Assembly (NCBI GenBank): GCA_903842795.1 | Contig: CAIMNJ010000013.1 | Span: forward strand, 69,302 to 133,301 | DNA: 64,000 bases | Direction: 5' to 3' | DNA from: an uncultured bacterium | Lineage (GTDB): Bacteria; Patescibacteriota; Microgenomatia; UBA1400; PJMF01 | Shown here: positions 1 through 64,000 of the stretch, in pieces | Numbering within the stretch: the stretch's first letter is position 1 | How the letters are laid out: each line of letters begins with the position of its first letter | The notes under the pieces: model-generated | Seen by the model: the letters and a program-made list of their open reading frames with translations, nothing else | Told to the model about the DNA's origin: nothing | The model's database searches: none | Made by a program: the position numbers and the translations under genes

Positions 1-67
1 TGTCCGGTTCTTTTACTCAGTATTTCTAGTGTGATCTTTTTTTTGATCACTCACTGAAAGGGTTTTT

Positions 68-634
68 ATGCCAAATAATTCCAAAACATTGTCACTAGAT
101 TTTGATGGTTTTATGAATAAGGTCAAAAAAATGGAGCATGGTGAGAAATTAGATCTGTCTTCTGATGAAGATTTATCAATTGCCATCATGAACCTAATTA
201 GCATTGAAGAGCATTTATTCTTCACTGCTAATAAGACTGGTAAGTCAAGTTATTATGATCTGCTTTATGAAATCAGAGAAATGCGCAAAGAATTGTTGAA
301 AAAAATCATCAAGCAGTATGAAGGAGAAGTCTGGTGTATTAGCAAACATTTGCTCGCTTCATCGATGCGTTTGATGGAGGTTGGCACCAAGGCTTTGACC
401 AAAGGTGATAAAAAAGATGCTGAAGATTTATTTAAAAAATCCTACGACCTTTATTCACTTTTTTGGGGCCTTAATATGGGTGCTGTGAATCTTGGTTCAG
501 TCAAAGGTGGCAAATTACCAAATAAAGTTGAATTCTTGGCTGAAGCCACTCCTGCCAAGAGCAAAGGCTCTGCCAATCTTTTTGATAAGCTTGGTGTAAT
601 GGTTAAAAAAGCTATTGATTGCTGTATTGAATAA
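68..634 (+). CDS. hypothetical protein (188 aa)
   Basis: Long ORF in the coding-dense + strand; no recognisable motif. Confidence 0.4.
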   Translation: MPNNSKTLSLDFDGFMNKVKKMEHGEKLDLSSDEDLSIAIMNLISIEEHLFFTANKTGKSSYYDLLYEIREMRKELLKKIIKQYEGEVWCISKHLLASSMRLMEVGTKALTKGDKKDAEDLFKKSYDLYSLFWGLNMGAVNLGSVKGGKLPNKVEFLAEATPAKSKGSANLFDKLGVMVKKAIDCCIE

Positions 635-664
635 CTGTTATCATGATCGTAAGGGAATAAACCT

Positions 665-1531
665 ATGAAACAAAAAAAATCTTCCATCAATAAATTGCCA
701 CTATTTTTGTCTTTAATGATTCTTTCATCGCTTGTTTTTGTTGGAGTTATTAAGGCAGAAGAAGCTGAGGTCAAAGAAACTGAAGTGAGAGAAGAGCAAA
801 ATGTAGAAGTCAAATCGGATGAGCAAAAGACCACAGAAGAAAAAAAGATTGAAAGTGACTTAGAAATGGCCAAAAGAGCCAGAGAGATAAAAGCAAGAGA
901 AGAACATCGTTTACTTGAATTGGCTCAAGAAAAAAAAGAAGCTGCTAAGAAAAAATTGGAGCTAGCTAAAGAAGCTAAGCAAAAATTGGAAGAAAAGAAA
1001 AAAGAGGTTAAAGCTGAAATTAAGAACAAAATGTCAGATAGAGATGAATTGGAAGACGAGGCTACTGAAGAAGCAGAATTGAATGATGATAATGAAAATG
1101 ATAACAGATCAGCCGAAGAACACATGAGTGAAGTGGCCAAGCATGTCAAAATCCTCTTAGAAAATAAAGAAGAAGGTGAAGGCATTGGTCAAGAAGTGAG
1201 AAAAATTGCTCAAGATCAGGCTGATTCTCAAGAAAGAATTGCTGCTAAATTGGCCAAAATGGAAGCCAAAAAAGTTTGGCTCAAGAAAATGACTGGTTAT
1301 GATCGCGAAGCAGTTGATTCTGTCAAAGAGGAGATTGCAGCCATTCGTTTGAGAATTCAAGAAATTCACAAATTGCAAGAATCCACCACTGACAAGGAAA
1401 CTATGGCTGAATTAGAAGATACAGCTAATTCTCTCATTGAACAAAATGCAGCCTTAGACGATAAACTACAAGTAGAAATGAAAGATCAGGGCGTTTGGGG
1501 TTGGTTTAGAAATATCATGAGAAGAAATTGA
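665..1531 (+). CDS. secreted/membrane-anchored K/E-rich coiled-coil protein
   Basis: N-terminal signal/anchor (LPLFLSLMILSSLVFVGV), then long charged heptad-like KE-rich sequence. Confidence 0.55.
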   Translation: MKQKKSSINKLPLFLSLMILSSLVFVGVIKAEEAEVKETEVREEQNVEVKSDEQKTTEEKKIESDLEMAKRAREIKAREEHRLLELAQEKKEAAKKKLELAKEAKQKLEEKKKEVKAEIKNKMSDRDELEDEATEEAELNDDNENDNRSAEEHMSEVAKHVKILLENKEEGEGIGQEVRKIAQDQADSQERIAAKLAKMEAKKVWLKKMTGYDREAVDSVKEEIAAIRLRIQEIHKLQESTTDKETMAELEDTANSLIEQNAALDDKLQVEMKDQGVWGWFRNIMRRN

Positions 1532-1567
1532 AAAGTTAGTAAAGGTTAAATAATTTTAGTATTTGTT

Positions 1568-1590
1568 GGCGCCGGCGCATAGCCGGCGCC
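1568..1590. terminator. GC-rich hairpin between convergent genes (ggcgccggc-gcata-gccggcgcc)
   Basis: Perfect 9-bp inverted repeat between the + ORF ending 1531 and the - ORF ending 1616. Confidence 0.6.
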
Positions 1591-1615
1591 ATTTGTTATC
1601 TAACAATTTAGTTAT

Positions 1616-2734
1616 CTATATTTGGTTTTTGATGAAGCTTTGCATTTGACCCCAGTTGTTCATGCCAGCTTTGGGTATTGTTATAAATGCTCCTTCGCTA
1701 GATTTGCTACTCTGCAAAACATTTTCTGGGCTTAAATTGACGTTTCTGATAGTGAATTCATTAGCATTAGCTAGAAGTGGGGCAAGATATTTAGCACTTT
1801 CCAAATCTAAGTTGGTGCTAACGTGCTTCGACATGGCTTCATAAAATTTGGGCATATTTTTGAGAGCATCAAGCTTAAATAGTTTATTGCGAATAGCGGT
1901 GAGAACTTCTACTTGGCGGCGGCTACGGTCATAATCGCTAGAGCTGTGGCGGGAACGGACATAAGCAAGCGCATCGTGACCTTCCATGGTCACTTTGCCT
2001 TTTTGAAAAAGTAGATGTTCATAGCGACACTTAAATTTACTTTCCAGCTCAAAACCACTATAGGTAGCTGTTAGATCGGCAATTTCACTTGGAGAGTAGC
2101 CGCAAGAATCGAGTTGAGCTCCCTCTTTTGGATACCATGGATCTTCAAGAGTTTGCGAAACTTCAACTTCAATACTTTTTAGTTCATAGCCAACAGTTCT
2201 TTGAAAGCCGACAAAATCAATGCCAATAAAATATTTAATTGGTAAACCACTGATGAGGCTAATGTTTTTTTGCATGAAAGCTAGGCCAGCATCGATGCCA
2301 CCTCCATTACTCATCCCGGAACTAAGTAAAGAATTAACCTTATAGCCTTTATTGTCTTTGGTGAGCAAATAAAGATCTCTGGGAACGGAAATAAAAGTAA
2401 TTTGCTTTTTTTCAAAATCAAAGTGAGCAATTTGAATCACATCGCTTAAGAAACCACCTTGGTGGCCGGCTCCACCATAGCCAGCGAGCAAGACATTGAG
2501 TGTTTTTTGATCTTCTTCTTTGATTTGGCTTGGGTCAAGGCTAATTTCTGCATCTAAATCTATAATATTTGGAACAGATGAATCGATGTATGTTTGGTTC
2601 TTTTGTTTGAAGTAACGATAGCTTGCAAAAATAGAAACTGCTAGAGTGGTAAGAAAAATTAAACCAAAAACAGTGAAAATAATTAGCCGCTGTTTTTTTT
2701 CAAGATTTCTAATTTTTTGAAAAGGTGTAAACAT
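1616..2734 (-). CDS. LytR-CpsA-Psr (LCP) family cell-envelope phosphotransferase
   Basis: N-terminal TM, LLAGYGGAGHQGGFLSDVIQIAHFD...ISVPRDLYL motif block typical of LCP domain. Confidence 0.8.
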   Translation of the reverse strand: MFTPFQKIRNLEKKQRLIIFTVFGLIFLTTLAVSIFASYRYFKQKNQTYIDSSVPNIIDLDAEISLDPSQIKEEDQKTLNVLLAGYGGAGHQGGFLSDVIQIAHFDFEKKQITFISVPRDLYLLTKDNKGYKVNSLLSSGMSNGGGIDAGLAFMQKNISLISGLPIKYFIGIDFVGFQRTVGYELKSIEVEVSQTLEDPWYPKEGAQLDSCGYSPSEIADLTATYSGFELESKFKCRYEHLLFQKGKVTMEGHDALAYVRSRHSSSDYDRSRRQVEVLTAIRNKLFKLDALKNMPKFYEAMSKHVSTNLDLESAKYLAPLLANANEFTIRNVNLSPENVLQSSKSSEGAFITIPKAGMNNWGQMQSFIKNQI

Positions 2735-2788
2735 TTTTTATTTTCTCTAAATTTGTTTTGAGTATAACCATGATGTTATAATTTTTCC

Positions 2789-3499
2789 ATGACTCAAATT
2801 CATCAAGTTTCAGAATTCGTTTTTCCTTACGATGCTTATCGTTTTCCTGGTCAAGCCACTGACGAGAAGATTCTTTACATCACTAGAGAGCATAAGCTTT
2901 TTATGTGGACGAGGATGTTTTTTGTAGCATTGATTGCTGTAGCAATTTTTTTGACCTCTTGGGTTTTTTCTTTGGCATTTAAAAATATTTTTGCCGTCAG
3001 TTCTTTTGCCTTTCTTTTTCCAATCACCATTGCTTTGGCTGGTGGTTTTGCTGCAATCGGCTTTTGGTGGGTTTATAGTTTATGGCAAAAAAGTTTAGCT
3101 ATTTTGACCAATAAACGCCTGACCAAAATTGTCTATACCACTCCTTTTAATCGTTATAACCAAAGCTTGCCTTTGGAAATGGTGGTAGATACAAGCTGTA
3201 ACAATCAAGGATTTTTTGAAGGCATTGCTCATTCCACTTTGCAAGTTGGCACTCTCACCGCTCGCTCAAGCGCTTCTAGTTCAGGAGTAGCTACTGAAAA
3301 TAACGAACGTGTGAACAAGAAATATTTCTATTTGGAAAATATTAGATATTGTGAAGACTTACAGCAATATTTAAATAAAATTCTTAGTGTTTTGCGTCAA
3401 TCTCCAGCTCAATTAGAAAATTTCAGACCTTTTATTCCTTATCTTAAGGGAGAACATAGAGAAAAATTTATAGAGGAATATCAGAAAAAAACAGAGTAG
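2789..3499 (+). CDS. membrane protein, hypothetical (bacterial PH-domain-like?)
   Basis: Two TM helices after a short N-terminal region; no catalytic motif. Confidence 0.45.
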   Translation: MTQIHQVSEFVFPYDAYRFPGQATDEKILYITREHKLFMWTRMFFVALIAVAIFLTSWVFSLAFKNIFAVSSFAFLFPITIALAGGFAAIGFWWVYSLWQKSLAILTNKRLTKIVYTTPFNRYNQSLPLEMVVDTSCNNQGFFEGIAHSTLQVGTLTARSSASSSGVATENNERVNKKYFYLENIRYCEDLQQYLNKILSVLRQSPAQLENFRPFIPYLKGEHREKFIEEYQKKTE

Positions 3500-3545
3500 T
3501 TTTTCTCAGTTGTTTTTCAGCAAATTGTTATAATGTCTCATTGCT

Positions 3546-4220
3546 ATGAAGATTTTATTAGTTGAAGACGAACATCGCATTAGTCAGGCCATCAAAAAGG
3601 GTTTTGAACAAGAGAAATTTTTAGTTGAAGTGGCCTATGATGGTGAAACGGCTTGGGACTTAGCTAGCACCAATGATTATGATGCCATTATTCTTGATTT
3701 GATGTTGCCAAAGAAAGATGGCCTTGATGTTTGTAAAAGCTTACGTCTTGAGGAAATACACACGCCAATTATTGTTTTAACTGCCAAAGGTGATGTGAGT
3801 GAAAAGATTGAGGCTTTAAATTGTGGAGCTGATGATTATTTAACCAAGCCATTTGCTTTTGCAGAATTAGTAGCCAGAGTTAGAGCCTTATGCCGTCGCC
3901 CCAAATTGCAACAAGGTGCCGTTCTCAAGGCAGATGATTTGGTTTTGGACATGAGAACTTTTGAGGTCAAAAGAGATGGTAAGCTGATTGAATTATCTCG
4001 CAAAGAATTTACCTTGTTGGAGTATTTAATGCGTCATAAAGGCCAAATTCTTACTAAAGATCAAATTTTACTTAGTGTTTGGGATTATGAGTCAGATGTT
4101 CTGCTCAATACAGTTGAGGTATATATTGGATATTTGAGAAATAAAATTGATAAGCCTTTCAAAACCAAAAAGCCACTAATAACAACAGTGAGAGGTTTTG
4201 GTTATAAAATTGAGGATTAA
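3546..4220 (+). CDS. OmpR/PhoB-family response regulator
   Basis: Receiver (MKILLVEDE...DLMLPKKDG) plus C-terminal winged-helix (GYLRNKID...TVRGFGYKI). Confidence 0.85.
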   Translation: MKILLVEDEHRISQAIKKGFEQEKFLVEVAYDGETAWDLASTNDYDAIILDLMLPKKDGLDVCKSLRLEEIHTPIIVLTAKGDVSEKIEALNCGADDYLTKPFAFAELVARVRALCRRPKLQQGAVLKADDLVLDMRTFEVKRDGKLIELSRKEFTLLEYLMRHKGQILTKDQILLSVWDYESDVLLNTVEVYIGYLRNKIDKPFKTKKPLITTVRGFGYKIED

Positions 4221-5270
4221 GTGACAAACATGTTTAAATCAGCTAGGTTCAAATTGACGCTTTGGTATTTTTTGACCATTTCCTTCATTCTTTTGTTATT
4301 TTCTGCTTTGATTTATCGTGCTGGTTCAGCTTTGCTTTTTGAGAATCTAAGTCGTTTACACTTAAGATTGCGTTCGATCGAACTCAACGCTAATTCTCCA
4401 GCCAGAATGCCAAAGAATATGCGCGATCTTGGGACTGAGCCATTCAATCTCAATTCAGAGGAATTTTTGCAAGATCTCGGTGAAGCCGAACATACGCTTT
4501 TTTTGAGTTTGCTTTTTATTGATCTAGGAATTTTGTCTGTTTCCACATTTTTGGCCTATCTTTTGGCCGGACGCACCTTAGCACCAATTGAGAAATCCCT
4601 CAAAGCCCAAAAAAGATTCACTGCCGATGCCGCTCATGAGTTGCGCACTCCTCTAACAGCGATCAAAACTGCTCTTGAAGTCAATTTGGCAGACAAAAAA
4701 TTGACTAAAACTGCTGCTGTCAGTATTTTGCAGGATAATCTCAAAGATATCGAGAACTTAGAAAAATTAAGTAGTGAGCTTTTGCAGCTATCCAAAGTTG
4801 ATCATCATTTGGCTATGCTTAATTATCAAAGTATTGCCCTAGATGAGTTACTAAGTGAATTGACCAGTAAATTTGCTTCTCTTGCCAAAGTCAAAAAAAT
4901 CAAAATTATTGGCAAAGCCAATCATGATTTGATCAAAACTGATTATGATAAATTATTGCAAATTTTGTCCATTTTTCTTGATAATGCCATCAAGTACACT
5001 CCAGAAAATGGCAAAATTAATTTGAGCTTTGTGGTTGAGAAACGCAAAACTGCTTTTCATGTTCAAGACAGCGGAGTAGGTATAAAAAAAGAAGATTTAC
5101 CAATGATCTTTCATCGTTTTTATAAAATTGAATCCTCACGTAACCAGAAACAAACTGCTGGTTTTGGTCTGGGTTTGGCTATCGCTAGTGAAATTGCTGA
5201 TCTACTCAATGGCGACCTGAGCGTTACCAGTCAATTAGGCAAAGGTAGTACTTTTACGCTTCGTTTGTGA
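4221..5270 (+). CDS. sensor histidine kinase (HisKA + HATPase_c)
   Basis: TM segments, H-box AAHELRTPLTAI, G-boxes (DSGVGI, GFGLGLAI); immediately after the RR gene. Confidence 0.85.
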   Translation: MTNMFKSARFKLTLWYFLTISFILLLFSALIYRAGSALLFENLSRLHLRLRSIELNANSPARMPKNMRDLGTEPFNLNSEEFLQDLGEAEHTLFLSLLFIDLGILSVSTFLAYLLAGRTLAPIEKSLKAQKRFTADAAHELRTPLTAIKTALEVNLADKKLTKTAAVSILQDNLKDIENLEKLSSELLQLSKVDHHLAMLNYQSIALDELLSELTSKFASLAKVKKIKIIGKANHDLIKTDYDKLLQILSIFLDNAIKYTPENGKINLSFVVEKRKTAFHVQDSGVGIKKEDLPMIFHRFYKIESSRNQKQTAGFGLGLAIASEIADLLNGDLSVTSQLGKGSTFTLRL

Positions 5271-5282
5271 TAAACTGACCCC

Positions 5283-6431
5283 ATGTTTGACGCAGATATT
5301 CAAGACATTTTAGCCAAGTATGACTATCCACTTTGTGAGGAGCAAATTGCCAATGAGCCAGCCTCGCCGCGCGATCATTCCAAGCTTTTACGCATTTCTA
5401 GACAAACAGGCAAGCTGCAAGATTATCATTTTTATGATTTGCCAGATTTATTGACCGCCAATGACGTTTTGGTCCTTAATGAAACCAAAGTTTTTAGTGC
5501 TCGTTTGCTTGGTAAAAAACAGAGTGGCGGCAAGGTTGAACTATTACTAATCAAACAAGACAATCTAAACACTTTTGAAGCCATTTCCAAACCAGGTCTC
5601 AAAATGGGGCAGCGCTTGTTTTTTCCAAGAAGAAATTTATTGGATGATGCTGGCAATTTATCTGCAGATTTAGATACGAGTGATTTTTTGCAGGCAGAAG
5701 TGATCTGGCGCGATACCGAAAGTGCCAAGGTTCAAGTGCGTTTTAGCCAGAGTGGGGCCAGTTTACTTTCAGAGATTGATTTGTGTGGTTTTACACCTTT
5801 ACCGCCATACATCCATCCCACTCAAACAGAAGAAAAAATCAAGGAAGAATATCAGACGGTTTATGCCAAAGAAGAGGGCTCAGCTGCAGCGCCGACTGCA
5901 GGCTTACATTTCACAGAAGAACTACTGAGCAAACTTCAAGCTAAGGGTGTGCAAATAGAAAAAGTCACTCTCCATGTAGGACTAGGCACTTTTGCCAAAC
6001 TGACCAGTGAAAACCTGGAAAACAAGACTTTGCATAGCGAATATTACGAAATAACGGCAGAAACTGCCCAGCGCCTAAATCAGGCCAAAAAAGCGGGCAA
6101 GCGCATTATCGCCGTGGGCACCACTAGCACTAGAACTCTCGAGTCAGCTGTCTTATTAAGCCAAAATCATCAAGAATTACTCGCCGCAGCCAAAGAAACT
6201 AATATTTTCATTGATCCACCATACAAATTCAATTTCATCGATGCTCTCATTACCAATTTTCATCTGCCTAAATCTAGTCTACTCATGTTGGTCTCAGCTT
6301 TTTGCACAGCGCCTAATACGACAGAAGAATTTACTAATTTTTTGGCAACTAGTGTTGGCCAAGCTTACACTCACGCCCTCGCCCATGACTACCGTTTTTT
6401 TAGTTTTGGCGATGCTATGCTGATCGAGTAA
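5283..6431 (+). CDS. queA: S-adenosylmethionine:tRNA ribosyltransferase-isomerase QueA
   Basis: LPPYIHP, AAPTAGLHFT, HVGLGTF, GTTSTRTLES motifs characteristic of QueA. Confidence 0.85.
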   Translation: MFDADIQDILAKYDYPLCEEQIANEPASPRDHSKLLRISRQTGKLQDYHFYDLPDLLTANDVLVLNETKVFSARLLGKKQSGGKVELLLIKQDNLNTFEAISKPGLKMGQRLFFPRRNLLDDAGNLSADLDTSDFLQAEVIWRDTESAKVQVRFSQSGASLLSEIDLCGFTPLPPYIHPTQTEEKIKEEYQTVYAKEEGSAAAPTAGLHFTEELLSKLQAKGVQIEKVTLHVGLGTFAKLTSENLENKTLHSEYYEITAETAQRLNQAKKAGKRIIAVGTTSTRTLESAVLLSQNHQELLAAAKETNIFIDPPYKFNFIDALITNFHLPKSSLLMLVSAFCTAPNTTEEFTNFLATSVGQAYTHALAHDYRFFSFGDAMLIE

Positions 6432-6432
6432 T

Positions 6433-7602
6433 ATGGATATTTCTGCTGACAAAAAAATTGCCCTCAAAGAAATTTTGGCTTGGTATGCCAAAAAGGCTGC
6501 CAGCAAACAATCGCTAACCTTGGGTGGTTACGCTGGAACTGGTAAGACCACTCTCATTGCTATCTTGCGCAAGGTGCTTTTTGGTCAAAATCCCAAGCTC
6601 AAAGTTGCCTTTGCAGCTTTTACCGGCAAGGCGGCTAGAGTACTCAAGAATTATCTCAAAGACAACGCAGTTTTATACAAAGGTGACAGCGTAGGCACAA
6701 TTCATTCTTTGATTTACTCAGTTATCGAGAATGAAGCTCATGAAATTGTTGGCTGGAAGCGCAAGGAAGAGCTCAAAGCTGATCTGATCATTGTTGATGA
6801 AGCTTCGATGGTAGATCAGAAGATTTGGCTCGATTTACTCTCTTATGACGTGCCAATTTTGGCGGTGGGCGATCATGGTCAGTTACCACCAGTCAGTGGG
6901 CAATTTAATTTGATGGAGAAGCCAGAGCTGAAGCTCGAGGAAATTCACCGTCAGGTGGCAGACAATCCAATTATTAAGCTGTCCATCGAAGCACGTAAAC
7001 ATGGCCGCATCAAAGTTGGGAATTATGGCCAGGGCGTGCGCAAATTAGCCAAAAATGATCCAGAATCGCAGGAGATTATTGAGAGTTATTTACAGAATTA
7101 TACTCAAGATACACTCATCCTTTGTGGCTACAATAACACACGCATCAAACTCAATAATTATTTGCGCAATTTACTAGGTTATGACTCACCCTTACCAATG
7201 GCTGGTGACAGAGTTATATGTCTGCGTAATAAGCAACAAAAGGCCATCTTCAACGGTATGTTGGGGACGATTCAAAATATCACCAGCAAAGATGAAAACT
7301 TTTATGACCTGAAAATTTTGTTTGATGATGAAGAGCAGGTTTTTGAAGGTCTGGCGGTCAAAAAACAATTCGGCAGTAGCGTCGCTCTCAATTTCACCAG
7401 AGAAAATAGAGCTCTGACTTTGCAGGCAGAACTCTTTGATTTTGCCTATGCGATCACGGTTCATAAAGCTCAAGGCAGTCAGGCTAGGAGAGTAATTCTT
7501 TTTGAAGAGCGTTTCAAACAAATGTCTGATGTGGATTGGCGTCGTTGGTTGTACACCGCTGTAACCAGAGCAGAAGAAGAACTGATTATCTTGGGTGATT
7601 AA
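6433..7602 (+). CDS. RecD/Dda-like SF1 DNA helicase (compact, 389 aa)
   Basis: Walker A GYAGTGKTT, Walker B IIVDEASMV, C-terminal TVHKAQGSQARRV motif VI. Confidence 0.7.
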   Translation: MDISADKKIALKEILAWYAKKAASKQSLTLGGYAGTGKTTLIAILRKVLFGQNPKLKVAFAAFTGKAARVLKNYLKDNAVLYKGDSVGTIHSLIYSVIENEAHEIVGWKRKEELKADLIIVDEASMVDQKIWLDLLSYDVPILAVGDHGQLPPVSGQFNLMEKPELKLEEIHRQVADNPIIKLSIEARKHGRIKVGNYGQGVRKLAKNDPESQEIIESYLQNYTQDTLILCGYNNTRIKLNNYLRNLLGYDSPLPMAGDRVICLRNKQQKAIFNGMLGTIQNITSKDENFYDLKILFDDEEQVFEGLAVKKQFGSSVALNFTRENRALTLQAELFDFAYAITVHKAQGSQARRVILFEERFKQMSDVDWRRWLYTAVTRAEEELIILGD

Positions 7603-7646
7603 TCAGATAATTAGGTTTTTACCCCTCTGCCCGTTATAATACCCAT

Positions 7647-8390
7647 ATGCAAATTCGTTTAAATAAATTTTTAGCAGATCTTGGAGTAGCTTCACGTCGC
7701 AAGGCAGATCAGTTGATTGAAGAAGGCAAAATTCTTCTCAACCAAAAAAAAGCTCAGTTAGGCGATAAAGTTGATCCAGAAAGAGACAAGGTGGTTTTTG
7801 ATGGCCAGAACTTGACCGCCCACAAAGAAGAACTTGAGTATTGGCTCCTCAATAAACCTCGTAATGTCGTTTCCACAGTTAGTGACGAAGCTGGGCGCAA
7901 GACAGTTTTTGACTATGTCAAAACCAAGGCCAAAGGTCGTGTTTATCCAGTTGGTCGCTTAGACTTGGAATCAGAAGGCTTATTGCTGATGACTAATGAT
8001 GGAGAATTGGCTAATCGTCTAACTCATCCTAGTTATGAGGTGACCAAAGTTTATAAAGTGACCGTCAACGGCATTTTTTCTGAAGCCAAAATGGAACGTT
8101 TGTTGCGCGGAGTGCGTTTGGCAGAAGGCAAAGTGTCCTTCGATACACTGGAATTATTGGAAAAAGATGGTCGAGATTTCGTCCTAAAAGTAGGTATTCA
8201 TCAGGGCATCAAAAGAGAAATTCGTCGTGTTTGCGCCAAGGTGGGTTGGGAAGTGACTAAATTACTGCGCGTCAAACTCGGTGATTTAAGTTTGGCTGGC
8301 TTAATTGTTGGCAATGTGCGCAAATTGACCGAGGAAGAAGTTATTGGTCTCAAAAAACTCGTTGGTCTTTATGAAAACTCTAATCTTTGA
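7647..8390 (+). CDS. pseudouridine synthase, RsuA/RluB family (S4 + PseudoU_synth_2)
   Basis: S4 domain MQIRLNKFLADLGVASRRKADQLI; catalytic VGRLDLESEGLLLMTNDG. Confidence 0.8.
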   Translation: MQIRLNKFLADLGVASRRKADQLIEEGKILLNQKKAQLGDKVDPERDKVVFDGQNLTAHKEELEYWLLNKPRNVVSTVSDEAGRKTVFDYVKTKAKGRVYPVGRLDLESEGLLLMTNDGELANRLTHPSYEVTKVYKVTVNGIFSEAKMERLLRGVRLAEGKVSFDTLELLEKDGRDFVLKVGIHQGIKREIRRVCAKVGWEVTKLLRVKLGDLSLAGLIVGNVRKLTEEEVIGLKKLVGLYENSNL

Positions 8391-9009
8391 TTTCGATGGC
8401 ACGCTAGCTGATAGCTTAATTACATATTTTCATGGTTTTAATCAAGTGGCTCAAGATTTTGGTTTACCAAAAATCGATTTAGAAAATATCCAAGCACTCA
8501 AGCAATTATCTGCCAAAGATTTGACCATCAAATACAAAATTGGGCCAATCAAGTTGACTAAATTGGTTTACACCATCAACAAAAACCTTAGCAAAGAAAT
8601 TGCTAATCTAAAATTTTTTCCAGAATTGAAAAACGTCCTACAAGAGCTAGCCAAAGATTATCAGTTGGGAATTCTAACCTCCAATAATCGTGAAAATGTA
8701 CGCGACTTCCTCAAGAATCAGGATTGTAGTGAGTTATTTGACTTTATTCATGCCAGCAAGAGTATTTTTGGCAAAGATCAAACTTTTCGTGCCATGCTGC
8801 GCAAACATCAATTACGCAAAAATGACATTCTATATTTCGGTGACGAGGCGCGAGACATCGAGGCTTGCCAAAAAGTTGGCATCAAAATTGCCGCGGTTAG
8901 TTGGGGCTTTAATGCAACCGAATTATTGCAAGCCAAAAACCCAGATTTTCTTCTCAGCGAACCCAAGCAAATTCTTCCACTAATCAAGAAATTATCAGAC
9001 CATAGCTAA
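8371..9009 (+). CDS. HAD-superfamily hydrolase (phosphatase)
   Basis: Motif I LIFDFDGTLADS, motif IV YFGDEARD; start moved to the internal ATG (MKTLIFDFDG) to avoid overlap with the upstream gene. Confidence 0.7.
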   Translation: MKTLIFDFDGTLADSLITYFHGFNQVAQDFGLPKIDLENIQALKQLSAKDLTIKYKIGPIKLTKLVYTINKNLSKEIANLKFFPELKNVLQELAKDYQLGILTSNNRENVRDFLKNQDCSELFDFIHASKSIFGKDQTFRAMLRKHQLRKNDILYFGDEARDIEACQKVGIKIAAVSWGFNATELLQAKNPDFLLSEPKQILPLIKKLSDHS

Positions 9010-9069
9010 CTAGCTCAAGGCAGGCCCAAGCTTGCTTGCTAGCCTTTTTGCGAGTATAATACCTTCTTT

Positions 9070-10917
9070 ATGCAAATTAGAAACATCGCCATTATCGCCC
9101 ACGTTGACCACGGTAAAACTACCTTGATTGACGGAATGTTAAAACAAACTCATGCTTTTCGTGAAAACCAAGCAGAAATGAATCAAAGTACTATCTTGGA
9201 TAGTAATGATTTGGAAAGAGAAAAAGGTATTACCATTCTCGCCAAAAATACTGCTGTTTTTTACAAGAGTGCCGCTGGTGAAGATTACAAGATCAATATT
9301 ATTGACACTCCAGGGCACGCAGATTTTGCTGGTGAAGTGGAGCGCGTGATTAGTATGGCCGATGGTGCCGTCCTTTTGGTTGATGCTGCTGAGGGTCCTT
9401 TGCCTCAAACTCGTTTTGTTTTGGAGCAAGCTCTCAAACAACACCTCAAAATGATTGTAGTGGTCAATAAAATTGATCGTCGCGATGCTGAACCAGAGAG
9501 AGTTTTGGCTCAGGTCGAGGAACTTTTCCTCAATATTGCTCATGATGAATCTCAATTAATGTTCCCAATTCTTTATGCTGTCGGTCGTGATGGTAAAGTC
9601 TGGGATGATTTGCCAGAAAATGAAGTTGGTAACGCCGAAGCCATTGCCAAACATCCTGGCGATTTACGTCCAATTTTTGAAGAAATTATTCGTACTATTC
9701 CAGCTCCAAAAGCAGATGAAACTTTGCCTTTCAAAATGCAAGTTTCTACTCTGGATTTTGATACCTACAAGGGTACTTATGCTATTGGTAAAGTTGCCCA
9801 AGGTCAGGTCAAGAGAGGTCAGCGTTTAGTTATTCTTAACGAAAAAGAAAAAGTTGGGGAAATGTCTGTAGCTCATTTGATGACAAGTGATGGTCTTGGC
9901 CGCCAAGAAACTGAAATTAGTCAGGCTGGTGACATTGTTGCTATTACTGGCGTAGAAAGTATTGCCATCGGTCACACTTTGGCTGCTTTGGGTGAAACTG
10001 AAGGTTTCCCTAGCATTACTGTTACCGAGCCTACTTTGAAGATTAGAGTGGCTGCCAACACTTCTCCTTTTGCTGGCAAAGAAGGTGATTTCTGTACCAT
10101 CCGTCAAATTGCTGAAAGATTGAAAAAAGAACAAAAAACCAATCTTGGTCTTCGTATCGAAGGTCTTGAAGGTGGTTCATTTAATGTCGCCGGTCGTGGC
10201 GAGTTACACTTGGCTATTTTGATCGAAACCATGCGTCGTGAAGGTTATGAAATGGAACTTTCCAAGCCTCAGGTTATCATCAAAGAAGTTGATGGAGTCA
10301 AAATGGAGCCTTATGAAGAAATGACTATTGAAATTGCCAAAGAATTTATGGGCGTAATCACCGAAGAATTAGGCAAGCGTAAGGGTAATTTAATTGATAG
10401 TGTAACTAATGATAAAGGTATTACCAGAATGGTTTACGAAGTTAGTAGTCGCAATATCCTTGGTTTCAGAAGTCAAATTTTGACCAAAACCAGAGGTAAT
10501 GGCCTTTTTAGTTCTCGCTTCCTCGAATATGCTCCACTTAGTGCCGAATTACCACAAATGCGTAATGGTGCTTTGATTGCCACTGAGTCTGGCACTGCTA
10601 CCGCTTATGCTCTGGAAACTATTCAAGAGCGTGGTAAAACTTTCATCAATCCAGGTGAAGCAGCTTATGAGGGTCAAATTATTGGTTTGCGTAACCAACA
10701 AGAAGATTTGGAAGTTAATGTCTGTAAAGCCAAAAAACTAACCAACTTCCGTTCTAATGCTGATGTTTTAACTATTCTTGATACTCGTATTGAATTGAGT
10801 TTGGAGCAATGCCTTGATTTCATTGAAGACGACGAGCTTTTGGAGGTTACTCCAAAGAGTTTGAGATTGCGTAAACGCTTCCTCAACAGAATCGTCCGCA
10901 ATAGACAAGCTCGCTAA
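9070..10917 (+). CDS. typA: translational GTPase TypA/BipA
   Basis: NIAIIAHVDHGKTTL, DTPGHADF, NKIDR G-motifs; 615 aa, EF-G-like domains. Confidence 0.9.
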   Translation: MQIRNIAIIAHVDHGKTTLIDGMLKQTHAFRENQAEMNQSTILDSNDLEREKGITILAKNTAVFYKSAAGEDYKINIIDTPGHADFAGEVERVISMADGAVLLVDAAEGPLPQTRFVLEQALKQHLKMIVVVNKIDRRDAEPERVLAQVEELFLNIAHDESQLMFPILYAVGRDGKVWDDLPENEVGNAEAIAKHPGDLRPIFEEIIRTIPAPKADETLPFKMQVSTLDFDTYKGTYAIGKVAQGQVKRGQRLVILNEKEKVGEMSVAHLMTSDGLGRQETEISQAGDIVAITGVESIAIGHTLAALGETEGFPSITVTEPTLKIRVAANTSPFAGKEGDFCTIRQIAERLKKEQKTNLGLRIEGLEGGSFNVAGRGELHLAILIETMRREGYEMELSKPQVIIKEVDGVKMEPYEEMTIEIAKEFMGVITEELGKRKGNLIDSVTNDKGITRMVYEVSSRNILGFRSQILTKTRGNGLFSSRFLEYAPLSAELPQMRNGALIATESGTATAYALETIQERGKTFINPGEAAYEGQIIGLRNQQEDLEVNVCKAKKLTNFRSNADVLTILDTRIELSLEQCLDFIEDDELLEVTPKSLRLRKRFLNRIVRNRQAR

Positions 10918-10944
10918 GTTTTTTCCTGCTAGAATAGGCCTACA

Positions 10945-12138
10945 ATGTCTGATCTTGCTAAGCCTCTTGCTGCCTTAATTCGTCCTGAATCTCTTGCTGA
11001 TTTTATTGGTCAAGAACATCTGGTGGGATCTGGTAAGCCGATCAGCACAGCCATGGCTTTGCAGGCGGTTTTTTCGATGATTTTTTGGGGTCCTCCTGGA
11101 GTAGGCAAGACCACTCTGGCGCGCATTATTGCTCATGAGAGTGATCGCCAATTTATTGAAATTTCTGCAGTGTCTGCAGGTAAGGCGGATATTCGCAAAA
11201 TTGTTGATGATAGCCGTAAGCAAAAAGGCTTGCTGGAAGATTATCGTGCGCCAATTCTTTTTATTGATGAGATCCACCGTTTCAATAAGGCTCAGCAAGA
11301 TTATTTGTTACCTTTTGTCGAAGAAGGCGTCCTGATTTTAATTGGTGCGACCACCGAGAATCCTTCTTTTGAAGTGATCTCGCCTTTGCTTTCCCGCATG
11401 AGAGTTTTCATTTTTAAGGCTCTTGGTGAAGAGGAGATGAAAAAAGTCCTACAAATGGCGGTTAAAAAATTAGGCAAAAAGCTAAAAATCCCAAGCAAAA
11501 GTGAAGAGTTTCTGCTCAATTACAGTGGAGGTGATGCACGTAAACTGCTAACTTTGATTGATAACACTTTTACCCTTTATGGCGATTTGAAGCTCGAATC
11601 ACTCAAGAATTCTTTGCAATCCAAGCACCTCAGTTATGATAAAAAAGGGGCGCAGCACTACGAAACGATTAGTGCCTTTATCAAAAGCATGCGAGCTAGT
11701 AATGCTGATGCGGCCGTCTATTATCTGGCTAGAATGGTGGAAGCCGGCGAAGATCCACTTTTTATTGCTCGCCGCATGGTCATTTTTGCCTCCGAGGATA
11801 TTGGTTTGGCAGCTCCCACCGCTTTGGTTGTTGCCAACGCTGTTTTTAGTGCCTGTCAGATTATTGGTTATCCAGAATGTGCCATCAATCTTGTTCATGG
11901 AGTGACTTATCTCGCCAACGCCCCCAAAAATCGCACTGCCTACGAAGCCTTGCGCACTGCCCAAGCCGATGTGCAGGCCTATGGTAATCTCGACATTCCC
12001 ATCAATCTCAAAAATGCCGACACTAAGCTGCTCAAAGAAATTGGCTATGGCAAGGGCTATGAAATGTATCCTGACAAGGAAACAAGCTTGCTGCCAGAAA
12101 AGCTAAAGGGGAAGAAATATCTCAAGGTTAAAAAATAA
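10945..12138 (+). CDS. rarA: replication-associated recombination protein A (RarA/MgsA AAA+ ATPase)
   Basis: [17 protein letters not shown] Walker [18 protein letters not shown]-terminal MgsA helical domain. Confidence 0.85.
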
Positions 12139-12157
12139 ATGTTTTACGCTATGCGCA

Positions 12158-12267
12158 GCATCTTTCGTACCAGCTGTTTTTTGCTTGTGCAAAAAAGCAG
12201 GGTCCGAACTTCGCTTTGCATCTTTCGTACCAGCTGCTTTTTGTTTTGCAAAAAGACAGGGTCCGAA
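12158..12267. repeat. tandem direct repeat (2 units, about 60 bp period), each unit with an internal imperfect hairpin
   Basis: gcatctttcgtaccagctg(t/c)tttt..gcaaaaa.gcagggtccgaa occurs twice head-to-tail between rarA and tRNA-Arg. Confidence 0.7.
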
Positions 12268-12294
12268 ATATAATACCCTAGTTGAGATAATTAA

Positions 12295-12372
12295 GCACCC
12301 ATAGCTCAGTCTGGATAGAGCGTTTGTTTGCGGAACAAAAGATCGTGCGTTCGAATCGCACTGGGTGCACCA
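12295..12372 (+). tRNA. tRNA-Arg (anticodon GCG by manual fold), CCA encoded
   Basis: Manual cloverleaf: 7-bp acceptor GCACCCA/TGGGTGC, D-arm GCTC..GAGC, anticodon stem TTTGT/ACAAA with loop TTGCGGA, T-arm GTGCG-TTCGAAT-CGCAC, A73, CCA. Confidence 0.75.
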
Positions 12373-12454
12373 AATCACAATAACAGTACCAAACACCCCA
12401 CTCGGGTGTTTTTTTGTTTTTAGTGTTAGAATTTAGAAGTTCCTACAGATCTAA

Positions 12455-12536
12455 GGAAGGGTCGCATAGCGGCTATTGCATCAGCCTCGAAAACTGACGC
12501 CTTCGGGCACCGCGGGTTCGAGTCCCGCCCCTTCCG
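12455..12536 (+). tRNA. tRNA-Ser (anticodon CGA), type II with long variable arm, no encoded CCA
   Basis: Acceptor GGAAGGG/CCCTTCC, 3-bp D-stem, anticodon loop CTCGAAA (C31.A39 mismatch), variable arm GCC-TTCG-GGC, T-arm GCGGG-TTCGAGT-CCCGC, G73 discriminator. Confidence 0.7.
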
Positions 12537-12775
12537 CAAGTAACACAAATTATCTTGATAGACCCATCCTTTTACCGTATTAGCTTGATGCAGTCGACTT
12601 AATTTTTACCGAAAAAGGTTGATTCTCGTTTTACAGCCTGTATAAAACGAAACCTTGAGTTATTAGATACTAAAACTCATATTGAAAACCTCTTCTCATC
12701 TTTAATATAGTTGCGAAATGACGAACAAAAGAAATTTAAAGATTATCCAAATTGGCTTCTTTAATAAAATAAATT

Positions 12776-14071
12776 TTAGTGAAGGCTCAAAACCTTATTC
12801 TTCAAAACAAACCTTGTTTTCAGACAGGATAATATTTGTTGGCGGTCACTTGCTGATCCAGTTTTTAGAATATGTTCTAAATATGTTTTGGCCATTTCTG
12901 TATTGTTTAGTTTCACAGCAGATAGTTCAAGCTCTTCTAAATTTCCAGATAAATATTCTTGATTGAGTACCTCTGATCTTAATCTATGAAATTTCTCAAT
13001 GTCACTTCTAATTTGTTTCGAAATCTTTGCCTCATCAATTTTAATTTTAGGTAATAGTGTTAGCAGCTGATCGATTAAATCTTGCTCAGTAATATATGGC
13101 TCATTGCAATCGTAATCTACAGTTTTAGTACAGTGATAATAAATATAGGTAGCCTCTCCGCCATATTTTAATTTCTTATGTTTTTCCTCTGGAATAACTT
13201 GTGCTCCACATCTGCCACATGTACAAATTCCTCTAAAACCATAACCATTTTTCTTCCAAGTTTTTGGAGTGGTAATAAGTTGCTTTTGCACTTTCATAAA
13301 TAAATCGTGAGAAATTAGTGGTGGGTGAGTACCTTTATATAGCACTTCACCAAATTCAAACTCACCGTAGTAAAAACTATTCTTAAGAGTGGAGAAGACT
13401 TTGCTCAATGCTAATTGTTTCCCAGACCTCGTGGTAAATCCTATTCTGTCCAACCATCGTTTAATCATTCTTCCTGAATAATGCTCTTCGCCAACTTTCT
13501 CAAACATTTGGGTAACAAATGGTGCTCTCTCCTCATCAACAATTATTTCTCTAATGCGATCATTTTTAATAATATTTAGATATCCTATTGGAGCATAACC
13601 AGGTCTAATGCCCATTTCACACTTGGCTCTAAGGCCTCGTTTAACATTAACTCCACGATTATCATTTTCTAGTTTTGCTTGTGAGCAGAGAATCATGAGC
13701 AAAAACTTTTCATTTGGGCTATTGGTAAAACTTTGAGAATAGGTTTGGATCTTTAGCAACTTGCCTTGATCCATCAGATCAACTAGTGAGCCCAAATCGC
13801 CAGCATTTCTGCTTAGTCTATCAGGAGCCCAAGTTAAAATAGCATTATATTTTTCTTCTCTAATTTCTTTAAGTATTTCAACAAATAGTGGTCTAGCTCC
13901 AGAGGCTTTGGCCGAGTGACTTTCACGCTTAATTTCGACTATTTTGAGGCCCTCACGCTCGGCCAATGTGGTCATTTCTTTAATCTGGGAGTCGATAGAC
14001 ATTGTTTGTCGTTCATCAGACTCTGATGACTTTCTAGAGTAGAGGCAGTATTTGATTTCTGAGCTTTTCAT
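12776..14071 (-). CDS. large serine recombinase (resolvase domain + recombinase/zinc-ribbon domains)
   Basis: N-terminal YSRKSSESD...SIDSQ catalytic serine block, then recombinase domain with Cys cluster (CTCGRCG...CTK). Confidence 0.85.
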   Translation of the reverse strand: MKSSEIKYCLYSRKSSESDERQTMSIDSQIKEMTTLAEREGLKIVEIKRESHSAKASGARPLFVEILKEIREEKYNAILTWAPDRLSRNAGDLGSLVDLMDQGKLLKIQTYSQSFTNSPNEKFLLMILCSQAKLENDNRGVNVKRGLRAKCEMGIRPGYAPIGYLNIIKNDRIREIIVDEERAPFVTQMFEKVGEEHYSGRMIKRWLDRIGFTTRSGKQLALSKVFSTLKNSFYYGEFEFGEVLYKGTHPPLISHDLFMKVQKQLITTPKTWKKNGYGFRGICTCGRCGAQVIPEEKHKKLKYGGEATYIYYHCTKTVDYDCNEPYITEQDLIDQLLTLLPKIKIDEAKISKQIRSDIEKFHRLRSEVLNQEYLSGNLEELELSAVKLNNTEMAKTYLEHILKTGSASDRQQILSCLKTRFVLKNKVLSLH

Positions 14072-14156
14072 AGCAGTTTTCCTTCAATTAGTGAAGGTAC
14101 CGCAAAGAAATTAGAAGTCTAGTACAAAAACAAAAAACTAGTGATATTATTCATTT

Positions 14157-15125
14157 GTGAAAGAAAATGCTGAAACAGCAAAGAAATATCTAGAATTAAT
14201 TGCAGGTGGGTCTTTTTTATTTGTGTTGATGGGTTATTTTTTTGGATACTCAATTTTTTTCTCTTTTTTGCATTCCATGCTTGGGCTGCCGGTGTTAACA
14301 AGTATGATTTTTCCACCAAGTCAAATATTGTTTCTCGGTTATTTAATTATATTCAGTTTATTAATTTCAATTTTTGTTACTTCTCAGATTTATGGTAGAT
14401 CTGACGGAGTTTCTTTCTCAGAGCTAATATTTGCAGGAGTATTTTTAGGAATGTGGAGTTCTAACATCAAATTCCACGTGTTTCATTTTGAATTTTCTTC
14501 ATTATTAACTAAATTATTTGGCACATTAATTTTAATTATTATTGTTTTTGTATATTTTTATCTGTTACGTTTCAGAAATAAACGTAAAAATAAAAAATTA
14601 AAGCTAAAAAAGCATGAAGAATTTTTTTCAACTGCTTGGCTAGTGTATCTTTTCGCTATATTATTACCAATATTTTCCTCTAGAGGAGAACATATTATTG
14701 GTGCAAAAACTGATATTGTTACTATATTTTCAACTTTTTATTTTGAAATTTATTATGTTGTTTCTCTATTGGTTATTTTATTTAATTGGTTTATTGAGGA
14801 GAAAAACAATAAAAAGAAGTCTAAATTTGTAACTGGACTCATTTTTTTGACTACAATTTTATTTTTAATATATCAATTTTCTTCAATTTTTGGCAAAGCC
14901 ATAGCTGAGAGTTATATAAAAAACCAAGAAGGAATGTTTTCATCAATTTCATTTGGACTAAATAAAGAAATAGATATAAACGGTTCTAACAAAACTTCTA
15001 AATTAAACAATCTTTTTTTGCTATCAAAAGATAATGATTCTTATTATGTTTTTCAAATGAATCCAAATAAATTAATATCTATCGAATCTAGCACAGTTGA
15101 CTTCGCAACGATGCCGGATAATTAA
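14157..15125 (+). CDS. polytopic membrane protein, hypothetical; very AT-rich gene
   Basis: Multiple hydrophobic segments; composition visibly far more AT-rich than its neighbours. Confidence 0.45.
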   Translation: MKENAETAKKYLELIAGGSFLFVLMGYFFGYSIFFSFLHSMLGLPVLTSMIFPPSQILFLGYLIIFSLLISIFVTSQIYGRSDGVSFSELIFAGVFLGMWSSNIKFHVFHFEFSSLLTKLFGTLILIIIVFVYFYLLRFRNKRKNKKLKLKKHEEFFSTAWLVYLFAILLPIFSSRGEHIIGAKTDIVTIFSTFYFEIYYVVSLLVILFNWFIEEKNNKKKSKFVTGLIFLTTILFLIYQFSSIFGKAIAESYIKNQEGMFSSISFGLNKEIDINGSNKTSKLNNLFLLSKDNDSYYVFQMNPNKLISIESSTVDFATMPDN

Positions 15126-15129
15126 GGTT

Positions 15130-16581
15130 TTATATCCACCCAATTTGTGGCTCATATTCGCTTAAATATTCTCTGTGTTTTGAACAAGCCAAAGTAAAAG
15201 CGTCAGCTAAATCATCAAACCTCTCGCTACCAAAGAAAAGAAGCTGATTAATGAGTTCTTCAGCTCCTTTTCTTGGAAATAAGATTTGACCTTTGCTAAC
15301 TTGCGTTGATGCCGACCAAAGCCTTGTGCTTTTATCTTGTCCTTTAATAGGAACACCTTCTACTGGTAGGTCATGGCTTTTTAATTGGTCTACTAAGGCT
15401 ACTTGCTGACCAGCTTGTTCAACAATAATTTTGACCGTATGAGATCTGCCAATCGTCTTGTAAATGCTAGCTATTAAATCAATCAACTCTGGACTATTCC
15501 ATTTACCGCTATAAATAGTTTCGTGGATATACATCTTTTTATCATCGTGACCAAAGTCATAAAATGATGAGCAAATGATCGCAGTCTTATCAGCTTCTTT
15601 AGTAGTAGAAAAGGCTGGATCGATGCTAATAACGTAATAAGACAAATACTTATCATCGGGAAATTGGTCGTAATACTGAATCCACTCTGGCTTAATAATT
15701 TGCTCATTACTATTAATTGCCTTCAGTAAATATTCTCTAGCAAAATCAATTTCAGTAAGACTGTTTTTAAGCCTATCGACTTCTTTTTGGTTTGGATATT
15801 TTCCTTGCCATAAGCAGCTGCCATCTTCATTAAGAAGCGGGTATTCGCGATAGTATCCAATCCTTTTGCCACTTTGAATCGATTCTCTAAGACGCATCAT
15901 CGCAGAATCTTTATGAACTAGATTGCCGATAAAAACATATGAAGTTTCTGGATTGCCAATTGGAATTAGCTCACCATTAACAAACTCCCAAAGTTTATCT
16001 CTTTGTTCTAAGGTCTTCGCTGACTGCACGTCCTCAATATCGTCAGCAATGATTAAATCTGGTCTATAAGCACCATGTCTAATTCCACGAATTGATTCAC
16101 TCACTGAGACCGCAGAAATTCTTGCCTTATGTTCTTGCAATACTAAGCTAGCAGAATTCCATTCTGAAGTTTCAGCTGTCAGAAATGGCCCAAAATCATT
16201 AATTAGTAGTTCATTAGTTTCTAATTCTTGTCTGATGTTATAAAGAGTTTGACTTGATCTACTTTGGCTTTGGCAAACAATAACCACGAATTTTTTCTGA
16301 TTGGTACAAATAGTGTTCCAAAGAGGCAAAATTAAGGAGCAGAGTGTTGACTTTGCACTACCTCTAAAAGCCACTATGCAGCTTAAACCAGGTTCTTTAT
16401 TAGTTATTAGGTCAATAATCTCACGATGAAATGCTGGCTGTTTATATTGCAGAAAATGAGGAAAGTACAAAGTCAGAAACCACTGGAAACTTTGTTTAGC
16501 CAGCATTCTACGACCAACTCTTGTTTGAATTAAATCATCGATAGCTTCAAATTTATTTTGCATACTAGTCACCTCCCTCAT
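15130..16581 (-). CDS. phage terminase large subunit (ATPase + nuclease)
   Basis: Walker-A-like AFRGSAKST, Walker B/acidic LIIADDIED, C-terminal RNaseH-like nuclease region; adjacent small subunit gene. Confidence 0.7.
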   Translation of the reverse strand: MREVTSMQNKFEAIDDLIQTRVGRRMLAKQSFQWFLTLYFPHFLQYKQPAFHREIIDLITNKEPGLSCIVAFRGSAKSTLCSLILPLWNTICTNQKKFVVIVCQSQSRSSQTLYNIRQELETNELLINDFGPFLTAETSEWNSASLVLQEHKARISAVSVSESIRGIRHGAYRPDLIIADDIEDVQSAKTLEQRDKLWEFVNGELIPIGNPETSYVFIGNLVHKDSAMMRLRESIQSGKRIGYYREYPLLNEDGSCLWQGKYPNQKEVDRLKNSLTEIDFAREYLLKAINSNEQIIKPEWIQYYDQFPDDKYLSYYVISIDPAFSTTKEADKTAIICSSFYDFGHDDKKMYIHETIYSGKWNSPELIDLIASIYKTIGRSHTVKIIVEQAGQQVALVDQLKSHDLPVEGVPIKGQDKSTRLWSASTQVSKGQILFPRKGAEELINQLLFFGSERFDDLADAFTLACSKHREYLSEYEPQIGWI

Positions 16582-16984
16582 TAGAAGACATCAGCTCCAA
16601 AGCAGTTAAAACTTTTTCTTGCTGTTCAGGAGTTAAAGATTCCTGTGGAGCTATCGGAGTGAGCTCCACTCTTGTTCGATAATCTGGATGGTTATGTTTT
16701 AGCCAATAAGCAATGGCTTGGAAACTTTTATCTTTAATGCTGCTAATTAGCTGAGACTCAGCCATGTCGTTAACCATGGCTTTGCCTTCAGATAAAGAGC
16801 CTCGAGCTTTTTCAGCGAATTCAGCATCGTCTTTGCACCAGCGATAAAAAGTTGCTCTACCAACGCCAGCCCTTTCACAGGCAATCTGAACGATTGGCAT
16901 TTTCCTAAGTTGCTCAATTAGTTCTAATTTGTCATTAGCGATGCGATCGACAATTGTTATCTTTTGTTTAGTTTGCTTTGGCAT
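16565..16984 (-). CDS. phage terminase small subunit (HTH)
   Basis: HTH ACERAGVGRATFYRWCKDD typical of TerS; overlaps the TerL start. Confidence 0.6.
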   Translation of the reverse strand: MPKQTKQKITIVDRIANDKLELIEQLRKMPIVQIACERAGVGRATFYRWCKDDAEFAEKARGSLSEGKAMVNDMAESQLISSIKDKSFQAIAYWLKHNHPDYRTRVELTPIAPQESLTPEQQEKVLTALELMSSNEGGD

Positions 16985-16985
16985 T

Positions 16986-18317
16986 TTAGGAAATCCTTTC
17001 TGCCTTAATACCAGTTAACTTTTCGTATCGTTTGCAAATCACTTCAGCATAAGTTGGACATTTTTCCATAATGTAGCAACGACGCTTCATTTTTGTGGCT
17101 GCGATTAGAGTCGAGCCACTTCCACCAAATGGTTCAAAAACTAAATCACCTCTTTTGGTGAGAACCTTAATGTATGGAATTAGAATCTCCGTAGGTTTGG
17201 TGCCAAAAACTACTCCCTGACCTGAGCTTTTCTCGTCGCTAGCGTTAAATTCAATAAAGTCAGTTGGCTGATATTTTTTACCTTTCTCGTAACCTTCCCA
17301 CTGAGGCTTTCCAGAAATGGCATAAAGAGCTGTCTGATATTCTTCTTGCAAACCATCCAGTTCTTCATCGTGGTTGTATTCAACGTCAGCTTCTTTGGAA
17401 GCACCGACCATTGCAATGTCATGCTTACTAAAGAATTTATACTTGGCACTAAATCCCTGATGACGATTAGGAATGTGCCAAACAATCATGTTTTTAACTT
17501 TCCAATATTTTTCCATCTCTACCCAGATAGTGCGCAGGTTTTTCCAGTTCTCGTAAACAATAATTGAGAAATGTTCAGCCTGCACCTTGGCAATATTAGC
17601 CATCCATAGTTCAGTAAAGTTGTCTGGAAGCACGTCAGTCATTAAATACTTGCGATCACGCTTATATCCGAAGCCTTCAGTGGCCTTACCGTGCTTAGTT
17701 TTGCCATGTAGATAATCCAAAATGTATGGTGGGTCAGTAAGAGTTAGATCCACTTTCTCATTGCCGATTAATTTCAGAACATCTGCCTCTATAGTAGAGT
17801 CGCCGATCATTAATTTGCTCTCACCTAGTTGATAGACTTCACCATTCTTCATTTTGATTTCATTAATGTTGAGTTTGGCTAATTCTTTCTTTAGATCAAA
17901 TTGCTCTGGGACAGCTAAATCTAAATTAAAAATGTTGTCTAGCTCTTCGCTACTAAAACCAACATCTTCCAATATTTCTGGAGCGAAGCCCTTTAGTAAT
18001 TCCCAATCCCATTCACCAGTTGCTCGATTAAGTCTTAGATTTAGATCTTTCTCTTTCTCCAAATCTGGGATGTCTAGGTAGACAACTGGCACTTCATTTA
18101 TGCCCAGCTCTTTGGCAGCCGCAATTCTCATGTGGCCACCAATAAGAGTGTTTAGTCTTTCAGAAGTAGAATTTGCGATAACTGGGTCAACGAAGCCATA
18201 AAGACTTAGGCTTTCCTTTAGTTTCTCCAAGGCTTCTTTATTCCACTTGCGCGGATTGTATGAGGCGAGATTTAGTTTCTCGATCTTAACTTGTACTATG
18301 TCTAGCTTATTTGGCAT
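16986..18317 (-). CDS. ParB-N nuclease-like domain fused to DNA N6-adenine/N4-cytosine methyltransferase (phage-type orphan MTase)
   Basis: N-terminal ParB box GGHMRIAAAKELGINEVPVV; MTase motif IV DPPY (TLTDPPYILDY) before motif I FEPFGGSGST (beta-class order). Confidence 0.8.
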   Translation of the reverse strand: MPNKLDIVQVKIEKLNLASYNPRKWNKEALEKLKESLSLYGFVDPVIANSTSERLNTLIGGHMRIAAAKELGINEVPVVYLDIPDLEKEKDLNLRLNRATGEWDWELLKGFAPEILEDVGFSSEELDNIFNLDLAVPEQFDLKKELAKLNINEIKMKNGEVYQLGESKLMIGDSTIEADVLKLIGNEKVDLTLTDPPYILDYLHGKTKHGKATEGFGYKRDRKYLMTDVLPDNFTELWMANIAKVQAEHFSIIVYENWKNLRTIWVEMEKYWKVKNMIVWHIPNRHQGFSAKYKFFSKHDIAMVGASKEADVEYNHDEELDGLQEEYQTALYAISGKPQWEGYEKGKKYQPTDFIEFNASDEKSSGQGVVFGTKPTEILIPYIKVLTKRGDLVFEPFGGSGSTLIAATKMKRRCYIMEKCPTYAEVICKRYEKLTGIKAERIS

Positions 18318-18484
18318 AAGCGTTCCTTTCTTTGCCAGTTTCTAATATTTTTTGGATCAAACTGTCATATACTTTAATTATATTGAAAACGAGTGATTCT
18401 TTTACTAATTTTAGGAAATTGCTTTTTTTGAAACAAAAAAAGCCCAGTTTAATAAATGAGGTTTTTGATCGGTAGAGTACAATA

Positions 18485-20824
18485 GTGAATATGGATAAAG
18501 AAGCAAGTGCGAGACTCATTATTAACAAACTGCTTGAACAAGCTGGTTGGGTTCTGGTTAATAGTGATCAAATAAAAGCGAACGTTGATGTTGAAAATCA
18601 CCTAGTAGATGATGAGGAAAAGGAAAACAGTGGTTTTGCTGACTATGTCCTTTACGGACAAGATAGAAAACCAGTTGCTGTTATTGAAGCCAAGAGAAGT
18701 CAAATCGATCCCTTAGACGCTAAAGAGCAGGCGCGCATTTATGCTCAACAGCTAGGTGTTAGATGGGTGCTACTTTCTAATGGTGAAAAACACTACCAGT
18801 GGAATATTGAAGAAGGTAATCCAGAAGAAATCACTCGTTTTCCATCACAGGAGTCACTTGAATCAAACGTAAGCATTAAAAGAGATGCTGATTCACTAAT
18901 TAGTGAAGTTGTTGGCGATGATTATGTAGCTCTCACTCAAAACCCAATTTATCGACAAGATCCACGCTGGCAAACTGCAGATGGTAGAAAGCAAATGATT
19001 CAAACAGATAAATTGCGTTTTTTACGTGATTATCAATTGGATGCTATCAAATCAATTCAAAAAGCAGTTTCTACTGGCAAGAAAAGTTTTCTTTTTGAAA
19101 TGGCTACTGGGACAGGTAAGACCTTAACTGCTGCTGCTATTATTAAACTATTTATCAAAACTCAGAATGCTTCAAGAGTTTTATTTTTAGTTGATCGTTT
19201 GGAATTAGAAAATCAAGCCTTTAAAAATTTCCGTGATTATCTAAAACCAGATATCACGACTGTAATTTACAAAGAACATAAAGACGATTGGCACAGAGCT
19301 GAAGTAGTGGTGACTACTGTGCAAAGCATTATGAATGATGCTAAATTCCAAGATATTTTTAATCCTAATGATTTTGATTTAATTATCTCTGACGAAGCTC
19401 ATCGCGCTATTGGTGGTGATGGTGCTAGTCGTAGAGTTTTTGAATATTTCTCTGGATACAAACTAGGTTTAACAGCAACTCCAAAAGATTATCTTAAGAA
19501 TCTAGATACCAGCAAACTGGCAGAAACAGATCCTCGCCAGCTTGAAAAACGCACCCAACTCTCAACTTACGAAATCTTTGGTTGCGCTAGTGGCGAACCA
19601 ACTTTTCGCTACACTCTGCTAGATGGAGTTAAAGATGGATATCTTATCAATCCATATGTGCTCGACTGCCGTACTAAAGTAACCACCCAATTACTTTCCG
19701 ATGAAGGCTATTCTGTGGCTAATAACTCAGATGATAGTGGTGATGAAGAGGCCATCTACCATGCTGGTGATTTTGAGAAGAAGTTTTTTAGTGAAGATAC
19801 CAATCGCAAATTTGTCGAACTATTTTTTAGGAAAGCTCTGCGTGATCCAATTTCTAAAGAAATTGGCAAAACTATTGTTTTTTGTGTTAGCCAAAATCAT
19901 GCCAGAAAAATTACTCAACTGATGAATGAATATGCTTATGAATATTTTAATGGGTTATACAACTCAGATTTTGCCATTCAAATTACTTCCAATATACGCG
20001 ATGCTCAACCATTTACAATTAAATTTTCCAATAATAATCTAAGTGGAAACTCTCGTCATTTAGAAAATTACAAAACTAGCAAAACTAGAGTTTGTATCAC
20101 TGTCGGTATGATGACAACTGGTTATGATTGTCCAGATTTGCTAAATATTTGTTTGATGAGACCAATTTTTTCACCTCAAGATTTTGTGCAAATCAAAGGT
20201 CGCGGTACTCGTAAACACATCTTTAATTATTCTGAACGTCTAAATGGTCAAGAAGTTGAACAAAATGCAAATAAAGAGCGATTTAATCTTTTTGATTTCT
20301 TTGCAAACTGTGAATTTTTTGAAAATGATTACCCATACGATGAAACGCCACAGTTGCCAAAGATTAGAGAAAAAACTGTTGATGGTAAAAATGGTTTGAA
20401 CGGTAACATAATAGTTGATTATGGTTTTTCTCCAGAAGAATTTGCTCATAATCGTAAATCAGCAGATCAAATTGCAGATATTAAGGAAAAACAAATTGGC
20501 TATGAAGGCATGAATATTGATTCTAAGCTTTACAACATGTTGCGAGACAAAGCTAATTCGGCAGCTTTAAAAAAATCTGAAATAGAAAAACAAGCTCAAG
20601 ATTGGTGGAGTGAATTTTCTAGACAACTTACAGTAACTTATGATTTGATGGATGAAATTAAATCTCTTTTTGATTTAGTGGTTTTTGACGAACAAATTTT
20701 CCAAGATCTAAGCAATCACGAATTTAGTAAATATGCTAACATGCCGGAATTGTGGAATTTACTTAATTCATTAGGAAGAACCTGGATTGATCGAGTTGTA
20801 AATTTTATTAAACAGAAAAAATAA
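18485..20824 (+). CDS. hsdR: type I restriction enzyme R subunit-like protein (HSDR_N nuclease + SF2 helicase), compact 779 aa
   Basis: N-terminal HsdR_N PD-(D/E)xK region (ADYVLYG...IEAKR), helicase motif I FEMATGTGKT, motif II ISDEAHRA, motif VI QIKGRGTR. Confidence 0.75.
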   Translation: MNMDKEASARLIINKLLEQAGWVLVNSDQIKANVDVENHLVDDEEKENSGFADYVLYGQDRKPVAVIEAKRSQIDPLDAKEQARIYAQQLGVRWVLLSNGEKHYQWNIEEGNPEEITRFPSQESLESNVSIKRDADSLISEVVGDDYVALTQNPIYRQDPRWQTADGRKQMIQTDKLRFLRDYQLDAIKSIQKAVSTGKKSFLFEMATGTGKTLTAAAIIKLFIKTQNASRVLFLVDRLELENQAFKNFRDYLKPDITTVIYKEHKDDWHRAEVVVTTVQSIMNDAKFQDIFNPNDFDLIISDEAHRAIGGDGASRRVFEYFSGYKLGLTATPKDYLKNLDTSKLAETDPRQLEKRTQLSTYEIFGCASGEPTFRYTLLDGVKDGYLINPYVLDCRTKVTTQLLSDEGYSVANNSDDSGDEEAIYHAGDFEKKFFSEDTNRKFVELFFRKALRDPISKEIGKTIVFCVSQNHARKITQLMNEYAYEYFNGLYNSDFAIQITSNIRDAQPFTIKFSNNNLSGNSRHLENYKTSKTRVCITVGMMTTGYDCPDLLNICLMRPIFSPQDFVQIKGRGTRKHIFNYSERLNGQEVEQNANKERFNLFDFFANCEFFENDYPYDETPQLPKIREKTVDGKNGLNGNIIVDYGFSPEEFAHNRKSADQIADIKEKQIGYEGMNIDSKLYNMLRDKANSAALKKSEIEKQAQDWWSEFSRQLTVTYDLMDEIKSLFDLVVFDEQIFQDLSNHEFSKYANMPELWNLLNSLGRTWIDRVVNFIKQKK

Positions 20825-20837
20825 ATAATTCAAACCT

Positions 20838-23399
20838 ATGCTAACTACTGCTACTAAGAAAAAAATTGATAATGCCAGAGATATTTTGGTTGGAAAAATT
20901 CCTATGCCTACTGCTCAAGTAGAGCAGATTACTTTAGCTTTGATCTATAAATTCATGTCTGACATGGACAAAAAGGCCAAAGATTTGGGAGACGCTGATG
21001 GCTTTTTTGCCAATGGTTATGAGAAATATGCTTGGGAAAAATTGATGGATAAAGCCCTACCCGCTCGTGATCGAGTTTTGCTTTACCGTGAAGCTCTGGA
21101 AAAAATGGCTCTTAACCCTTACATTCCTCAACTATTTTGCGATGTTTTTCGCAATGCTTCATTGCCTTTTAATGATCCTGAAACCCTCAAGCTGTTTCTA
21201 GATGTCATTGATCAATTTGAATATGACCATAGCGAAGAGCTTGGCAACGCTTTTGAATATTTATTACAGGTGATGGGTAGCCAGGGTGATGCAGGCCAAT
21301 TCCGAACACCACGTCATATCATTGATTTTATTGTTCAAGTCGTTGAGCCACAAAAAACTGATAAAATTCTTGATCCTGCTTGTGGAACTGCTGGTTTCTT
21401 AATTTCGGCTTACAAATATCTAAAAGAAAAAGGTTTATCTAGTGATGAAATGAACCAAATTTCTGAAAACTTTGTTGGCTATGATATTTCTCAGGACATG
21501 CAACGCTTATCATTGGTAAACATGTATTTACATCATTTACCCAACCCCCATATCTATGAATATGACTCGTTAACTAGCGAAGATAGGTGGAATGAAAATT
21601 TTGATGTTATTTTAGCTAATCCACCATTTATGTCACCAAAAGGCGGCATCAAACCACATAATCATTTTTCTGTGCCATCAAAACGTGCTGAAGTGCTTTT
21701 TGTCGATTATATTATGGAGCACTTAAATGGTAAAGGAAAAGCAGGAGTGATTGTGCCGGAAGGCATTATTTTTCAAAGCCAAAATACATACAAAGCTTTG
21801 CGCAAAATGATGATTGAAGAAAATTTTTTGTGGGCTGTGGTATCTTTACCGGCTGGAGTTTTTCAACCATATTCTGGTGTAAAGACAAGCATTCTTTTGT
21901 TTGACAGAGAAATTGCTAAGAAAACTGACAAAATCTTATTTGTGAAAGTAAATAGCGATGGTTTTGATCTTGGTGCTCAGAGACGAGAATCAGATAAAAA
22001 TGATTTGCCAGTTGCTCGAAACTTACTTTTGAAGTTTAAACAAGCAATTCTAAGTGGAAAAGAGCTCAGCTTAGATGATGCTCTTGAGATGAGCGGTGGC
22101 CCCAGTGACAAAGACATGGTGCATAGCTATGGCTTTGATCTGAATGCCAATAGCAATATTAAGTTAGATCAAATTGTCAGTAAAGCCTACGATGAAGTGA
22201 CCAAAGACAGCATTAAAGAATCAAATTATGATTTGAGCGTGGATAAGTATAAGGTAAGTGCTGTTGGTAATAGCGAGAAATGGGCAACGGTCACATTAGG
22301 CGAAATCTGTACTTTATTGCAAAGAGGAAAATCACCAAAATATGGTGAAAGTAACTTTCAAATAATCAAGTCAGGTCAAGCGAGAGGGTATTTCACATTT
22401 GATTTCAGCACGAAATACTTTGTGGATGAAAATTTTAAGATTGACCATAGAAAACTTGAAAAAGGAGATCTTCTAGTAAATTCCACTGGCGTGGGTACAG
22501 CTGGAAGAGTTACTTTATTTGATTTAAACGGTGATTATCTTGCAGACGGACACATAACAATTGTCAGACTTAATAAAAAAATTGCTAATTCAAAATTTGT
22601 TCTTTATGTTTTGGCGAACTATTATGGTTTCAAAACAATAGAAAAGATGGCAACTGGCAGCGGTGGACAAATCGAACTCTCGTTAGACACAATTCGATCC
22701 TTAAAAATTCCATTACCTCCAATCTCGATTCAAGAAGAAATTATTGAAGAAATCGACCAATTCAAAAAAATCATCGATGGGGCAAAACAAATTTTAAATA
22801 GTTGGAAGCCAATAATAAAAGTTGATTCAAAGTGGGAGGAAGTAAGACTAGGGGATATATGTGATGTTAGAGATGGAACACATGAAAGTCCAAAGAAAAT
22901 TTTAATTGGGTATCCTCTAATTACTTCAAAGAATATTAAATCTGGAAAGATAGATTTTTCTAATGTTAGTTATATATCTAATGAAGATTTTAATAAAATA
23001 TCTAAGCGTTCTCATGTTGATATTGGTGACATCATCATGCCAATGATAGGAACAATTGGAGGAGCATGCTTAATTAGATCTAAGGAAAAGGAATTTGCAA
23101 TTAAAAATGTTGCTCTTTTTAAAAAATCAGAAAAAATTATTCCTGAATTTTTATTAAATACATTAAACTCTGATGTTTTTAGAAAAATGTTTGAAAATAA
23201 ATCATCCGGTTCTACTCAAAAATTTGTATCACTCTCAGTTTTAAGAGATCTTAAAATTAAAACTCCATCTTTAGAAGTACAAAAAGAAATTGTTGGTAAT
23301 ATTCAAATGGAACTATTAATTATAGAGGGTGTTAAAGAATTAATTAATAATTATCAACAAAGGAGCAAGAAGAAAATTGAAGAAGTTTGGAAAAAATAG
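20838..23399 (+). CDS. type I RM methyltransferase-specificity fusion (HsdM N6-adenine MTase + two HsdS target-recognition domains)
   Basis: MTase motif I LDPACGTAGFL and motif IV LANPPF; C-terminal half has two TRD repeats (LGEICTLLQRGKSPKY... / LGDICDVRDGTHESPK...) with conserved HsdS spacer helices. Confidence 0.8.
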   Translation: MLTTATKKKIDNARDILVGKIPMPTAQVEQITLALIYKFMSDMDKKAKDLGDADGFFANGYEKYAWEKLMDKALPARDRVLLYREALEKMALNPYIPQLFCDVFRNASLPFNDPETLKLFLDVIDQFEYDHSEELGNAFEYLLQVMGSQGDAGQFRTPRHIIDFIVQVVEPQKTDKILDPACGTAGFLISAYKYLKEKGLSSDEMNQISENFVGYDISQDMQRLSLVNMYLHHLPNPHIYEYDSLTSEDRWNENFDVILANPPFMSPKGGIKPHNHFSVPSKRAEVLFVDYIMEHLNGKGKAGVIVPEGIIFQSQNTYKALRKMMIEENFLWAVVSLPAGVFQPYSGVKTSILLFDREIAKKTDKILFVKVNSDGFDLGAQRRESDKNDLPVARNLLLKFKQAILSGKELSLDDALEMSGGPSDKDMVHSYGFDLNANSNIKLDQIVSKAYDEVTKDSIKESNYDLSVDKYKVSAVGNSEKWATVTLGEICTLLQRGKSPKYGESNFQIIKSGQARGYFTFDFSTKYFVDENFKIDHRKLEKGDLLVNSTGVGTAGRVTLFDLNGDYLADGHITIVRLNKKIANSKFVLYVLANYYGFKTIEKMATGSGGQIELSLDTIRSLKIPLPPISIQEEIIEEIDQFKKIIDGAKQILNSWKPIIKVDSKWEEVRLGDICDVRDGTHESPKKILIGYPLITSKNIKSGKIDFSNVSYISNEDFNKISKRSHVDIGDIIMPMIGTIGGACLIRSKEKEFAIKNVALFKKSEKIIPEFLLNTLNSDVFRKMFENKSSGSTQKFVSLSVLRDLKIKTPSLEVQKEIVGNIQMELLIIEGVKELINNYQQRSKKKIEEVWKK

Positions 23400-23415
23400 T
23401 AAATGAAATGTTTGA

Positions 23416-23682
23416 ATGAAAATAATGAAATTAGATAAAGATCTGAGGGAACTGATTAAAGGAGTAACTAGTCCATATGTTTCTCAGAGAGATCCATCAT
23501 TTGGTTCTGCACAGATCACTAACATCCAGTCTATTAGAAATTTAGAAAAGACTATTAAAAAATTAGACAAACAAAATTCAGTTTTGAGTGTAAGAATGTA
23601 TTTCCTAGCAGTAATAAGTGGATTATTGGTATTTATTCAATTAGTTGAATATGCGATAAAGATATTCAACTTTTTTAAATAA
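23416..23682 (+). CDS. small hypothetical protein with C-terminal TM helix
   Basis: ORF only; hydrophobic C-terminus. Confidence 0.3.
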   Translation: MKIMKLDKDLRELIKGVTSPYVSQRDPSFGSAQITNIQSIRNLEKTIKKLDKQNSVLSVRMYFLAVISGLLVFIQLVEYAIKIFNFFK

Positions 23683-25099
23683 TTTTTTTCCAAATCTCCA
23701 CCATTGCCAAGGTATCTCTTTCACAATATTTAAGCAGTGCTTCTTTAATATCACTTCTCACATTCTCTGACATGCTTTTTCCAGCATTGATCATGTCCCA
23801 CCAAGTAATCATTGCCAGATCACCCTTACCAATCGCCAAATCTTTATAACTTAAATTCGGCACCAAAACAGGCAAAACCTTTTTAATTGACCAACTACCA
23901 CTGAAAGCCGGATCAATGTAATAACCTTTTCTTACTATTTCTGCCAAATCATAAATGCGTTCATTTACATCTAATAAAAAGTCACTAAATTCAGGATACA
24001 TTTTTGCTAGTTCAGCATTCCTGCTAGTTTCAAAAGTTTTGTTCCACACAATTACACTGCCATGATCTCCAATGTCACTTCGTAATTTCTTAACTAGTTC
24101 TATAGCTGGATCTCCAGTTCTATCTGCCAAATACTCACTGTGAGTCATTTCACCTTTTTCATTTACCATATGGAGAGAATATTGAAAAACCATTTGTTGC
24201 TGAGGATGATAACCTGGATATAAAGGTAAAGCTAAATTGCAGGTCTCATAATCTAAGAAATATAAAGGATAAGTTAATTTTCCCAGTGATTCTTTAACTG
24301 CTTCCAAATCAATAATAGCTTTGTTTTCTTTAACAGCTCTGACATGATTTTCTTGCAAAGGACTCAGTTTAAAATCCTCCGGAATATCTGAAATTTTAAT
24401 AATGCCATCTTCTATTAAAGAATTAGCTTTCTTTTGACTTAAATTTGGCAAAGTGTAGATTGAATGCTCTGGTAAATTAGGATGACATAGATTTGGACAA
24501 GGACATTTGTCTGGAGTGTAACAATGGGCAACTTTACTTGGATCATCCTGACTAATATCTGCCAATGCTTTTTCTCTTAGTTCCCTTACTTCATCTGCTA
24601 TTGATCTACATCTGTCAGTAATGTCTTCTATGGCAAACATTTGATCAAAAACATAATGACCATCGTAAATATAGTTGGCATTTAAATGTAATAGATAGAC
24701 GTGTCCAACAGGCTTTTCTTTTTCAACAATCAACATTTGAAAAGTCGCATCGTAGATATGTTCTTTTTTAACTTCAGTTGAGCTTTTGATTTCATAGATA
24801 TCTGTTTTACCTGTAGCAGCAATTTCTATTGTTTCATCAGCTATAGCTTCAAAATTGCCATCAACAAAGACTGGTTGGTGGCTGCCAGTATCGCCAACTT
24901 TGGCAGTAGATATGAAAATTTCTGTGAAATATTGACTAGCTAATTTCTCTGCTTTTTGACCTTGCAACATAATAAATTGGTCAAAATCAGAAGGAGCTGT
25001 TCTCTCAAGTAAATTGTGCTTTTTAGCCCACAAATGTCTTGGTGCTTCTTGGTAGAGGAGAAAGTCTGATTTGGTAAGTTGCATAGCTAAATTGTACAA
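23675..25099 (-). CDS. DUF2779-like protein, probable PD-(D/E)xK (RecB/Cas4-like) nuclease family
   Basis: Recalled DUF2779 signature around FLDYETCNLALPLYPGYHPQQQMVFQYSLH; Cys cluster CYTPDKCPCPNLCHP; no database check possible. Confidence 0.5.
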   Translation of the reverse strand: MYNLAMQLTKSDFLLYQEAPRHLWAKKHNLLERTAPSDFDQFIMLQGQKAEKLASQYFTEIFISTAKVGDTGSHQPVFVDGNFEAIADETIEIAATGKTDIYEIKSSTEVKKEHIYDATFQMLIVEKEKPVGHVYLLHLNANYIYDGHYVFDQMFAIEDITDRCRSIADEVRELREKALADISQDDPSKVAHCYTPDKCPCPNLCHPNLPEHSIYTLPNLSQKKANSLIEDGIIKISDIPEDFKLSPLQENHVRAVKENKAIIDLEAVKESLGKLTYPLYFLDYETCNLALPLYPGYHPQQQMVFQYSLHMVNEKGEMTHSEYLADRTGDPAIELVKKLRSDIGDHGSVIVWNKTFETSRNAELAKMYPEFSDFLLDVNERIYDLAEIVRKGYYIDPAFSGSWSIKKVLPVLVPNLSYKDLAIGKGDLAMITWWDMINAGKSMSENVRSDIKEALLKYCERDTLAMVEIWKKII

Positions 25100-25148
25100 T
25101 CAAAATAGGTACAAAGATAGCAAAAACTATCTGCTATAGTAGAGATAT

Positions 25149-26096
25149 ATGTCATTCTTTAACCAAGATCTCGACTCACTCCTCAAAGAAGTAATTCTTT
25201 TGCTTCAAACTTCAGATTACGCCAGTTCTTCACTCATTCAAAGACGCTTTTCTATTGGTTATGCTCGTGCTGCCAGAATAATAGATCAACTGTATGAATT
25301 AGGTTTTGTTGGTGCTCCCGATGGATCTAAACCAAGAGAAATATTGATTAAAGATATACCAGAAAATTTTGATTTAGAAAAGTATCTCCAAGATATGGTG
25401 CTACTTAAAAGTACTCCCACAAGTGAATGGAAAAGAGTCAAAGAAGCTATGGATGGCCATATTCTTAAGCTAGGTAAGAACCAAAAGAAAAAATTAGTCA
25501 CTCTAGATTTAGAAAAGTATGGCAACTTAATTTTAGTTGGTTCTGAGCTTACTAATATTTCTAAACTAACAAACAAAATTCTCAGTCAATTAGTTGAAGA
25601 AAAATCTCCTGAAGAACTAAAGTTTATCGTGGCCGATCCTTCATCAAATCAACTTGAAATTAAAGATGGCGACCCACATCTATTAACACCAGTGATAGAT
25701 AATCCAGGAAAATTAGTGCCAGCTCTTGCTTGGTTGTCTATGGAAGTTGATAAGAGAAGAAAAGCAGAGAGCTCAGAATTTAATTTGCCAATTCTACTAT
25801 TTATTAATAATTTTAATGAATTTAATTATTACGCTGCTGCGGAGATTCAAGATCGTATGTCTAGAATTCTCAAATTAGGTAGAAATGTAAAAGTTTACTG
25901 TATTATCTCTTTTGACTATCTAGATCCAAACATTAAAAAAGATCTCTTTGTTAGTGTTGGTGCTAAAATTGTTTTTAAGCCTACCACCGAGCACATGGCT
26001 CGTAACAACGGCATTCCAGAATCAATTGAACTCACTAGTCCAGATGAAGCTATTCTAGAGACAATGTATGAGGGGAGAGAAACTTTTTCCATCTAA
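25149..26096 (+). CDS. FtsK-like protein: N-terminal FtsK-gamma (KOPS-binding winged helix) + degenerate RecA-like motor domain
   Basis: SSSLIQRRFSIGYARAARIIDQLYELGFVG matches the FtsK gamma domain; downstream LKFIVADP...PHLLTPVIDNPGKLVPALAWLSMEVDKRRK and later blocks align to the FtsK beta domain, but Walker A is LVGSELTNISK and Walker B is FINNF. Confidence 0.7.
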   Translation: MSFFNQDLDSLLKEVILLLQTSDYASSSLIQRRFSIGYARAARIIDQLYELGFVGAPDGSKPREILIKDIPENFDLEKYLQDMVLLKSTPTSEWKRVKEAMDGHILKLGKNQKKKLVTLDLEKYGNLILVGSELTNISKLTNKILSQLVEEKSPEELKFIVADPSSNQLEIKDGDPHLLTPVIDNPGKLVPALAWLSMEVDKRRKAESSEFNLPILLFINNFNEFNYYAAAEIQDRMSRILKLGRNVKVYCIISFDYLDPNIKKDLFVSVGAKIVFKPTTEHMARNNGIPESIELTSPDEAILETMYEGRETFSI

Positions 26097-26113
26097 TTTA
26101 AAAACTTAATTTT

Positions 26114-26710
26114 ATGTACAGCATTAATGAATATAATAATTTAGTTTCAAAATATGGCTCTTTTGCTAGTTGGGCAATTTGGAATTATGAGGATTCAAAA
26201 GACACCTCTATTATTGATAAAAATTTAGATCAACTGCATTCGAGATACGTTCTTCTTGGATTAAACATGTCTCGTTTATTAAATAGACCAGCTTGGTTTA
26301 ATTTTCATGACAACACTCATTCACGTAAAGTAAGATATGCCTGTAATGATAATGAATTGCGTGGCTCTTATATGACAGATCTTTTTAAAGACATGATCGA
26401 TCCAAGCTCTTCAAATTTTGAAAAGAATGTTACAAAAAAGGATATCGATGCGAATATAAAATTATTTAATCAAGAAATGGTAGACGTTAAAATAAATGAA
26501 GACACAAAATTTATTATTTTTGGTCAATCAACTTTTAGATTTTTTAATCAATATTTTAAACAAGATTATGGAAATGAAGTGATTTCTATTCCTCACTATT
26601 CTAGTAGAGGTACAGACAAAGAATGGGTAGAGGGTTTTTGGAAGAAGCTGAACATTAATTTAAATTTTGAATCTATTGTTAATAAATATATCAAAATAGA
26701 TCATTTATAA
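26114..26710 (+). CDS. hypothetical protein (198 aa)
   Basis: ORF with RBS context; no recognised motif. Confidence 0.4.
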   Translation: MYSINEYNNLVSKYGSFASWAIWNYEDSKDTSIIDKNLDQLHSRYVLLGLNMSRLLNRPAWFNFHDNTHSRKVRYACNDNELRGSYMTDLFKDMIDPSSSNFEKNVTKKDIDANIKLFNQEMVDVKINEDTKFIIFGQSTFRFFNQYFKQDYGNEVISIPHYSSRGTDKEWVEGFWKKLNINLNFESIVNKYIKIDHL

Positions 26711-26862
26711 AACAAGACACTCCTTTTACACTGTCTCATTTGTCTCATTTTTAGTACAATAATCTCTGGTGGAGCAGCAGTGCTATAACGACGTATGGTT
26801 CCAGACCCACATGCTCCGCAAACCAACAAATTTTTAGTTCACAGAGTTATACTACCTAGAAC

Positions 26863-27309
26863 ATGCGCATTTGGAGCATTCATCCCAGTCATTTAGACAC
26901 CAAAGGTTTGGTTGCCGTTTGGCGCGAAGGCCTGCTGGCTCACCATGTTCTTTCTGGAAAGACCAAGGGCTACATCAACCATCCTCAACTAATCAGATTT
27001 CGGCAGCATGCTTCTCCAATTGAGGCGATTACCAGCTATTTACACAGCATTGTTGATGAAGCAGAAAAAAGAGACTTCAAGTTTGATCGCCAAAAACTGC
27101 AAGCTCTCAAAAAAGTAGAAAAAATTGCACTTACTCGCGGCCAATTAGAGTACGAAACAAAACACTTAAAAGAAAAGCTACAAACCAGAGATCCTCAAAA
27201 ATTCATCTTGTTAGAGAGCCAATCCTTGTTTCCTGCTCACCCTCTTTTTGAATTGATCGAAGGCCCAATTGCCAGCTGGGAAAAAATTAAAATTAAGCAA
27301 GAAAAATAA
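26863..27309 (+). CDS. pyrimidine dimer DNA glycosylase/endonuclease V-like protein (tentative)
   Basis: N-terminus MRIWSIHPSHLDTKGLVAVWREGLLAHHVL...HPQLIRF resembles the bacterial Pyr_excise family from memory. Confidence 0.5.
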   Translation: MRIWSIHPSHLDTKGLVAVWREGLLAHHVLSGKTKGYINHPQLIRFRQHASPIEAITSYLHSIVDEAEKRDFKFDRQKLQALKKVEKIALTRGQLEYETKHLKEKLQTRDPQKFILLESQSLFPAHPLFELIEGPIASWEKIKIKQEK

Positions 27310-27330
27310 CTTTCATGCTAGAATTAAATT

Positions 27331-27723
27331 ATGCTCAAACAATTTGTTGTTGCTTTCATTACATTTCTCGCCATTGACGGCCTTTGGCTCACTATTGTCG
27401 CCAAAGATTTTTATGCCAAACATCTTGGTTTCATCATGACCAAAACTCCCAATCTCGCCGCAGCCTTAATCTTCTATTTGATCTATATTTTTACCATGGT
27501 TGTGTTGATTATTTCTCCGGCTTTGCAAAAAGGCTCGCTCATGGCGGCAATTTTGACTGGCGCTCTTTTTGGTCTTTGTGCTTATGCCACTTATGATCTG
27601 ACCAATCTCGCTACCCTCAGAGACTGGCCTCTCTTAGTCACCATAGTTGATCTAATTTGGGGTACATTCCTCTCTGGAGCAGTGGCAGGCATCAGTTACT
27701 TAATCTTAACTAAAATATTATGA
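27331..27723 (+). CDS. small integral membrane protein (DUF2177-like?)
   Basis: Four hydrophobic helices in 130 aa. Confidence 0.45.
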   Translation: MLKQFVVAFITFLAIDGLWLTIVAKDFYAKHLGFIMTKTPNLAAALIFYLIYIFTMVVLIISPALQKGSLMAAILTGALFGLCAYATYDLTNLATLRDWPLLVTIVDLIWGTFLSGAVAGISYLILTKIL

Positions 27724-28439
27724 TGACAAGCGCTTTTATCATTTGGTTTTACATGACAGTTTGGTATTTTATTGCTTTGTTGAAAAAAAGAAACGATCTT
27801 GCTGACACTGCTTGGGGCTTAGGTTTTATTTTGGTCGCGTTTTCCAGTTTTATTTTAGAGCCAAATCAAAAATTATTAATTTCCTTACTTTTAATATCTA
27901 TTTGGGGTTTTCGTTTGGCTATTCACATCTACAATCGCAATAAAAATAAAAAAGAAGACCCTCGCTATGAGCAATTCAAAAACAGTCCTTACCTAAAAGT
28001 CTTCATGACTCAGGGTTTTTTGATGTGGCTGATTTGTTGGCCAATCATTAATTCTTCAGGAGATTCGAGCTGGTTTAATTTGCTTGGCATTTTAATTTGG
28101 GTCTTTGGCTTTTATTTTGAATCACGAGCTGACAGAGAATTGAAGAATTTCATTAGCAACAAAGCCAATAAGGGCAAAATCATGCAAGCTGGTTTGTGGT
28201 CTCTTAGCCGTCACCCCAATTATTTCGGTGAAGTGACCATGTGGTGGGGGATTTGGTTGCTAAATATGAATTCAAATTGGTGGACACTTGTTGGTCCTTT
28301 GACCATTACCTTCTTGATCTTAAAAGTTTCCGGCGTACCCATGCTTGAAAAAAGATACGAAGGTAATCAAGAATTTGAAGAATATAAGAAAAGAGTCTCA
28401 GTTTTTATTCCGTGGTGGCCAAAAAAGCCAAAGAAATAA
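27720..28439 (+). CDS. DUF1295 / steroid-5-alpha-reductase-ICMT-like membrane protein
   Basis: LWSLSRHPNYFGEVTMWWGIW motif characteristic of this family. Confidence 0.65.
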   Translation: MMTSAFIIWFYMTVWYFIALLKKRNDLADTAWGLGFILVAFSSFILEPNQKLLISLLLISIWGFRLAIHIYNRNKNKKEDPRYEQFKNSPYLKVFMTQGFLMWLICWPIINSSGDSSWFNLLGILIWVFGFYFESRADRELKNFISNKANKGKIMQAGLWSLSRHPNYFGEVTMWWGIWLLNMNSNWWTLVGPLTITFLILKVSGVPMLEKRYEGNQEFEEYKKRVSVFIPWWPKKPKK

Positions 28440-28460
28440 GTTAAACTATATTATCCTTTT

Positions 28461-29099
28461 ATGAACTTACCTGATTTTTGTCATAAGTATAATATTTCTT
28501 TAGACGACCGCACACATGCAGTGTCTTCTTATGCTCTTAAGAAAATGAGTCATTCTAAGAATCAACATCATGACGTTGAACATGTTTACAGAATGTTTGA
28601 TGATCTGAGTCACCTCTTGGATATTAATCCAAAGTTATTAAAGAAAATTAATTTTCAAGTTCTATTACCTGCCATTTGTTGGCATGACGTTTGGATTTCA
28701 AGACGCCAAACTAATGGTTTTTTAGAACTACTTTGGCATCAATTCTTAGAGGGTCGTGGTTCTGCCAACCTTTTTAGTCTTTATGCAAAAGAGATTATTC
28801 CACCAAGTTTAGTTGATCAGATTGCCTACTGCATCAGAAAACATTCCAGCATTCAATTTCTACCAACCTTTAATCTAGAAGCCAAAATCTTAGCTGATTT
28901 AGATAAGCTTGAGATGTGGAATATTTGTCGATTCTTAGATAAAGATAAAACTATGGTTTCTAAGAAATCACTCTATTCTAAATATTTAGTTAGAGCCTAT
29001 TACAAGTATTCTTGGTATGCGGGATTATCTTTTAATGAACTCAATCCCAGATTTAGTGTTTTGAAAAAGAATTATTTGTCTAAGTTAATAGATGATTAA
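28461..29099 (+). CDS. hypothetical protein, possible HD-domain hydrolase
   Basis: HHDVEH...CWHDVW His/Asp pattern only. Confidence 0.35.
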   Translation: MNLPDFCHKYNISLDDRTHAVSSYALKKMSHSKNQHHDVEHVYRMFDDLSHLLDINPKLLKKINFQVLLPAICWHDVWISRRQTNGFLELLWHQFLEGRGSANLFSLYAKEIIPPSLVDQIAYCIRKHSSIQFLPTFNLEAKILADLDKLEMWNICRFLDKDKTMVSKKSLYSKYLVRAYYKYSWYAGLSFNELNPRFSVLKKNYLSKLIDD

Positions 29100-29473
29100 C
29101 TTGCAGTTTGTGCTTCGCTAAGCACTGCCTCGATCTTGTCTCTTGTTGTCTGATTTTTGACTTTGTCCAAAATGTTGTTGATGTATTCACCCAAAAGTTC
29201 TTCTGCCACTTCCTGAGCCATTTCATGCATCTCTTCTTTTGAAATGCGCCCCTTAAAATATTTGACCAGTACTTCCATAGCGGCTGGTCCCTTGAGCTCG
29301 CCCATTTCCTTGGTGATTTCTTCTTTTTCACTATCAGTCAAATCAGTGAAGAGAGAAGTAGTCAGTTCGATTTGCGCCATTTCATCCATGTCGTCACAAA
29401 CTATTTTGATATTTTCTTCTGAAAAATTTAGAACTCTTAAGATTTTTTGTAGGATCATCCAGGCAGGATTCAT
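29096..29473 (-). CDS. hypothetical acidic protein
   Basis: ORF only. Confidence 0.4.
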   Translation of the reverse strand: MNPAWMILQKILRVLNFSEENIKIVCDDMDEMAQIELTTSLFTDLTDSEKEEITKEMGELKGPAAMEVLVKYFKGRISKEEMHEMAQEVAEELLGEYINNILDKVKNQTTRDKIEAVLSEAQTAS

Positions 29474-29489
29474 AGGTGTGTTCCGTATA

Positions 29490-29990
29490 TTAATCTAGTA
29501 AGCCTCCACGTCTTCTTCTTTTTCTTCTTCTAGTTGCCATGGAGTCGTCATCATCTCTTAGAGTTCCAGTATATCCTTCCACTTTGCCGCCATTGGCTCT
29601 GTAGATCAATTGACCAGTGATAATCAAACCCATGCCAAGTCCAGCGATACCAAATGGCAAGACCAATCTCAAAGGATTGAAATCGCCACTGAAAAAAGTA
29701 GCCATATTGTAGAAATGCAAACCAAATTGACCAAGGAACATGGTTAGGCCAATATTAGAAATGATTTTGCCCCATTTCTTGGCTTTTTCATTGACGAATT
29801 CCTTATGATCTTCCATGGTAAATTCTGGAGGAACTTCAACTTCTTTTTTATCAACGACCTGACCATCTTTAGAAGTTACCAAATTTACTTTTTCTACTGT
29901 CAATATTGATCCGCAATTTGGACATTTACCTGGTCCTGGTACAGGAGCACCGCAATTAGGACAATGAGAAGAATTAAGTTCTGCTGACAT
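29490..29990 (-). CDS. zinc-ribbon membrane protein
   Basis: CPNCGAPV...CPNCGS double CxxC at the N-terminus, two TM segments. Confidence 0.5.
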   Translation of the reverse strand: MSAELNSSHCPNCGAPVPGPGKCPNCGSILTVEKVNLVTSKDGQVVDKKEVEVPPEFTMEDHKEFVNEKAKKWGKIISNIGLTMFLGQFGLHFYNMATFFSGDFNPLRLVLPFGIAGLGMGLIITGQLIYRANGGKVEGYTGTLRDDDDSMATRRRKRRRRGGLLD

Positions 29991-30024
29991 GGTTTAATTA
30001 TAGCATCCTGTATAATCAATTTTT

Positions 30025-30621
30025 ATGATTAAACTCATCTACTTCGACTTCGGCGCCGTTCTCGTTAATTACACTAATGCTTTCAGAAAAATCTGTACCG
30101 ATTTCTCTCTCAATTTCCAAGATTTTTGGCAATTTTACAATCAGTATGATCCTATGCTCGCTACTGGCACCATGACCACTGATGAGTTTTGGCAAATTTG
30201 CATCGAGCATTACCATTTGCAGGTTCCTACTGGTTATGAGTTAGCGCGCTGGTGGGTTTCAGACTATGTCATCATTAAACCAATTCAAGATCTAATTTAT
30301 TCACTAGAGGGCAAAATTGATATTGGCATTATTTCCAATATTTCTCACGGCCCATGGCAGGCAGCTTTGGAGCGTGGCAAAGTCCCAAATATTAAATACA
30401 AAAAAGTTTACCTGTCCTATGAAGAAAAACTAGCCAAGCCACATCGTGCCATCTACGAAAAAGTCCAAAAAGAATCAGGTGCCAGGCCAGAGGAAATTTT
30501 ATTTGTCGATGACAAAGCCGAAAATTTAGTTGTACCAAAGGAATTGGGTTGGAAAGTCGTGCTTTTTGATGAACGCAAGGCAGAGGAAGGTGTGGCAGAA
30601 ATTAAGAGATTGCTTTTGTAG
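30025..30621 (+). CDS. HAD-superfamily hydrolase
   Basis: Motif I LIYFDFGAVL, motif IV LFVDDKAEN. Confidence 0.6.
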   Translation: MIKLIYFDFGAVLVNYTNAFRKICTDFSLNFQDFWQFYNQYDPMLATGTMTTDEFWQICIEHYHLQVPTGYELARWWVSDYVIIKPIQDLIYSLEGKIDIGIISNISHGPWQAALERGKVPNIKYKKVYLSYEEKLAKPHRAIYEKVQKESGARPEEILFVDDKAENLVVPKELGWKVVLFDERKAEEGVAEIKRLLL

Positions 30622-30633
30622 TATATTTAAATC

Positions 30634-31083
30634 ATGCCAATTACTTTTAATTCTTTTACTCCTGCCGCCATTCCAGCCGTCACTGAACTTATGCTCGCGC
30701 TCTATGCCGAAGATCCCTCAGGCAAACCCATTTCTTTAGAGAAAATTCAGGCGACTTTTGCCCACTTACAAGCTCATCCTGATCAGGGTGAAATTTTAGT
30801 GATCAAAGACGAAGAACAAATTGTTGGCTACACCATTTTGATTAATTTTTGGAGTAACGAATTTGGCGGCAATATCCTGACCATTGATGAACTTTATGTG
30901 GTTCCAGCCAAGCGCAATCAAGGTATTGCTACGTATTTTTTGGAGCACTTGATTCAGACCAAACCTCATCAGGCAGTAGCTCTTCAACTCGAAACCACGC
31001 CAGAGAATTACAGAGCTAAGGCTCTTTACAAGCGTCTAGGTTTTACACCTCATCAAAATGAAGTTTTGGTCAGGGATTTATAA
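30634..31083 (+). CDS. GNAT family N-acetyltransferase
   Basis: Acetyl-CoA binding block VVPAKRNQGIATYFLEH. Confidence 0.7.
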   Translation: MPITFNSFTPAAIPAVTELMLALYAEDPSGKPISLEKIQATFAHLQAHPDQGEILVIKDEEQIVGYTILINFWSNEFGGNILTIDELYVVPAKRNQGIATYFLEHLIQTKPHQAVALQLETTPENYRAKALYKRLGFTPHQNEVLVRDL

Positions 31084-31085
31084 AT

Positions 31086-31331
31086 ATGTCTAAGTCTTGG
31101 TTTGTTTATATTTTACAGTGCGCCGATGGCACTTATTACACTGGTATCAGTAATGACCTAGCGCATCGCCTCCAAGCACATAATGCTGGCAAGGGTGCGG
31201 CTTACACTCGTGGTCGAGTTCCAGTGATTTTGAAGTACCAGGAAAAATTCAATACTCATTCTGAAGCTGCTCAGAGAGAGTATGTTATCAAACAACTAAC
31301 TCGCTCGCAAAAAGAAGCTCTTATTTCGTAA
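31086..31331 (+). CDS. GIY-YIG nuclease domain protein (UPF0213-like)
   Basis: WFVYILQCADGTYYTGISNDLAHRLQAHN = GIY-YIG core. Confidence 0.75.
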   Translation: MSKSWFVYILQCADGTYYTGISNDLAHRLQAHNAGKGAAYTRGRVPVILKYQEKFNTHSEAAQREYVIKQLTRSQKEALIS

Positions 31332-31347
31332 TAATGTATTTTTACGC

Positions 31348-31374
31348 AAAACCCCGCCTTTGAGGGCGGGGTTT
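31348..31374 (+). terminator. rho-independent terminator hairpin (aaaccccgccc-tttgag-ggcggggttt)
   Basis: Perfect 9-bp GC stem after the GIY-YIG gene. Confidence 0.7.
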
Positions 31375-31412
31375 GCACATTACTTTTCTTACTTTTTGGT
31401 CAAATCTACTGG

Positions 31413-31733
31413 TTATTCTTCCAGAGGTGGACCGCCGACAGGAAGTCGGTATTCGAGAGCCTTGGCGTATTCGTGATCGCGCTGGTCAATGGGATCACCC
31501 TCCAGCTCATAGCGTCTCCAGACCGACGTCAGTGTGGCGTCGTTCAGAAGCTGTCTGAGTCTGGGCTCATCTTCATTAAGCATGACTTCCGCGACAGCGC
31601 GCAGAGCAGTCACGGCATGAGATGAAGCGAGATTGAAGATCAGTTGGCGAATCGGAAGTCTCTCGATGCGATCCATGTCATCTGGTAAAAAATGACCGGT
31701 TTTGGGTTGATACGGCATAGTATGCCTCCTCAA
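31413..31733 (-). CDS. hypothetical protein encoded in a GC-rich patch
   Basis: ORF in a segment with visibly higher GC and different codon usage than the flanks. Confidence 0.4.
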   Translation of the reverse strand: MRRHTMPYQPKTGHFLPDDMDRIERLPIRQLIFNLASSHAVTALRAVAEVMLNEDEPRLRQLLNDATLTSVWRRYELEGDPIDQRDHEYAKALEYRLPVGGPPLEE

Positions 31734-32196
31734 AATTTGATTGGCTACCTGACACCCTTGCGAGTGTTGGTTGGCGCGCTCAATTTATGCCTCTTGCACA
31801 TTTGTAAACAAAAAGTACTGCAAGAAAATAGACTGAGCGCGCCAAACAAAATAGCCAAAAGCAAAAAGTTTTAATGTGCGTAAATGATTTAGTTCAAATC
31901 ATCGCCGCGATTGGCAATTTTTAGAAAATAAATCACGGGAATTATATCAAAATATATCAGTCGAGTCAAAATTATAGGCTTTTGTTATGGATCTGCCAGC
32001 TCAAGAAATTCAAATCGCTCGCGAACACAGCACCTACTCCTGGTTTTCTTTCGAAGAGGCTTTGGCAAAATTACATTTTGAGAGTAACAAAATTGCTATA
32101 ACTGAATTGAATAATGAGTTATTAATTTCTCTTTAATCATAAAAATCTTGTAAAAATTTTGATGTATTGTGATATAATATCGTTTTTATTAAATAA

Positions 32197-33009
32197 TTGC
32201 GTTTAATGTCAATTATTGAAGAAGGACGCTCTAGCAGAGAGAATAGATCATTCTCTGTGGATGCTCCAGCAATGTTAGATAAATTGCTGACTGAGCTTTC
32301 TCAATTGGGGCAAATTAAAGGAATTGGGTTTGATGTTTTTGGCACCATTTTAAATGGTTCACTCAATCGCTTTGATCTTAGTGCATTTTTATCTAATTGC
32401 GTCGCAACTTATTACAAGTTCAAAACAGGTAAAACATTTTCAGAAGAAGAAGCTTTAAGTCTCTATTTGGAATGTAGAGAATCATTAAAGGATAATCGTT
32501 CTCCATTGTTAATTGGAGAAGATAATATTCCAGCCAAAGAACAAGAAATACAAGAGATTGTTGTTCTAGAAGCAATTGCTAAATTACTCCAATTAGACAG
32601 CCCAGATGATTTGATTTCCAATGTGCAGAGTCAGTGGTTGCTGTCTGATTTACAACATACAAAAGCAATTGATGGGATGTTGGATTTGGTAAAAAAATCT
32701 GTAATTCTATTTGGTAGAGATCGTGTTTCTGTTTTTTCAAATCATTCTTTTAGTCGTGAGCATTTATTGGCTTTATTGAGAAAAAATCAATATTTATCAG
32801 AGTCTATGCTAAGTGAAAAAAATGTATTTTTATCGAGTGATTTTGGTATAAAGAAATTTGGAGTTGGTCTTAGAAAGCCCAATCAACTTGCATTTAGAGA
32901 ATTTTCTGCACAAATGTTACTAAAGCCACAAGAAGTTGCTTTTATTGGTGATAGTAAGCATGATTCTATTTTTGCTACCAACTCTGGTGGCGTGGGAATT
33001 TTAGTATGA
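32197..33009 (+). CDS. hypothetical protein, HAD-like
   Basis: IGFDVFGTIL motif-I-like and C-terminal IGDSKHD motif-IV-like. Confidence 0.4.
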   Translation: MRLMSIIEEGRSSRENRSFSVDAPAMLDKLLTELSQLGQIKGIGFDVFGTILNGSLNRFDLSAFLSNCVATYYKFKTGKTFSEEEALSLYLECRESLKDNRSPLLIGEDNIPAKEQEIQEIVVLEAIAKLLQLDSPDDLISNVQSQWLLSDLQHTKAIDGMLDLVKKSVILFGRDRVSVFSNHSFSREHLLALLRKNQYLSESMLSEKNVFLSSDFGIKKFGVGLRKPNQLAFREFSAQMLLKPQEVAFIGDSKHDSIFATNSGGVGILV

Positions 33010-33395
33010 AATTAGAATCTATAAAAAATCCAAGCTTATTTTCAGAAAATTATCAGTATTACAGGGTCTATTTTACGGCAATGCTCAATAGTCTATTCGG
33101 AAAATTATTTTCTGCTAATTTAATTGAAAGAAAACAAAGTTTGTCTTTGGAGCAGGCTATTTATAAGCTAAGAGATCCTCGTACTAGTTCTCTACACATA
33201 ACACCTTTGTCTGAAACTGAAGGTAAAAAAAGATATTCAACAATTATTGAGCCATTATCTGGTTTTCATAAAGATGCTTGGTTGTTAGATTTGTTGCTTG
33301 TTGCTGATGAGACGTATCTTCTAGAATTGTTGGATATAAATAATTCAGTAGTTTGGAGTGAAAAATGTTCTATAAAAAAGGAAAATAAATTATAA
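33006..33395 (+). CDS. hypothetical protein
   Basis: ORF overlapping the upstream stop by 4 nt (operon-like coupling). Confidence 0.35.
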   Translation: MKLESIKNPSLFSENYQYYRVYFTAMLNSLFGKLFSANLIERKQSLSLEQAIYKLRDPRTSSLHITPLSETEGKKRYSTIIEPLSGFHKDAWLLDLLLVADETYLLELLDINNSVVWSEKCSIKKENKL

Positions 33396-33409
33396 ATTAT
33401 ATAAATCTT

Positions 33410-34531
33410 ATGCAAAAAATTGATGAAAAAAAATTAGGAATTTCTTATCACGAGATGTTCCAACCATTTCCGCTATCTAGAAATTTGGAGCAGCTAAAGA
33501 AAGCGGCTGCAGAGCACAATATTCCAGAGCAAGACGCTATTCTTATAGCGCTAAATGCTTCTGGAATTAAAAATGGTGATATCGAAAATGATCGTGGAAG
33601 ATTTACGATTGTAATGCCAGATGGCAAAAAATATTTTTTGGCCATGACAATTACAAATAAACCACTTTCACCTTTTGAACATCGTAATGGAGAAATATAT
33701 TTTGGCAATGAAAAAATTGCTGATATAGGTGAAATAGAAGAAGATACCTGTTCAGATTCTTATTGGAGAGGCAACAAAACACATCTAACACTAAATTCAA
33801 ATTCTAGAAGTAATTGCAAGGGCTGTGAATTTTGTGGAACATATTCACTTAGAGATGATGATAAGGCTTTAAATACTCCAGAAGCTTTGAGAAGAAAGGC
33901 TGAGGAGCTTTGCCAAGAAGTGGGAGGTGACTTGTCTTCTTTAGAATCAATTGGAGTTGTAACTGGTTGTTTTCCAAACGAGAAATCTTTAGTTAGTCAT
34001 CTTAGAATGGTTAGATCAGTTTTTGCTGAATACGGTTTTAATAAAGAATTGAGATATATTGGTTCTCAATTGAGAAGTAAAGAAAATTTAGCTTTGCTTG
34101 CCAGTGAAGGTCCATTTGCTCTTTATCTAACGGTAGAATCTTTTACCAGACGTGAACAATTAATGAAAAAGGCCAAAGCATCATTAAACTTAGAAATGGG
34201 AAGAGAATTGCTTCAATTAGCAAAGGAACTCGGTATTGAGACAACATTTTTGTATATTGCTGGTTTAGACGATTTGTCTAGCATGGAATCTGAATTTCCA
34301 AAATATAGTGGATTGTTGACCAGATTGCCTTTGGCACAAACTTTTCAAGCTTATGTTCCAGAGCAATTAGAAAAAAGACATCCATCTGCTTCATCTGTTG
34401 AGTATTTTTTGAAAACTAGAACCATTATCGAAAAATCTTTTCCAGATCTCAGACCTCAAGCCTTTAGTAACTATAGGGGTTTATGGTATACAAAGTACGC
34501 TGAAGAAGAACTTCCAAACACTCCTATCTAG
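33410..34531 (+). CDS. hypothetical protein with CxxCxxC cysteine cluster
   Basis: NCKGCEFCGTYS cluster; no canonical radical-SAM CxxxCxxC. Confidence 0.4.
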   Translation: MQKIDEKKLGISYHEMFQPFPLSRNLEQLKKAAAEHNIPEQDAILIALNASGIKNGDIENDRGRFTIVMPDGKKYFLAMTITNKPLSPFEHRNGEIYFGNEKIADIGEIEEDTCSDSYWRGNKTHLTLNSNSRSNCKGCEFCGTYSLRDDDKALNTPEALRRKAEELCQEVGGDLSSLESIGVVTGCFPNEKSLVSHLRMVRSVFAEYGFNKELRYIGSQLRSKENLALLASEGPFALYLTVESFTRREQLMKKAKASLNLEMGRELLQLAKELGIETTFLYIAGLDDLSSMESEFPKYSGLLTRLPLAQTFQAYVPEQLEKRHPSASSVEYFLKTRTIIEKSFPDLRPQAFSNYRGLWYTKYAEEELPNTPI

Positions 34532-34545
34532 TTTAAAATTTAAAT

Positions 34546-35196
34546 ATGACTTGGAATGATATCTATGGTGGTTTGCCAAATGAATATGAATATTATGATT
34601 TAAATAAACCTCATAATGATCTTGTTTCAATTGTTAAATTTTTTAAAGACAAAAAAGTAAGTAGAATATTAGATTTAGGTTGTGGTATTGGCAGAAACAT
34701 GATCCCTCTAATTGAAAGTGGTTTTGAAGTAATCGGAATTGATGATTCAAATGAGGCAATAAAAATTTTGAGATCTAAACTCAAGGCTAAGTCTTTGGCA
34801 GCAGAACTTAAAAATGCAAAATTCCAAAATTTACCTTTTCAAGATGATTTTTTTGATGCGATTATTAGTGTGCAGACATTAAATCATGGCTATGAAAAAG
34901 ATATTTTAGCTGGTTTCAGTGAAGTATTTAGAGTTTTAAAACCAGGTGGACTGATCTTTTTAACTTTGCCAGGAAGAATTTCAAAAGGTAAGGTTAGGTA
35001 TTGCTTGGTAAAAACTGCTCGCAAAGTTGAAAAAAATACCTTTATTCCAACCATTGGAGAAGAAATTGGGGTGCCACATTATATTTTTAATAAATCTTTG
35101 ATTGCCAAATATATGAAAAAATACAATTTAGTTAAGAAAATTTGGGTTGATGAAAAAGATTATTATTGTGTTTTAGCGGAAAAGGTCAGCAGATAA
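34546..35196 (+). CDS. class I SAM-dependent methyltransferase
   Basis: Motif I ILDLGCGIGRN, motif II/III spacing typical. Confidence 0.7.
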   Translation: MTWNDIYGGLPNEYEYYDLNKPHNDLVSIVKFFKDKKVSRILDLGCGIGRNMIPLIESGFEVIGIDDSNEAIKILRSKLKAKSLAAELKNAKFQNLPFQDDFFDAIISVQTLNHGYEKDILAGFSEVFRVLKPGGLIFLTLPGRISKGKVRYCLVKTARKVEKNTFIPTIGEEIGVPHYIFNKSLIAKYMKKYNLVKKIWVDEKDYYCVLAEKVSR

Positions 35197-35784
35197 AAGA
35201 CCATTCTTAATGCAGAGATTTATAATTTCGTTTAAATTTTCAATGTATTTATCTTTGTCATAATCGTATCCGCTTTGCAACATTTTAGTTAATACAGCAA
35301 TCAAATCATTTTCTTTAAATGGCTGGTTGCGCAATTTTTTTTCTTTTGCATTTGCAACGAAACAAAATAACCCTGTTCTATTTGCACCAGCCTGACAATG
35401 GACGTAAGTTAATGTTTTGCCATCGTAATTATTCATCGCAGCATCAAGCAAATTAATGTTATTTTGAATATCAATTGCAACATGACTTATTCCCATCATG
35501 CCGACTTTAGAAATTAGCGCTGGAAGCATTATCCTTTCTTTTTCATCACTGCTGGAATAAAGGGAAACAATCTTTTCAGTGCCTAAAGTTTTTATTCCAG
35601 GAAGTTTTTCAACTGGCCAGCTTCCACGTAAAAGTTTGCCTGGAATTTCTACAGAAAAGTTTTTTGGCAAAACGCTTAATAGCTCATGTCTTGGAAAAAT
35701 AGGAATCTCAAAACTTTTACCGTTAATTCTTAAATTAACGCCACCTTTTTGGAGTTCACTCATTTCTTTTTGAGAAAAAATCAC
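35173..35784 (-). CDS. dual-specificity / tyrosine protein phosphatase (CX5R)
   Basis: VHCQAGANRTG P-loop. Confidence 0.65.
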   Translation of the reverse strand: MIFSQKEMSELQKGGVNLRINGKSFEIPIFPRHELLSVLPKNFSVEIPGKLLRGSWPVEKLPGIKTLGTEKIVSLYSSSDEKERIMLPALISKVGMMGISHVAIDIQNNINLLDAAMNNYDGKTLTYVHCQAGANRTGLFCFVANAKEKKLRNQPFKENDLIAVLTKMLQSGYDYDKDKYIENLNEIINLCIKNGLLSADLFR

Positions 35785-35857
35785 AAATCAACTTTCAGCC
35801 AAAAAAATTGAAACATGGCTTATAATTTGATATAATAAGACATATTATACATCAAAT

Positions 35858-37018
35858 ATGAATGAACATATAAATTTAACTGAATATGAACCAATTGGTG
35901 AAGCTAGCCTTTATAAGGAGGTATTAAAAGTTTTTGGTTCAGATTTTGTTTCTGGTTTGCCATGTGGAGAATTAAGAGGTTTTATTGAAGCAAGCAAAAA
36001 TAATGCTGATGAGGTTGGACATGTGCAGGCAACTAATGAAAATGAAGCAGCAGCCATTGCTCAGGGAGCATCTCTAGCAGGCAAGAAACCAGTTCTTTAC
36101 ATGCAAAATAGTGGTTTATTAAAGATCACTAATGAAATTGGATCGTTATTAATTCCATGTCAAACAGAAGCTCTCTTTGTGGCTTCTTGGAGAGGAGCCC
36201 CTGGAGAAGAAGCCACTCAACATCTTGCAACTGGTGCCGCAACTATTCCAGTAATTGAAGCCTTGGGCTTACCCTATATCGTTGGAGCTACTTTGGCGGA
36301 TTTAAAAAAACTTAAGACAAACATGGAAAGAGCTAAGCTTCCTGGTGTAATTTTAATGAAAAAAGAAAAATTCAATCAAGGTGTTGAATTTACTCAAAGA
36401 GTTATTGAAACAGAAGCTAATAGGGGAGATTGGCATAAAGAACACAGTGGATTGATTACTTTGAGTAGAGAAGAAGCTCTAAATATAATTTTTTCAAACT
36501 TAATAAATGATAAAGATGGTGTATTCTCTTCAACTGGATTGATTTCTAGATCTATTTTTCACCACCATGATGCTCCAAACCAATTCTATAATGCTGGGGC
36601 TTTTGGCTTCACAAGCTCAATAGCTCTTGGATATGCAATCAACGCAGAACATAGAGTTATTACAATTGAGGGCGATGGTAGTGTGCTTACAAATCTTGGC
36701 TCATTAAACACGATTGGCCATCATGTAGCCGATAATTTTGTTCACGTTGTCTTGGATAATGCAACTTATGCTTCTTGTTCTGCAGAACAAACCTATGGAT
36801 CAGGTAAAATTCCAGAAGTTGCCTTAACATTTGGTTATAAAAGAGCTTTTACTGTTCAATCTCGCGAACAACTTTTAGCAGCCATTGCTGAAATTAATAA
36901 AAATAATGATGGTCCACAAATGCTTCATATTCAAATTAATTCCGAAGGCCAAAGAGATTTCAAAAGACCATTGGGAATGGCTGATATAGCTAATAGATTT
37001 AGAAATTATTTCCAATAA
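35858..37018 (+). CDS. thiamine-pyrophosphate-dependent decarboxylase, phosphonopyruvate/sulfopyruvate decarboxylase-like (fused alpha+beta)
   Basis: N-terminal Pyr-domain-like block (HVQATNENEAAAIAQGASLAGKKPVLYMQNSGL), C-terminal TPP motif GDGSVLTNLGSLNTIG; 386 aa fits the single-chain Ppd/ComDE size. Confidence 0.55.
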   Translation: MNEHINLTEYEPIGEASLYKEVLKVFGSDFVSGLPCGELRGFIEASKNNADEVGHVQATNENEAAAIAQGASLAGKKPVLYMQNSGLLKITNEIGSLLIPCQTEALFVASWRGAPGEEATQHLATGAATIPVIEALGLPYIVGATLADLKKLKTNMERAKLPGVILMKKEKFNQGVEFTQRVIETEANRGDWHKEHSGLITLSREEALNIIFSNLINDKDGVFSSTGLISRSIFHHHDAPNQFYNAGAFGFTSSIALGYAINAEHRVITIEGDGSVLTNLGSLNTIGHHVADNFVHVVLDNATYASCSAEQTYGSGKIPEVALTFGYKRAFTVQSREQLLAAIAEINKNNDGPQMLHIQINSEGQRDFKRPLGMADIANRFRNYFQ

Positions 37019-37088
37019 ATTTTAAATGCTGTAAAAATAAAGTAATTAATTCTCTCTAGGAGAGTAATTATGCTATAGTTATATTTAT

Positions 37089-38105
37089 ATGATTGAAAAT
37101 GGTTCACTTAATCCAGAAAAAGATCTAAATCTTGGCGATAGTTCGCTGAATAGTTTTATAGATCGTATTTCACCTCGTTACTTCCAGCAAGAAACTGTTT
37201 TGCCTGAGGCTGTTATGACACGTACGACTGATGTTTTAGCCAAAGCTGGCAAGCGAGAATTTGGGCATTATTCTATGTTTGACGCGGTGAGAAAAGAGCG
37301 CAAAGGTATTGCCACGATTATCGTTGATTGTAGCAAAATTGTTCCTCAAGAAGCTTTTGCCAAACTTGCTGCAGAAGGCAAGAACCCAGAAGATGATGAT
37401 ATTGGTAATTATGAACTTTATGCCGAAATGGCTTATACGATTGCGGTAACTCTTGAGGTTTTTGATCAAATGTTAGCTCTTGCAGCTACAAAGCCACGCT
37501 TTCGCCCAGATGATAAACAATTTGTGAGTTCTATTGCAGGTTTGAGAGAAAGATTTGCTGGATATATTAGAGTTAATGCTGATGTGGCCGGAGACACGCG
37601 TTCCTATATTTGTCAGAATTTGGAAGCTATGGCCAAATATTTTGGTTTGCAGAAGTTTGTTTTGATTCTCTCCAATAGCCAGGCTATTCCTAATTATGCC
37701 AAAAAAGATTTAGTTCACATGTTTTATCGAAATCATGGTGAGAATGACACAAGCGTGATGTTTTTGGCTAAAGAGAGAACGCCAGCCGATGTGGAAGCCA
37801 AAATAGCCGAACTTCATCAACGTCTTGGCAAAGGCACTAATTCAGAATATCGCGGTGTATCTGATGATTTAATGAAAGCCTTGGGAACTTATCAGGTGGC
37901 TAGAGGTTTGAAGGCAGAAATTGAAAAAATTCAGTTTCGTGATCAGAAAGATTATGACCTAAGAAAAGAAAAAACCAAGAAATTAGCTAACTTAATGGGA
38001 ATGATTCAAGCTGAAAGACATAACTTTTATGATTTGGACGCTGAATTTAGTCTGTTTACAGATGATGAACTAAAATTAATTCAACAAAAACTTTTTGTGT
38101 TTTAG
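37089..38105 (+). CDS. hypothetical protein (338 aa)
   Basis: ORF only. Confidence 0.4.
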   Translation: MIENGSLNPEKDLNLGDSSLNSFIDRISPRYFQQETVLPEAVMTRTTDVLAKAGKREFGHYSMFDAVRKERKGIATIIVDCSKIVPQEAFAKLAAEGKNPEDDDIGNYELYAEMAYTIAVTLEVFDQMLALAATKPRFRPDDKQFVSSIAGLRERFAGYIRVNADVAGDTRSYICQNLEAMAKYFGLQKFVLILSNSQAIPNYAKKDLVHMFYRNHGENDTSVMFLAKERTPADVEAKIAELHQRLGKGTNSEYRGVSDDLMKALGTYQVARGLKAEIEKIQFRDQKDYDLRKEKTKKLANLMGMIQAERHNFYDLDAEFSLFTDDELKLIQQKLFVF

Positions 38106-38136
38106 TTTTTTTAAATTAATAAAGCTAATTAAACAG

Positions 38137-38168
38137 AAAAGCCCCGCTCTTGCGAGCGGGGCTTTCTT
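38137..38168. terminator. GC-rich hairpin terminator (aaaagccccgctc-ttgcga-gcggggctttc) between convergent genes
   Basis: Perfect 9-bp inverted repeat. Confidence 0.7.
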
Positions 38169-38194
38169 TAAAACAGATATTGATTGGATGATGG

Positions 38195-38716
38195 TTAGTT
38201 GCCGGGGATGGCAGTGGGCTTCGGGGCAGGATCAATGTCCATGATGCGACAATAATCGAACTCCCAAATTTCCACGCATTTGCCGGTTTGGGTACTGTTG
38301 GTTTCGTTGATGGCGCACACTGGCTCAAAGTCCGCAGTGCAGGCAAAAGTGACGGTGTCGCCGGGAATCAAACCCATGACCTTGCGATCAGTGGTTTTGA
38401 TCACGATCGTGTCGCCAGGCTGTGCAAAATCCACAGCAGGGTCCACAGATCCGAGCAAACCGCGCAAAATGCCCTTGCCATCTTCCCAGTATCGTCCGCT
38501 GACGCTACCGACGCCATTGATCGAAGAGCCAGAAACGTAGGCGTGACCCACGGTGTAGCTCTCCAGATCTTGTTCCATCGTTAATTTGATGGTGTAGACG
38601 TTGGGGTCAACTTCAGAGGTGATGGTGACGCCAGTGTCGGTCTGCTGGGTGGGCGCACAAGCAACGAGCCCCAAAAGCCCCAAAAGCAACAAGGTATAGA
38701 ACATAACTTTTTTCAT
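38195..38716 (-). CDS. small secreted lipoprotein (lipobox LVAC) in a GC-rich patch
   Basis: MKKVMFYTLLLLGLLGLVAC signal with lipobox; GC clearly above the surroundings. Confidence 0.55.
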   Translation of the reverse strand: MKKVMFYTLLLLGLLGLVACAPTQQTDTGVTITSEVDPNVYTIKLTMEQDLESYTVGHAYVSGSSINGVGSVSGRYWEDGKGILRGLLGSVDPAVDFAQPGDTIVIKTTDRKVMGLIPGDTVTFACTADFEPVCAINETNSTQTGKCVEIWEFDYCRIMDIDPAPKPTAIPGN

Positions 38717-39000
38717 CTTACTTCTCCGTACAGACAGGTTACCTGATTTTTACAAACCAGGCGCATGAGTCTATTTTCTTGCGATAGCTCACACGGTCAA
38801 AAATTTACTTTTAAAGCAAATTTCTAACCGTGTGAGCCAAGACTCAAATCTAGAGTAGGGAAAAGAATATCTGTTGTTAAAGATCAGCTGATAAGAATTT
38901 AGCTTGTGTGCTCGCGATGAGCTCGTAGCATAGAAATATCAGCAAGATAACTTATATTATAGGATACTTTTGCCAAAATTGCAAGTCTAAGTAAAGTTTT

Positions 39001-39264
39001 TTGCCATATTTTGATATAATCACTTTTTGGCTCATGACTATAGAAAAAGATCTTAATCAGGATAAAGTGGTTGATTCAAATGCTTCTGGAGAAGAATTGG
39101 ATGAAGAAAGTGAAAAAAATCGTGAAATTTTGTTAATACTTCTTTTAGGCATTGAACTAGCTTTAGAAAATCCAAAAAATCTCAAAAGAATGCAACAAAT
39201 TTGGAGTTTTCATGATCCAGCTTATAAAAAGTGGCTAGAAAACCAGATCAAAGTAAGTCCTTAA
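39001..39264 (+). CDS. small hypothetical protein
   Basis: ORF only. Confidence 0.3.
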   Translation: MPYFDIITFWLMTIEKDLNQDKVVDSNASGEELDEESEKNREILLILLLGIELALENPKNLKRMQQIWSFHDPAYKKWLENQIKVSP

Positions 39265-39313
39265 AGCTTCTTTTATTTGACAGATAAATTGATTAAAGTC
39301 AGAATGAAATAGC

Positions 39314-40615
39314 ATGAAAAAGTTTGCTATTTTTGGTCGTTCTTCTTTTGCCACTAAGATTATTTTGCCAATGGTAATAACGATCTTAATTTTTGGATCA
39401 CTTACTGCTTTATTGGTGGCACGTTTGGTTTACAACCAATTGCTTAATAAAGAAAAAAATCAATTGTCTATAGTGGCTATGGAGCAAGCTCACGAGTCAT
39501 CGATTGTTTTATCTAGAACTCAGGTGGTAATTGATCAAATTGCGATTTTGCCAGAGACATTAGACTATTTGTCATCTGCTAAACCAAAAATTCAAGACGA
39601 AAATTTACTTGATCTTTTTAATGATTTCAATGTTGGTAAGAGTTTTTCATCTATTTATTTGCTAGATGCTTCTGGATCTGCTGTTGTTTCTACTGATCCT
39701 AAATTTATTGGACAAAATTACTCTTTTCGTCAATATTTTAAACAAAGCATGGATGGCAAAAGAGGTTTTGACGTTGCTGTAGGGGTAACCACTGGCATGC
39801 TTGGTCATTATTTATCTGCTCCAGTTATAGTCGAAGGTCAGGTAAAAGGTGTTTTGGTGGGCAAAATGGACCCAAATCTTTTATTGGCAGAAATAGATAC
39901 TAATGAAAAAGAGGAGAGTTCTTATCTTGGTTTAGAGCGTTTTATGACAGATGAATATGGAGTAATTGTTTTTTCTGGAGAAGAAGATCGGCTTTATGCG
40001 AGCTTGGGAGTTTTGTCTGAAAGTTTGTTGAATGCGGAGATGAGGAAAAAGAGATATGCAAAGGAAGAATTAATGCAGCTTCAATATCAAAAGGAAATGG
40101 ATGCAGTTTTGCAGCAACAAGAATTCACCCAGAGAGAATTTCTTGACGAACTAGATCAAGAAAGAGAGATTGTAACTTTAGCTAAAGTTGGAGGTTACCC
40201 CCTCTATGTTGTTATGGAAATGAATCTACGTCAGATCAATAACTCCGTTATTCAAGTGATTTCATTAATTGGTGCAGTAGTGGTTTTTGCTGCTTTATTT
40301 ACGGCTTTGGTGGTGGCTGGCTTGGTTACTTTGTGGCTAAAACCACTTAAGAAAATGCGCCAGATAGCAATGAATGTTGCTGCTGGGAATTTTAGTGAGC
40401 GCATTGATAATTTAGGCGATGATGAATTGGGTGATCTTGGTAGATCATTTAATGAAATGGCAAATTCTTTGGTAATAGCTAAAGAGAACGTTGAGGAGCA
40501 GGTGCGTGGTCGCACAGAAGAATTAACCAGGTTAAATAAATTTATGATTGGTCGTGAACTTAAGATGGCTGAACTAAAAAAACAAATCAATGAGGTGAAA
40601 AATGAAAAAAAATAA
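39314..40615 (+). CDS. Cache-like periplasmic sensor + HAMP domain protein lacking an output domain
   Basis: TM, about 280-aa extracytoplasmic region, second TM, HAMP (LKKMRQIAMNVAAGNFSERIDNLGDDELGDLGRSFNEMANSL), ends in a short coiled coil. Confidence 0.6.
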   Translation: MKKFAIFGRSSFATKIILPMVITILIFGSLTALLVARLVYNQLLNKEKNQLSIVAMEQAHESSIVLSRTQVVIDQIAILPETLDYLSSAKPKIQDENLLDLFNDFNVGKSFSSIYLLDASGSAVVSTDPKFIGQNYSFRQYFKQSMDGKRGFDVAVGVTTGMLGHYLSAPVIVEGQVKGVLVGKMDPNLLLAEIDTNEKEESSYLGLERFMTDEYGVIVFSGEEDRLYASLGVLSESLLNAEMRKKRYAKEELMQLQYQKEMDAVLQQQEFTQREFLDELDQEREIVTLAKVGGYPLYVVMEMNLRQINNSVIQVISLIGAVVVFAALFTALVVAGLVTLWLKPLKKMRQIAMNVAAGNFSERIDNLGDDELGDLGRSFNEMANSLVIAKENVEEQVRGRTEELTRLNKFMIGRELKMAELKKQINEVKNEKK

Positions 40616-42834
40616 ATTTTCAATCCCATTATTTGTAGAGGTAACTTTTTTTATAATTGCGGTGATTATTTTTAATTATCAGGCATTTCAATGGATTAAA
40701 AATAGCGAAATTCAAAATTGGCAATTATTCGCACAGAATGTGGTGGCAGGTCTCAATCCTAAACATATTGAAGAAATGAGAGGTGAAGTGAGCGATAGAG
40801 ATCAACCTAATTTTATTTATGTTAAAGATCAGTTACATAGAGCAATGGAAGTTGGCAAAGTTAACAAGATTCAATGGCTTTATTTATTGCGTGTTGATGG
40901 TAAAAAAGTAACTTTTATCAATGATTCAATCCTTAAGGGTGAGCCAGATTATACTGATCCTGGTGAAAGGTATATTGATTATCCTTATGCTGTTTTGCTT
41001 GCTCAGGAAACCAAAAAAGTGCAAATTGTTAGTTCTTATACTGATGAGTGGGGAACTTACACTTCTGTTTTTGTACCAATTTTAGATTGGAATACTTCTA
41101 AAGTTGTGGGAATTCTTGGAGTTGATATAGACGTAAACATTTATCGTAAAACTATTGCTCAAAAAATGGTTTGGCCAATTACGATTACTATTGCTGCCAC
41201 TTGGCTATTGATAGTACTGATTAGGCAGTTTAACAATCAAAAGATTTTGAAGGAAAATGAATCTTTATTCCACGTTCTAACCGATGGTGTTTTGGATGCT
41301 ATGGTTATTGTTGATGGTTTTGGAAAAATTGTTTTATGGAATAAAGCAGCGGAAAGTCTATTTAAGTTTAATAAGAGCGAAGTGATAAATAAAGATTTTA
41401 TAGGAACCATTTTCCCTAAGAATGAAAAGATTGATGTGGATAATCAAAAAATAAAAGATTTGCTTGAAATTTTTAAAAATGAAAAAAATCTTACCAAAAA
41501 TGAAGTTATAGAATTAAAAGTTTATGATAAAAATATGACTGATTTTGAAGCAGAGATTTCAATTTCATCAGTAAGATTAAATTCCCAATTACATACAGTC
41601 AGTGTAATTCGCGATGTTAGTGAGAAAAAAAGAAGAAATGACGAAATTTTGCTTAAAAATCAAGAAATTAACGATCAAGCAAAAGCAATTCTCAATATTC
41701 TAGATGATGTTAATCAAGAGAAAGATAAAGTTAAAAAACAAGCTGAAGATTTAAAAAAATTTGAAGCAGCAGTTAATCAATCAAATGAAATGATGGTTTT
41801 TTCTGATGTAAATGGTACAGTTTTGTGGGGTAATCCAGCTATTGAGAAGGATGACAGGATTTTCTTTGAATGAGGTTTTACGAGTCAAGGCAGGCTCACT
41901 TTGGGGTGGTTTGATGGATAAGAAGTATTATGAAAAGCTTTGGCACACTATCAAAGATGAGAAAAAAGTTTTTACAGACGTAATTCAAAATCATCGTAAG
42001 AATGGTGAATTGTTTACTTCCACAATTAATATTTATCCATTGTTGGATGAAGATGGTAATTCTAACATTTTTGTAGCCACGCAAAGAGATATTACTAGAG
42101 AAATTGAAATTGATCGTATGAAAACTGACTTTATTTCTTTAGCCTCTCATCAATTGCGTACGCCACTTTCAGGGATGAAATGGTTTTTGGAAATGCTTCT
42201 TGGTGGCGATATGGGCAAGTTAAGTAAAGAACAGCACGATGCAATTGAAAACATTGATAAATCAAATGAGAGAATGATTGCTTTGGTAGCTTCTTTGCTT
42301 AATATTTCTCGCATTGAGTCTGGTCGTATCATAGTTGATCCTGAACCAACAGATTTGGTTGCCTTAGCTCAGGGCGTAATTGATGAATTGAAGATCAAAT
42401 ACGATGACAAAAAACAATCTTTAATTATTAGCGCTGATAAAAATTTGCCAAAAATCAACTTAGATCCAAAATTAGTTAGACAAGTTTTCTTAAACTTGCT
42501 TACCAATGCTAATAAATATACTCAAGAAAAAGGTGAGGTTATTATCTTTATTTCTCAAAAAGATCAAGATGTTTTGGTGCAGGTTTCTGATGATGGTTAT
42601 GGTATTCCAGAACAAGAACAGCGAAAAATTTTCGAAAGGTTTTATCGTGCCAGCAATGTGGTTAAAAAAGAAACTGATGGCACTGGACTTGGATTGTATT
42701 TGGTAAAAGCAATTGTTGAATCTTCTGGTGGAAAGATTTGGTTTAAGAGTCAAGTAGATAAAGGCACCAGCTTTTGGTTTACTTTTCCACTTAAAGGTGT
42801 CAAAGCCAAAAAAGGAGAGGTCTCTTTGAGTTAA
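40602..42834 (+). pseudogene. multi-domain sensor histidine kinase (Cache-like-TM-PAS-PAS-HisKA-HATPase) interrupted by a +1 frameshift near 41848-41853; ORFs 40602..41873 and 41812..42834
   Basis: PAS sequence reads continuously across frames (...NGTVLWGNPAIEK|MTGFSLNEVLRVKAGSLWGG...) if one G in aaggatg is removed; H-box SLASHQLRTPLSGM, G-boxes DDGYGI, GTGLGLYLV in the second ORF. Confidence 0.55.
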
Positions 42835-42847
42835 TTGAAGGAAAAAT

Positions 42848-43243
42848 ATGACAGAGAAAAAAAATTATAGAATTATGATTGTCGAAGATGAGCCAATGCT
42901 TTTACGAGCTATTGTAACTAAGTTTGAGAAAATTGACATTGAGGTTATTGCTTGTGCCACTGGTCAAGAAGGTTTGGATTATTTAATCAAAGGAAAAAAA
43001 TTACCTGATGCTATTTGGTTGGATTATTATCTGACAGATATGAACGGTCTAGATTTTATTCATCAACTTAAGACACACAAAAGCTCTTTAGATATTCCAG
43101 TAATTGTTGTTTCAAATTCGGCAAATGATGATAATAAGAAAAATATGCTTGCACTTGGTATAAAAAAGTATATTCTGAAAGCAGATTACCGATTAGAAGA
43201 AATTGTAGATATACTAAAGGCAGTGATAAAGGAAAATTTATGA
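42848..43243 (+). CDS. single-domain response regulator (CheY-like receiver)
   Basis: IMIVEDEP...WLDYYLTDMNG...KKYILKADY receiver signature. Confidence 0.75.
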   Translation: MTEKKNYRIMIVEDEPMLLRAIVTKFEKIDIEVIACATGQEGLDYLIKGKKLPDAIWLDYYLTDMNGLDFIHQLKTHKSSLDIPVIVVSNSANDDNKKNMLALGIKKYILKADYRLEEIVDILKAVIKENL

Positions 43244-43593
43244 AAAAAATTTTGATAGCTGAGGATGATCAATTCTTAGCAAATGCTTATCGCATTAAAT
43301 TTGAAAAAGCAAATCTAGAAGTGCGAGTTTGCAGTGATGGTGAAGAGGCTTTGGAAGTAATTAAAACTTTTGCACCAGACTTAATTTTGCTAGACTTAAT
43401 GATGCCGAAAGTGGATGGTTTTGCTGTTTTAGAAAATATAAAAAGTAATGAAAATACCAAAAATATAAAGGTAATTGTAGCTTCCAATCTTGGTCAGAAT
43501 GAAGATGTTGAGAAAGCTAAGAATTTGGGAGCAGACGGCTATGTCGTCAAAAGTGATATGTCGATTTCAGACATACTCAAGCTTGTAGAGTAA
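43240..43593 (+). CDS. single-domain response regulator (CheY-like receiver)
   Basis: ILIAEDDQ...LDLMMPKVDG...GADGYVVKS receiver signature; start overlaps the upstream stop. Confidence 0.75.
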   Translation: MKKILIAEDDQFLANAYRIKFEKANLEVRVCSDGEEALEVIKTFAPDLILLDLMMPKVDGFAVLENIKSNENTKNIKVIVASNLGQNEDVEKAKNLGADGYVVKSDMSISDILKLVE

Positions 43594-43594
43594 T

Positions 43595-45259
43595 ATGAAC
43601 AAAGATACTGCCCTGTACGACAACCTATTGGCAATGGGAGTGTTGGACAAAAAACTACTTGATGATTGTAAAGATGAGGCTATTTCTTCTAGTAAGAGTT
43701 TGGCAGAGATTTTGGAAAACAGAGACTTAGTTAGTGATGAAAATTTGGGCAAATTAGCAGCAGATTTTTATCAGCTACCATTTCTGAATTTGGCAGAAAT
43801 TAAGTTGGAAAGAGAATTAGTAAACAAAATCCCCAAGGCCTATGCTCAGGCTAGAAAATGCATGGTTATTGGCAGGCATGATGATGCTTTGTTGGTGGCT
43901 ATTTCCAAGCCAGAAGATAAAGATTTATTTGAAGAATTAAGTGTGGTTCTTGGCAAAGTTGAGTATGGTTACACTACAGAGAGAAATATAGTTAAATCAC
44001 TGCGTGTTTATGATGCCAATCCTCAAGCTATGTTTGAGGAAATGATGAAAACAACTTTAAGTGAAGCTAAAACCGGCCAAAATGATCCTCCAATTATTAA
44101 AATAGTTGAGAAAATTTTAGTTTATGGATATGAGCAAGGTGCTTCTGATATTCATATTGAGCCAACAGAAGAAGTGACTCATGTTCGCTATCGTGTTGAT
44201 GGCTTACTAAATGATGTTTTAACTATTCCCAAAGAATTGCATGAAAAGATTGTTACTAGAATCAAGGTGATGGCTCATATGCGCACTGATGAGCAGCATA
44301 GTGCTCAAGATGGTAAGTTAAATTTTGTGACTGAGGTGGAAAAAGTGGATGTTAGAGTTTCTATTGTGCCTATTATTGAGGGAGAAAATGTAGTTTTACG
44401 TTTACTTTCTGCCCAATCTAGACAATATTCTTTACTCGATCTTGGTCTTAATAAAGATGCAGCTAAAAAGATTGAAGAAGCAATTAAAAATCCTCACGGC
44501 ATGATTCTAACCACTGGTCCAACCGGTTCTGGTAAAACTACCACTCTTTACTCTTTGTTGAAGCGTTTAAATGTTCGTGGTGTGCACATTATGACCATTG
44601 AGGATCCAGTGGAATATGTGATTGCTGGAGTCAATCAGATTCAGGTGAGTGATGCCAATAATTTAACTTTTGCAGAGGGATTACGCACCATTGTTCGCCA
44701 AGATCCAAACATTATCCTTGTGGGTGAAATTCGTGATGATGAGGCAGCTGATATTGCTGTGAATGCAGCCATGACTGGACATTTGGTTTTATCCACTTTG
44801 CATACCAATGATGCTGCCACCGCTATACCAAGACTTTTGGATATGAAAGTTGAGCCATTTTTGATTGCTAGTACTGTCAATGTAATTGTTGCTCAGCGTT
44901 TGGTTCGCAAACTTTGTAATGTTTGCCGTGTTAGTGAAGAAGTAACAGTCGAAGAATTAAAAAAGAAGTGGGGTGAGAAACTAATTGAAAGGCATTTTGA
45001 TCAGGAAAAAGTTAGGCTTTATACAGCCAAAGGTTGTGAAATTTGTGGAGGTAGTGGCTACAAAGGTAGAGTAGGTATTTTTGAGGTGCTCAAAATGAAT
45101 GATGTTTTGCGTGCTGCCATAATTGATAAAAAAGACGCTAGTGAAATTAGCAAAATTGCCGTAGAAGCAGGCATGCAAAGTATGTTTGAAGACGGCATCG
45201 ATAAAGTTAAAACTGGCGTCACTTCTCTAGAAGAAGTCCTAAGAGTAACAATGGAATAA
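43595..45259 (+). CDS. pilB: type IV pilus assembly ATPase PilB (GspE family)
   Basis: N-terminal GSPII_E_N-like region, Walker A GPTGSGKTTTLYS, Asp box, His box LSTLHTND, C-terminal tetracysteine CNVC...CEICGGSG. Confidence 0.85.
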   Translation: MNKDTALYDNLLAMGVLDKKLLDDCKDEAISSSKSLAEILENRDLVSDENLGKLAADFYQLPFLNLAEIKLERELVNKIPKAYAQARKCMVIGRHDDALLVAISKPEDKDLFEELSVVLGKVEYGYTTERNIVKSLRVYDANPQAMFEEMMKTTLSEAKTGQNDPPIIKIVEKILVYGYEQGASDIHIEPTEEVTHVRYRVDGLLNDVLTIPKELHEKIVTRIKVMAHMRTDEQHSAQDGKLNFVTEVEKVDVRVSIVPIIEGENVVLRLLSAQSRQYSLLDLGLNKDAAKKIEEAIKNPHGMILTTGPTGSGKTTTLYSLLKRLNVRGVHIMTIEDPVEYVIAGVNQIQVSDANNLTFAEGLRTIVRQDPNIILVGEIRDDEAADIAVNAAMTGHLVLSTLHTNDAATAIPRLLDMKVEPFLIASTVNVIVAQRLVRKLCNVCRVSEEVTVEELKKKWGEKLIERHFDQEKVRLYTAKGCEICGGSGYKGRVGIFEVLKMNDVLRAAIIDKKDASEISKIAVEAGMQSMFEDGIDKVKTGVTSLEEVLRVTME

Positions 45260-45262
45260 AGA

Positions 45263-46318
45263 ATGAAAGTCAAAATTAAAATTAGTGAAGTTGAGATTTT
45301 GATGTTTACCAAGCATTTGGCTGTAATGGTCAAGGCTGGTATTCCAATTACGGAAGCCTTGTCCAATATAGGTACTTCGGCTTCAGGCAATTCAAAAAAA
45401 ATTATTAAATTGATTTTAGATAGGGTTGATCAGGGTGATACGTTAGCTGATGCTATCGGCAAAAGTTCTCCAAGTTTTGATAATATTTATATTTCTTTAA
45501 TTCGCATTGGTGAAGAGTCTGGTAAATTGGATGTAACTTTATCTTTCCTAGCTACACAATTAGCTAAAGTTTATAGCTTACGTCGTAAAATCAAAAGTGC
45601 AACCTTATATCCAACTTTGGTGATTGGACTCATGTTTACGGTTGGCATGAGTTTGGCCTTATTTGTTTTGCCAAAATTAACTGATTTTTTTGTAGCTTTT
45701 GGTGCTGATTTGCCAATGTCGACCAAGATTCTTTTGTGGGTGGCCAACTTAATGAAAAATTATGGAATTTTACTTGTTGGAGGCATGATTGGCTTAATTG
45801 TTTTACTTGGCCTAATCTTAAACACTAAATCAATTAAACCATGGTGGCACAAAGTTCTCTTTCATTTACCTTATTTAGGCAAACTTAATCAAGACAGCAA
45901 AATTACTGAGTCATTGCGTAATTTGAGTATTTTGCTTTCTTCAGGAGTGCCAATCGCTCAATCTTGGAGGATCATAAGTGATGCGACCAACAATGAGTTT
46001 TTGCGTTTAGATCTACTCAAGATTGGTGAAGAAATTCAAAAAGGTTCAATGATTAGTGAAGGCATACAAAAAAGAAAAATCACTTCAATCCCATCATTGG
46101 CTCAAAAAATGATTTCCATTGGTGAGCGCACTGGCAAGATTGATGAAATGTCGATGTATGTGGCTGATTATTATGAGGAAGAATTAGATAGTGCTAGTAA
46201 AAATTTGGCCACTGTACTTGAGCCAATTTTGTTAATCATTGTTGGCTTATTGGTAGCCTTTTTAGCCCTAGCGATTATTAGCCCAATTTATCAAATAACA
46301 GGGAGCATAGGAGGTTAA
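45263..46318 (+). CDS. pilC: type IV pilus inner-membrane platform protein PilC (GspF family)
   Basis: Two GspF repeats and three TM segments; directly downstream of pilB. Confidence 0.8.
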   Translation: MKVKIKISEVEILMFTKHLAVMVKAGIPITEALSNIGTSASGNSKKIIKLILDRVDQGDTLADAIGKSSPSFDNIYISLIRIGEESGKLDVTLSFLATQLAKVYSLRRKIKSATLYPTLVIGLMFTVGMSLALFVLPKLTDFFVAFGADLPMSTKILLWVANLMKNYGILLVGGMIGLIVLLGLILNTKSIKPWWHKVLFHLPYLGKLNQDSKITESLRNLSILLSSGVPIAQSWRIISDATNNEFLRLDLLKIGEEIQKGSMISEGIQKRKITSIPSLAQKMISIGERTGKIDEMSMYVADYYEEELDSASKNLATVLEPILLIIVGLLVAFLALAIISPIYQITGSIGG

Positions 46319-46321
46319 AAT

Positions 46322-46474
46322 ATGAAAAAAACAAAAACTCAAAGCAAGTCGAAGGCAAAAGCCCCAGCTTGCAATTGTTGGTGTTGTAGAGTGGTTCCAA
46401 AACCATTGGATATCTTTATTTTGCTTGGTGCATCTATTTTAATTGTTTATGTTTTTATCAAAATGGCAGTCTAG
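46322..46474 (+). CDS. small (50 aa) Cys-rich membrane protein, hypothetical
   Basis: Strong SD (ggaggttaaaat-ATG), CNCWCC cluster followed by one TM helix; too short for the ORF track. Confidence 0.3.
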   Translation: MKKTKTQSKSKAKAPACNCWCCRVVPKPLDIFILLGASILIVYVFIKMAV

Positions 46475-46886
46475 CAAAGGCTTGACGCTCATAGAATTAC
46501 TGCTGGTAGTGGCCCTTATTGCCACTATTGCAGTGATGGCAGCTCCCTTTGCTGGTCAACTTTATCAGCGTGTCAATCTCGCCACCACCAATAGTGTGGT
46601 GATTTCTGCCTTGCACAAAGCTCAAGCCAATTCAATGGAAGGTAAAGGAGATGCTGGTTGGGGGATTTGTTTGACTGGCGGCAAAGTGCGTGTTTATCTT
46701 GGAACTTGCGCTAGCCCCACACAAAAAGAAGATTGGAGTGTTGTTAGTACGGTGACGATTTCTGGTTTAAATGACACTACTTTTTCCAGATTGAGAGGCG
46801 AACCAAGTGCAGCGTTATCTGTAACAATTAGTAATTTAGCAGGAAATAAAACTGTTACAGTTAATCAGGCAGGAGGGATATGGTAA
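46443..46886 (+). CDS. prepilin-type N-terminal cleavage/methylation domain protein (pilin/pseudopilin)
   Basis: Class III signal ...SSKG|LTLIELLLVVALIA. Confidence 0.7.
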   Translation: MFMFLSKWQSSKGLTLIELLLVVALIATIAVMAAPFAGQLYQRVNLATTNSVVISALHKAQANSMEGKGDAGWGICLTGGKVRVYLGTCASPTQKEDWSVVSTVTISGLNDTTFSRLRGEPSAALSVTISNLAGNKTVTVNQAGGIW

Positions 46887-48667
46887 AAAAATCGCAAGGT
46901 GCCTTTGGTTTAATTGAAATCATCTTGGCGGTGGGGATTTTTGGTTTGGTGGCGGGTAGTGGAGTTTTGACTGTTTTACATAGCTTTAATCTCAATCGTC
47001 TTGGAGAGCAAGAAACTCAGGCAGCTAATTTTGCCAACCAAGGTTTAGAAGCAGTACGTTCTATTCGTAAAGTTGGCTGGAGCAATTTGGTTAATGGTAC
47101 TTACGGCTTGAGTTCTAGTGGCGGCTCATGGGCTTTTTCTGGCAGCAGCGATACTAATGGCAAAATGACTCGCACTGTAGTTATTGCAGATGGCAATCGT
47201 GATGGGAATGGCAATATTGTTGACGTAGGAACAGTTGATCCAGATTTAAAAAAGGTGACCAGCACAGTTACTTGGAGCTTTGGTCCAACTCGCAATGATA
47301 GTGTAGTAACAACTGAATATTTTACTAATTTTGCCAAAGCAATCGCCAATGCTGGAGATGGTTTATTGACTTATTCCAATGCTTCGCTTTTACCAAAGTG
47401 GAAGAGTTATGGGAATACAGTAAATACTTTTGGATCGGTGACGGATATGCCTAGTGGAGCGGTGGCACGCAATTGGGCGAGTGCTGTTTCACCCACCAAA
47501 AACGAGATGACCGCTGTTTATACTGATAACGCTGGCAATCTTAGAGTGATGTGTTTCAATGGTAGCACTTGGAGTCAGGATTTTAGCGTTACTGTGGGAG
47601 GTGCAGGGACGACGCGCCGTTTTGATGTAGCTTATGAAACTGGTAGTGGTGATGCGATGGTTGTTTATTCTACCAATGTGGGTACTACTAATGAGTTGGC
47701 TTATATTACCAAGGTAGGAGCGAATGACTGTGGCAGTGCAAATTGGAGTGCTGCTACCAATTTGGATCCGGTTCGTACAACAGGCATTGTTCATTGGGTT
47801 AAGATTGCTGAGGATGATCGTGTGGGATCAAATTTACTGGCAATGGTTTGGGCTGATGCTAATTCGGATTTGTCCGCAATGATTTGGTCTGGTAGTGCTT
47901 GGACCAACGAGCCAACCGCAGTGACAGAAGCTAGTTTGGAAGTGGTGACGATTGCGCAAGATGTAGAGGATTTTGACATAGAATATGAATCTTTATCTGG
48001 TGACATCATGCTTGTTTGGGCTAATTCTGCTGGAAGTAATGCAGTAAATGGCGTTCGTTATAGAGTTTGTACTGGTGGTACCAGTGCTTGTACTTGGGGA
48101 GCAGTGACCACCCCACCAACTTTTTTGGATGATGCAACTAATCTTGATTTGGCTGCAGATCCAAGTAGTGATGCAATGGTTTTTGCTTCGATTGGTAATG
48201 CTGGTTCTGATTTACAAAACGGTTATTGGAGTGGTTCGGCTTGGACCAATGTTGCTAATGCTGATACTAGTTGCGGTACTCCAACTGCTGGAAGTAAAAA
48301 AGTTGCGGTTGGTTGGTTGAATTCTGGAGCTACTAAGCGTAGTTTGGTGGTTTATAACGATAGTGCTGCCACAGGAATTGATTGGCGCACTGGCAGTGCT
48401 GGGACTTTTACCGCTCAGACTGATTGGGTTCCGACGCCAGTTATGAATGCAACCAAAGGTTATATTGAATTGATTGCTGATCCGAAAAATTTAGATAGAC
48501 TAAGTTTAGTGGTGGTTGATGGAGCTAGTGATTTATTTACCAAAAGAGTGGTAATGACTTCAGTTCCTGCTTTTACTTGGACAAATAGTGATGGTGGAGT
48601 GGCTCATGATGTGGCTTTACCATCTTTTGTAGCTAATCCATTTAGTTTTAATTATTGGAGAAATTAA
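46880..48667 (+). CDS. large (595 aa) prepilin-type minor pilin, candidate tip adhesin
   Basis: N-terminus KKSQGAFGLIEIILAVGIFGLVA prepilin motif, then a long Gly/Thr/Ser/Trp-rich beta-type region. Confidence 0.65.
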   Translation: MVKKSQGAFGLIEIILAVGIFGLVAGSGVLTVLHSFNLNRLGEQETQAANFANQGLEAVRSIRKVGWSNLVNGTYGLSSSGGSWAFSGSSDTNGKMTRTVVIADGNRDGNGNIVDVGTVDPDLKKVTSTVTWSFGPTRNDSVVTTEYFTNFAKAIANAGDGLLTYSNASLLPKWKSYGNTVNTFGSVTDMPSGAVARNWASAVSPTKNEMTAVYTDNAGNLRVMCFNGSTWSQDFSVTVGGAGTTRRFDVAYETGSGDAMVVYSTNVGTTNELAYITKVGANDCGSANWSAATNLDPVRTTGIVHWVKIAEDDRVGSNLLAMVWADANSDLSAMIWSGSAWTNEPTAVTEASLEVVTIAQDVEDFDIEYESLSGDIMLVWANSAGSNAVNGVRYRVCTGGTSACTWGAVTTPPTFLDDATNLDLAADPSSDAMVFASIGNAGSDLQNGYWSGSAWTNVANADTSCGTPTAGSKKVAVGWLNSGATKRSLVVYNDSAATGIDWRTGSAGTFTAQTDWVPTPVMNATKGYIELIADPKNLDRLSLVVVDGASDLFTKRVVMTSVPAFTWTNSDGGVAHDVALPSFVANPFSFNYWRN

Positions 48668-49176
48668 TGAAACAAAGAGGTTTTACATTCATTGAATTAT
48701 TGCTTTATATAGCTCTAATTTCTATTTTGGCTACTGTTTCTGTTTTTTTTATTACCAATGTTACATCAAGTAGAATCAAAGTCGAAGTTCAAGAAGAAGT
48801 GACCTATTCAGCAAGGTTTTTGAGTGAAAGGATTAGTAGAGAGATTCGTGGTGCAAGTGCTATTACTAGTTTAGCAGCTAATGATTTATGTTTGGCCATG
48901 GTTGATTCAGCTCGCAATCCAACCAGAATTTATATCAGTGCCGGACGTGCTCGTATTGGTTGGGGTGGCGGTGGTGCTTGTAGTGCTACTACCAGTAACT
49001 ATGACTTAACAAGTTCAGATATGGTGGTCAATTCGCTTAATTTTGTTAACTTGAGCACGGGAACTAGTAAAAATGTGGATTATACTGTTAATATATCTGG
49101 TAAGACTTTGACCAATAGACAAGAGTGGGTATTTAATACCAACGTGAAAGGATCTGGTGAAATCCGCACTAACTAA
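48655..49176 (+). CDS. prepilin-type minor pilin / pseudopilin
   Basis: KQRGFTFIELLLYIALISILA. Confidence 0.7.
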   Translation: MEKLMKQRGFTFIELLLYIALISILATVSVFFITNVTSSRIKVEVQEEVTYSARFLSERISREIRGASAITSLAANDLCLAMVDSARNPTRIYISAGRARIGWGGGGACSATTSNYDLTSSDMVVNSLNFVNLSTGTSKNVDYTVNISGKTLTNRQEWVFNTNVKGSGEIRTN

Positions 49177-49561
49177 ATCAGCTAAGGCCAAAGCCAATGG
49201 TTATATTGCAATTACCAGTATGCTAGTGGTTACAGCAGTGGTAATTTCTGTAGGTGTTTTGGCTACTTTTTCTTCCATTGGTAATGCTCAGATGGCTCTT
49301 GGTGGGGCGCAAGCCAACGGAGCGAGGTCTTTGGCAGAATCTTGCATGGAAGATGTTTTACTCAAAATTAATAAGACTTCCACAGTTCCATCAAGCGTTA
49401 GTACACCTCAAGGGATTTGCACTGTCACTACTGATGCTCAAGCAGGTAGTAACTATACGGTAAGTGTAACTGCTACCAAAGATGGTCGCACCAAAAAAAT
49501 TACCACTTCTGTTTCGAGGATAACAAATGTTTCAGTGACTTCGTGGCTCGAGCAGAATTAA
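49157..49561 (+). CDS. pilus-associated protein, PilX-like N-terminal hydrophobic segment (tentative)
   Basis: GYIAITSMLVVTAVVISVGVLA single TM then small globular domain; operon context. Confidence 0.4.
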   Translation: MKSALTKSAKAKANGYIAITSMLVVTAVVISVGVLATFSSIGNAQMALGGAQANGARSLAESCMEDVLLKINKTSTVPSSVSTPQGICTVTTDAQAGSNYTVSVTATKDGRTKKITTSVSRITNVSVTSWLEQN

Positions 49562-49605
49562 TAGACAAAGTTCTGTAAAAATGCCATACTAAAAAAAGCT
49601 TAAAT

Positions 49606-50592
49606 ATGAGTAAAACTGTCCTTTACATCTCTAAAGCTGATTTAGTGGTTGTTTATCCTGGTAAGGGTAAAAATTGGTCTACCAAAACTTGGACTTGGAA
49701 CGAAAAAAACATCAACAATATTCTCAAAGAACTTAAGGCAATAGATCATCACTTGATTATTTTATTGGCCCCAGATATCTCTTATTATAAAAAAATTGAA
49801 AGTGAGCAAGTGCTTAATAGAGCTTTGATTACTGAACAGTTGCCTAAATTTTTTCCTGAAACTTTGTCTCCAAGGCAATGGGACTGGAAAAAACTAGATG
49901 AAAAGACTTATTTATTAGAAGCAGTTACAACTAGAGTTTGGCAGTGGATTGAAGCAGCAGAAAAAATTGGTATCATCTTGGACAAAATTACTACTGCTAA
50001 ATATGTTGCAGAAAGAGATCAAGTTGATTTGGCCAATGCACATGAGTTATTTAAGGCAGTTTTAGCCGAAGCTAGGGATCGAGGGGCAGATGAGAATGTT
50101 TTAGACATCACTTTTAAGCAACCAAAAAAGAGTGCTAAACCAGCATTTATGCTGATTCTGTTTGTCATGATTATGTCTTTGTCTTTTTTCATTTTGTATT
50201 CTTATTTCAATAAACAAAAACTCAAAGAAGAAGAAAGATTGAAACAAGCAGCTTTGACTCTGATTACTCCTTCACCAACTCCAGAAATTACCGAAGCTCC
50301 AAAACCAGAAGATTTTAATTTAAGGTTAAGAGATAATAGCGGGATTGTAGGTTACGCTAGTAAATCAGCTTCTCTTTTTGATGGAGCAGGTTTTTCCAAT
50401 GTAGATATTATCGTTGCTACCAATGCTGCAGAAAAAAAAGTTAGCAAAGAAACTATTGTTCACGTTAAAACAGCATTGCCAGAAAATATCAAAAATATAA
50501 TCGACAAGCTTTTGCCAGAAAAGAAACCAGTTTACCAGATTGATCTGACTGATAATGATGTAGTTGATATATTAATTATTCTTGGTTCATAA
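49606..50592 (+). CDS. hypothetical pilus-assembly-associated bitopic protein (PilM/PilN-like?)
   Basis: Cytoplasmic N-domain, central TM (FMLILFVMIMSLSFFILY), Pro/Thr linker and extracytoplasmic C-domain; operon context only. Confidence 0.35.
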   Translation: MSKTVLYISKADLVVVYPGKGKNWSTKTWTWNEKNINNILKELKAIDHHLIILLAPDISYYKKIESEQVLNRALITEQLPKFFPETLSPRQWDWKKLDEKTYLLEAVTTRVWQWIEAAEKIGIILDKITTAKYVAERDQVDLANAHELFKAVLAEARDRGADENVLDITFKQPKKSAKPAFMLILFVMIMSLSFFILYSYFNKQKLKEEERLKQAALTLITPSPTPEITEAPKPEDFNLRLRDNSGIVGYASKSASLFDGAGFSNVDIIVATNAAEKKVSKETIVHVKTALPENIKNIIDKLLPEKKPVYQIDLTDNDVVDILIILGS

Positions 50593-50613
50593 TGGAATCG
50601 GAAAGGAGGCTTA

Positions 50614-51075
50614 ATGACTAAAAACCAAAAAGGATTTACTTTAATTGAGCTTTTGGTGGTTATCTCTATCGTTGCTCTGCTGTCAGTAACTGTCTTTGTT
50701 GCTCTAGATCCAGTTAAGAGATTTGCGGATGCCCGTAACTCTCGTCGCTGGTCAGATGTAAACAATATGATTACTGCTATTCATGAGTATATTGTAGACA
50801 ACAAAGGTGATTTACCGACTGGTTTGACTACTGGTATGAGTGCTACCCAACTTGGAACTTGTGTGTCAGGTGGTTCTACTCTTTGTTCTGGTGCAGCAGC
50901 AGCTTGTGTCAATATTGCTACACCACTCAATAAATACCTAAAGTCGTTGCCATTTGATGCTAAAACCGGCTCAGCGGCAACCACAGCTTACAAAGTTGAT
51001 GTCGATGCTAATAACATCGTTACTATCACTGCTTGTAGTGCTGAAAATGGCGAAACTATCTCAGTTTCTCGCTAA
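50614..51075 (+). CDS. type IV major pilin (prepilin)
   Basis: MTKNQKG|FTLIELLVVISIVALLS canonical class III signal with Glu5; Cys pair near the C-terminus. Confidence 0.85.
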   Translation: MTKNQKGFTLIELLVVISIVALLSVTVFVALDPVKRFADARNSRRWSDVNNMITAIHEYIVDNKGDLPTGLTTGMSATQLGTCVSGGSTLCSGAAAACVNIATPLNKYLKSLPFDAKTGSAATTAYKVDVDANNIVTITACSAENGETISVSR

Positions 51076-51136
51076 ACGATTTAGAAATACAAAAAAACTC
51101 GGAAGCTTAATCACTTCCGAGTTTTTGTTTTTATAA

Positions 51137-52957
51137 TTAGAGTTGATGTAGATCTGTTAGCCAAGCTTGGCAGAATTGGCTGGAATTTAGTTTGCCAAGA
51201 TCGAATAAGGTCAGATTCTTAGGGTTAATAAATTGCCCTAGTTTCTCATTTTGGCAAAGTTGGTCATTATAAATACGAAAAATTTCACCACTGTCATTGA
51301 TGGCGGGGATAGAAATTACATCATTATAAATTTGTTCATTACCCCTGTCCGCTAAGCCATAGCCTCCAGCACAAAGATTGAAACGATTTTCGTATAAAAT
51401 GATTTTGTCGTCTTCAACATCTTTAGAATTGATGCAGCTGGCCTTAAATTTAACATCATTTAATTGCCAAGTTTGTTCGTTGACTGCTTGAGCAATTTTT
51501 TGAGAATTAGTTTTGGTAAATTGATTGGTTTGTAATAAGTAAGTTGCAAAGAAATAGAAAAGATCAGTTCCTTCTGCAACGACCACCACTGGTTTTTTAA
51601 TTTTTTGTTCTTGATTTAGATTGATATATCTAGCCAAACTGCGTTCTACAAATCTAGCAGTATCTGCACTGTAAACAGGATATTGAACAAAATAATGAAA
51701 AGTAAAATTAAAAATACTAATCAAATAAATAATCAACAAACCAGTAAAAATATATTTGTATTGGCTAACAAAGTGCATGCCAGCCCCAACCAAAACTGCC
51801 AGTAGGACATAAACCATAAAGGCTCGCAGCTCATACCATTCGCTCATGGTATTAATGACAACTGGGAAAGTAAGAGAAGCAATCAAGAACAAAAACACTA
51901 CGGCACTGTTGATTTTTTTCTTGTCCGCTAGCAAATAGCGCATTCCAAGCAAGATTAGCAAGGCATCTGCCATGTAAAACAAGCCATGTCTCCAAGCAGC
52001 AAAACCATTAACTGAAGCATCTAAGGCAAAAAACATTCTTTGTGGATTAAAAGTATTGAAGAAACGATTGAAAATAAAATTAAACATTACCGTAAATTTA
52101 TTAATCTCGAATTTATTTAAGGCAGAATCGAAACTCAAACGGCGCAAAATATTGACCTCATTAGAAAGATAAGAAGTATTATTCCAAATGGTTGAAGCCA
52201 AACGATTGCCAGTATTTTGGTGAGGCAACATAAATAAGCCATAAATAAGTACCAAACTGAAGCCAAATATGGCTACCAACCATTGTGCTAAGGAAATATC
52301 TTTGACTATTTTTTTAAAATTGAACTTTTCTTTTTTTGAAAAATAAGAAATTAAGATGAGGCTAATGATCCAAGGCAGTAGTAATAATTTGAAACCTTGA
52401 TATTGAAAAAAACCAATTACAAAGAATGGCGCACTCAATAATTGCCACCATTTTTTGCCATTAAGTAAAATTGCTCCACCAAGTAAATAGAAAAAAGTCG
52501 AGTAAATTGCATCATAAGCTAGACGGCTGAATTGCCATAAAAAAGGATTAAAAGCACTAGCAAAAATTACAAAAAATACCAATCGTTTATTTTTCCACCA
52601 CGCCCAAACAATTGCTCCAAGTAAAAAAGGAATTAGACTGCCCATGATGGCAGAAGGCAAATGAGCTGCTAATAAAGGATTGCTCGTTAGCCAAAAAGCT
52701 GGAGCCATAATACTGGCTGGCCACTCAGCATACATAGGATCAACTGGTTCCAGAGGAAACCAGCCAAGTTTTTGGTTAACTGTTTTGCCTTGTACAGCCA
52801 AAGATTTAGCTTGAATAGCGTAAACAGTTTCATCATGAGTGAGGGTAGTGGGAATTTGGTTAAGTTTGTAAAAACGAGTTAGTAAAGAAATGAGAAAAAG
52901 ACCAATTAAGAGGAAAATAAAATGAGTATTAAAATAAGCGCTAAGTTTTTTTAACAT
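51137..52957 (-). CDS. GT-C family glycosyltransferase (GT39/ArnT/PMT-like) integral membrane protein
   Basis: N-terminal RFYKLNQIP..THDETVYA motif in the first loop, about 12 TM helices, long C-terminal extracytoplasmic domain. Confidence 0.7.
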   Translation of the reverse strand: MLKKLSAYFNTHFIFLLIGLFLISLLTRFYKLNQIPTTLTHDETVYAIQAKSLAVQGKTVNQKLGWFPLEPVDPMYAEWPASIMAPAFWLTSNPLLAAHLPSAIMGSLIPFLLGAIVWAWWKNKRLVFFVIFASAFNPFLWQFSRLAYDAIYSTFFYLLGGAILLNGKKWWQLLSAPFFVIGFFQYQGFKLLLLPWIISLILISYFSKKEKFNFKKIVKDISLAQWLVAIFGFSLVLIYGLFMLPHQNTGNRLASTIWNNTSYLSNEVNILRRLSFDSALNKFEINKFTVMFNFIFNRFFNTFNPQRMFFALDASVNGFAAWRHGLFYMADALLILLGMRYLLADKKKINSAVVFLFLIASLTFPVVINTMSEWYELRAFMVYVLLAVLVGAGMHFVSQYKYIFTGLLIIYLISIFNFTFHYFVQYPVYSADTARFVERSLARYINLNQEQKIKKPVVVVAEGTDLFYFFATYLLQTNQFTKTNSQKIAQAVNEQTWQLNDVKFKASCINSKDVEDDKIILYENRFNLCAGGYGLADRGNEQIYNDVISIPAINDSGEIFRIYNDQLCQNEKLGQFINPKNLTLFDLGKLNSSQFCQAWLTDLHQL

Positions 52958-52989
52958 ACACTTATTAGAATATCATTAAATATAAGAAA

Positions 52990-53026
52990 AGGCCTTCTGA
53001 GAGTGTCGCGGAAACTCAGAAGGCCT
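52990..53026. terminator. long GC-rich hairpin (aggccttctgag-N13-ctcagaaggcct)
   Basis: Perfect 12-bp inverted repeat immediately downstream (minus strand) of the small lipoprotein ORF. Confidence 0.6.
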
Positions 53027-53063
53027 AGGGTTTATCACAACAATTTAGAACACTTGCTTACGG

Positions 53064-53195
53064 TTATGGGATGACGTAAATCGATCCCCGGACGATATCC
53101 TCAAACTTCGAGGAATAATCCGCTTGCAGATCGCCTCCGCCACAAGCCGCCAAAAGAAGCGACGCCATGACGAGGACAAATAATACTTTTTTCAT
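53064..53195 (-). CDS. small (43 aa) lipoprotein-like ORF in a GC-rich patch
   Basis: MKKVLFVLVMASLLLAACGGG lipobox signal; below the ORF-track length cut-off. Confidence 0.35.
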   Translation of the reverse strand: MKKVLFVLVMASLLLAACGGGDLQADYSSKFEDIVRGSIYVIP

Positions 53196-53335
53196 GTTTC
53201 TCCAAAAGGTTGCGACACCAATCTATTTTCTTGAGATAAGAACGCAGATTGGCACCGCAATCAAATGGAATCAAGCAAGTGTTAAGGTGATGATCCCTTG
53301 ACAACACGGATTCATTCTGCTATTCTAGGCTAAGA

Positions 53336-54229
53336 ATGCAAAAACTTAGCCTTAAAACCTTTCTGCGAAAATATCCTCATAATGAAGCCTGTTTGGAAGA
53401 GATAAAGCGTTTTGTTTTCCCTGATGGTATTCATTGCCCTAAATGTCAAAAAATCACCAATTTCTATAAACTCGACGGTCGCATGGCATATTCGTGTGGT
53501 GTTTGCCGTACGCAAGTATATCCTCTCAAAGGTACGATATTTGAAAAAAGCACGACCGATCTTCGTACCTGGTTTTACGTTATGTGGGTTATGAGTAAAA
53601 CAAGAAGTGGAATAAGTGCCAGACAAATACAACGAGAGGTTGGAGTCACGTATAAATGTGCCTTCCGCATGTGTCATCAGATTAGAAAACTCATGGCTGA
53701 TGACGGAGAACCAATGGACGGAATAAACGAGAGTGATGAAACTTATATTGGTGGAAAGGGAAAGAATAAACGCTATGTGCCAGACTATAACGAAAAACCA
53801 AAAGAAGTCGTCATGGGCATTCTCCAACGCGGTGGCAAAATTCACCTACGGCATATCCCCAATACTGGTAAGTGGACGATACTAAAGCAAATAAAAGAAA
53901 ACCTTTCAACAGATGCCTCAATCTATACTGATCAACTAGGAGCTTATCAACAACTTAACAGGTATGGTTATAATCACTCATTCGTGAACCACAAAGAAAC
54001 ATACGTCATTAAAGGAACTGATATTCACACCAATTCCATTGAAGGATTTTGGAGTATTTTCAAACGAGGAGTAACTGGCGTTTACACTCATATTTCTCCC
54101 AAATATCTCCAACACTATGCTGATGAATATGGGTTCCGGTATGGCAATAGAAAAGCTGATGATATGTTCACCGAAATGCTTAGGCAGATTGCTTTGAAGA
54201 AGGCTTTGCAGGTCTCACCGCTTTCTTGA
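53336..54229 (+). mobile_element. IS1595-family (ISXO2-like) transposase gene; IS boundaries not resolved
   Basis: N-terminal zinc ribbon CPKCQ...CGVC and HTH, DDE_Tnp_IS1595-like catalytic region (DETYIGG...). Confidence 0.8.
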
Positions 54230-54484
54230 GTAGCTTCACAAAATCTTTCTTATTTATTGTTTGATTTTCTTTCAAGCGTTTTTGTACTAGTGCGTTTTTC
54301 TCCAACTTCTTTTTACTCATATTCTGAGTATACCAGACTAAGAGTATTGGTAAATTTTGGCCAGAGTAAACAACCATGCTATACTCCAAAAATAGTGTAA
54401 GCGTGTTTACACTAAAAACGCCATATTTTAAGGCTAAATAACAAATATTCCTGTCCTTATTATTCTTTATAAATAAAGAGGTGT

Positions 54485-55264
54485 ATGAAACTAAAACCCC
54501 GACAGGAAGAAATACTTATCTATCTCTATCGCTTTCGTTTCCTTAATCGTACTCAAATTCAAAAACTCCTGTGTCACAAACACTTCAACCGCATTATTGT
54601 CTGGCTCAACCAATTAAACACTTATGGATATATTCGGAAATACTACAATCCCAAAACAGTGACTATTGCTGCAATATATTCCTTAGATTCAATGGGAAGA
54701 AAGTACTTGTTAGAGAAATCAAAGGAAGAAGGAAGTCGGATACAGCCAGAATTACTCAATCGTATTTGGAGAGAACATACCTTATCTGAGCAATTTCGTA
54801 TTCACTGTCTATTTCTTGCTGATATCTATCTATCGCTATCGGATTTGGTTACACAAAATAAAGCAGTTTTGTATTTTTTTACCAAAACAGACTTACATGG
54901 TCATGATTATTTACCCGATCCACGCCCAGATGCGTATTTTGCAATTAAGGAAGCGAAAAGGAAAACGAAACGTTATTTTCTAGATATCTTCGACCCGCTG
55001 CCACCTCGTATGATTCTACGGCGACGGGTTAAGCAGTACGTAGACTATTTTGACGAAAATGACTGGCAGGAAGCGACTAATCATCCATTTCCCCAAATTA
55101 TCCTAATTTCCCCAGATGAACGGACTAAGCGATATTTAAATAGATACATCAAGACTAAGATGGAATACACCTCAGACATTGAGTTTTATCTTTCGACTTG
55201 GGAACCAATACGGACAAAAGGAATGAAGAAAGAGGTGTTTGAGAAAGTTGAGGAATCTGAATGA
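54485..55264 (+). CDS. replication-relaxation (Replic_Relax) family protein
   Basis: N-terminal EEILIYLYRFRFLNRTQIQKLL signature of this plasmid/ICE-associated family. Confidence 0.6.
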   Translation: MKLKPRQEEILIYLYRFRFLNRTQIQKLLCHKHFNRIIVWLNQLNTYGYIRKYYNPKTVTIAAIYSLDSMGRKYLLEKSKEEGSRIQPELLNRIWREHTLSEQFRIHCLFLADIYLSLSDLVTQNKAVLYFFTKTDLHGHDYLPDPRPDAYFAIKEAKRKTKRYFLDIFDPLPPRMILRRRVKQYVDYFDENDWQEATNHPFPQIILISPDERTKRYLNRYIKTKMEYTSDIEFYLSTWEPIRTKGMKKEVFEKVEESE

Positions 55265-55352
55265 TGGGCTACTTAGTGTCGTTCAAATTTAAAAAATGAT
55301 ATATCTATTATTGAAATAATATTTAGTGTTATACTTTTGTTAAGGAATAATT

Positions 55353-56513
55353 ATGGAGAATACGACAACTAATATTACTAATCCAATCAATACATCTCCC
55401 CAACCCGCATCATCAAATCAGATGCAAGAACAACCCGCTCTACAACAAAGAAATACATGGAAAATAGTTGCATTATTACTTTCCGTTCTTCTCGTTGGAA
55501 TGAGTGGTTACATTATATATCTGTTAAACACCTCAAATATGAGAGTATCAAATCAGCAACAAATCCAAGAAACATCTGTATCCCCGACTCCAACTACTGT
55601 AGCTGATCCTATGGTCAATTGGACAACTTACGAAAACAATACCTATAACTTCTCAATCAAATACCCTGCTTCTTGGAAAACCTGGTCTCAGGGTAGCATT
55701 AAGGATGCCTGGCAAGAAATAAGTAGTCCAGACCTTGCTCTAAAAGGTAGCCAAGAACCCAAAATTGGCATGAGTATAAGCATAAGAGTCTTTGACGTAG
55801 GCCATCCAGCTGAAATAAATGACATTGTCCATACTCTTGGCGGAGCTGGGGTCACCGGTAATTACCAAGTGAGCAAGATACAAGAGGATCAAAATGCAAA
55901 AGTGCAAGGAAAAAGTGCAATTATAGGAGAGTATCTTGGTACTGACCCTGCTTATGCATGGCATTTCTGGTCACAGGCAGTTGCAAAAGACAACAACATA
56001 ATCCTGATAACGATTACTGATTTTAAAGAGGACAAATCATTAGACTCCTCTACGCTTGCGCCACAAATTCTCTCCACATTCAAATTGGCTACTTTAGACA
56101 ATACAGCTAATTGGCAAATCTATCCTCCGACCACAACAATCGGACTTAAATATACTTTTAAATATCCTCCTAATATTACTTTGCAAGAAGCACAAGATTT
56201 AGCTTATTTTATGAATGGAAACGCTACTCTATATCATCGTTTCTTAGGGAAACAAACTGATTTAGAAATAGCTTTAGATAATTTTAAACCATGGGGAACA
56301 AACGAACAGGTAATATTCTCTAATAATAAAGAGTCGGTTAATTTTGGTGAGTTTAATGGTTACAGGCTACTTTCAGCCGATGGCAATAATACATTTTTGT
56401 TTTTAAAATCAATCAAATTAAATGGCATTTTAGTATTTCACTACCCAACTGTCGAATTCAAATCAAAAACCTTACTAGAGCAAATAATTCCAACAATTAG
56501 AGTAATCGAATAA
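55353..56513 (+). CDS. hypothetical membrane-anchored extracytoplasmic protein
   Basis: Q/P-rich N-terminus, one TM (IVALLLSVLLVGMSGYIIYLL), large C-terminal domain. Confidence 0.45.
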   Translation: MENTTTNITNPINTSPQPASSNQMQEQPALQQRNTWKIVALLLSVLLVGMSGYIIYLLNTSNMRVSNQQQIQETSVSPTPTTVADPMVNWTTYENNTYNFSIKYPASWKTWSQGSIKDAWQEISSPDLALKGSQEPKIGMSISIRVFDVGHPAEINDIVHTLGGAGVTGNYQVSKIQEDQNAKVQGKSAIIGEYLGTDPAYAWHFWSQAVAKDNNIILITITDFKEDKSLDSSTLAPQILSTFKLATLDNTANWQIYPPTTTIGLKYTFKYPPNITLQEAQDLAYFMNGNATLYHRFLGKQTDLEIALDNFKPWGTNEQVIFSNNKESVNFGEFNGYRLLSADGNNTFLFLKSIKLNGILVFHYPTVEFKSKTLLEQIIPTIRVIE

Positions 56514-56821
56514 ATATTTCAGCTTCTAGTATCTTCCATTATAGGTGATCGCTTTAATTCTTGAATTTTTTTAGGTAGATGATAGGTTCCAATCGATTAT
56601 TGATTCCCGTGTCTTGAAGGGAGCACCACCAGTGTTAAAGAGCTGTAATCGGCTGTTTCCATACAGAAAGACAGCTTAAGTCTTACGTTCGAAAACACCG
56701 AAATTATAGCAGAAAATAGTCCATTTGTCAAAAATTATAGGACTATTTTAAAATATAAACAATCTAGAAATAAAGTTATTTTTTAAAAAAAGTAAACATA
56801 CCGCACCGGCAATTTGCTTCG

Positions 56822-56854
56822 TTGTTGGGCGCCTGCGTGAAGCAGGCGCCCAAC
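56822..56854. terminator. GC-rich hairpin (ttgggcgcctgc-gtga-agcaggcgcccaa)
   Basis: Perfect inverted repeat 3' of the minus-strand lipoprotein gene. Confidence 0.65.
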
Positions 56855-56867
56855 ATTTCTTCAATTC

Positions 56868-57224
56868 TTATCCTCCTTTGGTTTGTTCGCGCCATTCATC
56901 AAACAGGTTCATTTCGCCCTGTTCGTTGATCGTCTCGGTGCCGATCTTATCGGTGCCGTAGAAGAACATGATCTCGCCAGCTACATCCTGAACGCAGAGA
57001 TTATCTCCCTGGCCATAAGAGCAGGTCCAGTTGCCATCGCCTTCATAAGTGAAGGTGACGCTGACTTCGCCATTGGTGACGGTTTTCACGTCGCCTTTGC
57101 TGAAATTCAGGACATCGCCATTGGCTTTGGGGGTTGGGGCGCAAGCCGCCAAAACGAGGATAATGGTGAATGCCACAAGGATGGCAATCACAGTAGAACG
57201 GTTTGGGTTTCTCATTGGAAACAC
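56868..57224 (-). CDS. small secreted lipoprotein (lipobox LAAC) in a GC-rich patch
   Basis: MRNPNRSTVIAILVAFTIILVLAAC signal; GC-rich codons. Confidence 0.5.
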   Translation of the reverse strand: MFPMRNPNRSTVIAILVAFTIILVLAACAPTPKANGDVLNFSKGDVKTVTNGEVSVTFTYEGDGNWTCSYGQGDNLCVQDVAGEIMFFYGTDKIGTETINEQGEMNLFDEWREQTKGG

Positions 57225-57402
57225 CTCCTAAAGTTTTGAGCAAATTTATTCAATTCACTCTTTTTTGCATCACGATTATATTTTCATGAGGCAGAGAAGA
57301 GTGAATTTTGGTGCGGTATGTGAAAGATCAGCTATCATTCTTATCTTGGAAACGTCTTGTTTCCGACAAAAATAATAACCTATAACATTATATCATGGGA
57401 TA

Positions 57403-58152
57403 TTACTTAGCGCAACTGCTGACTACAGTATTTACCAAAATGCCAAAACTAACAGCTACATTGAGTGATTCTACTTGGCCATATTTAGGGATACTCAAAG
57501 AGCGGTCAGCCAAAGCATCAATTTCTGAAGAAGTGCCAAGTGATTCATTGCCAAAAACAAGAGCGGTTTTGTATTCAAAGGTCATTTTTTCTTGTTTTTG
57601 ACTGGCAAGTTCTGGTCTGGTGACGATAATTTCAAAACCATTTTTCTTGAGTTCTAACAGGTCTTTTCTAGGATCATCGCTTATTACCAAAGGTAAATGA
57701 AAAATTGAGCCCATGCTAGAACGGACGACTTTGGCTTGATAAGGATCGGCGCCACCAAGCAATAAAATTCCATCCAGATCAAACCAATCAGCAGTGCGAA
57801 TCATCGTGCCAAGATTGCCTGGATCGCGAATATCTTCAAGCACGGCAATGATTTTACTTTTTTTGAGAAGCTCAAGATCATTTTTTGGCATTTTGACAAC
57901 TACTGCTATGCCAGATGGGGTAACTGTGTCGGTGATGCGGGCAAAATCTCGTTCATCAATCGTCATCACCTCTTCTTTGTCCCAAAACTTTTCATTCTGG
58001 TTGGCAAATTGTCGCGTCATAACTAGTTGTACGACTTCTTTTCCGGATTTTAGGGCATCAAGTACGCCTTTTTTACCTTCCACAACAAAACAACCATATT
58101 CTTGGCGATATTTTTTTTGATTGAGTTTGCTGAGAATTTTAAGACCAAACAT
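57403..58152 (-). CDS. TrmH/SpoU-family RNA 2'-O-methyltransferase
   Basis: SPOUT motifs LEDIRDPGNLGTMIRTADWF, LVFGNESLG, SLNVAVSFGI. Confidence 0.8.
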   Translation of the reverse strand: MFGLKILSKLNQKKYRQEYGCFVVEGKKGVLDALKSGKEVVQLVMTRQFANQNEKFWDKEEVMTIDERDFARITDTVTPSGIAVVVKMPKNDLELLKKSKIIAVLEDIRDPGNLGTMIRTADWFDLDGILLLGGADPYQAKVVRSSMGSIFHLPLVISDDPRKDLLELKKNGFEIIVTRPELASQKQEKMTFEYKTALVFGNESLGTSSEIDALADRSLSIPKYGQVESLNVAVSFGILVNTVVSSCAK

Positions 58153-58170
58153 ATTTTTTTTGATTTTATC

Positions 58171-59121
58171 TTATTTTTTCTTTTTTTGGGCTATGTATAC
58201 ACCAATAACAACGATGATTAAGGAAATTACTTGTAGTGGAGTTACTAGTTCTTTGAGCAAGAAATAGCCAAGTGGCATGTAAATGACTGGCTGCAGGTAA
58301 TTGAATAAACTTGCTTCAGAAGCCTCAATTTCATTTTGACCCTTAATGTAAGCAGTTAAGCCAATAATTGAGCCAAAAATTGCTGCATAGAAGATTACTC
58401 CCCAAACTAGAATAGAGCTTAAATCAGTTTGTATACTCTGCGATAACTTGTCAAAGCTGAAATTTGCTTCGACTAGCGACAATAATCCAAAAGTAACCAA
58501 ACCAACAAAAAAACTTACGCTACTGACGAAAAGCTTTGGTAGTTTTCGGTAATGTTTCTTGGCTAGAATTAGATAGATGGCGGTTAGAATATTGTGGCCA
58601 ATGACGAGTAAATTGCCCACCATCGAACCAGAAAAATGATCACTCCCGACCAAGAGTGGTTCTAAGGCAATTAAACTGGTGCCGATCAAGGCAAGTAACA
58701 AACCAAGCCATTCGTTTTTTTCTTGCTTTTCTTTGAGAAAAATAATTCCACCGAAAATCACAAACAGCGGCAAACTAGTGGTAATAAGATTGGTTTCTAG
58801 AGCACTGGTTTGGTGCAGGCCAATGTATAAACAGGCTAAAGCCATGGAAGTCTCAATTAATTCCAAAAGAATAATAGCTTTGATGGCTTGCCATTTGTGT
58901 TTGATTCTTTTTAGATAATAGACAATGATGGGGATAGATAATAAGCCTGCCAAGGTAAAACGATAAAATAAATAACGAAAAGGAGTGATTTCTGAACCAT
59001 TGAAGCCAAATTTAACGATTGGTAAGAAAGCCCCCCAAGTAATGGTGGTTATGATCAAGAAAAAGTAAGCCTGAAAACGTTTGCGCATTAATTCCTTATA
59101 TATTAGAATAGCACGAATCAT
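58171..59121 (-). CDS. EamA/DMT-family transporter
   Basis: 10 TM helices in two repeats. Confidence 0.7.
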   Translation of the reverse strand: MIRAILIYKELMRKRFQAYFFLIITTITWGAFLPIVKFGFNGSEITPFRYLFYRFTLAGLLSIPIIVYYLKRIKHKWQAIKAIILLELIETSMALACLYIGLHQTSALETNLITTSLPLFVIFGGIIFLKEKQEKNEWLGLLLALIGTSLIALEPLLVGSDHFSGSMVGNLLVIGHNILTAIYLILAKKHYRKLPKLFVSSVSFFVGLVTFGLLSLVEANFSFDKLSQSIQTDLSSILVWGVIFYAAIFGSIIGLTAYIKGQNEIEASEASLFNYLQPVIYMPLGYFLLKELVTPLQVISLIIVVIGVYIAQKKKK

Positions 59122-59557
59122 GACAAAAAATCTAAATAAGCTTATTACTTTTATTCTTTTTATTATTGTCGTTGGCGCGCTTCTTTTCCGTCAAAAAAAT
59201 CTTCAAAATGAAGTTATTAATTCGGTTAATCAAAAGCAACTTAATGAGATTTCCATTTCCACTCCTTCTGCTCAATTAGAATTCAACGCAGGTGTAGGAG
59301 AGCAGAAGCAAGCTTATGAATTTGTGGCCACTATGTCTGGCCAGAATGCTTTGGAATTGGTGCAAAGTCAAGTGAAATTAGATCTTAAAAAGTATGATTT
59401 TGGCACAATGATTGAGGGAGTAAATGGCTTAAAAGCAGATAGTAAGCATTACTGGGCTTTGTATCAGGCTGGTGATTATGCTAAAACTGGTATTACTGAG
59501 CTTAAATTGACCAAAAATGAAAAGATTGAACTCAAGTATGAAGAAATTAAACTCTAA
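59081..59557 (+). CDS. DUF4430-like secreted/anchored protein (tentative)
   Basis: N-terminal TM, C-terminal VNGLKAD...YWALYQAGDYAKTG resembles the DUF4430 fold signature. Confidence 0.4.
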   Translation: MRINSLYIRIARIMTKNLNKLITFILFIIVVGALLFRQKNLQNEVINSVNQKQLNEISISTPSAQLEFNAGVGEQKQAYEFVATMSGQNALELVQSQVKLDLKKYDFGTMIEGVNGLKADSKHYWALYQAGDYAKTGITELKLTKNEKIELKYEEIKL

Positions 59558-60032
59558 ATATCGCAATTCAGCAGTTGGAGCTTTTTTGGCTTATGTTTCC
59601 CGCTTCAATCTTCTTCCAGCCAATATATCTCCACTTGGTGCTTATGGTTTTTTTGGTGGCAATGTTTTGTTTTATTTTTTATCAATCATCGCCTTTGATT
59701 GGCTTAAGGGTGGTTTCTATCAAGGTTTCATTTGGACTTATTTAGGTTTTGCTGCCTATCCACTTTTTGCTTTTTTATCTCGCAAATCCACTAAAAGGCA
59801 GGTTTTTTTCTTACCTTTAGCTTCCTTTACTTTTTTTATTTTGTCTAATTTTGGAGTTTTTTGGCCATGGTATGAACACACCTGGCAAGGTTTGTTGACT
59901 TGTTACGCTTTGGCTTTGCCTTTTTATACCCGTACTTTGCTAAGTGATCTTGGCTTTGGTTATGGTTTTCTCTTGCTAAAAAAACTCAAAAATCTTGCTT
60001 TTTCGCACTCTTCAAGATATAATGTCCTATAA
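59517..60032 (+). CDS. integral membrane protein, hypothetical
   Basis: Five hydrophobic helices. Confidence 0.4.
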   Translation: MKRLNSSMKKLNSKYRNSAVGAFLAYVSRFNLLPANISPLGAYGFFGGNVLFYFLSIIAFDWLKGGFYQGFIWTYLGFAAYPLFAFLSRKSTKRQVFFLPLASFTFFILSNFGVFWPWYEHTWQGLLTCYALALPFYTRTLLSDLGFGYGFLLLKKLKNLAFSHSSRYNVL

Positions 60033-60040
60033 CATTTTTT

Positions 60041-60832
60041 ATGTTCAAGAAAAGAGTGGGACAAAAGCTTTATCAAAAAGCTCCCAACGAAGTTCTAGTT
60101 GCAGAAGCAAAACGCCTGAAAAGATTGGCTTTGCTTTCTTTTGCCTGTGCTATTCTTTTTTTAGTTGCTAGTAATCCATTTTTTGCGGTTGCTGGCTTAA
60201 AGAATGTTCTTTTAGCTATTCCAGAATTTATCAAAGTTCTTCCCGGTGAATCAGAAAAAACCACTTTTGCTTTTTTTGATTGGACAGAGGAACAGCTTAA
60301 TAATTCTTGGCCAATTTTTGCCAAAGAAAATACTTTAGCTGACAAAGAAGCGGGGCAGAGCGCTGTTGCTCCAACCAATTCTGATGTTGATTATGAAAAG
60401 ATACCTTTTTTTATTGAAATTCCTAGACTTAAGGTTTATGAAAAAGTGCATGCCAATGTCAATCCTAATGACGCCAAAGAATATAAAACAGCTTTAGAGG
60501 AAGGTGTGGCTCATGCTTTTGGTTCAGCTTTTCCTGGTCAAAACAAAATGATCTATATTTTTGGTCATTCGACTGATGGAGCTTGGAACGTGGAAGCTTT
60601 TAATGCTGTTTTCTATCAAATCAAAGAATTGCAAGTTGGTGATCAAATCATTTTGCATTTCGGCGAACAAAAATTCCTCTATGAAGTTCAAGCTCAGAAT
60701 ATTGTTTCTAGTGAAGAAGTAGACTTTGTAAATAATCTCAAAGACCAACCAATTTTGCTTTTGCAAACCTGTTGGCCTCCTGGCACTTCCTGGCAAAGAC
60801 TCTTTGTTACTGCCGTGCCAGTTACTCCCTAA
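60041..60832 (+). CDS. sortase-family transpeptidase
   Basis: N-terminal TM anchor; His motif IYIFGHSTDG, beta6/7 ILHFGEQKFLYEV, Cys motif LLLQTCWPPG (TLxTC-like), Arg QRLFVTAV. Confidence 0.65.
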   Translation: MFKKRVGQKLYQKAPNEVLVAEAKRLKRLALLSFACAILFLVASNPFFAVAGLKNVLLAIPEFIKVLPGESEKTTFAFFDWTEEQLNNSWPIFAKENTLADKEAGQSAVAPTNSDVDYEKIPFFIEIPRLKVYEKVHANVNPNDAKEYKTALEEGVAHAFGSAFPGQNKMIYIFGHSTDGAWNVEAFNAVFYQIKELQVGDQIILHFGEQKFLYEVQAQNIVSSEEVDFVNNLKDQPILLLQTCWPPGTSWQRLFVTAVPVTP

Positions 60833-60997
60833 AATAGTAGATACTATCCTATAGTATTGACAAATTGATATATTATGATACAATATGCTTCTTGTTTGAA
60901 ATATTTTGAGTGGTCAAAGCGACGACTCATATAAAATTTTTCAAACATTTTTAAACGCACGTTAACATGGGAAATATAGTCTAGCTAGTTCATTGAT

Positions 60998-61038
60998 AGC
61001 TCCGACTTGTGGTGGATCATCCACCCCAGATCGGAGCT
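60998..61038. promoter_or_regulatory. nested inverted repeats (outer agctccga/tcggagct; inner 15-bp palindrome ggtggatcatccacc) upstream of ORF 61063
   Basis: Seen directly; GGGGAG RBS and the ATG follow 20 nt downstream. Confidence 0.4.
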
Positions 61039-61062
61039 ATTGTTTCTCCTTTCGGGGAGTAA

Positions 61063-61374
61063 ATGAACATGCTTACACTAGTAATTAGGAGAAGTACGAT
61101 GAAAACTGCAGATTTGGAACTCTATCTTGATACCCTGTTGACCGGTGTCGAAACCGGCAATATGGAGGCGCTCCTGGAAAAAGTCCAGGCAGTCACCGCC
61201 AATGAGCACCCCAGTGATCATGAGTATGTTGAGAACCCCGACCTGCCGGGCACTTGCTTGCATTGCGGATGGATTGAGGCTGACACCCAATCCTCATGCG
61301 GATGCCCCAAGAACCTGCGCCAGCCCTCCGAAAGTCACTTTCCCATGTTAACGGCTTTCTTTAATTTATTATAA
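61063..61374 (+). CDS. hypothetical Cys/His-containing protein in a GC-rich patch
   Basis: ORF with GGGGAG RBS; CLHCGW...CGCP motif. Confidence 0.35.
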   Translation: MNMLTLVIRRSTMKTADLELYLDTLLTGVETGNMEALLEKVQAVTANEHPSDHEYVENPDLPGTCLHCGWIEADTQSSCGCPKNLRQPSESHFPMLTAFFNLL

Positions 61375-61426
61375 ATTTATCCTATAACATTGACATTTTC
61401 TAATTATAAATATATAATAAGCACTC

Positions 61427-62116
61427 ATGAAAACTAATATGAAAAAAATCGCTTCTTATTTTTTGATCATTACTGGTCTATTTTTGTTTTTTACCAATTT
61501 GGTTGATGCCAAAGAATGTACTACTGTTTACGGTGGTGGCGAAGTTTGCGAAACTGGCGAATTGAGTTTGGACAAAAAAGTTTTTAATCCTAAAGCCAAT
61601 GAATATTGGGATAATATTGATAGCAAAGACTATACTTTTGCTCCCAATGAGGAAGTAAAATTTAGCCTTCGTATCAAGAATATTTCTAATATTAAGGTCG
61701 ATAGTGCTCGCATTAATGATGATTTTGATCGTCTTGATGATTATATGGTTTTTGTCGGTAGTGACAAAGGTGACTATCGTGCTGAGGTAACTGACCACAA
61801 AGTCAAATTTGAATTTGGTGGTCTTGAACCTGGTGCCGAAGCTACTGTTTATTTTGTAGCTCGCTTCAAGCTTGAAAATCAATTGCCAGTTGGTACTACT
61901 TGTATTACCAATGCCGCTCACGCTTATTCTCATATTGATGCTGCCAGCGATAGTGATTTTGCTACCTTTTGTGTCAAAGCTAATAATGGCAAAATTGTTA
62001 CCACCAAAACTCCAGACACTGGTTTTGCTTTAAGTAACATTTTAGTGATTGAGGCTTTAGCTTTTGCTGGTCTCGGTTCTATTGCTTGGATCAAAGCTAA
62101 ATCTTTGACCAAATAA
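61427..62116 (+). CDS. cell-surface protein with DUF11-like domain and C-terminal sorting-signal-like tail (candidate sortase substrate)
   Basis: Sec signal, beta-rich domain, C-terminus KTPDTG-FALSNILVIEALAFAGLGSIAWI-KAKSLTK = motif + hydrophobic + basic tail. Confidence 0.55.
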   Translation: MKTNMKKIASYFLIITGLFLFFTNLVDAKECTTVYGGGEVCETGELSLDKKVFNPKANEYWDNIDSKDYTFAPNEEVKFSLRIKNISNIKVDSARINDDFDRLDDYMVFVGSDKGDYRAEVTDHKVKFEFGGLEPGAEATVYFVARFKLENQLPVGTTCITNAAHAYSHIDAASDSDFATFCVKANNGKIVTTKTPDTGFALSNILVIEALAFAGLGSIAWIKAKSLTK

Positions 62117-62138
62117 TTTTATTATTTATTGAATCTTT

Positions 62139-62170
62139 AACCCCGTCTCACAAGGACGGGGTTTTTGTTT
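62139..62170 (+). terminator. rho-independent terminator (aaccccgtc-tcacaag-gacggggtt + T tract)
   Basis: Perfect stem followed by tttttgtttgtttt. Confidence 0.75.
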
Positions 62171-62590
62171 GTTTTAAGAGTATTTACTTGAAGTGAATCT
62201 TGTGGTTTTTAGTCCTATAATCTTGACAAAAGAGACTATAAGTGCTATAATTTGACCTAGTTTAAAAATTAAAATCTTTTATGCAGTTCTCTGGTAGAGA
62301 ACAGGCTTTGGAATTTTTTGCTTTTTCCATTTTTGGATTGCAGCCTCTGAAGCCTTTTCTCTGCTCGAGAGAGCAGAATGGTATCTCTATGAGATATTGT
62401 CTCCAAGCGATAGCCGCTTGGTAGATGGTAATTAATCTCAAATGGGATGCAATTTAACAATTTGGAAGAGTATCGGCATTAAGTCCAGCTTTTTTGTCTG
62501 TCACTTTTTTGGTAGATAAAAAAGCTGGTCTTTAGTGCCGAAAGCGGCAAAAGACGAGTAATCTTAATCGCATGAAAGGAGAAAACTACC

Positions 62591-63172
62591 ATGCGTAAAT
62601 TCTTGTTCTTCGTAAGTCTGTTCGCCGTGATGAGCTTCGTGCTCGTCGCCTGTGGAGGCAATCAGCCGTCCACCTCTCCGCTCAGTGCCGAGGATCTGGT
62701 GGCAACGCTAACCGCGTATCCCACCAATACCTCTGTGCCCACCAGCACTCCGCTTCCTCCTACCAACACTCCGTTACCCACAGCGACATCTGTGCGCGAT
62801 ACCGGCATGCAGCTCAATACTGCGGCTGACATTCGCGTCCTTTTCGTCAAAGTGAACGGCTGGGTGAGCGGTGGCGAGGGTCAGTGGGTGGCTGGCGCTC
62901 AAGGCTCTTTGCGCAATGACCTTATCTTGAAGGACCTGCCCGAAGGGGCAACCTTTGAGTTTGAGTGTGTGCAATACCACACTCTTGGCGGCACCGTTGT
63001 CGTCAAAAAGGTCTGCCAGGGCGCAACCATCAGTTACAGCGAGATTATTCCCGCTGGATCAGTCGGCACGATGTGGCTCGATTGGTCGATTGCCCGCGAG
63101 GGTGATCAGCTGAAAGAGGGCTTTATCAATAAGCCCTGCGTCTGCCAATCTGGCGATTGCCGCAAACCGTAG
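62591..63172 (+). CDS. secreted lipoprotein (lipobox LVAC) with Pro/Thr-rich linker, in a GC-rich patch
   Basis: MRKFLFFVSLFAVMSFVLVACGG signal; GGAG RBS; visibly high GC. Confidence 0.5.
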   Translation: MRKFLFFVSLFAVMSFVLVACGGNQPSTSPLSAEDLVATLTAYPTNTSVPTSTPLPPTNTPLPTATSVRDTGMQLNTAADIRVLFVKVNGWVSGGEGQWVAGAQGSLRNDLILKDLPEGATFEFECVQYHTLGGTVVVKKVCQGATISYSEIIPAGSVGTMWLDWSIAREGDQLKEGFINKPCVCQSGDCRKP

Positions 63173-63297
63173 TAATACGGCGCGCTGAGCTCTTCCTAAT
63201 TGTTGTCCAGCCCGGTCGAAGACCTGGCTGGCAACCCAAAGCTTTTGATTTTTAAATTATCTTCGAAATCTTTGAGTTGCCAAATTTCAAAAGAAAT

Positions 63298-64000
63298 ATG
63301 CAGAAAAATAACCTAAAAACTTTGCTAAAAAGTTTTAATAAGGCTAATACTATCTTAGTTATTTCCAAATACCCTTATCAAAATGTGGGAGAATCTTTTC
63401 ATGGCGTCGCTGTTTACACTAGAGATACTATTGAATTAATTGTCAAAAAAACTAAACAAAAATTTGTGGTTTTGGTGGAAAAAAAATATGGTCGTGAGAT
63501 GGAATTAAGAGCCAATGGTTCTGTTCTAATCTTGCCAGTTTTTGGCGATAATCCTGTTTCAGTTTTTGGTGAATTGTTAACTGCACTTAAGAATTTTAAT
63601 CGTGTCAAAAACATTCAATTACATTCTGAATTTTATAACTCTGGTAATTTGATGCAGATGTCTTTGCTTTTGCCTTTTTTGTATCTTTTGCGCTTGCAGG
63701 GCAAAATTGTGAGTTTTGTGGCGCATAATGTGGTTCATGATTTTTCTTTTTTGACTAATCATTTGGGCAAAGAAGAAAATGATTGGCGTTTTAATTTGTT
63801 ATCGAAGATTATTCCATGGTATTACCGCTTTTTATCTTTTGGGGTAGAGCAATTTATTACTTTGGATGAGAGTATTAGGGAGCGTTTGAGTTCTTATTTG
63901 TGGCAAAAAAATAAGGTCAAAAATACTTCTATTTGGTTAAAAAATAAATCAATTTCACATCAAGAAAAAGTAATCGCTCGTCGTCGTTTGGCTTTGAGTA
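63298..64000 (+). CDS. glycosyltransferase-like protein (GT4-like N-terminal domain?), 3'-truncated by window end
   Basis: Open reading frame with no stop to the window end; absent from the ORF track because it is incomplete. Confidence 0.3.
   Translation, partial: MQKNNLKTLLKSFNKANTILVISKYPYQNVGESFHGVAVYTRDTIELIVKKTKQKFVVLVEKKYGREMELRANGSVLILPVFGDNPVSVFGELLTALKNFNRVKNIQLHSEFYNSGNLMQMSLLLPFLYLLRLQGKIVSFVAHNVVHDFSFLTNHLGKEENDWRFNLLSKIIPWYYRFLSFGVEQFITLDESIRERLSSYLWQKNKVKNTSIWLKNKSISHQEKVIARRRLALS

What the first reader, a model, noticed from the sequence alone, without database searches (positions are those of the whole stretch)
12295..26710. tRNA-Arg/tRNA-Ser-adjacent mobile island carrying recombinase, terminase pair, orphan MTase, type I RM and nuclease/FtsK-like genes
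Directly after two tRNA genes, the gene content switches from housekeeping to mobile and defence functions. In order it holds a large serine recombinase, an extremely AT-rich membrane protein, TerL and TerS, a ParB-MTase, an HsdR-like protein, a fused HsdM-HsdS, a DUF2779-like nuclease and a degenerate FtsK-like protein. This looks like an integrated phage-derived or satellite-like defence island. Where it ends is unclear: it could be near 26.7 kb or as far as the GIY-YIG gene at about 31.3 kb.
Basis: partly seen in the sequence, partly recalled or inferred. Interest (0 to 1): 0.7.

Follow-up and report, generated by a model that had tools for sequence, protein, structure and literature searches.

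The report
Capsid-less terminase island beside tRNA-Ser
Next to a tRNA-Ser gene of an uncultured Patescibacteria (CPR) bacterium lies a small integrated element that keeps only a phage DNA-packaging enzyme, a DNA methylase and an integrase plus defence genes; about 80 look-alikes exist in other CPR genomes, so it looks like an undescribed kind of phage-hitchhiking defence island.

Summary
The island is shorter than proposed, and it is not a one-off.

- **Near end.** A genus-level relative (L262) has an empty site directly after tRNA-Ser(CGA). Three occupied relatives share the motif GATAGACCC about 20 nt after the tRNA. This places the junction at 12,538-12,556.
- **Far end.** Host synteny (DUF2779, FtsK-like, DUF2177, HAD) resumes at 23,675. 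The DUF2779 and FtsK-like genes are therefore chromosomal backbone, not island.
- **Core element.** The core (12.56-18.35 kb) runs ParB-methylase > TerS > TerL > variable slot > large serine recombinase.
- **Family.** The same capsid-less module recurs in 81 metagenomic loci, and every named host is a Patescibacteria bacterium.
  - None of the 81 has portal or capsid genes.
  - Their TerL lies outside the clade of related real phages.
  - The core genes are under strong purifying selection (dN/dS 0.02-0.12).
  - The slots hold restriction-modification (RM) systems, Shedu, reverse transcriptases and similar genes.
- **Type I RM (18.5-23.4 kb).** It sits where relatives carry a repressor followed by defence genes. 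Whether it moves with the element is unresolved.
- **Best reading.** This is a recombinase-integrated, satellite-like element that packages DNA with its own terminase into a helper phage's capsids. Packaging is inferred, not shown.

The parts
12455..12537 (+). tRNA-Ser(CGA), the integration landmark. tRNA-Arg(GCG) lies just upstream at 12295-12372.
   Evidence: ARAGORN and Rfam. The gene is invariant in relatives L258, L260 and L262.
12538..12556 (.). Junction zone at the near end, where the recombinase crossover is inferred to lie.
   Evidence: In alignment A2, the window, L258 and L260 (all occupied) and L262 (empty) are alike through the tRNA. The occupied loci then share GATAGACCC(A/G)T, which L262 lacks.
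12557..12565 (+). GATAGACCC motif, the first element-specific sequence and a candidate recombinase-binding arm.
   Evidence: Present about 20 nt after tRNA-Ser in all three occupied loci and absent from the empty site. Similar GGGTCT motifs lie next to the tRNA in L096 and L164.
12776..14071 (-). Large serine recombinase (integrase), 431 aa.
   Evidence: PF00239, PF07508 and PF13408; phrog_95 at 5e-56. N-terminal YSRKSS motif. 88% identical to the recombinase at the same tRNA-Ser site in L258. dN/dS 0.02 against L256.
14157..15125 (+). Cargo in the TerL-recombinase slot: an AT-rich multi-pass membrane protein, 322 aa, function unknown.
   Evidence: GC 26.4% and about 7 hydrophobic segments. 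Only weak hits: KwaA at 8.6e-4 and a phage membrane 'moron' family at 2.8e-3. The slot holds unrelated genes in L256, L006 and L258.
15130..16581 (-). Terminase large subunit.
   Evidence: phrog_38 at 2e-77. Walker A (FRGSAKST), Walker B (DLIIADDIED) and the nuclease Asp residues are invariant in alignment A1. dN/dS 0.04.
16565..16984 (-). Terminase small subunit.
   Evidence: PHROG TerS families at 5e-8 to 2e-6. A homologous gene lies between the methylase and TerL in 138 of 166 loci by tblastn, and 99 proteins fall in protein cluster c2.
16986..18317 (-). ParB_N + N6/N4 DNA methyltransferase fusion, the first gene of the packaging operon.
   Evidence: PF02195 and PF01555; phrog_498 at 1.7e-76. 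DPPY and FGGSG motifs are intact. 83-84% identical in L088, L089 and L258.
18485..23399 (+). Type I restriction-modification system: HsdR (18485-20824) and an HsdM-HsdS fusion (20838-23399). It is either cargo or an adjacent defence hotspot.
   Evidence: Pfam and PADLOC. It occupies the position where relatives carry a repressor followed by defence genes. L089 has a type II RM between the same two flanks, DUF2779 and the methylase.
23416..23682 (+). 88-aa protein with one C-terminal hydrophobic segment, the last gene of the variable segment.
   Evidence: No family hit. GC 27.7%. No counterpart in L264.
23675..26096 (.). NOT part of the island: DUF2779 protein (23675-25099, -) and the short gamma-first FtsK-like protein (25149-26096, +). 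This is where host synteny resumes.
   Evidence: L264 has DUF2779 (41%), FtsK-like (68%), DUF2177 (83%) and HAD (62%) in the same order and orientation. It has no terminase or recombinase within 8.5 kb. The FtsK-like family is conserved across Patescibacteria.

Best explanation
**What it is**

The segment from about 12,557 to about 23,675 is an insertion between tRNA-Ser(CGA) and a conserved chromosomal block (DUF2779, FtsK-like, DUF2177).

Its core (12.56-18.35 kb) belongs to a widespread family of miniature, capsid-less, phage-derived integrative elements of Patescibacteria. The fixed parts of the family are:
- an operon of ParB-methyltransferase > TerS > TerL;
- a variable cargo slot;
- a large serine recombinase at the end next to the attachment site.

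Most relatives also carry a repressor module upstream of the operon (XRE-type HTH, LexA/cI-like S24 repressor, or an ImmR/ImmA-like pair), followed by more cargo.

**Shown**
- The element sits immediately 3' of tRNA genes, with the recombinase gene facing the tRNA 3' end.
- An empty site exists in a related genome.
- The core genes are intact and under purifying selection.
- No member has structural or lysis genes, and no replication gene was recognised in any.
- The cargo is dominated by defence systems and turns over even between near-identical elements.

**Inferred**
- The recombinase integrates and excises the element by a 2-bp crossover, without long repeats.
- On induction or helper-phage infection, TerS/TerL recognise the element's own DNA and pump it into procapsids made by a helper phage, so it behaves as a phage satellite.
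- The methylase pre-methylates the DNA so that it survives restriction in the next host.
- Between transfers, the cargo pays for the element's keep. Here that is a membrane protein and probably the type I RM.

The copy in this window lacks the repressor module. The type I RM operon sits in its place.
For: **Gene identities:**

**Family**
- 81 loci have ParB-methylase/TerS/TerL followed on the same strand by the recombinase, and none of them has a portal or capsid cluster.
- 20 related real phages have the portal and capsid clusters, and none of them has the recombinase downstream.
- TerL of the real phages forms its own clade; all 75 recombinase-linked TerL fall outside it.

**Selection**
- Against L256: TerL dN/dS 0.04, recombinase 0.02, TerS 0.12.
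- For the methylase, pN is 0.07 against pS 0.81.
- Catalytic motifs are intact.

**Insertion**
- L262 has MgsA, tRNA-Arg and tRNA-Ser followed directly by housekeeping genes.
- L258 and L260 carry different variants at the same site: recombinase 88% and 71% identical, but TerL 67% and 34%.
- The GATAGACCC motif is found only in occupied sites.
- In 13 loci (12 relatives plus this window) a tRNA lies 95-460 nt after the recombinase stop, always in the same relative orientation.

**Cargo turnover**
- L256 is 81% identical in DNA on both sides of the slot but unrelated inside it.
- L006 has an identical recombinase but a different slot gene.

**Cargo types:** type I, III and ISP RM, a PLD-helicase with a methylase, a reverse transcriptase, Shedu and Sie-like proteins.

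**Regulators:** HTH_3, LexA/S24 and ImmA/ImmR-like.

**Hosts:** the source names are Patescibacteria, Pacebacteria and Parcubacteria.

**Far boundary:**
Against: - There is no direct evidence of excision, circular forms or packaging: no circular contigs and no empty-site reads for this strain.
- The far attachment site was not found. There is no inverted arm or repeat. It is therefore unproven whether the type I RM, and the cargo upstream of the methylase in relatives, lies inside the mobile unit.
- No replication gene was recognised, and a headful or cos terminase normally needs concatemers.
- This window's copy has no recognisable repressor or excision factor.
- No helper phage is identified. 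The nearest uncultivated phages share only 32-38% TerL identity, and GenBank phages at most 29%.
- TerL and recombinase distances correlate only weakly (rho 0.27), so the modules recombine.
Confidence: 0.6

Rival explanations
1. It is a cryptic prophage remnant. A once-complete temperate phage lost its structural, lysis and replication genes. What remains is inert and is inherited vertically beside the tRNA.
For: There are no structural, lysis or replication genes. This copy lacks a repressor. No excision products were seen. The related real phages have the same methylase > TerS > TerL order, so descent from such phages is likely.
Against: The same four-gene architecture occurs in 81 loci, with a TerL clade separate from the phages. 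Repeated independent decay to the same end-point is implausible. The core genes show strong purifying selection and are full length. Related genomes show presence/absence at the site and different variants in it. Cargo has been swapped recently.
Confidence: 0.12
2. It is a host-beneficial module rather than a self-transmitting satellite. One possibility is that TerS/TerL act as an anti-phage decoy that seizes or blocks the procapsids of invading phages. Another is that they package DNA in situ, so that the neighbouring chromosomal defence genes are spread by lateral transduction. In both cases the recombinase serves only for acquisition.
For: The genes are under purifying selection although no capsid genes are present. 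Defence genes cluster on the methylase side even where element limits are unknown. Defence islands next to phage and PICI attachment sites are known to be mobilised by lateral transduction (PMC12829572). No replication module is present, which favours packaging in situ.
Against: No known defence model matched the core proteins that were tested. TerS and TerL were not scanned against PADLOC, and the methylase hit only RM-type models. Repressor modules of prophage type imply an inducible life cycle. Site-specific integration with variant turnover looks like an autonomous mobile element.
Confidence: 0.2
3. One reading: a single mobile island from the tRNAs through DUF2779 and FtsK-like to about 26.7 kb, or to the GIY-YIG gene at 31.3 kb.
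For: DUF2779 genes do occur as cargo inside the TerL-recombinase slot of four relatives (L120, L157, L187, L224). L089 also has DUF2779 next to its RM and methylase. GC stays low up to about 27 kb.
Against: In a genus-level relative, DUF2779, FtsK-like, DUF2177 and HAD keep the window's order and orientation, with no terminase or recombinase within 8.5 kb. The gamma-first FtsK-like protein is a conserved Patescibacteria family with host-like graded identities. A more distant relative has DUF2177 and DUF1295 close to MgsA.
Confidence: 0.06

Closest known systems
PICIs / SaPIs (phage-inducible chromosomal islands)
   Same: Small integrated islands with an integrase at one end, a repressor-type regulator and their own TerS to redirect packaging. 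They have no capsid or tail genes, carry accessory or defence cargo and often sit near defence hotspots (PMC10085698; PMC12829572).
   Different: As defined in PMC10085698, PICIs have a primase-replicase module and usually capsid-size redirection genes, and they do not carry TerL. Their integrases are typically tyrosine recombinases (own knowledge). Here there is a full TerS + TerL pair, a ParB-methylase, a serine recombinase and no recognisable replication gene. The hosts are CPR bacteria.
Capsid-forming PICIs (cfPICI)
   Same: Satellites that carry both terminase subunits, acquired from phages (PMC10085698).
   Different: cfPICIs also encode capsid and head-tail adaptor and connector genes (11 core components in all) and steal only tails. 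None of these genes is present here or in any of the 81 relatives.
PLEs of Vibrio cholerae
   Same: Satellites integrated by a large serine recombinase that double as anti-phage islands (PMC6002521, listed).
   Different: PLEs have their own replication initiator and a Vibrio/ICP1-specific gene set, and they use the helper's large terminase (own knowledge). There is no homology beyond the recombinase class.
phiRv1 / phiRv2 of Mycobacterium tuberculosis (recalled from memory, not tested here)
   Same: Prophage-like elements of about 10 kb with a large serine recombinase and a terminase gene, far too small to be complete phages.
   Different: As I recall, they retain capsid and prohead-protease genes and a primase-like gene, and they are usually regarded as cryptic prophages. 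They have no ParB-methylase and no defence-cargo slots.
Defence hotspots of P2 prophages and P4 satellites
   Same: Fixed positions in a mobile element where unrelated defence systems are exchanged between otherwise near-identical elements (own knowledge).
   Different: The element backbone, integrase type and host phylum all differ.

Membership tests
Large serine recombinase (phage-type integrase) | N-terminal resolvase catalytic domain with the serine nucleophile | tested here: met
   PF00239 at 1.9e-19. N-terminal motif YSRKSSESDERQ.
Large serine recombinase (phage-type integrase) | C-terminal Recombinase domain plus zinc beta-ribbon | tested here: met
   PF07508 at 9.9e-13 and PF13408 at 6.4e-7. 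phrog_95 'integrase' at 5e-56.
Large serine recombinase (phage-type integrase) | Recombination between short attP and attB sites that share only a central dinucleotide | not testable with these tools
   Consistent with the absence of flanking repeats and with the junction mapped to 12538-12556. The far site was not found.
Complete or cryptic prophage | Portal, capsid, tail and lysis genes, or their decayed remains | tested here: not met
   No structural PHROG hits. No homologues of the related phages' structural proteins anywhere in the 64 kb. 0 of 81 relatives have them.
Complete or cryptic prophage | For a cryptic remnant: relaxed selection or pseudogenisation of the leftover phage genes | tested here: not met
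   dN/dS 0.02-0.12 and full-length ORFs.
PICI (definition of PMC10085698) | Integrase at one end | tested here: met
   Present, but it is a serine recombinase.
PICI (definition of PMC10085698) | Regulator (alpA, merR or stl type) | tested here: inconclusive
   None in this window. Relatives have HTH_3, LexA/S24, ImmR/ImmA-like and MerR/excisionase-like genes.
PICI (definition of PMC10085698) | Primase-replicase module | tested here: not met
   No such domain in the window or in the recurrent family clusters. Several small conserved genes remain unannotated.
PICI (definition of PMC10085698) | TerS present while other phage packaging or structural genes, TerL included, are absent | tested here: not met
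   TerS is present, but so is a full TerL.
cfPICI | TerL and TerS | tested here: met
cfPICI | Own capsid, protease, portal and head-tail adaptor/connector genes | tested here: not met
Type I restriction-modification system | HsdR with an N-terminal nuclease region and an SF2 helicase motor | tested here: met
   HSDR_N_2, ResIII and Helicase_C domains; PADLOC REase_I at 2.8e-60.
Type I restriction-modification system | HsdM methylase and an HsdS with two target-recognition domains | tested here: met
   N6_Mtase plus two Methylase_S stretches in one 853-aa protein; PADLOC MTase_I at 1.4e-95 and Specificity_I at 7.8e-49. The fusion is atypical.
tRNA-adjacent genomic island | Lies directly at the 3' side of a tRNA gene | tested here: met
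   Element-specific sequence starts about 20 nt after tRNA-Ser.
tRNA-adjacent genomic island | Empty-site variant in a related genome | tested here: met
   L262, with MgsA 82% and BipA 91% identical and conserved left synteny, has no element.
tRNA-adjacent genomic island | Flanking direct repeat that includes the tRNA 3' end | tested here: not met
   None found. Only one relative, L166, has 185-bp flanking repeats. A repeat is not required for serine recombinases.

The most novel reading that the evidence does not exclude
These elements are a new class of phage satellite, and the first for CPR/Patescibacteria. It would be a 'terminase-only' hitchhiker. It brings a complete packaging motor (TerS + TerL) and a protective methylase, but no capsid, tail or replication genes. 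It integrates with a large serine recombinase beside tRNA genes. Its two or three cargo slots serve as a main vehicle for exchanging defence systems among these small-genome bacteria. By starting packaging in situ, it may also spread the adjacent chromosomal defence genes by lateral transduction.
Probability: 0.35. Interest if true: 0.8.

Novelty: new variant of a known kind. Interest (0 to 1): 0.66.

Why it matters
CPR/Patescibacteria are a large share of bacterial diversity. Their genomes are tiny, few of their phages are known, and little is known about how they exchange genes or defend themselves.

A conserved, selected, capsid-less element would matter in three ways.
- It would be a concrete and testable route for horizontal transfer of immunity in this group. 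It carries its own terminase and integrase, and it swaps restriction-modification, Shedu, reverse-transcriptase and similar systems.
- It would add a new architecture to the catalogue of phage satellites: both terminase subunits without capsid genes.
- It would provide a set of tRNA-targeting large serine recombinases whose attachment site is partly mapped, which is of interest as genome-engineering tools.

There is also a practical point. Viral catalogues such as IMG/VR list many of these loci as viral contigs, although they contain no virion genes.

Tried and rejected
- **Repeats in the window.** Direct and inverted repeats were searched in 12.2-34 kb. The tRNA-Ser 3' end and the junction were searched against the far side. 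I also looked for inverted copies of the 30-32 nt next to the tRNA, and for GGGTCTATC with up to 2 mismatches. Nothing exceeded chance, so the far attachment site stays unmapped.
- **Repeats in relatives.** Flanking repeats were searched in all relatives; only L166 has them.
- **Circular contigs.** Terminal repeats on contigs were checked as a sign of excised forms; none were found.
- **Distant synteny.** MgsA relatives from GTDB representative genomes (65% identity or less, L007-L086) were compared. They were uninformative, except that L009 has DUF2177 and DUF1295 near MgsA.
- **Exact-protein look-ups for this strain.** All contigs show the same arrangement and no empty site. Contig breaks at 12194/12246, 14311, 26759 and 28788 were noted but are not reliable boundaries.
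- **Single-protein scan of IMG/VR with TerL:** nothing. A scan with a TerL alignment was needed.
- **Left end of L089.** Its two leftmost ORFs show no similarity to FtsK-like or the 198-aa protein.
- **PDB sequence search.** Nothing for DUF2779 or the 198-aa protein.
- **Rfam on 11.9-12.9 kb.** Only the two tRNAs.
- **Promoter and terminator scan.** Counts were no higher than in shuffles.
- **Helper-embedded idea.** The possibility that the recombinase marks a satellite inserted into a prophage late operon was rejected, because host genes or a tRNA follow the recombinase, not a portal gene.
- **Literature.** Seven searches found no description of this family. The library is incomplete, so this is not proof of novelty.


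Full report
**1.

ARAGORN and Rfam place tRNA-Arg(GCG) at 12295-12372 and tRNA-Ser(CGA) at 12455-12537. The genes upstream are housekeeping genes: QueA, a RecD-like helicase, RluB, HAD, BipA and MgsA.

Downstream, Pfam, PHROGs and PADLOC confirm the following genes:
- a large serine recombinase, 12776-14071 (-);
- a 26%-GC multi-pass membrane protein, 14157-15125 (+);
- TerL, 15130-16581 (-), phrog_38 at 2e-77;
- TerS, 16565-16984 (-);
- a ParB_N + N6/N4 methyltransferase, 16986-18317 (-);
- HsdR, 18485-20824 (+);
- an HsdM-HsdS fusion, 20838-23399 (+);
- a DUF2779 protein, 23675-25099 (-);
- a short FtsK-like protein, 25149-26096 (+), with its gamma domain at the N-terminus and no Walker A.

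The host is an uncultured Patescibacteria (CPR) bacterium. The window matches metagenome contigs from the BUCK21 samples exactly. Named relatives of its MgsA are Pacebacteria, Woesebacteria or 'Patescibacteria group'.

**2. The core is not a random prophage stump**

Close TerL homologues (50-92% identity) lie in the same arrangement in other contigs. The arrangement is ParB-methylase > TerS > TerL > a variable gene > large serine recombinase, with no virion genes.

I scanned metagenome and IMG/VR contigs with a TerL alignment. This gave 160 more loci, for a working set of 166 related loci. I called ORFs in them and clustered the proteins. Two classes separate cleanly.
- **Real phages.** Loci whose TerL is only 32-38% identical to the window's have TerL followed by a portal (PF04860), a major capsid protein (PF05065) and a run of co-oriented structural genes.
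- **Capsid-less elements.** Loci with 38-92% TerL identity have the capsid-less module.

In numbers, 81 loci have the recombinase downstream of TerL on the same strand and none of them has a structural cluster. Twenty loci have structural clusters and none of them has the recombinase downstream.

In a neighbour-joining tree the phage TerLs form their own clade, and all 75 recombinase-linked TerLs fall outside it. No GenBank phage has a TerL more than 29% identical. The source names attached to these TerLs are Patescibacteria, Pacebacteria and Parcubacteria.

**3. The core genes are maintained by selection**

I compared the window with L256, which is 81% identical in DNA.

| Gene | Result |
|---|---|
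| TerL | dN/dS 0.04 |
| Recombinase | dN/dS 0.02 |
| TerS | dN/dS 0.12 |
| ParB-methylase | pN 0.07, pS 0.81 (synonymous sites saturated) |

The catalytic motifs are intact:
- TerL Walker A (FRGSAKST), Walker B (DLIIADDIED) and the nuclease aspartates;
- DPPY and FGGSG in the methylase;
- the N-terminal serine motif of the recombinase.

**4. Cargo turns over**

The distance from TerL to the recombinase is at most 350 nt in 40 loci, 0.35-3 kb in 24 and 3-8.3 kb in 17.

The longer slots hold these systems:
- type I RM;
- type III RM;
- a PLD-SNF2 helicase with an Eco57I-like methylase;
- reverse transcriptases;
- DUF2779 proteins.

Upstream of the methylase, most relatives have a divergent regulator: HTH_3, a LexA_DNA_bind + Peptidase_S24 repressor, or a MerR/excisionase-like HTH. 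One relative has an ImmA/ImmR-like pair. Co-oriented defence genes follow the regulator: type I and type ISP RM, Shedu (SduA_C) and Sie-like proteins.

Turnover is recent. L256 matches the window at 81% on both sides of the slot but carries an unrelated 166-aa gene inside it. L006 has a 100% identical recombinase, yet it diverges from the window 8 codons into the slot gene.

**5. The near boundary**

Protein searches with MgsA found genus-level relatives (82-84% identity) whose left-hand synteny is fully conserved.
- **L262** has MgsA, tRNA-Arg and tRNA-Ser followed after 33 nt by housekeeping genes. This is an empty site.
- **L258** has the same site occupied by a variant whose recombinase is 88% and TerL 67% identical to the window's.
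- **L260** has the same site occupied by a variant whose recombinase is 71% and TerL only 34% identical.

These variants show the modular mosaicism typical of mobile elements.

In the alignment the tRNA is invariant. All three occupied loci then share GATAGACCC(A/G)T about 20 nt after it (window 12557-12565), and the empty site lacks it. The crossover therefore lies within 12538-12556.

Across the family, 13 loci (12 relatives plus this window) have a tRNA (Gln, Ser or Glu) 95-460 nt after the recombinase stop. The tRNA 3' end always faces the recombinase.

No flanking repeat exists here, as expected for serine recombinases. One relative, L166, has 185-bp direct repeats. They enclose the whole module plus about 4 kb upstream of the methylase.

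**6. The far boundary**

The gamma-first FtsK-like protein belongs to a conserved Patescibacteria family.

In GCA_002422165.1, the genome that also gave L260, a different contig (L264) carries four of the window's genes in the same order and orientation:
- DUF2779 (41% identical);
- FtsK-like (68%);
- DUF2177 (83%);
- HAD (62%).

No terminase or recombinase lies within the 8.5 kb upstream of them. A different defence cluster abuts the DUF2779 3' end instead.

Host synteny in the window therefore resumes at the DUF2779 stop codon (23675). The variable segment is 12,557-23,675, not 12.3-26.7 or 12.3-31.3 kb.

Whether the type I RM and the 88-aa gene move with the recombinase is unresolved.
- **For.** The RM lies exactly where relatives have 'repressor + defence cargo'. 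It diverges from the methylase across a 168-bp spacer. In L089 a type II RM lies between the same two flanks.
- **Against.** L264 shows that the DUF2779 flank is a defence hotspot even without the module nearby. No far attachment site could be found.

**7. Mechanism**

*Shown:*
- site-specific insertion beside tRNA genes;
- a conserved and selected packaging operon plus recombinase;
- prophage-type regulators in relatives;
- no virion or lysis genes, and no recognisable replication genes;
- exchangeable defence cargo.

*Inferred:*
- The recombinase integrates and excises the element.
- TerS/TerL package element DNA into the procapsids of a helper phage.
- The ParB-methylase protects the packaged DNA against restriction in the next host.
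- The cargo benefits the host between transfers.

The lack of a replication module is the main weakness of a classical satellite model. It leaves room for in-situ packaging, that is, lateral transduction. That process is known to mobilise defence islands next to phage and PICI attachment sites (PMC12829572). A decoy role against invading phages is also possible.

**8. Comparison with known systems**

By the definitions in PMC10085698, this element is not a member of either PICI family.
- It is not a PICI. It has TerL, it has no primase-replicase, and its integrase is a serine recombinase.
- It is not a cfPICI. It has no capsid, portal or adaptor genes.

It shares only the integrase class with the PLEs of Vibrio cholerae. 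Seven full-text searches found no description of a terminase-plus-serine-recombinase capsid-less family, or of any satellite, in CPR bacteria. The library is incomplete, so novelty is provisional.

**9. Verdict**

It is a tRNA-adjacent, phage-derived defence island, but it is about 3 kb shorter at the far end than proposed. DUF2779 and FtsK-like are chromosomal.
- Its core is one member of a large conserved family. That family is best described as a new variant of phage-satellite-like integrative elements.

Noticed in passing
window 12150-12270: Two tandem copies of a roughly 60-nt unit lie just upstream of tRNA-Arg, each with an internal hairpin (gcatctttcgtaccagctg...cagggtccgaa). Metagenome contigs of the same strain break at 12194 and 12246, so the unit may be repeated elsewhere in the genome. 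Rfam gives no match.
   Followed up: partly
window 25149-26096: A short FtsK-like protein has its gamma (KOPS-binding) domain at the N-terminus, only part of the motor domain and no GK[ST] Walker A. It belongs to a conserved family of 315-360 aa found across Patescibacteria (more than 70 clusters at 35-93% identity). In this window and in L264 it is divergently paired with a DUF2779 gene.
   Followed up: partly
window 20838-23399: The type I methylase and specificity subunits are fused into one 853-aa protein (N6_Mtase plus two Methylase_S domains). The HsdR is unusually short at 779 aa.
   Followed up: no
L006:1-147 versus window 14157-14181: A contig from a sister sample has a 100% identical recombinase. 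Its neighbouring slot gene shares only the first 8 codons (VKENAETA) with the window's membrane gene and then diverges. This looks like a cassette exchange with a breakpoint inside the gene start.
   Followed up: partly
L127, L185, L186, L188, L190, L194, L228: Some family members carry two tandem TerL genes. Many others split the ParB-methylase into separate ParB-methylase and methylase genes.
   Followed up: no
L166:4046-4240 and 18525-18709: This is the only family member with long direct repeats (185 bp, about 86-94% identical). They bracket the whole element, including an ImmA/ImmR-like pair. The right copy abuts tRNA-Ser(GGA).
   Followed up: partly
IMG/VR contigs behind L207+L209, L176+L197 and L193+L217: Single contigs of 25-55 kb carry two separate terminase modules, which suggests tandem or clustered elements. 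IMG/VR lists these capsid-less loci as viral contigs.
   Followed up: no
window 26114-27309: The 198-aa unknown protein (GC 27.6%) and the pyrimidine-dimer glycosylase lie between FtsK-like and DUF2177. The related genome L264 has UmuC/UmuD there instead, so this is a second small variable spot inside the host backbone.
   Followed up: partly
window 32197-37018: A low-GC (about 0.32) cluster encodes a HAD-like protein, a radical SAM enzyme, a SAM methyltransferase, a phosphatase-like protein and a TPP-dependent enzyme. It may be a small biosynthetic or modification cluster.
   Followed up: no
window 31086-31331; L102, L109, L119, L124, L145: Small GIY-YIG proteins of about 80-90 aa, like the one at 31.1 kb, recur close to these elements or to their target tRNAs in several relatives.
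   Followed up: no

Follow-up and report, generated by a model that had tools for sequence, protein, structure and literature searches.

The window, by which we mean the whole 64-kb stretch of DNA analysed, comes from a Pacebacteria-like member of the Patescibacteria and carries on its minus strand a gene of the DUF2779 family whose product, judging from its sequence and structural model, is a single polypeptide that combines a Cas4-like PD-(D/E)xK nuclease, a helix-hairpin-helix (HhH)-like linker and a DEDDy exonuclease. The catalytic residues of both predicted nuclease domains are all intact. Taking the evidence jointly, we regard it as fairly probable that this protein is a stand-alone processor of DNA ends, encoded at the edge of a genomic island and not part of a recognised defence system. 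The two-nuclease architecture of the family is already in print (NAR 2014; mSphere 2026).

The DUF2779 protein and its predicted nuclease domains

The gene and its domains are as follows:
23675..25084, minus strand: DUF2779-family gene, 469 aa from ATG (ORF list, sequence, Pfam PF11074)
24470..25084, minus strand: Cas4-like PD-(D/E)xK nuclease domain, residues 1 to ~205 (conservation, Foldseek)
24836-24838, 24791-24793 and 24785-24787, minus strand: predicted catalytic D83, E98 and K100 of the Cas4-like domain
24485..24523, minus strand: four-Cys cluster C188-x5-C194-x-C196-x3-C200, at the C-terminal edge of the Cas4-like domain
24275..24469, minus strand: linker, residues ~206-270, with HhH-like motif (sequence, AF2 helices)
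23678..24274, minus strand: DEDDy 3'-5' exonuclease domain of RNase H-like fold, by prediction, and equal to the Pfam DUF2779 region
24245-24253, minus strand: Exo I, D278-x-E280, of the DEDDy domain
23948-23965, minus strand: Exo II, N374..Y378-D379, of the DEDDy domain
23714-23728, minus strand: Exo III, Y453-x3-D457, of the DEDDy domain

The initial annotation had reported an ORF of 474 aa, and such a minus-strand frame is present in the ORF list and the sequence (23675..25099, TTG start), but the likeliest initiation codon is the ATG at 25084, giving 469 aa, because homologues begin at MxLTKSDF in the alignment and the TTG at 25099 falls within a conserved intergenic palindrome. Membership in DUF2779 and the prediction of a nuclease, both proposed in the initial annotation, are supported. 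The match to PF11074 (E=7.9e-40; 136.5 bits, with a cutoff of 23.3; 126/126 profile positions) spans residues 280-404 of the 474-aa ORF. Alignments to the best 120 homologues, which are ~453-515 aa long, span 97-100% of the query with identities of 46-93%, most of 150 family representatives align from residues 1-3 to 465-469, and the AF2 model has a pLDDT of 94.8 and a pTM of 0.89. By its sequence, the gene is an intact, ordinary member of a large family, for which 6788 clusters at 50% identity and, with a limit of E<=1e-5, upwards of 4269 homologues were counted.

In the N-terminal half, the predicted catalytic residues are kept almost throughout a set of 127 diverse family sequences (D83 in 125, E98 in 123 and K100 in 125) and align with the D..DxK of the PDDEXK_1 sister family in hhalign. 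The QhxxY motif is half present: Q116 is kept in 122/127 sequences, and the +4 position is Val rather than the Tyr found in the QLALY of the sister family. Foldseek searches of this half against the PDB returned 3syy, 4ic1, 4r5q, MGME1 and ACE1 with probabilities of 0.97-1.0, the value of 1.0 being reached by the Cas4 structures 4ic1 (E=3e-4, target TM 0.53) and 4r5q (E=4e-4) and by LHK-Exo 3syy (E=7e-5), and many phage Cas4/PD-(D/E)xK models were matched in BFVD. No such kinship was visible to Pfam, which found neither Cas_Cas4, PDDEXK_1 nor another nuclease family when the N-terminal half was scanned by itself with a limit as loose as E<=10, and PDB sequence searches with the single protein and with the family profile retrieved no relevant chain and no solved Cas4.

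This half ends with the Cys-rich cluster already pointed out in the initial annotation, which reads HCYTPDKCPCPNLCH and whose residues are invariant or near-invariant in close homologues. All four Cys (C188, C194, C196 and C200) come after the nuclease core and none is N-terminal. Among the 127 family sequences, position 14 is Cys in 81 and position 196 in 44, with C14 only in 70, C196 only in 33, both in 11 and neither in 13 (Fisher p=5e-11); the window protein has A14 and C196. The near mutual exclusion of the two residues suggests a metal-ligand swap in which four Cys are kept, and we infer that the cluster is an Fe-S (or metal) site with one relocated ligand.

The linker motif reads LSQKKANSLIEDGIIKISDIP and, when read by eye, resembles a helix-hairpin-helix, so that this segment may bind DNA. 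The C-terminal half carries the FLDYETCNLALPLYPGYHPQQQMVFQYSLH block (FLDYET...), which the initial annotation had noticed and ascribed to the RecB/Cas4 fold. The block is indeed present, but it is the Exo I motif (D278-x-E280) of the DEDD domain, and together with the Pfam DUF2779 region it belongs to the DEDDy exonuclease; a RecB/Cas4-like fold does occur in the protein, in the separate N-terminal half. D278, E280, D379, Y453 and D457 are each kept in 127/127 diverse family sequences. Pfam RNase_H_2 scored 18.2-21.0 bits on the C-terminal half, below its 22-bit cutoff, and Foldseek matched this half to ExoI, RICE1 and ERI2 (probability 0.16-0.97, E 0.04-0.07) and also to 3'hExo. Majorek et al. 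2014 (NAR 2014) had placed DUF2779 among the exonucleases of clade F.17.

Comparison with known proteins places the window protein close in design to other DUF2779 proteins, such as the Mollicutes members MMSYN1_0389 of JCVI-syn3.0 and Mbov_0804 of Mycoplasma bovis, which are alike in both halves and in the D..ExK and D-E-D-Y-D residues; for MMSYN1_0389, HHpred has likewise given a Cas4-like N-terminal and a DEDD(y) C-terminal half. The window protein is much shorter than the Mollicutes proteins, matches the NCBIfam UU173 family only partially (57.5 bits against a cutoff of 225) and has four Cys where MMSYN1_0389 has two, and its gene lies in an island of RM genes and phage remnants whereas MMSYN1_0389 belongs to a minimal core genome. 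With Cas4 (SSO0001, PDB 4IC1; Pcal_0546, 4R5Q) it has in common the PD-(D/E)xK core fold, the D/ExK triad and, at the edge of the domain, a putative metal site with four Cys, and with solo-Cas4 a stand-alone occurrence, typical of small-genome bacteria. It differs from Cas4 by its fusion to a second nuclease, by the lack of a Pfam Cas4/PDDEXK_1 match and by a 0+4 Cys pattern (C-x5-C-x-C-x3-C) in place of 1+3 (C...C-x2-C-x5-C). Unlike CRISPR Cas4, it has no cas genes or CRISPR array nearby: no cas genes were found among the ORFs scanned at 9-31 kb, and no array-like tandem repeats in the window. Nucleases of the PDDEXK_1+RNase_H_2 type (PF13482; COG2251/YprB-like) show the same domain order, and hhalign puts their Exo I/II/III, ExK and Cys motifs in register with those of DUF2779 over 413 columns, though weakly (E=0.008, probability 5%); they form a separate Pfam family, in which the canonical 1+3 Cys and QxxxY are kept. 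Among the giant-virus homologues, the models from CroV, Faunusvirus and Megaviridae match the protein from end to end, with TMq of 0.60-0.68.

The FtsK-like neighbour and the shared spacer

Upstream of the DUF2779 gene lie the following features:
25085..25148, no strand: divergent intergenic region of 64 bp, with palindrome and extended -10-like element
25092-25114, no strand: perfect palindrome TTGTAC-N11-GTACAA, within the DUF2779/FtsK-like spacer
25149..26096, plus strand: FtsK-like protein, divergent neighbour of DUF2779 (Pfam, alignment, AF2)

The head-to-head arrangement with an FtsK-like gene was recovered as first described, and the encoded protein matches FtsK_gamma (2.7e-22) and FtsK_SpoIIIE (2.7e-11). 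Its domain order is an N-terminal gamma winged-helix followed by the beta (RecA-like) motor fold, with no alpha domain, and an alignment of 40 family members has GSQFT in place of the Walker A GxxGxGKS/T and DG in place of the Walker B DE; it thus has neither the alpha-beta-gamma order nor the Walker motifs of FtsK/SpoIIIE translocases. The AF2 model (pLDDT 85) matched the FtsK motor in Foldseek (6t8b/2ius, E=7e-15, rmsd ~2 A over 245 columns), with HerA structures also among the fold matches. By its sequence, this is an ATPase-dead gamma+beta protein with a retained beta fold; with neither the Lys of Walker A nor the Glu of Walker B, it is unable to translocate DNA by ATP hydrolysis. The family is small and Patescibacteria-specific, with ~70 known members. 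A metagenome scan for relatives added family members only in L090-L095 and otherwise returned mostly canonical FtsK, because the search patterns match the gamma domain; these canonical loci served as the control set. IMG/VR contained no true family member.

The spacer is near-identical in the window and in loci L001, L082 and L086, although the flanking coding DNA is just 73-77% identical. The palindrome stands at the same position in these three loci and occurs as a single copy in the 64-kb window, where 2.6 copies with <=2 mismatches would be expected by chance. An extended -10-like element (TGnTATAGT) precedes the FtsK-like ATG. Conservation of a shared spacer with a palindrome hints at co-regulation of the DUF2779 and FtsK-like genes. 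As UmuDC genes adjoin the gene pair in L001 and L082, the palindrome was also considered as a regulon-wide SOS/LexA box, which was rejected given its one copy in 64 kb and its occurrence in related loci only at this spacer. Rfam gave no credible match over 23.0-27.4 kb, and scans for consensus promoters and terminators gave nothing informative.

The initial annotation had also suggested that the two genes form a module. Such a module could work by the ATPase-dead FtsK-like protein, with a gamma domain that binds DNA and an inert, ring-type beta domain, recruiting, positioning or regulating the dual nuclease, with the palindrome as operator or loading site, in analogy to HerA-NurA and HerA-effector pairs, where an FtsK/HerA-superfamily ring protein is likewise encoded beside a nuclease; here, however, the nuclease is unrelated to NurA, the two key Walker residues are missing from the ring protein and the pairing is not obligatory. 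The divergent adjacency, the near-invariant ~60-bp spacer, maintained down to 41% identity between the DUF2779 proteins of the window and L082, and the retained beta fold speak for this proposal. Few DUF2779 genes are paired in this way: the FtsK-like gene adjoins DUF2779 in the sister strain (L001-3, 93% identical), but among the DUF2779 loci of 80 other species it is adjacent in one (L082), with a diverged copy 5 kb away in another (L049), so DUF2779 does not need it. In L086, a deletion has reduced DUF2779 to 21 codons and left the FtsK-like gene intact.

Viewed from the FtsK-like side, a Cas4-like nuclease recurs near the gene in 12/17 loci, with the DUF2779 stub of L086 as a 13th, at ~5 kb or less and, except in L049, within ~3.5 kb upstream. 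Three families are involved, namely DUF2779, a ~500-aa PDDEXK_1+RNase_H_2 protein and a ~245-aa PDDEXK_1 protein, and they rank top among the neighbour clusters of FtsK-like genes; PDDEXK_1+RNase_H_2 proteins hold the place of DUF2779 in L087, L089 and L174. None of the three families lies within 6 kb of the FtsK-like gene in L171. The same nuclease HMMs matched 0/74 canonical-FtsK control loci, a weak control because these HMMs are family-specific. The nuclease genes vary in orientation and spacing (divergent, co-directional, or with 1-3 genes between), and the FtsK-like genes have an extended -10-like element of their own. Furthermore, the FtsK-like loci all come from one lineage, so that the 12/17 counts are not independent, and RM and other island genes are always near them, so that a shared integration hot spot accounts for much of the pattern. 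The DUF2779/FtsK-like pairing is, in sum, a lineage-specific arrangement and no general two-gene system, and we consider a module of the two proteins rather unlikely, while the recurrence of Cas4-like neighbours from the FtsK-like side leaves room for a looser functional link. It is just as tentatively that we propose the ATPase-dead FtsK-like family and its swappable Cas4-like nucleases of three families as a new module for DNA-end recognition and processing or for defence, with the spacer as operator or loading site. The repeated occurrence of a dead FtsK-like protein beside Cas4-like nucleases thus points to a possible new protein pair.

The island and the family-wide settings of DUF2779 genes

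The other side of the DUF2779 gene is occupied by:
12295-12537: tRNA-Arg and tRNA-Ser, adjoining the phage-derived module
12776..18317, minus strand: phage-derived module with large serine integrase, TerL, TerS-like and ParB-methyltransferase genes (Pfam, PHROGs)
within 12776..18317, plus strand: orf322, in the phage-derived module
18485..23399, plus strand: type I RM system, HsdR and fused HsdM-HsdS (Pfam, PADLOC)
18485-20824 and 20838-23399, plus strand: HsdR and fused HsdM-S, respectively (Pfam, PADLOC)
23416..23682, plus strand: small ORF of 88 aa with one C-terminal hydrophobic helix (ORF list)

The RM genes and the small transmembrane ORF named in the initial annotation are in place, the latter convergent with DUF2779, tail to tail, with 3' ends overlapping by 8 nt. 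The small ORF has a counterpart of 36% identity at the same place in L001 and no family match in Pfam, PADLOC, PHROGs or other profile searches. The RM region is 74% identical to L001 at the DNA level, with a diverged S part. The type I RM system is variable cargo. Together with a phage remnant it makes up a variable island, and DUF2779 lies at the conserved border of that island. The ORF orf198 was compared with the 198-aa ORF that follows the FtsK-like gene in L089, and a correspondence was rejected because the two are not homologous.

Such surroundings had led to the gene being listed as a possible unknown defence gene, and it is conceivable that its product is an effector dedicated to defence against phages or plasmids, or an accessory of RM, and destroys foreign DNA once this has been restricted or has been sensed by a neighbouring NTPase or helicase. 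Consistent with this, type I RM genes adjoin DUF2779 in the window; recurrent RM gene families lie near 18/32 low-GC Patescibacteria-type DUF2779 loci, a raw figure from which the genome-wide RM density of Patescibacteria is not subtracted; SNF2, ResIII, HerA and AAA_11/12+REase genes are found downstream of DUF2779 in Patescibacteria, and Schlafen, AAA_15 and RloB genes near it in L004. On plasmids, DUF2779 stands in operon-like arrays, either overlapping with a NACHT-STAND gene or placed behind a double AAA+ gene, in loci that also contain dGTPase, WYL, PLD and helicase genes, a setting that resembles defence islands. The two plasmid "ATP-binding" partners were also considered as one family, which was rejected, as they bear no relation to each other.

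Against a defence effector, the models of PADLOC-DB v2 recognise just the RM genes here, with no match for DUF2779, the small ORF, orf198 or the FtsK-like protein, and there is no conserved partner, the commonest neighbour family being present in <=12/81 DUF2779 loci. Chloroflexi loci have housekeeping genes as their recurrent neighbours, and RM genes lie near just 1/44 of them. MMSYN1_0389 is quasi-essential in JCVI-syn3.0 in phage-free culture, and the Mbov_0804 mutant is growth-deficient with host cells. Because of the housekeeping neighbours, the Mollicutes phenotypes and the absence of PADLOC, PHROG and phage-record matches, the role is probably not purely one of defence; the listing as a defence gene finds no direct support, and we judge a dedicated effector unlikely.

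A role as cargo or functional gene of a phage-derived integrative element, serving its recombination, its replication or the overcoming of host nucleases, is improbable: a ParB-methyltransferase/TerS/TerL block (and serine integrase) does lie <=10 kb from DUF2779 in the window (PHROGs: TerL 2e-77, integrase 5e-56), in L050, L068, L071 and L084, where DUF2779 sits between TerS and integrase, and in the IMG/VR contigs L177 and L178, and giant viruses have whole-length structural homologues, but 50,697 phage records contain no DUF2779 homologue, PHROGs give no match, only 4 of 2.9 million IMG/VR contigs carry DUF2779, its orientation to the block differs among loci, no att repeats (exact, >=13 nt) connect the tRNA region with 22.5-27.6 kb, and most family members, in Chloroflexi and Mollicutes, have no such block. 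The sister-strain contig L001 extends only to the ParB-methyltransferase gene of the block.

Predicted role of the DUF2779 protein

RecBCD and AddAB employ a RecB-type PD-(D/E)xK nuclease at DNA ends, with an Fe-S cluster in AddB, and have a dual role in repair and in the degradation of restricted foreign DNA. They are functional analogues of the DUF2779 protein by inference and have no whole-protein kinship with it: the window protein lacks a helicase motor and Chi recognition, and its 3'-5' activity would stem from the DEDD domain. By analogy, the most likely role suggested by sequence and structural models is the processing or degradation of DNA ends from both polarities. The Cas4-like half would be expected to act 5'->3', as Cas4 does, and the DEDDy half as a 3'->5' exonuclease, so that the dual nuclease, which has no helicase of its own, may bind DNA ends and trim or degrade the two strands. 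It would in this way be a small RecBCD/AddAB-like end processor for repair or recombination, which could also clear or recycle broken or restricted DNA. The gene has a conserved divergent promoter/operator region in common with the ATPase-dead FtsK-like gene and yet is independent of that gene. The direction of digestion, the choice of substrate between DNA and RNA, and the kind of metal cluster are predictions for DUF2779 proteins in general.

Among uncharacterised nuclease families DUF2779 is one of the larger, and bacteria whose small genomes are poor in classical repair machinery commonly carry it. The present analysis offers sharper targets for experiments, namely two active sites that are both intact, metal-cluster ligands that are rearranged yet conserved, and a setting that depends on the lineage, at the edge of islands of RM genes and mobile elements in Patescibacteria as against housekeeping genes in Chloroflexi.

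Two predicted nucleases and a Cys cluster in one polypeptide

The initial annotation had described a 474-aa product with a Cys cluster and an FLDYET... block, placed tail-to-tail with a small ORF and divergent from an FtsK-like gene, with restriction-modification (RM) genes close by, and all of this was seen in the sequence. Its identification as DUF2779 is borne out by a match to Pfam PF11074 at E=7.9e-40, far over the curated cutoff; a sub-threshold RNase_H_2 match falls on the same C-terminal half. The type I RM system (HsdR and a fused HsdM-S) lies directly past the small ORF. The features of the locus are as follows:

12295-12537, tRNA-Arg and tRNA-Ser
20838-23399, plus strand, fused HsdM-HsdS, 853 aa
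23416..23682, 88-aa ORF, convergent with the DUF2779 gene, 8-nt overlap
23675..25099, minus strand, DUF2779 gene (mechanical ORF, TTG start)
25149..26096, plus strand, FtsK-like gene, divergent from the DUF2779 gene
26114-26710, plus strand, orf198, right of the FtsK-like gene

Translation of the DUF2779 gene likely starts at the ATG at 25084 (469 aa), since homologous proteins start at MxLTKSDF and the upstream TTG falls within a conserved intergenic palindrome.

Two complete catalytic sets were identified in alignments of 30 sequences (A1) and of 127 representatives of 50%-identity clusters. The N-terminal half contains Q116 and the conserved residues D83 (125/127), E98 (123/127) and K100 (125/127), which form the PD-(D/E)xK triad D83...E98-x-K100. 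In the C-terminal half, D278-x-E280, N374..D379 and Y453-x3-D457 are the DEDDy 3'-5' exonuclease motifs Exo I, Exo II and Exo III, and their five catalytic positions are each present in all 127 representatives. In the confident AlphaFold2 model (pLDDT 94.8, pTM 0.89) the N-terminal half matched LHK-Exo (3syy), the Cas4 proteins SSO0001 (4ic1) and Pcal_0546 (4r5q), MGME1 and ACE1, an Argonaute-associated Cas4-family protein, in a Foldseek search of the PDB (probability 0.97-1.0), and the C-terminal half gave weaker matches to ExoI, RICE1, ERI2 and 3'hExo. The linker joining the two halves appears to carry an HhH-like motif. A Cas4/RecB-like domain thus exists, as does the Cys cluster, but the initial annotation assigned the RecB/Cas4-like fold to the wrong motif: the FLDYET... 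block and the Pfam DUF2779 domain correspond to the RNase H-like DEDD exonuclease.

In canonical Cas4 one cysteine is N-terminal and three are C-terminal. The window protein differs from this 1+3 arrangement in being 0+4, with A14 in place of an N-terminal Cys and four cysteines behind the core (C188-x5-C194-x-C196-x3-C200). Across the 127 representatives, Cys was found at position 14 in 81 and at position 196 in 44, and the two are nearly mutually exclusive (C14 only in 70, C196 only in 33, both in 11, neither in 13; Fisher p=5e-11), the most frequent patterns being 1+3 (39 sequences) and 0+4 (29 sequences). Such exclusivity would be anticipated were selection maintaining a metal site with four ligands, one of them relocated, and it lends support to a Cas4-like site for Fe-S (or another metal). 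A single polypeptide carries two intact, different nuclease active sites in addition to the conserved four-Cys site.

The two-nuclease architecture of the family is already published. PF11074 was assigned to exonuclease clade F.17 and found to co-occur with a PD-(D/E)xK (DUF83) domain (Majorek et al. 2014), and the quasi-essential MMSYN1_0389 of JCVI-syn3.0, a Mollicutes member, was described as a predicted fusion of a Cas4-like with a DEDD nuclease (mSphere 2026). In M. bovis, transposon disruption of the homologue was reported to cause a growth deficiency in co-culture with host cells. The window gene, although correctly spotted, is a new but essentially ordinary member of a known, computationally described family.

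Distribution and genomic setting of the family

More than 4269 proteins, among the candidates scored, matched at E<=1e-5, and the 50%-identity clusters recovered by HMMER numbered 6788 at E<=1e-3 and 2114 at E<=1e-30. The nearest relatives are from Patescibacteria, Anaerolineae (Chloroflexi), some Bacteroidota and low-GC MAGs labelled Gammaproteobacteria. MAGs of about 36% GC labelled Pseudomonadales/Gammaproteobacteria contributed the comparison loci L006, L008, L024, L025, L029, L039, L049, L056, L061, L071, L077, L080 and L081, and several have a gene order in common with Patescibacteria loci (e.g. L024/L025 with L020; L071/L080 with L068); the taxonomy given for these MAGs seems doubtful.

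A dedicated defence role for the DUF2779 protein is one rival explanation. Recurrent RM gene clusters occur in 9/19 Patescibacteria-labelled loci and 9/13 low-GC 'Gamma'-labelled loci, but in only 1/44 from Chloroflexi, where HAD hydrolase, thioesterase and GlpX are the repeated neighbours. The plasmid context is defence-island-like: in operon-like strings the gene overlaps that of a NACHT-type STAND NTPase (Aliarcobacter plasmid L202) or comes after that of a double AAA+ ATPase (Rhodoferax plasmid L204), with SbcC-like, AAA_11/12 helicase, dGTPase, WYL and PLD genes near plasmid copies. Homologues were found on 31 of 72,556 plasmids, and a PADLOC search with the protein matched no model.

A second rival, a role within a phage-derived element, bears on what lies to the left of the pair, where BipA, RarA/MgsA, tRNA-Arg, tRNA-Ser, a large serine integrase, orf322, TerL, a TerS-like gene, a ParB-methyltransferase and the type I RM system follow in this order. 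The block at 12295-18317, from the tRNAs to the ParB-methyltransferase, contains no capsid genes and resembles a cryptic prophage remnant or satellite-like element. L050, L068, L071 and L084, as well as the IMG/VR contigs L177 and L178, also have a ParB-methyltransferase/TerS/TerL (and integrase) block no more than 10 kb from DUF2779, and in L084 DUF2779 sits between TerS and the integrase. On the other side, there was no homologue among 50,697 phage records and no PHROG match, and two search patterns matched only 4 of 2.9 million IMG/VR contigs. Three YprB/RNase_H_2-type proteins of giant viruses match the AlphaFold2 model of the window protein over its full length (TMq 0.60-0.68).

The stretch from DUF2779 to the phage block is variable, holding type I RM genes in the window and SNF2, ResIII, HerA-like, type IIG or AAA_11/12+REase genes elsewhere. 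On the other flank, orf198 is a strain-specific insertion, replaced in the sister-strain contig L001 by UmuD/UmuC, Zn-ribbon and MerR-like genes and absent in L086; it matched no family in any library searched and has one relative (31% identical), near DUF2779 in L010. With variable genes on both sides, the pair lies between two variable slots in this lineage. The methylase part of HsdM-S is conserved with L001, and its specificity part is diverged, with no DNA match past 22189, as is typical of target-recognition swapping. On the 3' side of orf198 and the FtsK-like gene, the non-coding stretch 26682-26821 has 86-90% identity to L086/L001, above neighbouring coding DNA, and contains a GGAGCA...TGCTCC hairpin; an Rfam search of it gave no match.

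The FtsK-like neighbour and the divergent spacer

A third rival is a module with the FtsK-like protein, but as a general claim the two-gene module fails the check that was proposed with it. In 80 species-level DUF2779 loci, together with the contexts of the two closest homologues, a divergent FtsK-like gene directly beside DUF2779 was confined to L001-3 (the sister strain, 93% identical) and the Pacebacteria MAG L082; L049 has a diverged copy 5 kb away. All-against-all clustering placed no neighbour family in more than 12/81 loci, the top cluster being ABC-type ATPases dispersed at various distances. On the FtsK-like side, core gene order is common to L082 and the window (DUF2177 83%, HAD hydrolase 62% identity), but the DUF2779 protein of L082 is just 41% identical and belongs to a different clade of the NJ tree. 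In L086 the FtsK-like gene is intact (54% identical), and only the first 21 DUF2779 codons are left (2894-2956, 90% identical) beside an intact spacer. From the rarity of adjacency and this deletion it follows that neither gene needs the other, DUF2779 occurring without the FtsK-like gene and vice versa. The remainder of DUF2779 in L086 is supplanted by MazG-like and Schlafen-type helicase genes, the same gene pair being present in L173. A 360-540-aa CxxC zinc-ribbon-rich protein, for which Pfam has no family, is encoded divergently beside DUF2779 in the Patescibacteria-type loci L038, L050, L068, L071, L080 and L176 (also L001 1169-2248), a commoner immediate neighbour among DUF2779 loci than the FtsK-like gene.

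The FtsK-like protein has its gamma winged-helix domain first, no alpha domain, and then a beta domain in which the P-loop lysine (GSQFT.. for GxxGxGKS/T) and the Walker B glutamate (DG) are lost in 40/40 aligned members. The beta fold of the FtsK motor is kept (AF2 pLDDT 85; Foldseek 6t8b/2ius, E about 1e-14, rmsd about 2 A), and with the family HMM, members score at least 398 bits and canonical FtsK at most 217 bits. The family has about 70 members, in Patescibacteria (examples being L082, L086-L094 and L170-L174). A separate FtsK_alpha ORF lies directly upstream in L088, L094 and L174. Unbiased clustering of 17 member loci gave three nuclease families as the most frequent neighbours:

Nuclease families neighbouring the FtsK-like gene
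PDDEXK_1 protein of about 245 aa, 6/17 loci
DUF2779, 3/17 loci
PDDEXK_1+RNase_H_2 protein of about 500 aa, architecture as DUF2779, 3/17 loci

A nuclease of one of these families is thus near the FtsK-like gene in 12/17 loci, besides the DUF2779 stub in L086. An hhalign comparison of DUF2779 with the ~500-aa family covered 413 columns with all motifs in register, the match being weak (E=0.008, probability 5%). None of 74 canonical-FtsK loci, fetched in the same scan as a control, matched the HMMs of these nucleases. Because all 17 loci represent one lineage, genes for RM and other island functions nearly always occur as well, spacing and orientation of the pairs vary, the control HMMs are family-specific, and in L171 the nearest 6 kb contain no such nuclease, we regard a functional link between the FtsK-like protein and Cas4-like nucleases as possible only, and rather improbable.

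The window, L001, L082 and L086 have almost the same 64-bp intergenic region (25085-25148), although the adjoining coding DNA is 73-77% identical. Within the region lies a perfect palindrome, TTGTAC-N11-GTACAA (25092-25114), single-copy in the window and at the same site in the other three, which is a candidate operator; more distant FtsK-like genes are without it and have a TGnTAnnnT element about 10 nt upstream of the ATG. The spacer indicates promoter or operator conservation rather than a regulon. The genuinely new points of this analysis are this conserved palindromic spacer, the Cys-ligand swap and the repeated occurrence of Cas4-like nucleases as neighbours of an ATPase-dead FtsK-like family.

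A predicted role in DNA end processing

Cas4 is a Mn/Mg-dependent, Fe-S 5'->3' ssDNA exonuclease and DEDDy enzymes are 3'->5' exonucleases. By analogy with both, the DUF2779 protein, itself without a motor, would trim or degrade DNA ends in both polarities, acting as a helicase-less end processor for repair or recombination and for the clearing or recycling of broken or restricted DNA. RecBCD serves both in repair/recombination and in clearing restricted DNA, and the DUF2779 protein may be likened to it in this dual role, although it lacks a helicase. End processing is the most economical biological reading and fits together the quasi-essentiality in Mollicutes, the housekeeping contexts in Chloroflexi and the island-edge contexts in Patescibacteria.

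Follow-up and report, generated by a model that had tools for sequence, protein, structure and literature searches.

A gamma-first FtsK paralogue without catalytic motor residues, linked to DUF2779 nuclease genes in Patescibacteria

FtsK pumps DNA; its gamma domain reads the polarity signals of the chromosome and also acts as the switch for Xer recombination. The locus described here raises the question of what such a domain does when it stands first in a short protein whose motor core has lost its catalytic residues and whose divergent neighbour encodes a nuclease. "The window" designates the whole stretch of DNA that was analysed (64 kb); no other FtsK-like ORF was found in it. The gene and its domains are given below.

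25149..26096, + strand: gene of a gamma-first, ATPase-dead FtsK paralogue, 315 aa (ORF, Pfam, family alignment, AF2)
25167..25349, + strand: FtsK gamma winged-helix domain, aa 7-67 (Pfam E 2.7e-22; matches to the gamma structures PDB 2j5p/2ve8)
25350..25460, + strand: variable linker, aa 68-104 (mean pairwise identity 23%; pLDDT 60-80, the minimum of the model)
25461..26093, + strand: FtsK beta-type RecA-like domain without catalytic residues, aa 105-315 (Foldseek, profile)

An in-frame TAG at 25140-25142, 9 nt 5' of the ATG, makes an upstream extension with an intact alpha/beta region impossible, and the homologues all share this start; a longer ORF reaching an intact P-loop, which the earlier note had considered as a refutation, was thus rejected. 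The two profile matches that it had suggested looking for were both found: FtsK_gamma (PF09397; 78.7 bits for a cut-off of 30.6), which confirms the N-terminal gamma domain, and FtsK_SpoIIIE (PF01580; aa 105-204, E 2.7e-11). The family profile aligns with Pseudomonas aeruginosa FtsK (2iut) over both domains (beta, E 3.5e-35; gamma, E 1.6e-15). The structure prediction, also suggested, gave a confident AF2 model (pLDDT 87, pTM 0.77) with the fold of the FtsK motor: it superposes on 6t8b_B over 243 columns (rmsd 2.2 A, E 1e-13, Foldseek). The proposed block-for-block match to the beta domain is therefore backed by structure for the C-terminal 210 aa. EccC/EssC domains (PDB 4nh0, 4n1a, 4lya) are among the best Foldseek neighbours of the model. 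The protein had been called a permuted FtsK; the gamma-first order stands, but the layout is gamma-linker-beta and not a strict circular permutation of alpha-beta-gamma, because the alpha domain is missing (no PF17854 match in Pfam). No N-terminal hydrophobic domain or membrane anchor was found in the model of the 315-aa protein.

The positions that bear on catalysis are the following.

25539..25562, + strand: degenerate Walker A, G131-S-E-L-T-N-I-S138, with Ile137 at the P-loop Lys position (FtsK alignments)
25791..25820, + strand: degenerate Walker B, I215-L-L-F-I-N220-N221-F-N-E224, with N-N for D-E (column counts)
25881..25883, + strand: Arg245, aligned with the arginine finger (PaFtsK R620; 2iut alignment)

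The Walker A stretch is aligned to G-T-T-G-S-G-K-S of FtsK and does not fit GxxxxGK[ST]; the second Gly and the Ser/Thr are gone across the family, and the Lys column reads A13 V10 K9 I8 T4 S4 L3 among 55 members. The Walker B stretch (LLFINN) does not fit hhhhDE; in the same 55 members, the Asp position is N45/S5/H4 and the Glu position S25/G15/I5/N3. The degeneracy of both motifs reported in the earlier note thus holds at Ile137 and at N220-N221, and the loss appears from the alignment to be family-wide and ancestral. Since the residues for ATP hydrolysis are missing, no hydrolysis is expected and the protein is predicted not to drive dsDNA translocation alone, which agrees with the earlier view of an inactive motor that is not a pump by itself.

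The other residues were mapped with published FtsK residue identities, including PaFtsK R620 (PMC7321959). The arginine-finger position is R25, K21 (R/K in 46/55). The loop I DNA-contact equivalents are mostly kept (K657 position, K27/R6; R661 position, R36/K7); in loop II, most members have Tyr instead of the DNA-contact Arg (R632). The FtsK-specific D163, E199 and R203 are invariant, H177-L-L-T-P181 and W195 are conserved at 90% or more, K264 is kept in 54/55 members and the FtsK-specific C-terminal block SPDEAILETM stays fixed. In the gamma domain, QRRxxIGYARAARxxD is conserved, with Q31, R32, G37, A39 and R40 invariant. The family shares with FtsK/SpoIIIE (PDB 2ius, 2iut, 6t8b) a homologous beta core and gamma winged helix, the D of IDPK, PHLLTP, an EMERR-like E..R, the basic residues of loop I and, in most members, a basic residue where FtsK has its arginine finger. 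It differs from FtsK/SpoIIIE by a gamma domain that is N-terminal instead of C-terminal, by the lack of the alpha domain, membrane anchor, long linker, loop II Arg and Walker B Asp-Glu, and by a Walker A Lys that is mostly replaced (K in 9/55); at only about 315-345 aa, the protein is also short.

The gene, which had been treated as an isolated odd paralogue, belongs to a diversified family. Patescibacteria metagenomes contain at least 55 homologues that have the same architecture and the same catalytic-residue loss and keep the FtsK-specific motifs, with full-length ORFs at 35 independent loci. The ORFs are intact (295-388 aa) and have identical boundaries in dozens of lineages; the alignment has 14 invariant columns and 18 others conserved at 90% or more. 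The family thus consists of real, selectively maintained, non-catalytic FtsK paralogues. It is confined to Patescibacteria and was not described before. Mean pairwise identity is highest in the gamma domain (56%; beta, 44%; linker, 23%), and the recognition-helix motif GYAR[AS]A[RKS][LI][LI]D is the same as in the canonical FtsK of these phyla. Unlike typical defence sensors, the gamma domain is highly conserved and not fast-evolving, an observation that counts against the partner model given below. A wider class of short gamma-first proteins is also degenerate (about 29 checked clusters at 50% identity). Putative intermediates include gamma-beta-gamma proteins with a live P-loop and dead beta-gamma proteins in canonical order.

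A scan of contigs for the gamma motif gave 596 confirmed FtsK-like stretches (best-segment identities of 51-65% in several), almost all of them canonical FtsK with one true member (locus L007); these were reused as a control set. No family member was found in IMG/VR viral contigs. In the GenBank phage collection and in a plasmid collection, no record covers at least 80% of the protein, and the matches are all canonical-order FtsK, in two pieces; a phage or plasmid origin was ruled out by these searches.

The gene is flanked by the following genes.

18485..23399, + strand: type I restriction-modification system beside the pair, with HsdR and a fused HsdM-HsdS (Pfam, PADLOC)
23675..25084, - strand: DUF2779 protein, 469 aa, recurrent genomic partner (PF11074, E 7.9e-40)

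The DUF2779 protein of the window also matches RNase_H_2 (Pfam E 0.0025), its sequence shows the motifs D..EIK and DYE, and its orthologue in L106 matches Cas_Cas4 as well. By its sequence it is a probable Cas4-like PD-(D/E)xK nuclease fused to an RNase H-fold 3'-5' exonuclease, in line with published interpretations of the domain (PMC13621843, PMC3985635) and with the PD-(D/E)xK-like neighbour of the earlier note. In a minimal Mycoplasma, the gene for DUF2779 is reported to be quasi-essential (PMC13621843).

The co-occurrence of the two genes, proposed as a check, proved strongly positive. A DUF2779-type/Cas4-like PD-(D/E)xK gene lies at most 6 kb upstream in 15/20 family loci (those in which 2.9 kb or more of sequence was available upstream) and in 0/79 canonical FtsK loci (Fisher p = 7e-14); it was absent from this 6-kb interval in 5/20 loci. 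The linked nuclease gene is invariably on the 5' side of the FtsK-like gene. A subfamily that shares only 29-33% identity with the window protein shows the linkage as well. The two genes frequently have restriction genes between them and vary in orientation, so they do not form an obligate operon.

Restriction-modification genes are found in or beside most family loci, and DNA-repair genes recur near them (UmuCD, MgsA, RecA/RecX, LexA-like, Pyr_excise). The FtsK-like gene of the window lies in a variable island that also contains a type I restriction system and the remnant of a prophage, in accordance with the defence/mobile island of the earlier note. In a close relative (TypA 91% identical), the corresponding MgsA-SpoU interval has no nuclease/FtsK-like pair; the pair thus behaves as accessory, not core. 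Other assignments were tried and rejected. Among known defence systems, no PADLOC model matches the FtsK-like protein, its DUF2779 neighbour or the ORF that lies downstream. This downstream ORF (198 aa) is not a conserved partner; it is unrelated to the same-sized ORFs of L004 and L005 and is missing in L001. Genes for the alpha domain or for a live beta domain are not universal partners (six and two loci). A recurrent upstream protein of about 210 aa is not a divergent alpha domain (hhalign probability 0.1%). No T7SS genes were found in the neighbourhood of the FtsK-like gene.

The reading that is preferred, held tentatively and with rather less than even confidence, is that the protein may be a non-motor, sequence-reading DNA-binding partner of the linked nuclease. 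The gamma domain would bind a short DNA motif of the host type (KOPS-like). Oligomerisation would fall to the dead beta core, which would also keep some of the DNA-pore contacts, namely the equivalents of the loop I Lys/Arg. A putative motif-binding gamma domain and an oligomerising, DNA-contacting beta core would therefore provide a sequence-dependent seat on DNA, from which the protein would work with the linked DUF2779 enzyme. It could direct or restrain end-processing on DNA with or without the motif, according to a logic akin to that of Chi/RecBCD, and could serve self-DNA repair, foreign-DNA restriction or both. The self/non-self sensing or regulation suggested in the earlier note is a candidate role. 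Ring formation on DNA is uncertain, as judged from the residues, because there is no alpha domain and most members have Tyr in place of the loop II Arg (R632).

RecBCD/AddAB with Chi is an end-processing nuclease conditioned by a short, over-represented and polar host motif. The parallel is a functional analogy only, entirely inferred and implying no homology to the family; unlike in RecBCD/AddAB, the motif would be read by a separate FtsK-derived protein, and the nuclease would be a fusion of the Cas4-like/DEDD type.

Among the closest systems described are those in which HerA/FtsK ATPases were captured to counter invaders, including DndH (Rakesh, Aravind & Krishnan 2024, PMC10853773). Like the family, they combine an FtsK-derived domain from the segregation machinery, a winged helix and a restriction-endonuclease-fold nuclease in defence islands, and they sometimes include a 3'-5' exonuclease, as the DUF2779 partner does. 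Their ATPase is an active pump that is frequently fused to the nuclease or comes with Orc/Cdc6 ATPases, whereas in the family the ATPase is dead, the gamma domain stands first and DUF2779 is a partner protein of its own. No mention of a gamma-first dead-ATPase architecture was found in the passages of PMC10853773 that were consulted. The linkage of a nuclease and a winged helix in a defence-island context, by which such systems are recognised, was found here (15/20 vs 0/79 loci). The gamma domain is also reused outside FtsK as a presumptive DNA-site reader in phage proteins (PHROGs 22882, 13700), such as the small terminase of Bacillus phages Sam46/Sam112, in which it is N-terminal (PMC8190038); there it is fused to Terminase_2 or stands alone, whereas in the family it is fused to the FtsK beta core.

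EccC/EssC proteins of type VII secretion resemble the family in having FtsK-type domains in which catalysis was traded for regulation or binding. EccC has tandem repeats in one membrane protein, binds secretion substrates and has neither a gamma domain nor a DNA context; the window protein differs in being a single soluble domain pair with one beta domain, linked to nuclease genes, and it scores 33 and 17 bits with the NCBIfam EssC and EccC models (cut-offs of 778 and 347).

These degenerate FtsK-like neighbours with regulatory roles lead to the first alternative, which is possible but doubtful: the protein would modulate an FtsK-type motor, its dead beta domain co-assembling with live beta domains (of the host FtsK or of a separate protein) and donating an arginine finger and a fixed number of gamma domains. 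Non-catalytic subunits behave likewise in other mixed ATPase rings, and the arginine-finger position is basic in 46/55 members despite the dead ATP site of the protein itself. At six loci a stand-alone FtsK alpha gene lies directly upstream with a 4-nt overlap (Pfam E 2.5e-10), and in L106 and L111 the next gene downstream codes for a beta domain whose GSGK[ST] P-loop is intact. However, of about 36 loci only six have the alpha partner and only two the live beta, these loci are nested and not basal in the NJ tree, the window has neither partner, and the nuclease linkage is left unexplained.

It is unlikely that the two genes have no functional link and merely frame an insertion hotspot for defence genes, the FtsK-like protein having an independent role such as chromosome organisation or segregation. 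The cargo between them does vary in L122-L125 (C5 and EcoRI-type methylases, GmrSD, HNH), the downstream synteny is conserved in L122, L123 and L125, and the window and L001 have a common flanking synteny (DUF2177, HAD). Against this, their proximity outlasts changes of orientation and order and is kept between subfamilies of only 29-33% identity in unrelated genomic backgrounds, the pair behaves as accessory (it is missing from the MgsA-SpoU interval of the close relative), and the spacer that they share is conserved in the window lineage.

A role in recombination or in a mobile element is quite improbable. The gamma domain would contact an Xer-type or other recombinase and control island integration or excision, or dimer resolution, without translocation. 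Large serine recombinases are encoded near the gene in the window, L005 and L091, a tyrosine-recombinase-like ORF adjoins the L007 gene (by inspection), and VirB4/TraC-like genes lie 7-10 kb away in L004. Recombinases are nevertheless present in a minority of loci only and are not adjacent; no member was found in IMG/VR, no full-length phage or plasmid match was obtained, and the strict conservation of a 210-aa dead beta core would be left without a reason. In the alignment, the window protein has QTSDYA (aa 21-26) where the Escherichia coli gamma domain has the basic TEKRKA, which is presumably the XerD-contacting loop. This role of TEKRKA was not found in PMC5052618. On the favourable side, XerD activation is achieved by FtsK gamma alone (abstract of PMC3130261), and mobile elements are known to encode their own Xer activators, e.g. 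phage XafT (PMC6744903).

The features of the divergent spacer bear on the next reading.

25071-25100: promoter-like site, overlapping TTGTAC-N11-GTACAA
25085..25148: divergent intergenic region shared with the DUF2779 gene, 64 nt, unusually conserved in comparison with L001
25092..25114: conserved inverted repeat TTGTAC-N11-GTACAA, overlapping the -10-like TACAAT
25115..25132: palindrome AGATAG-N6-CTATCT, unique in the window (expected 0.01)

The spacer had been given as 49 bp; it is 64 nt, because the divergent neighbour starts at ATG 25084, as on other contigs. In the window lineage both genes are divergently transcribed from this strongly conserved region. It is identical to that of the L001 orthologue at 56/64 nt (88%), above either flanking gene (FtsK-like CDS, 73% nt identity; proteins, 68% for FtsK-like and 41% for DUF2779). 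TTGTAC-N11-GTACAA is unique in the window (expected 0.04) and identical in L001-L003; it is confined to the window/L001 lineage and is not found upstream of other family members. The palindrome AGATAG-N6-CTATCT is present as the earlier note had it, but its role as a conserved shared operator was rejected: L001 reads AGACAG...AGATCT, both arms being altered without compensation.

A plain transcription factor, whose winged helix would repress the divergent promoter and whose dead core would be a ligand or oligomerisation module, could account for the conserved spacer and for an inverted repeat placed over a promoter-like -10 element; it is very improbable. What the gamma domain of FtsK recognises, as a trimer, is an asymmetric 8-mer and not a dyad operator. 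The inverted repeat is restricted to one lineage, many loci have no relevant divergent gene, and XRE-type regulators are encoded separately. A decaying pseudogene or an annotation artefact of a truncated ftsK, to which the lost catalytic motifs and the lack of alpha and membrane domains could point, is refuted by the family-wide conservation of ORFs, boundaries and columns, the confident fold and the stop just upstream of the start, and is hardly credible.

The partner reading, in which the FtsK-like protein would seat itself on DNA and condition the linked nuclease, can be extended to the whole family. The extended form is speculative and rather doubtful: the family would confer sequence specificity, as a non-catalytic subunit, on a nuclease system that had gone unrecognised in Patescibacteria; the gamma domain, detached from the motor, would let DUF2779 distinguish host from foreign DNA, as an FtsK-derived functional equivalent of the way RecBCD recognises Chi; and some lineages would have a split, heteromeric FtsK-like ring (alpha, gamma-dead beta, live beta).

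A conserved family of this kind would be a new use of the FtsK machinery, in which the reader, moved to the front, and the motor shell are kept, catalysis is dropped and the whole travels with a Cas4-like nuclease. It gives a testable handle on DNA-end processing or self/foreign discrimination in the genome-reduced, uncultivated Patescibacteria, on the function of DUF2779, and on the origin of pseudo-ATPases from ring translocases, of which plausible intermediates are seen here.

The FtsK-like ORF (25149-26096, + strand) encodes 315 aa. An in-frame TAG (25140-25142) lies 9 nt 5′ of its ATG, so a real start further upstream, with an intact alpha/beta region, is ruled out. In Pfam, FtsK_gamma (E 2.7e-22; 78.7 bits against a cut-off of 30.6) covers aa 7-67 and FtsK_SpoIIIE (E 2.7e-11) aa 105-204; the FtsK and EssC matches in NCBIfam all lie far below threshold. 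Among solved structures, E. coli and P. aeruginosa FtsK are matched in swapped order (beta, query 106-208; gamma, query 6-67). The AlphaFold2 model, for which the family alignment was the input, has high confidence (pLDDT 87, pTM 0.77). In it the C-terminal domain fits the FtsK motor 6t8b_B (243 columns, 2.2 A), which identifies the entire C-terminal 210 aa as an FtsK beta domain; the next structural matches are EccC/EssC and TcpA.

Residues were mapped by profile alignment to P. aeruginosa FtsK (PaFtsK, chain 2iut), whose residue roles are those of Jean et al. 2020 (PMC7321959).

Catalytic and DNA-contact positions: PaFtsK; window protein; column counts over 55 family members.
P-loop GTTGSGKS; G131-S-E-L-T-N-I-S138, with Ile137 at the Lys position; Lys column A13 V10 K9 I8 T4 S4 L3
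Walker B D-E; N220-N221; N45 at Asp, S25/G15 at Glu
Arg finger R620; R245; R25, K21
Loop II R632; Y257; Y37
Loop I K657; E281; K27, R6, E8
Loop I R661; R285; R36, K7

Judged from these residues by the usual criteria, the window protein cannot be an ATPase; it may retain a trans-acting arginine and does appear to keep part of the DNA-pore surface. The earlier note had described an N-terminal gamma winged helix, a beta motor domain behind it and degenerate Walker A/B motifs; all three are borne out by the profile searches, the predicted structure and the mapping.

Among 5.8 billion proteins searched, about 70 clusters (90% identity; 307-361 aa) share this Pfam pair, and there are further, more distant ones. 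Few carry source names, which read 'FtsK/SpoIIIE domain-containing protein [Patescibacteria group bacterium]' or a JGI FtsK/SpoIIIE-like label; wherever the source names the organism, the family is confined to Patescibacteria metagenomes. None was found in IMG/VR, nor any full-length match to the window protein among the phage or plasmid records searched. The family alignment (55 sequences, as low as 29% identity to the window protein) lacks the catalytic Asp-Glu throughout; the P-loop Lys is kept by nine distant members only, themselves devoid of the P-loop glycines and Ser/Thr. Invariant are D163, E199, R203 and G131 and, in the gamma recognition helix, Q31, R32, G37, A39 and R40; conservation reaches at least 90% at H177-L-L-T-P181 and W195. 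By region, members are most alike in gamma (mean pairwise identity 56%), less so in beta (44%) and least in the linker (23%). Catalysis was lost ancestrally and purifying selection continues.

The family stands apart from canonical FtsK in a neighbour-joining tree. The best 150 matches of an HMM scan of 1.84 billion cluster representatives include many single-stretch gamma-first proteins (276-388 aa). The 29 sequences checked from that list are all short and gamma-first, have degenerate P-loops and lack the Walker B D-E, except three database relatives: P0217, with two gamma stretches in Pfam around a live beta (AGTTGSGKS, VIDELAD), and P0183 and P0188, soluble proteins with dead beta then gamma, in canonical order. 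The three could represent sister forms or intermediate stages of the rearrangement, P0217 being a plausible intermediate. The literature search found no paper with a gamma-first dead-FtsK architecture; the closest precedents are the N-terminal gamma of phage small terminases and the degenerate FtsK-like domains of EccC.

In one subclade, family members have FtsK-type partners. Directly upstream in six family loci (L100, L101, L102, L106, L108, L118) is a gene for a separate FtsK alpha domain that carries a hydrophobic tail, overlapping the family gene by 4 nt in 4/6; directly downstream in L106 and L111 is a beta domain of 237-250 aa with an intact GSGK[ST] P-loop.

Split FtsK-like operon (in order: alpha with hydrophobic tail where present, gamma-dead-beta, live beta; live beta in these two loci only):
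L106, 8798-11106
L111, 2-1515

Such partners would suit a mixed ring, in which the family protein joins or modulates a live FtsK-type ring; they are rare and nested in the tree, and are therefore not taken as the general mode. This reading is considered rather unlikely. A 94-aa ORF of L110 (1364-1648), which overlaps the family gene at its end, resembles FtsK_gamma weakly (E 0.0035, below cut-off).

The divergent neighbour starts at ATG 25084 (469 aa) and is a DUF2779 protein (Pfam, E 7.9e-40), in agreement with the PD-(D/E)xK-like nuclease proposed earlier: DUF2779 is described as joining a Cas4-like PD-(D/E)xK nuclease to a 3′-5′ exonuclease of RNase H fold (PMC13621843, PMC3985635). A DUF2779 gene is quasi-essential in JCVI-syn3.0. 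Neighbours were clustered over 36 non-redundant family loci and searched with nuclease HMMs (DUF2779-type, ~500 aa; Cas4-like PDDEXK_1, ~250 aa). Upstream sequence of 2.9 kb or more is available at 20 loci; a nuclease gene of either type lies within 6 kb upstream in 15 of them and downstream in none; canonical FtsK has the same nucleases at 0/79 loci (1.3 Mb, mostly the same phyla; Fisher p = 7e-14). The suggested co-occurrence with DUF2779 thus holds, and the linkage is strong and polar. It extends to the distant subfamily (4/4 loci examined, L122-L125), where methylases, GmrSD or HNH genes lie between nuclease and family gene. This cargo differs per genome (C5 methylase, LexA-S24-methylase fusion, GmrSD, GmrSD_N-HNH, EcoRI-type methylase), and the interval resembles a hotspot at which defence genes are inserted. 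That the two genes flank a hotspot and have no functional link is considered unlikely.

Other recurring neighbours are helicase/restriction genes, XRE regulators, DUF2130 (adjoining DUF2779 in L004, L122, L123), and two occupants of the slot directly upstream of the family gene: a trypsin-like peptidase (Trypsin_2; L089, L100, L105, L116) and an unannotated ~210-aa protein with a conserved CNFIIF...FxQFW motif (L001, L004, L105, L116), which is unrelated to FtsK alpha. DNA-repair genes (UmuCD, MgsA, RecA/RecX, LexA-like fusion) are repeatedly nearby.

The window TypA is 72-73% identical to its closest named proteins (Woesebacteria, Pacebacteria, Gottesmanbacteria), as would fit a Patescibacterium of Microgenomates type. 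L126, a close relative whose TypA is 91% identical, is collinear with the window as far as MgsA (12.15 kb) and again from the SpoU methylase (57.4-58.2 kb); between them lie ~8 kb in L126 vs ~45 kb in the window (12150-57400), which marks the window region as accessory. The FtsK-like gene sits in this accessory island, a very large variable region given the small genome.

Features of the island, by window coordinates.
12295-18317: tRNA-Arg and tRNA-Ser, then the serine recombinase-to-methylase block
12776-14071 (-): large serine recombinase, separated from TerL by a 322-aa ORF
15130-16581 (-): TerL
16565-16984 (-): TerS
16986-18317 (-): ParB_N-N6/N4 methylase
18485-23399: type I restriction system; its HsdR is short (779 aa), and an HsdM-HsdS fusion occupies a single 853-aa ORF; the divergent DUF2779 gene and FtsK-like gene follow
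26114-26710: orphan 198-aa ORF, starting 18 nt past the end of the FtsK-like gene; a T4 endonuclease V-like glycosylase is also downstream
39314-50592 (+): ORF block with strong positive GC skew (up to 0.27)
43595-45259: T2SSE/PilB-type ATPase, within that block

The block at 12295-18317 resembles the remains of a prophage or satellite at a tRNA site, with no capsid genes identified among the ORFs examined; that at 39314-50592 probably represents an operon of type IV pilus or competence type. Searches of Pfam, NCBIfam, PADLOC, PHROGs and PDB sequences gave no match to the 198-aa ORF, which is carried by identical metagenome contigs and missing at the orthologous locus L001.

L001 has DUF2779, the FtsK-like gene, DUF2177 and HAD in the window order. 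Protein identity is 68% for FtsK-like and 41% for DUF2779; the FtsK-like CDS is 73% identical in nucleotides and the divergent spacer 56/64. This spacer, given as 49 bp in the earlier note, is 64 nt long (25085-25148) from the true DUF2779 start. The palindrome (25115-25132) proposed there as a shared operator is unique in the window, but both arms are changed in L001 without compensation, and the proposal is not supported. A TTGTAC-N11-GTACAA repeat (25092-25114), overlapping a -10-like TACAAT, occurs once in the window (expected 0.04) and is identical in the orthologue; it is absent upstream of other family members. The control region is conserved in the window lineage.

A recombinase activator is improbable, and a transcription factor slightly more so; a pseudogene is scarcely credible against an alignment of 55 sequences that is degenerate family-wide and yet conserved. 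The interpretation in the earlier note is supported in part: the missing catalytic residues speak against a pump acting on its own, and the nuclease linkage holds; a role as sensor or regulator is conjectural. The reading preferred here, tentatively, is a non-pumping, sequence-reading DNA-binding protein: gamma would bind DNA sequence-specifically, the dead beta core would oligomerise, and the protein may be functionally coupled to the DUF2779 nuclease, which it would guide or restrain. The analogies are Chi with RecBCD, and 'HerA/FtsK capture' (PMC10853773).
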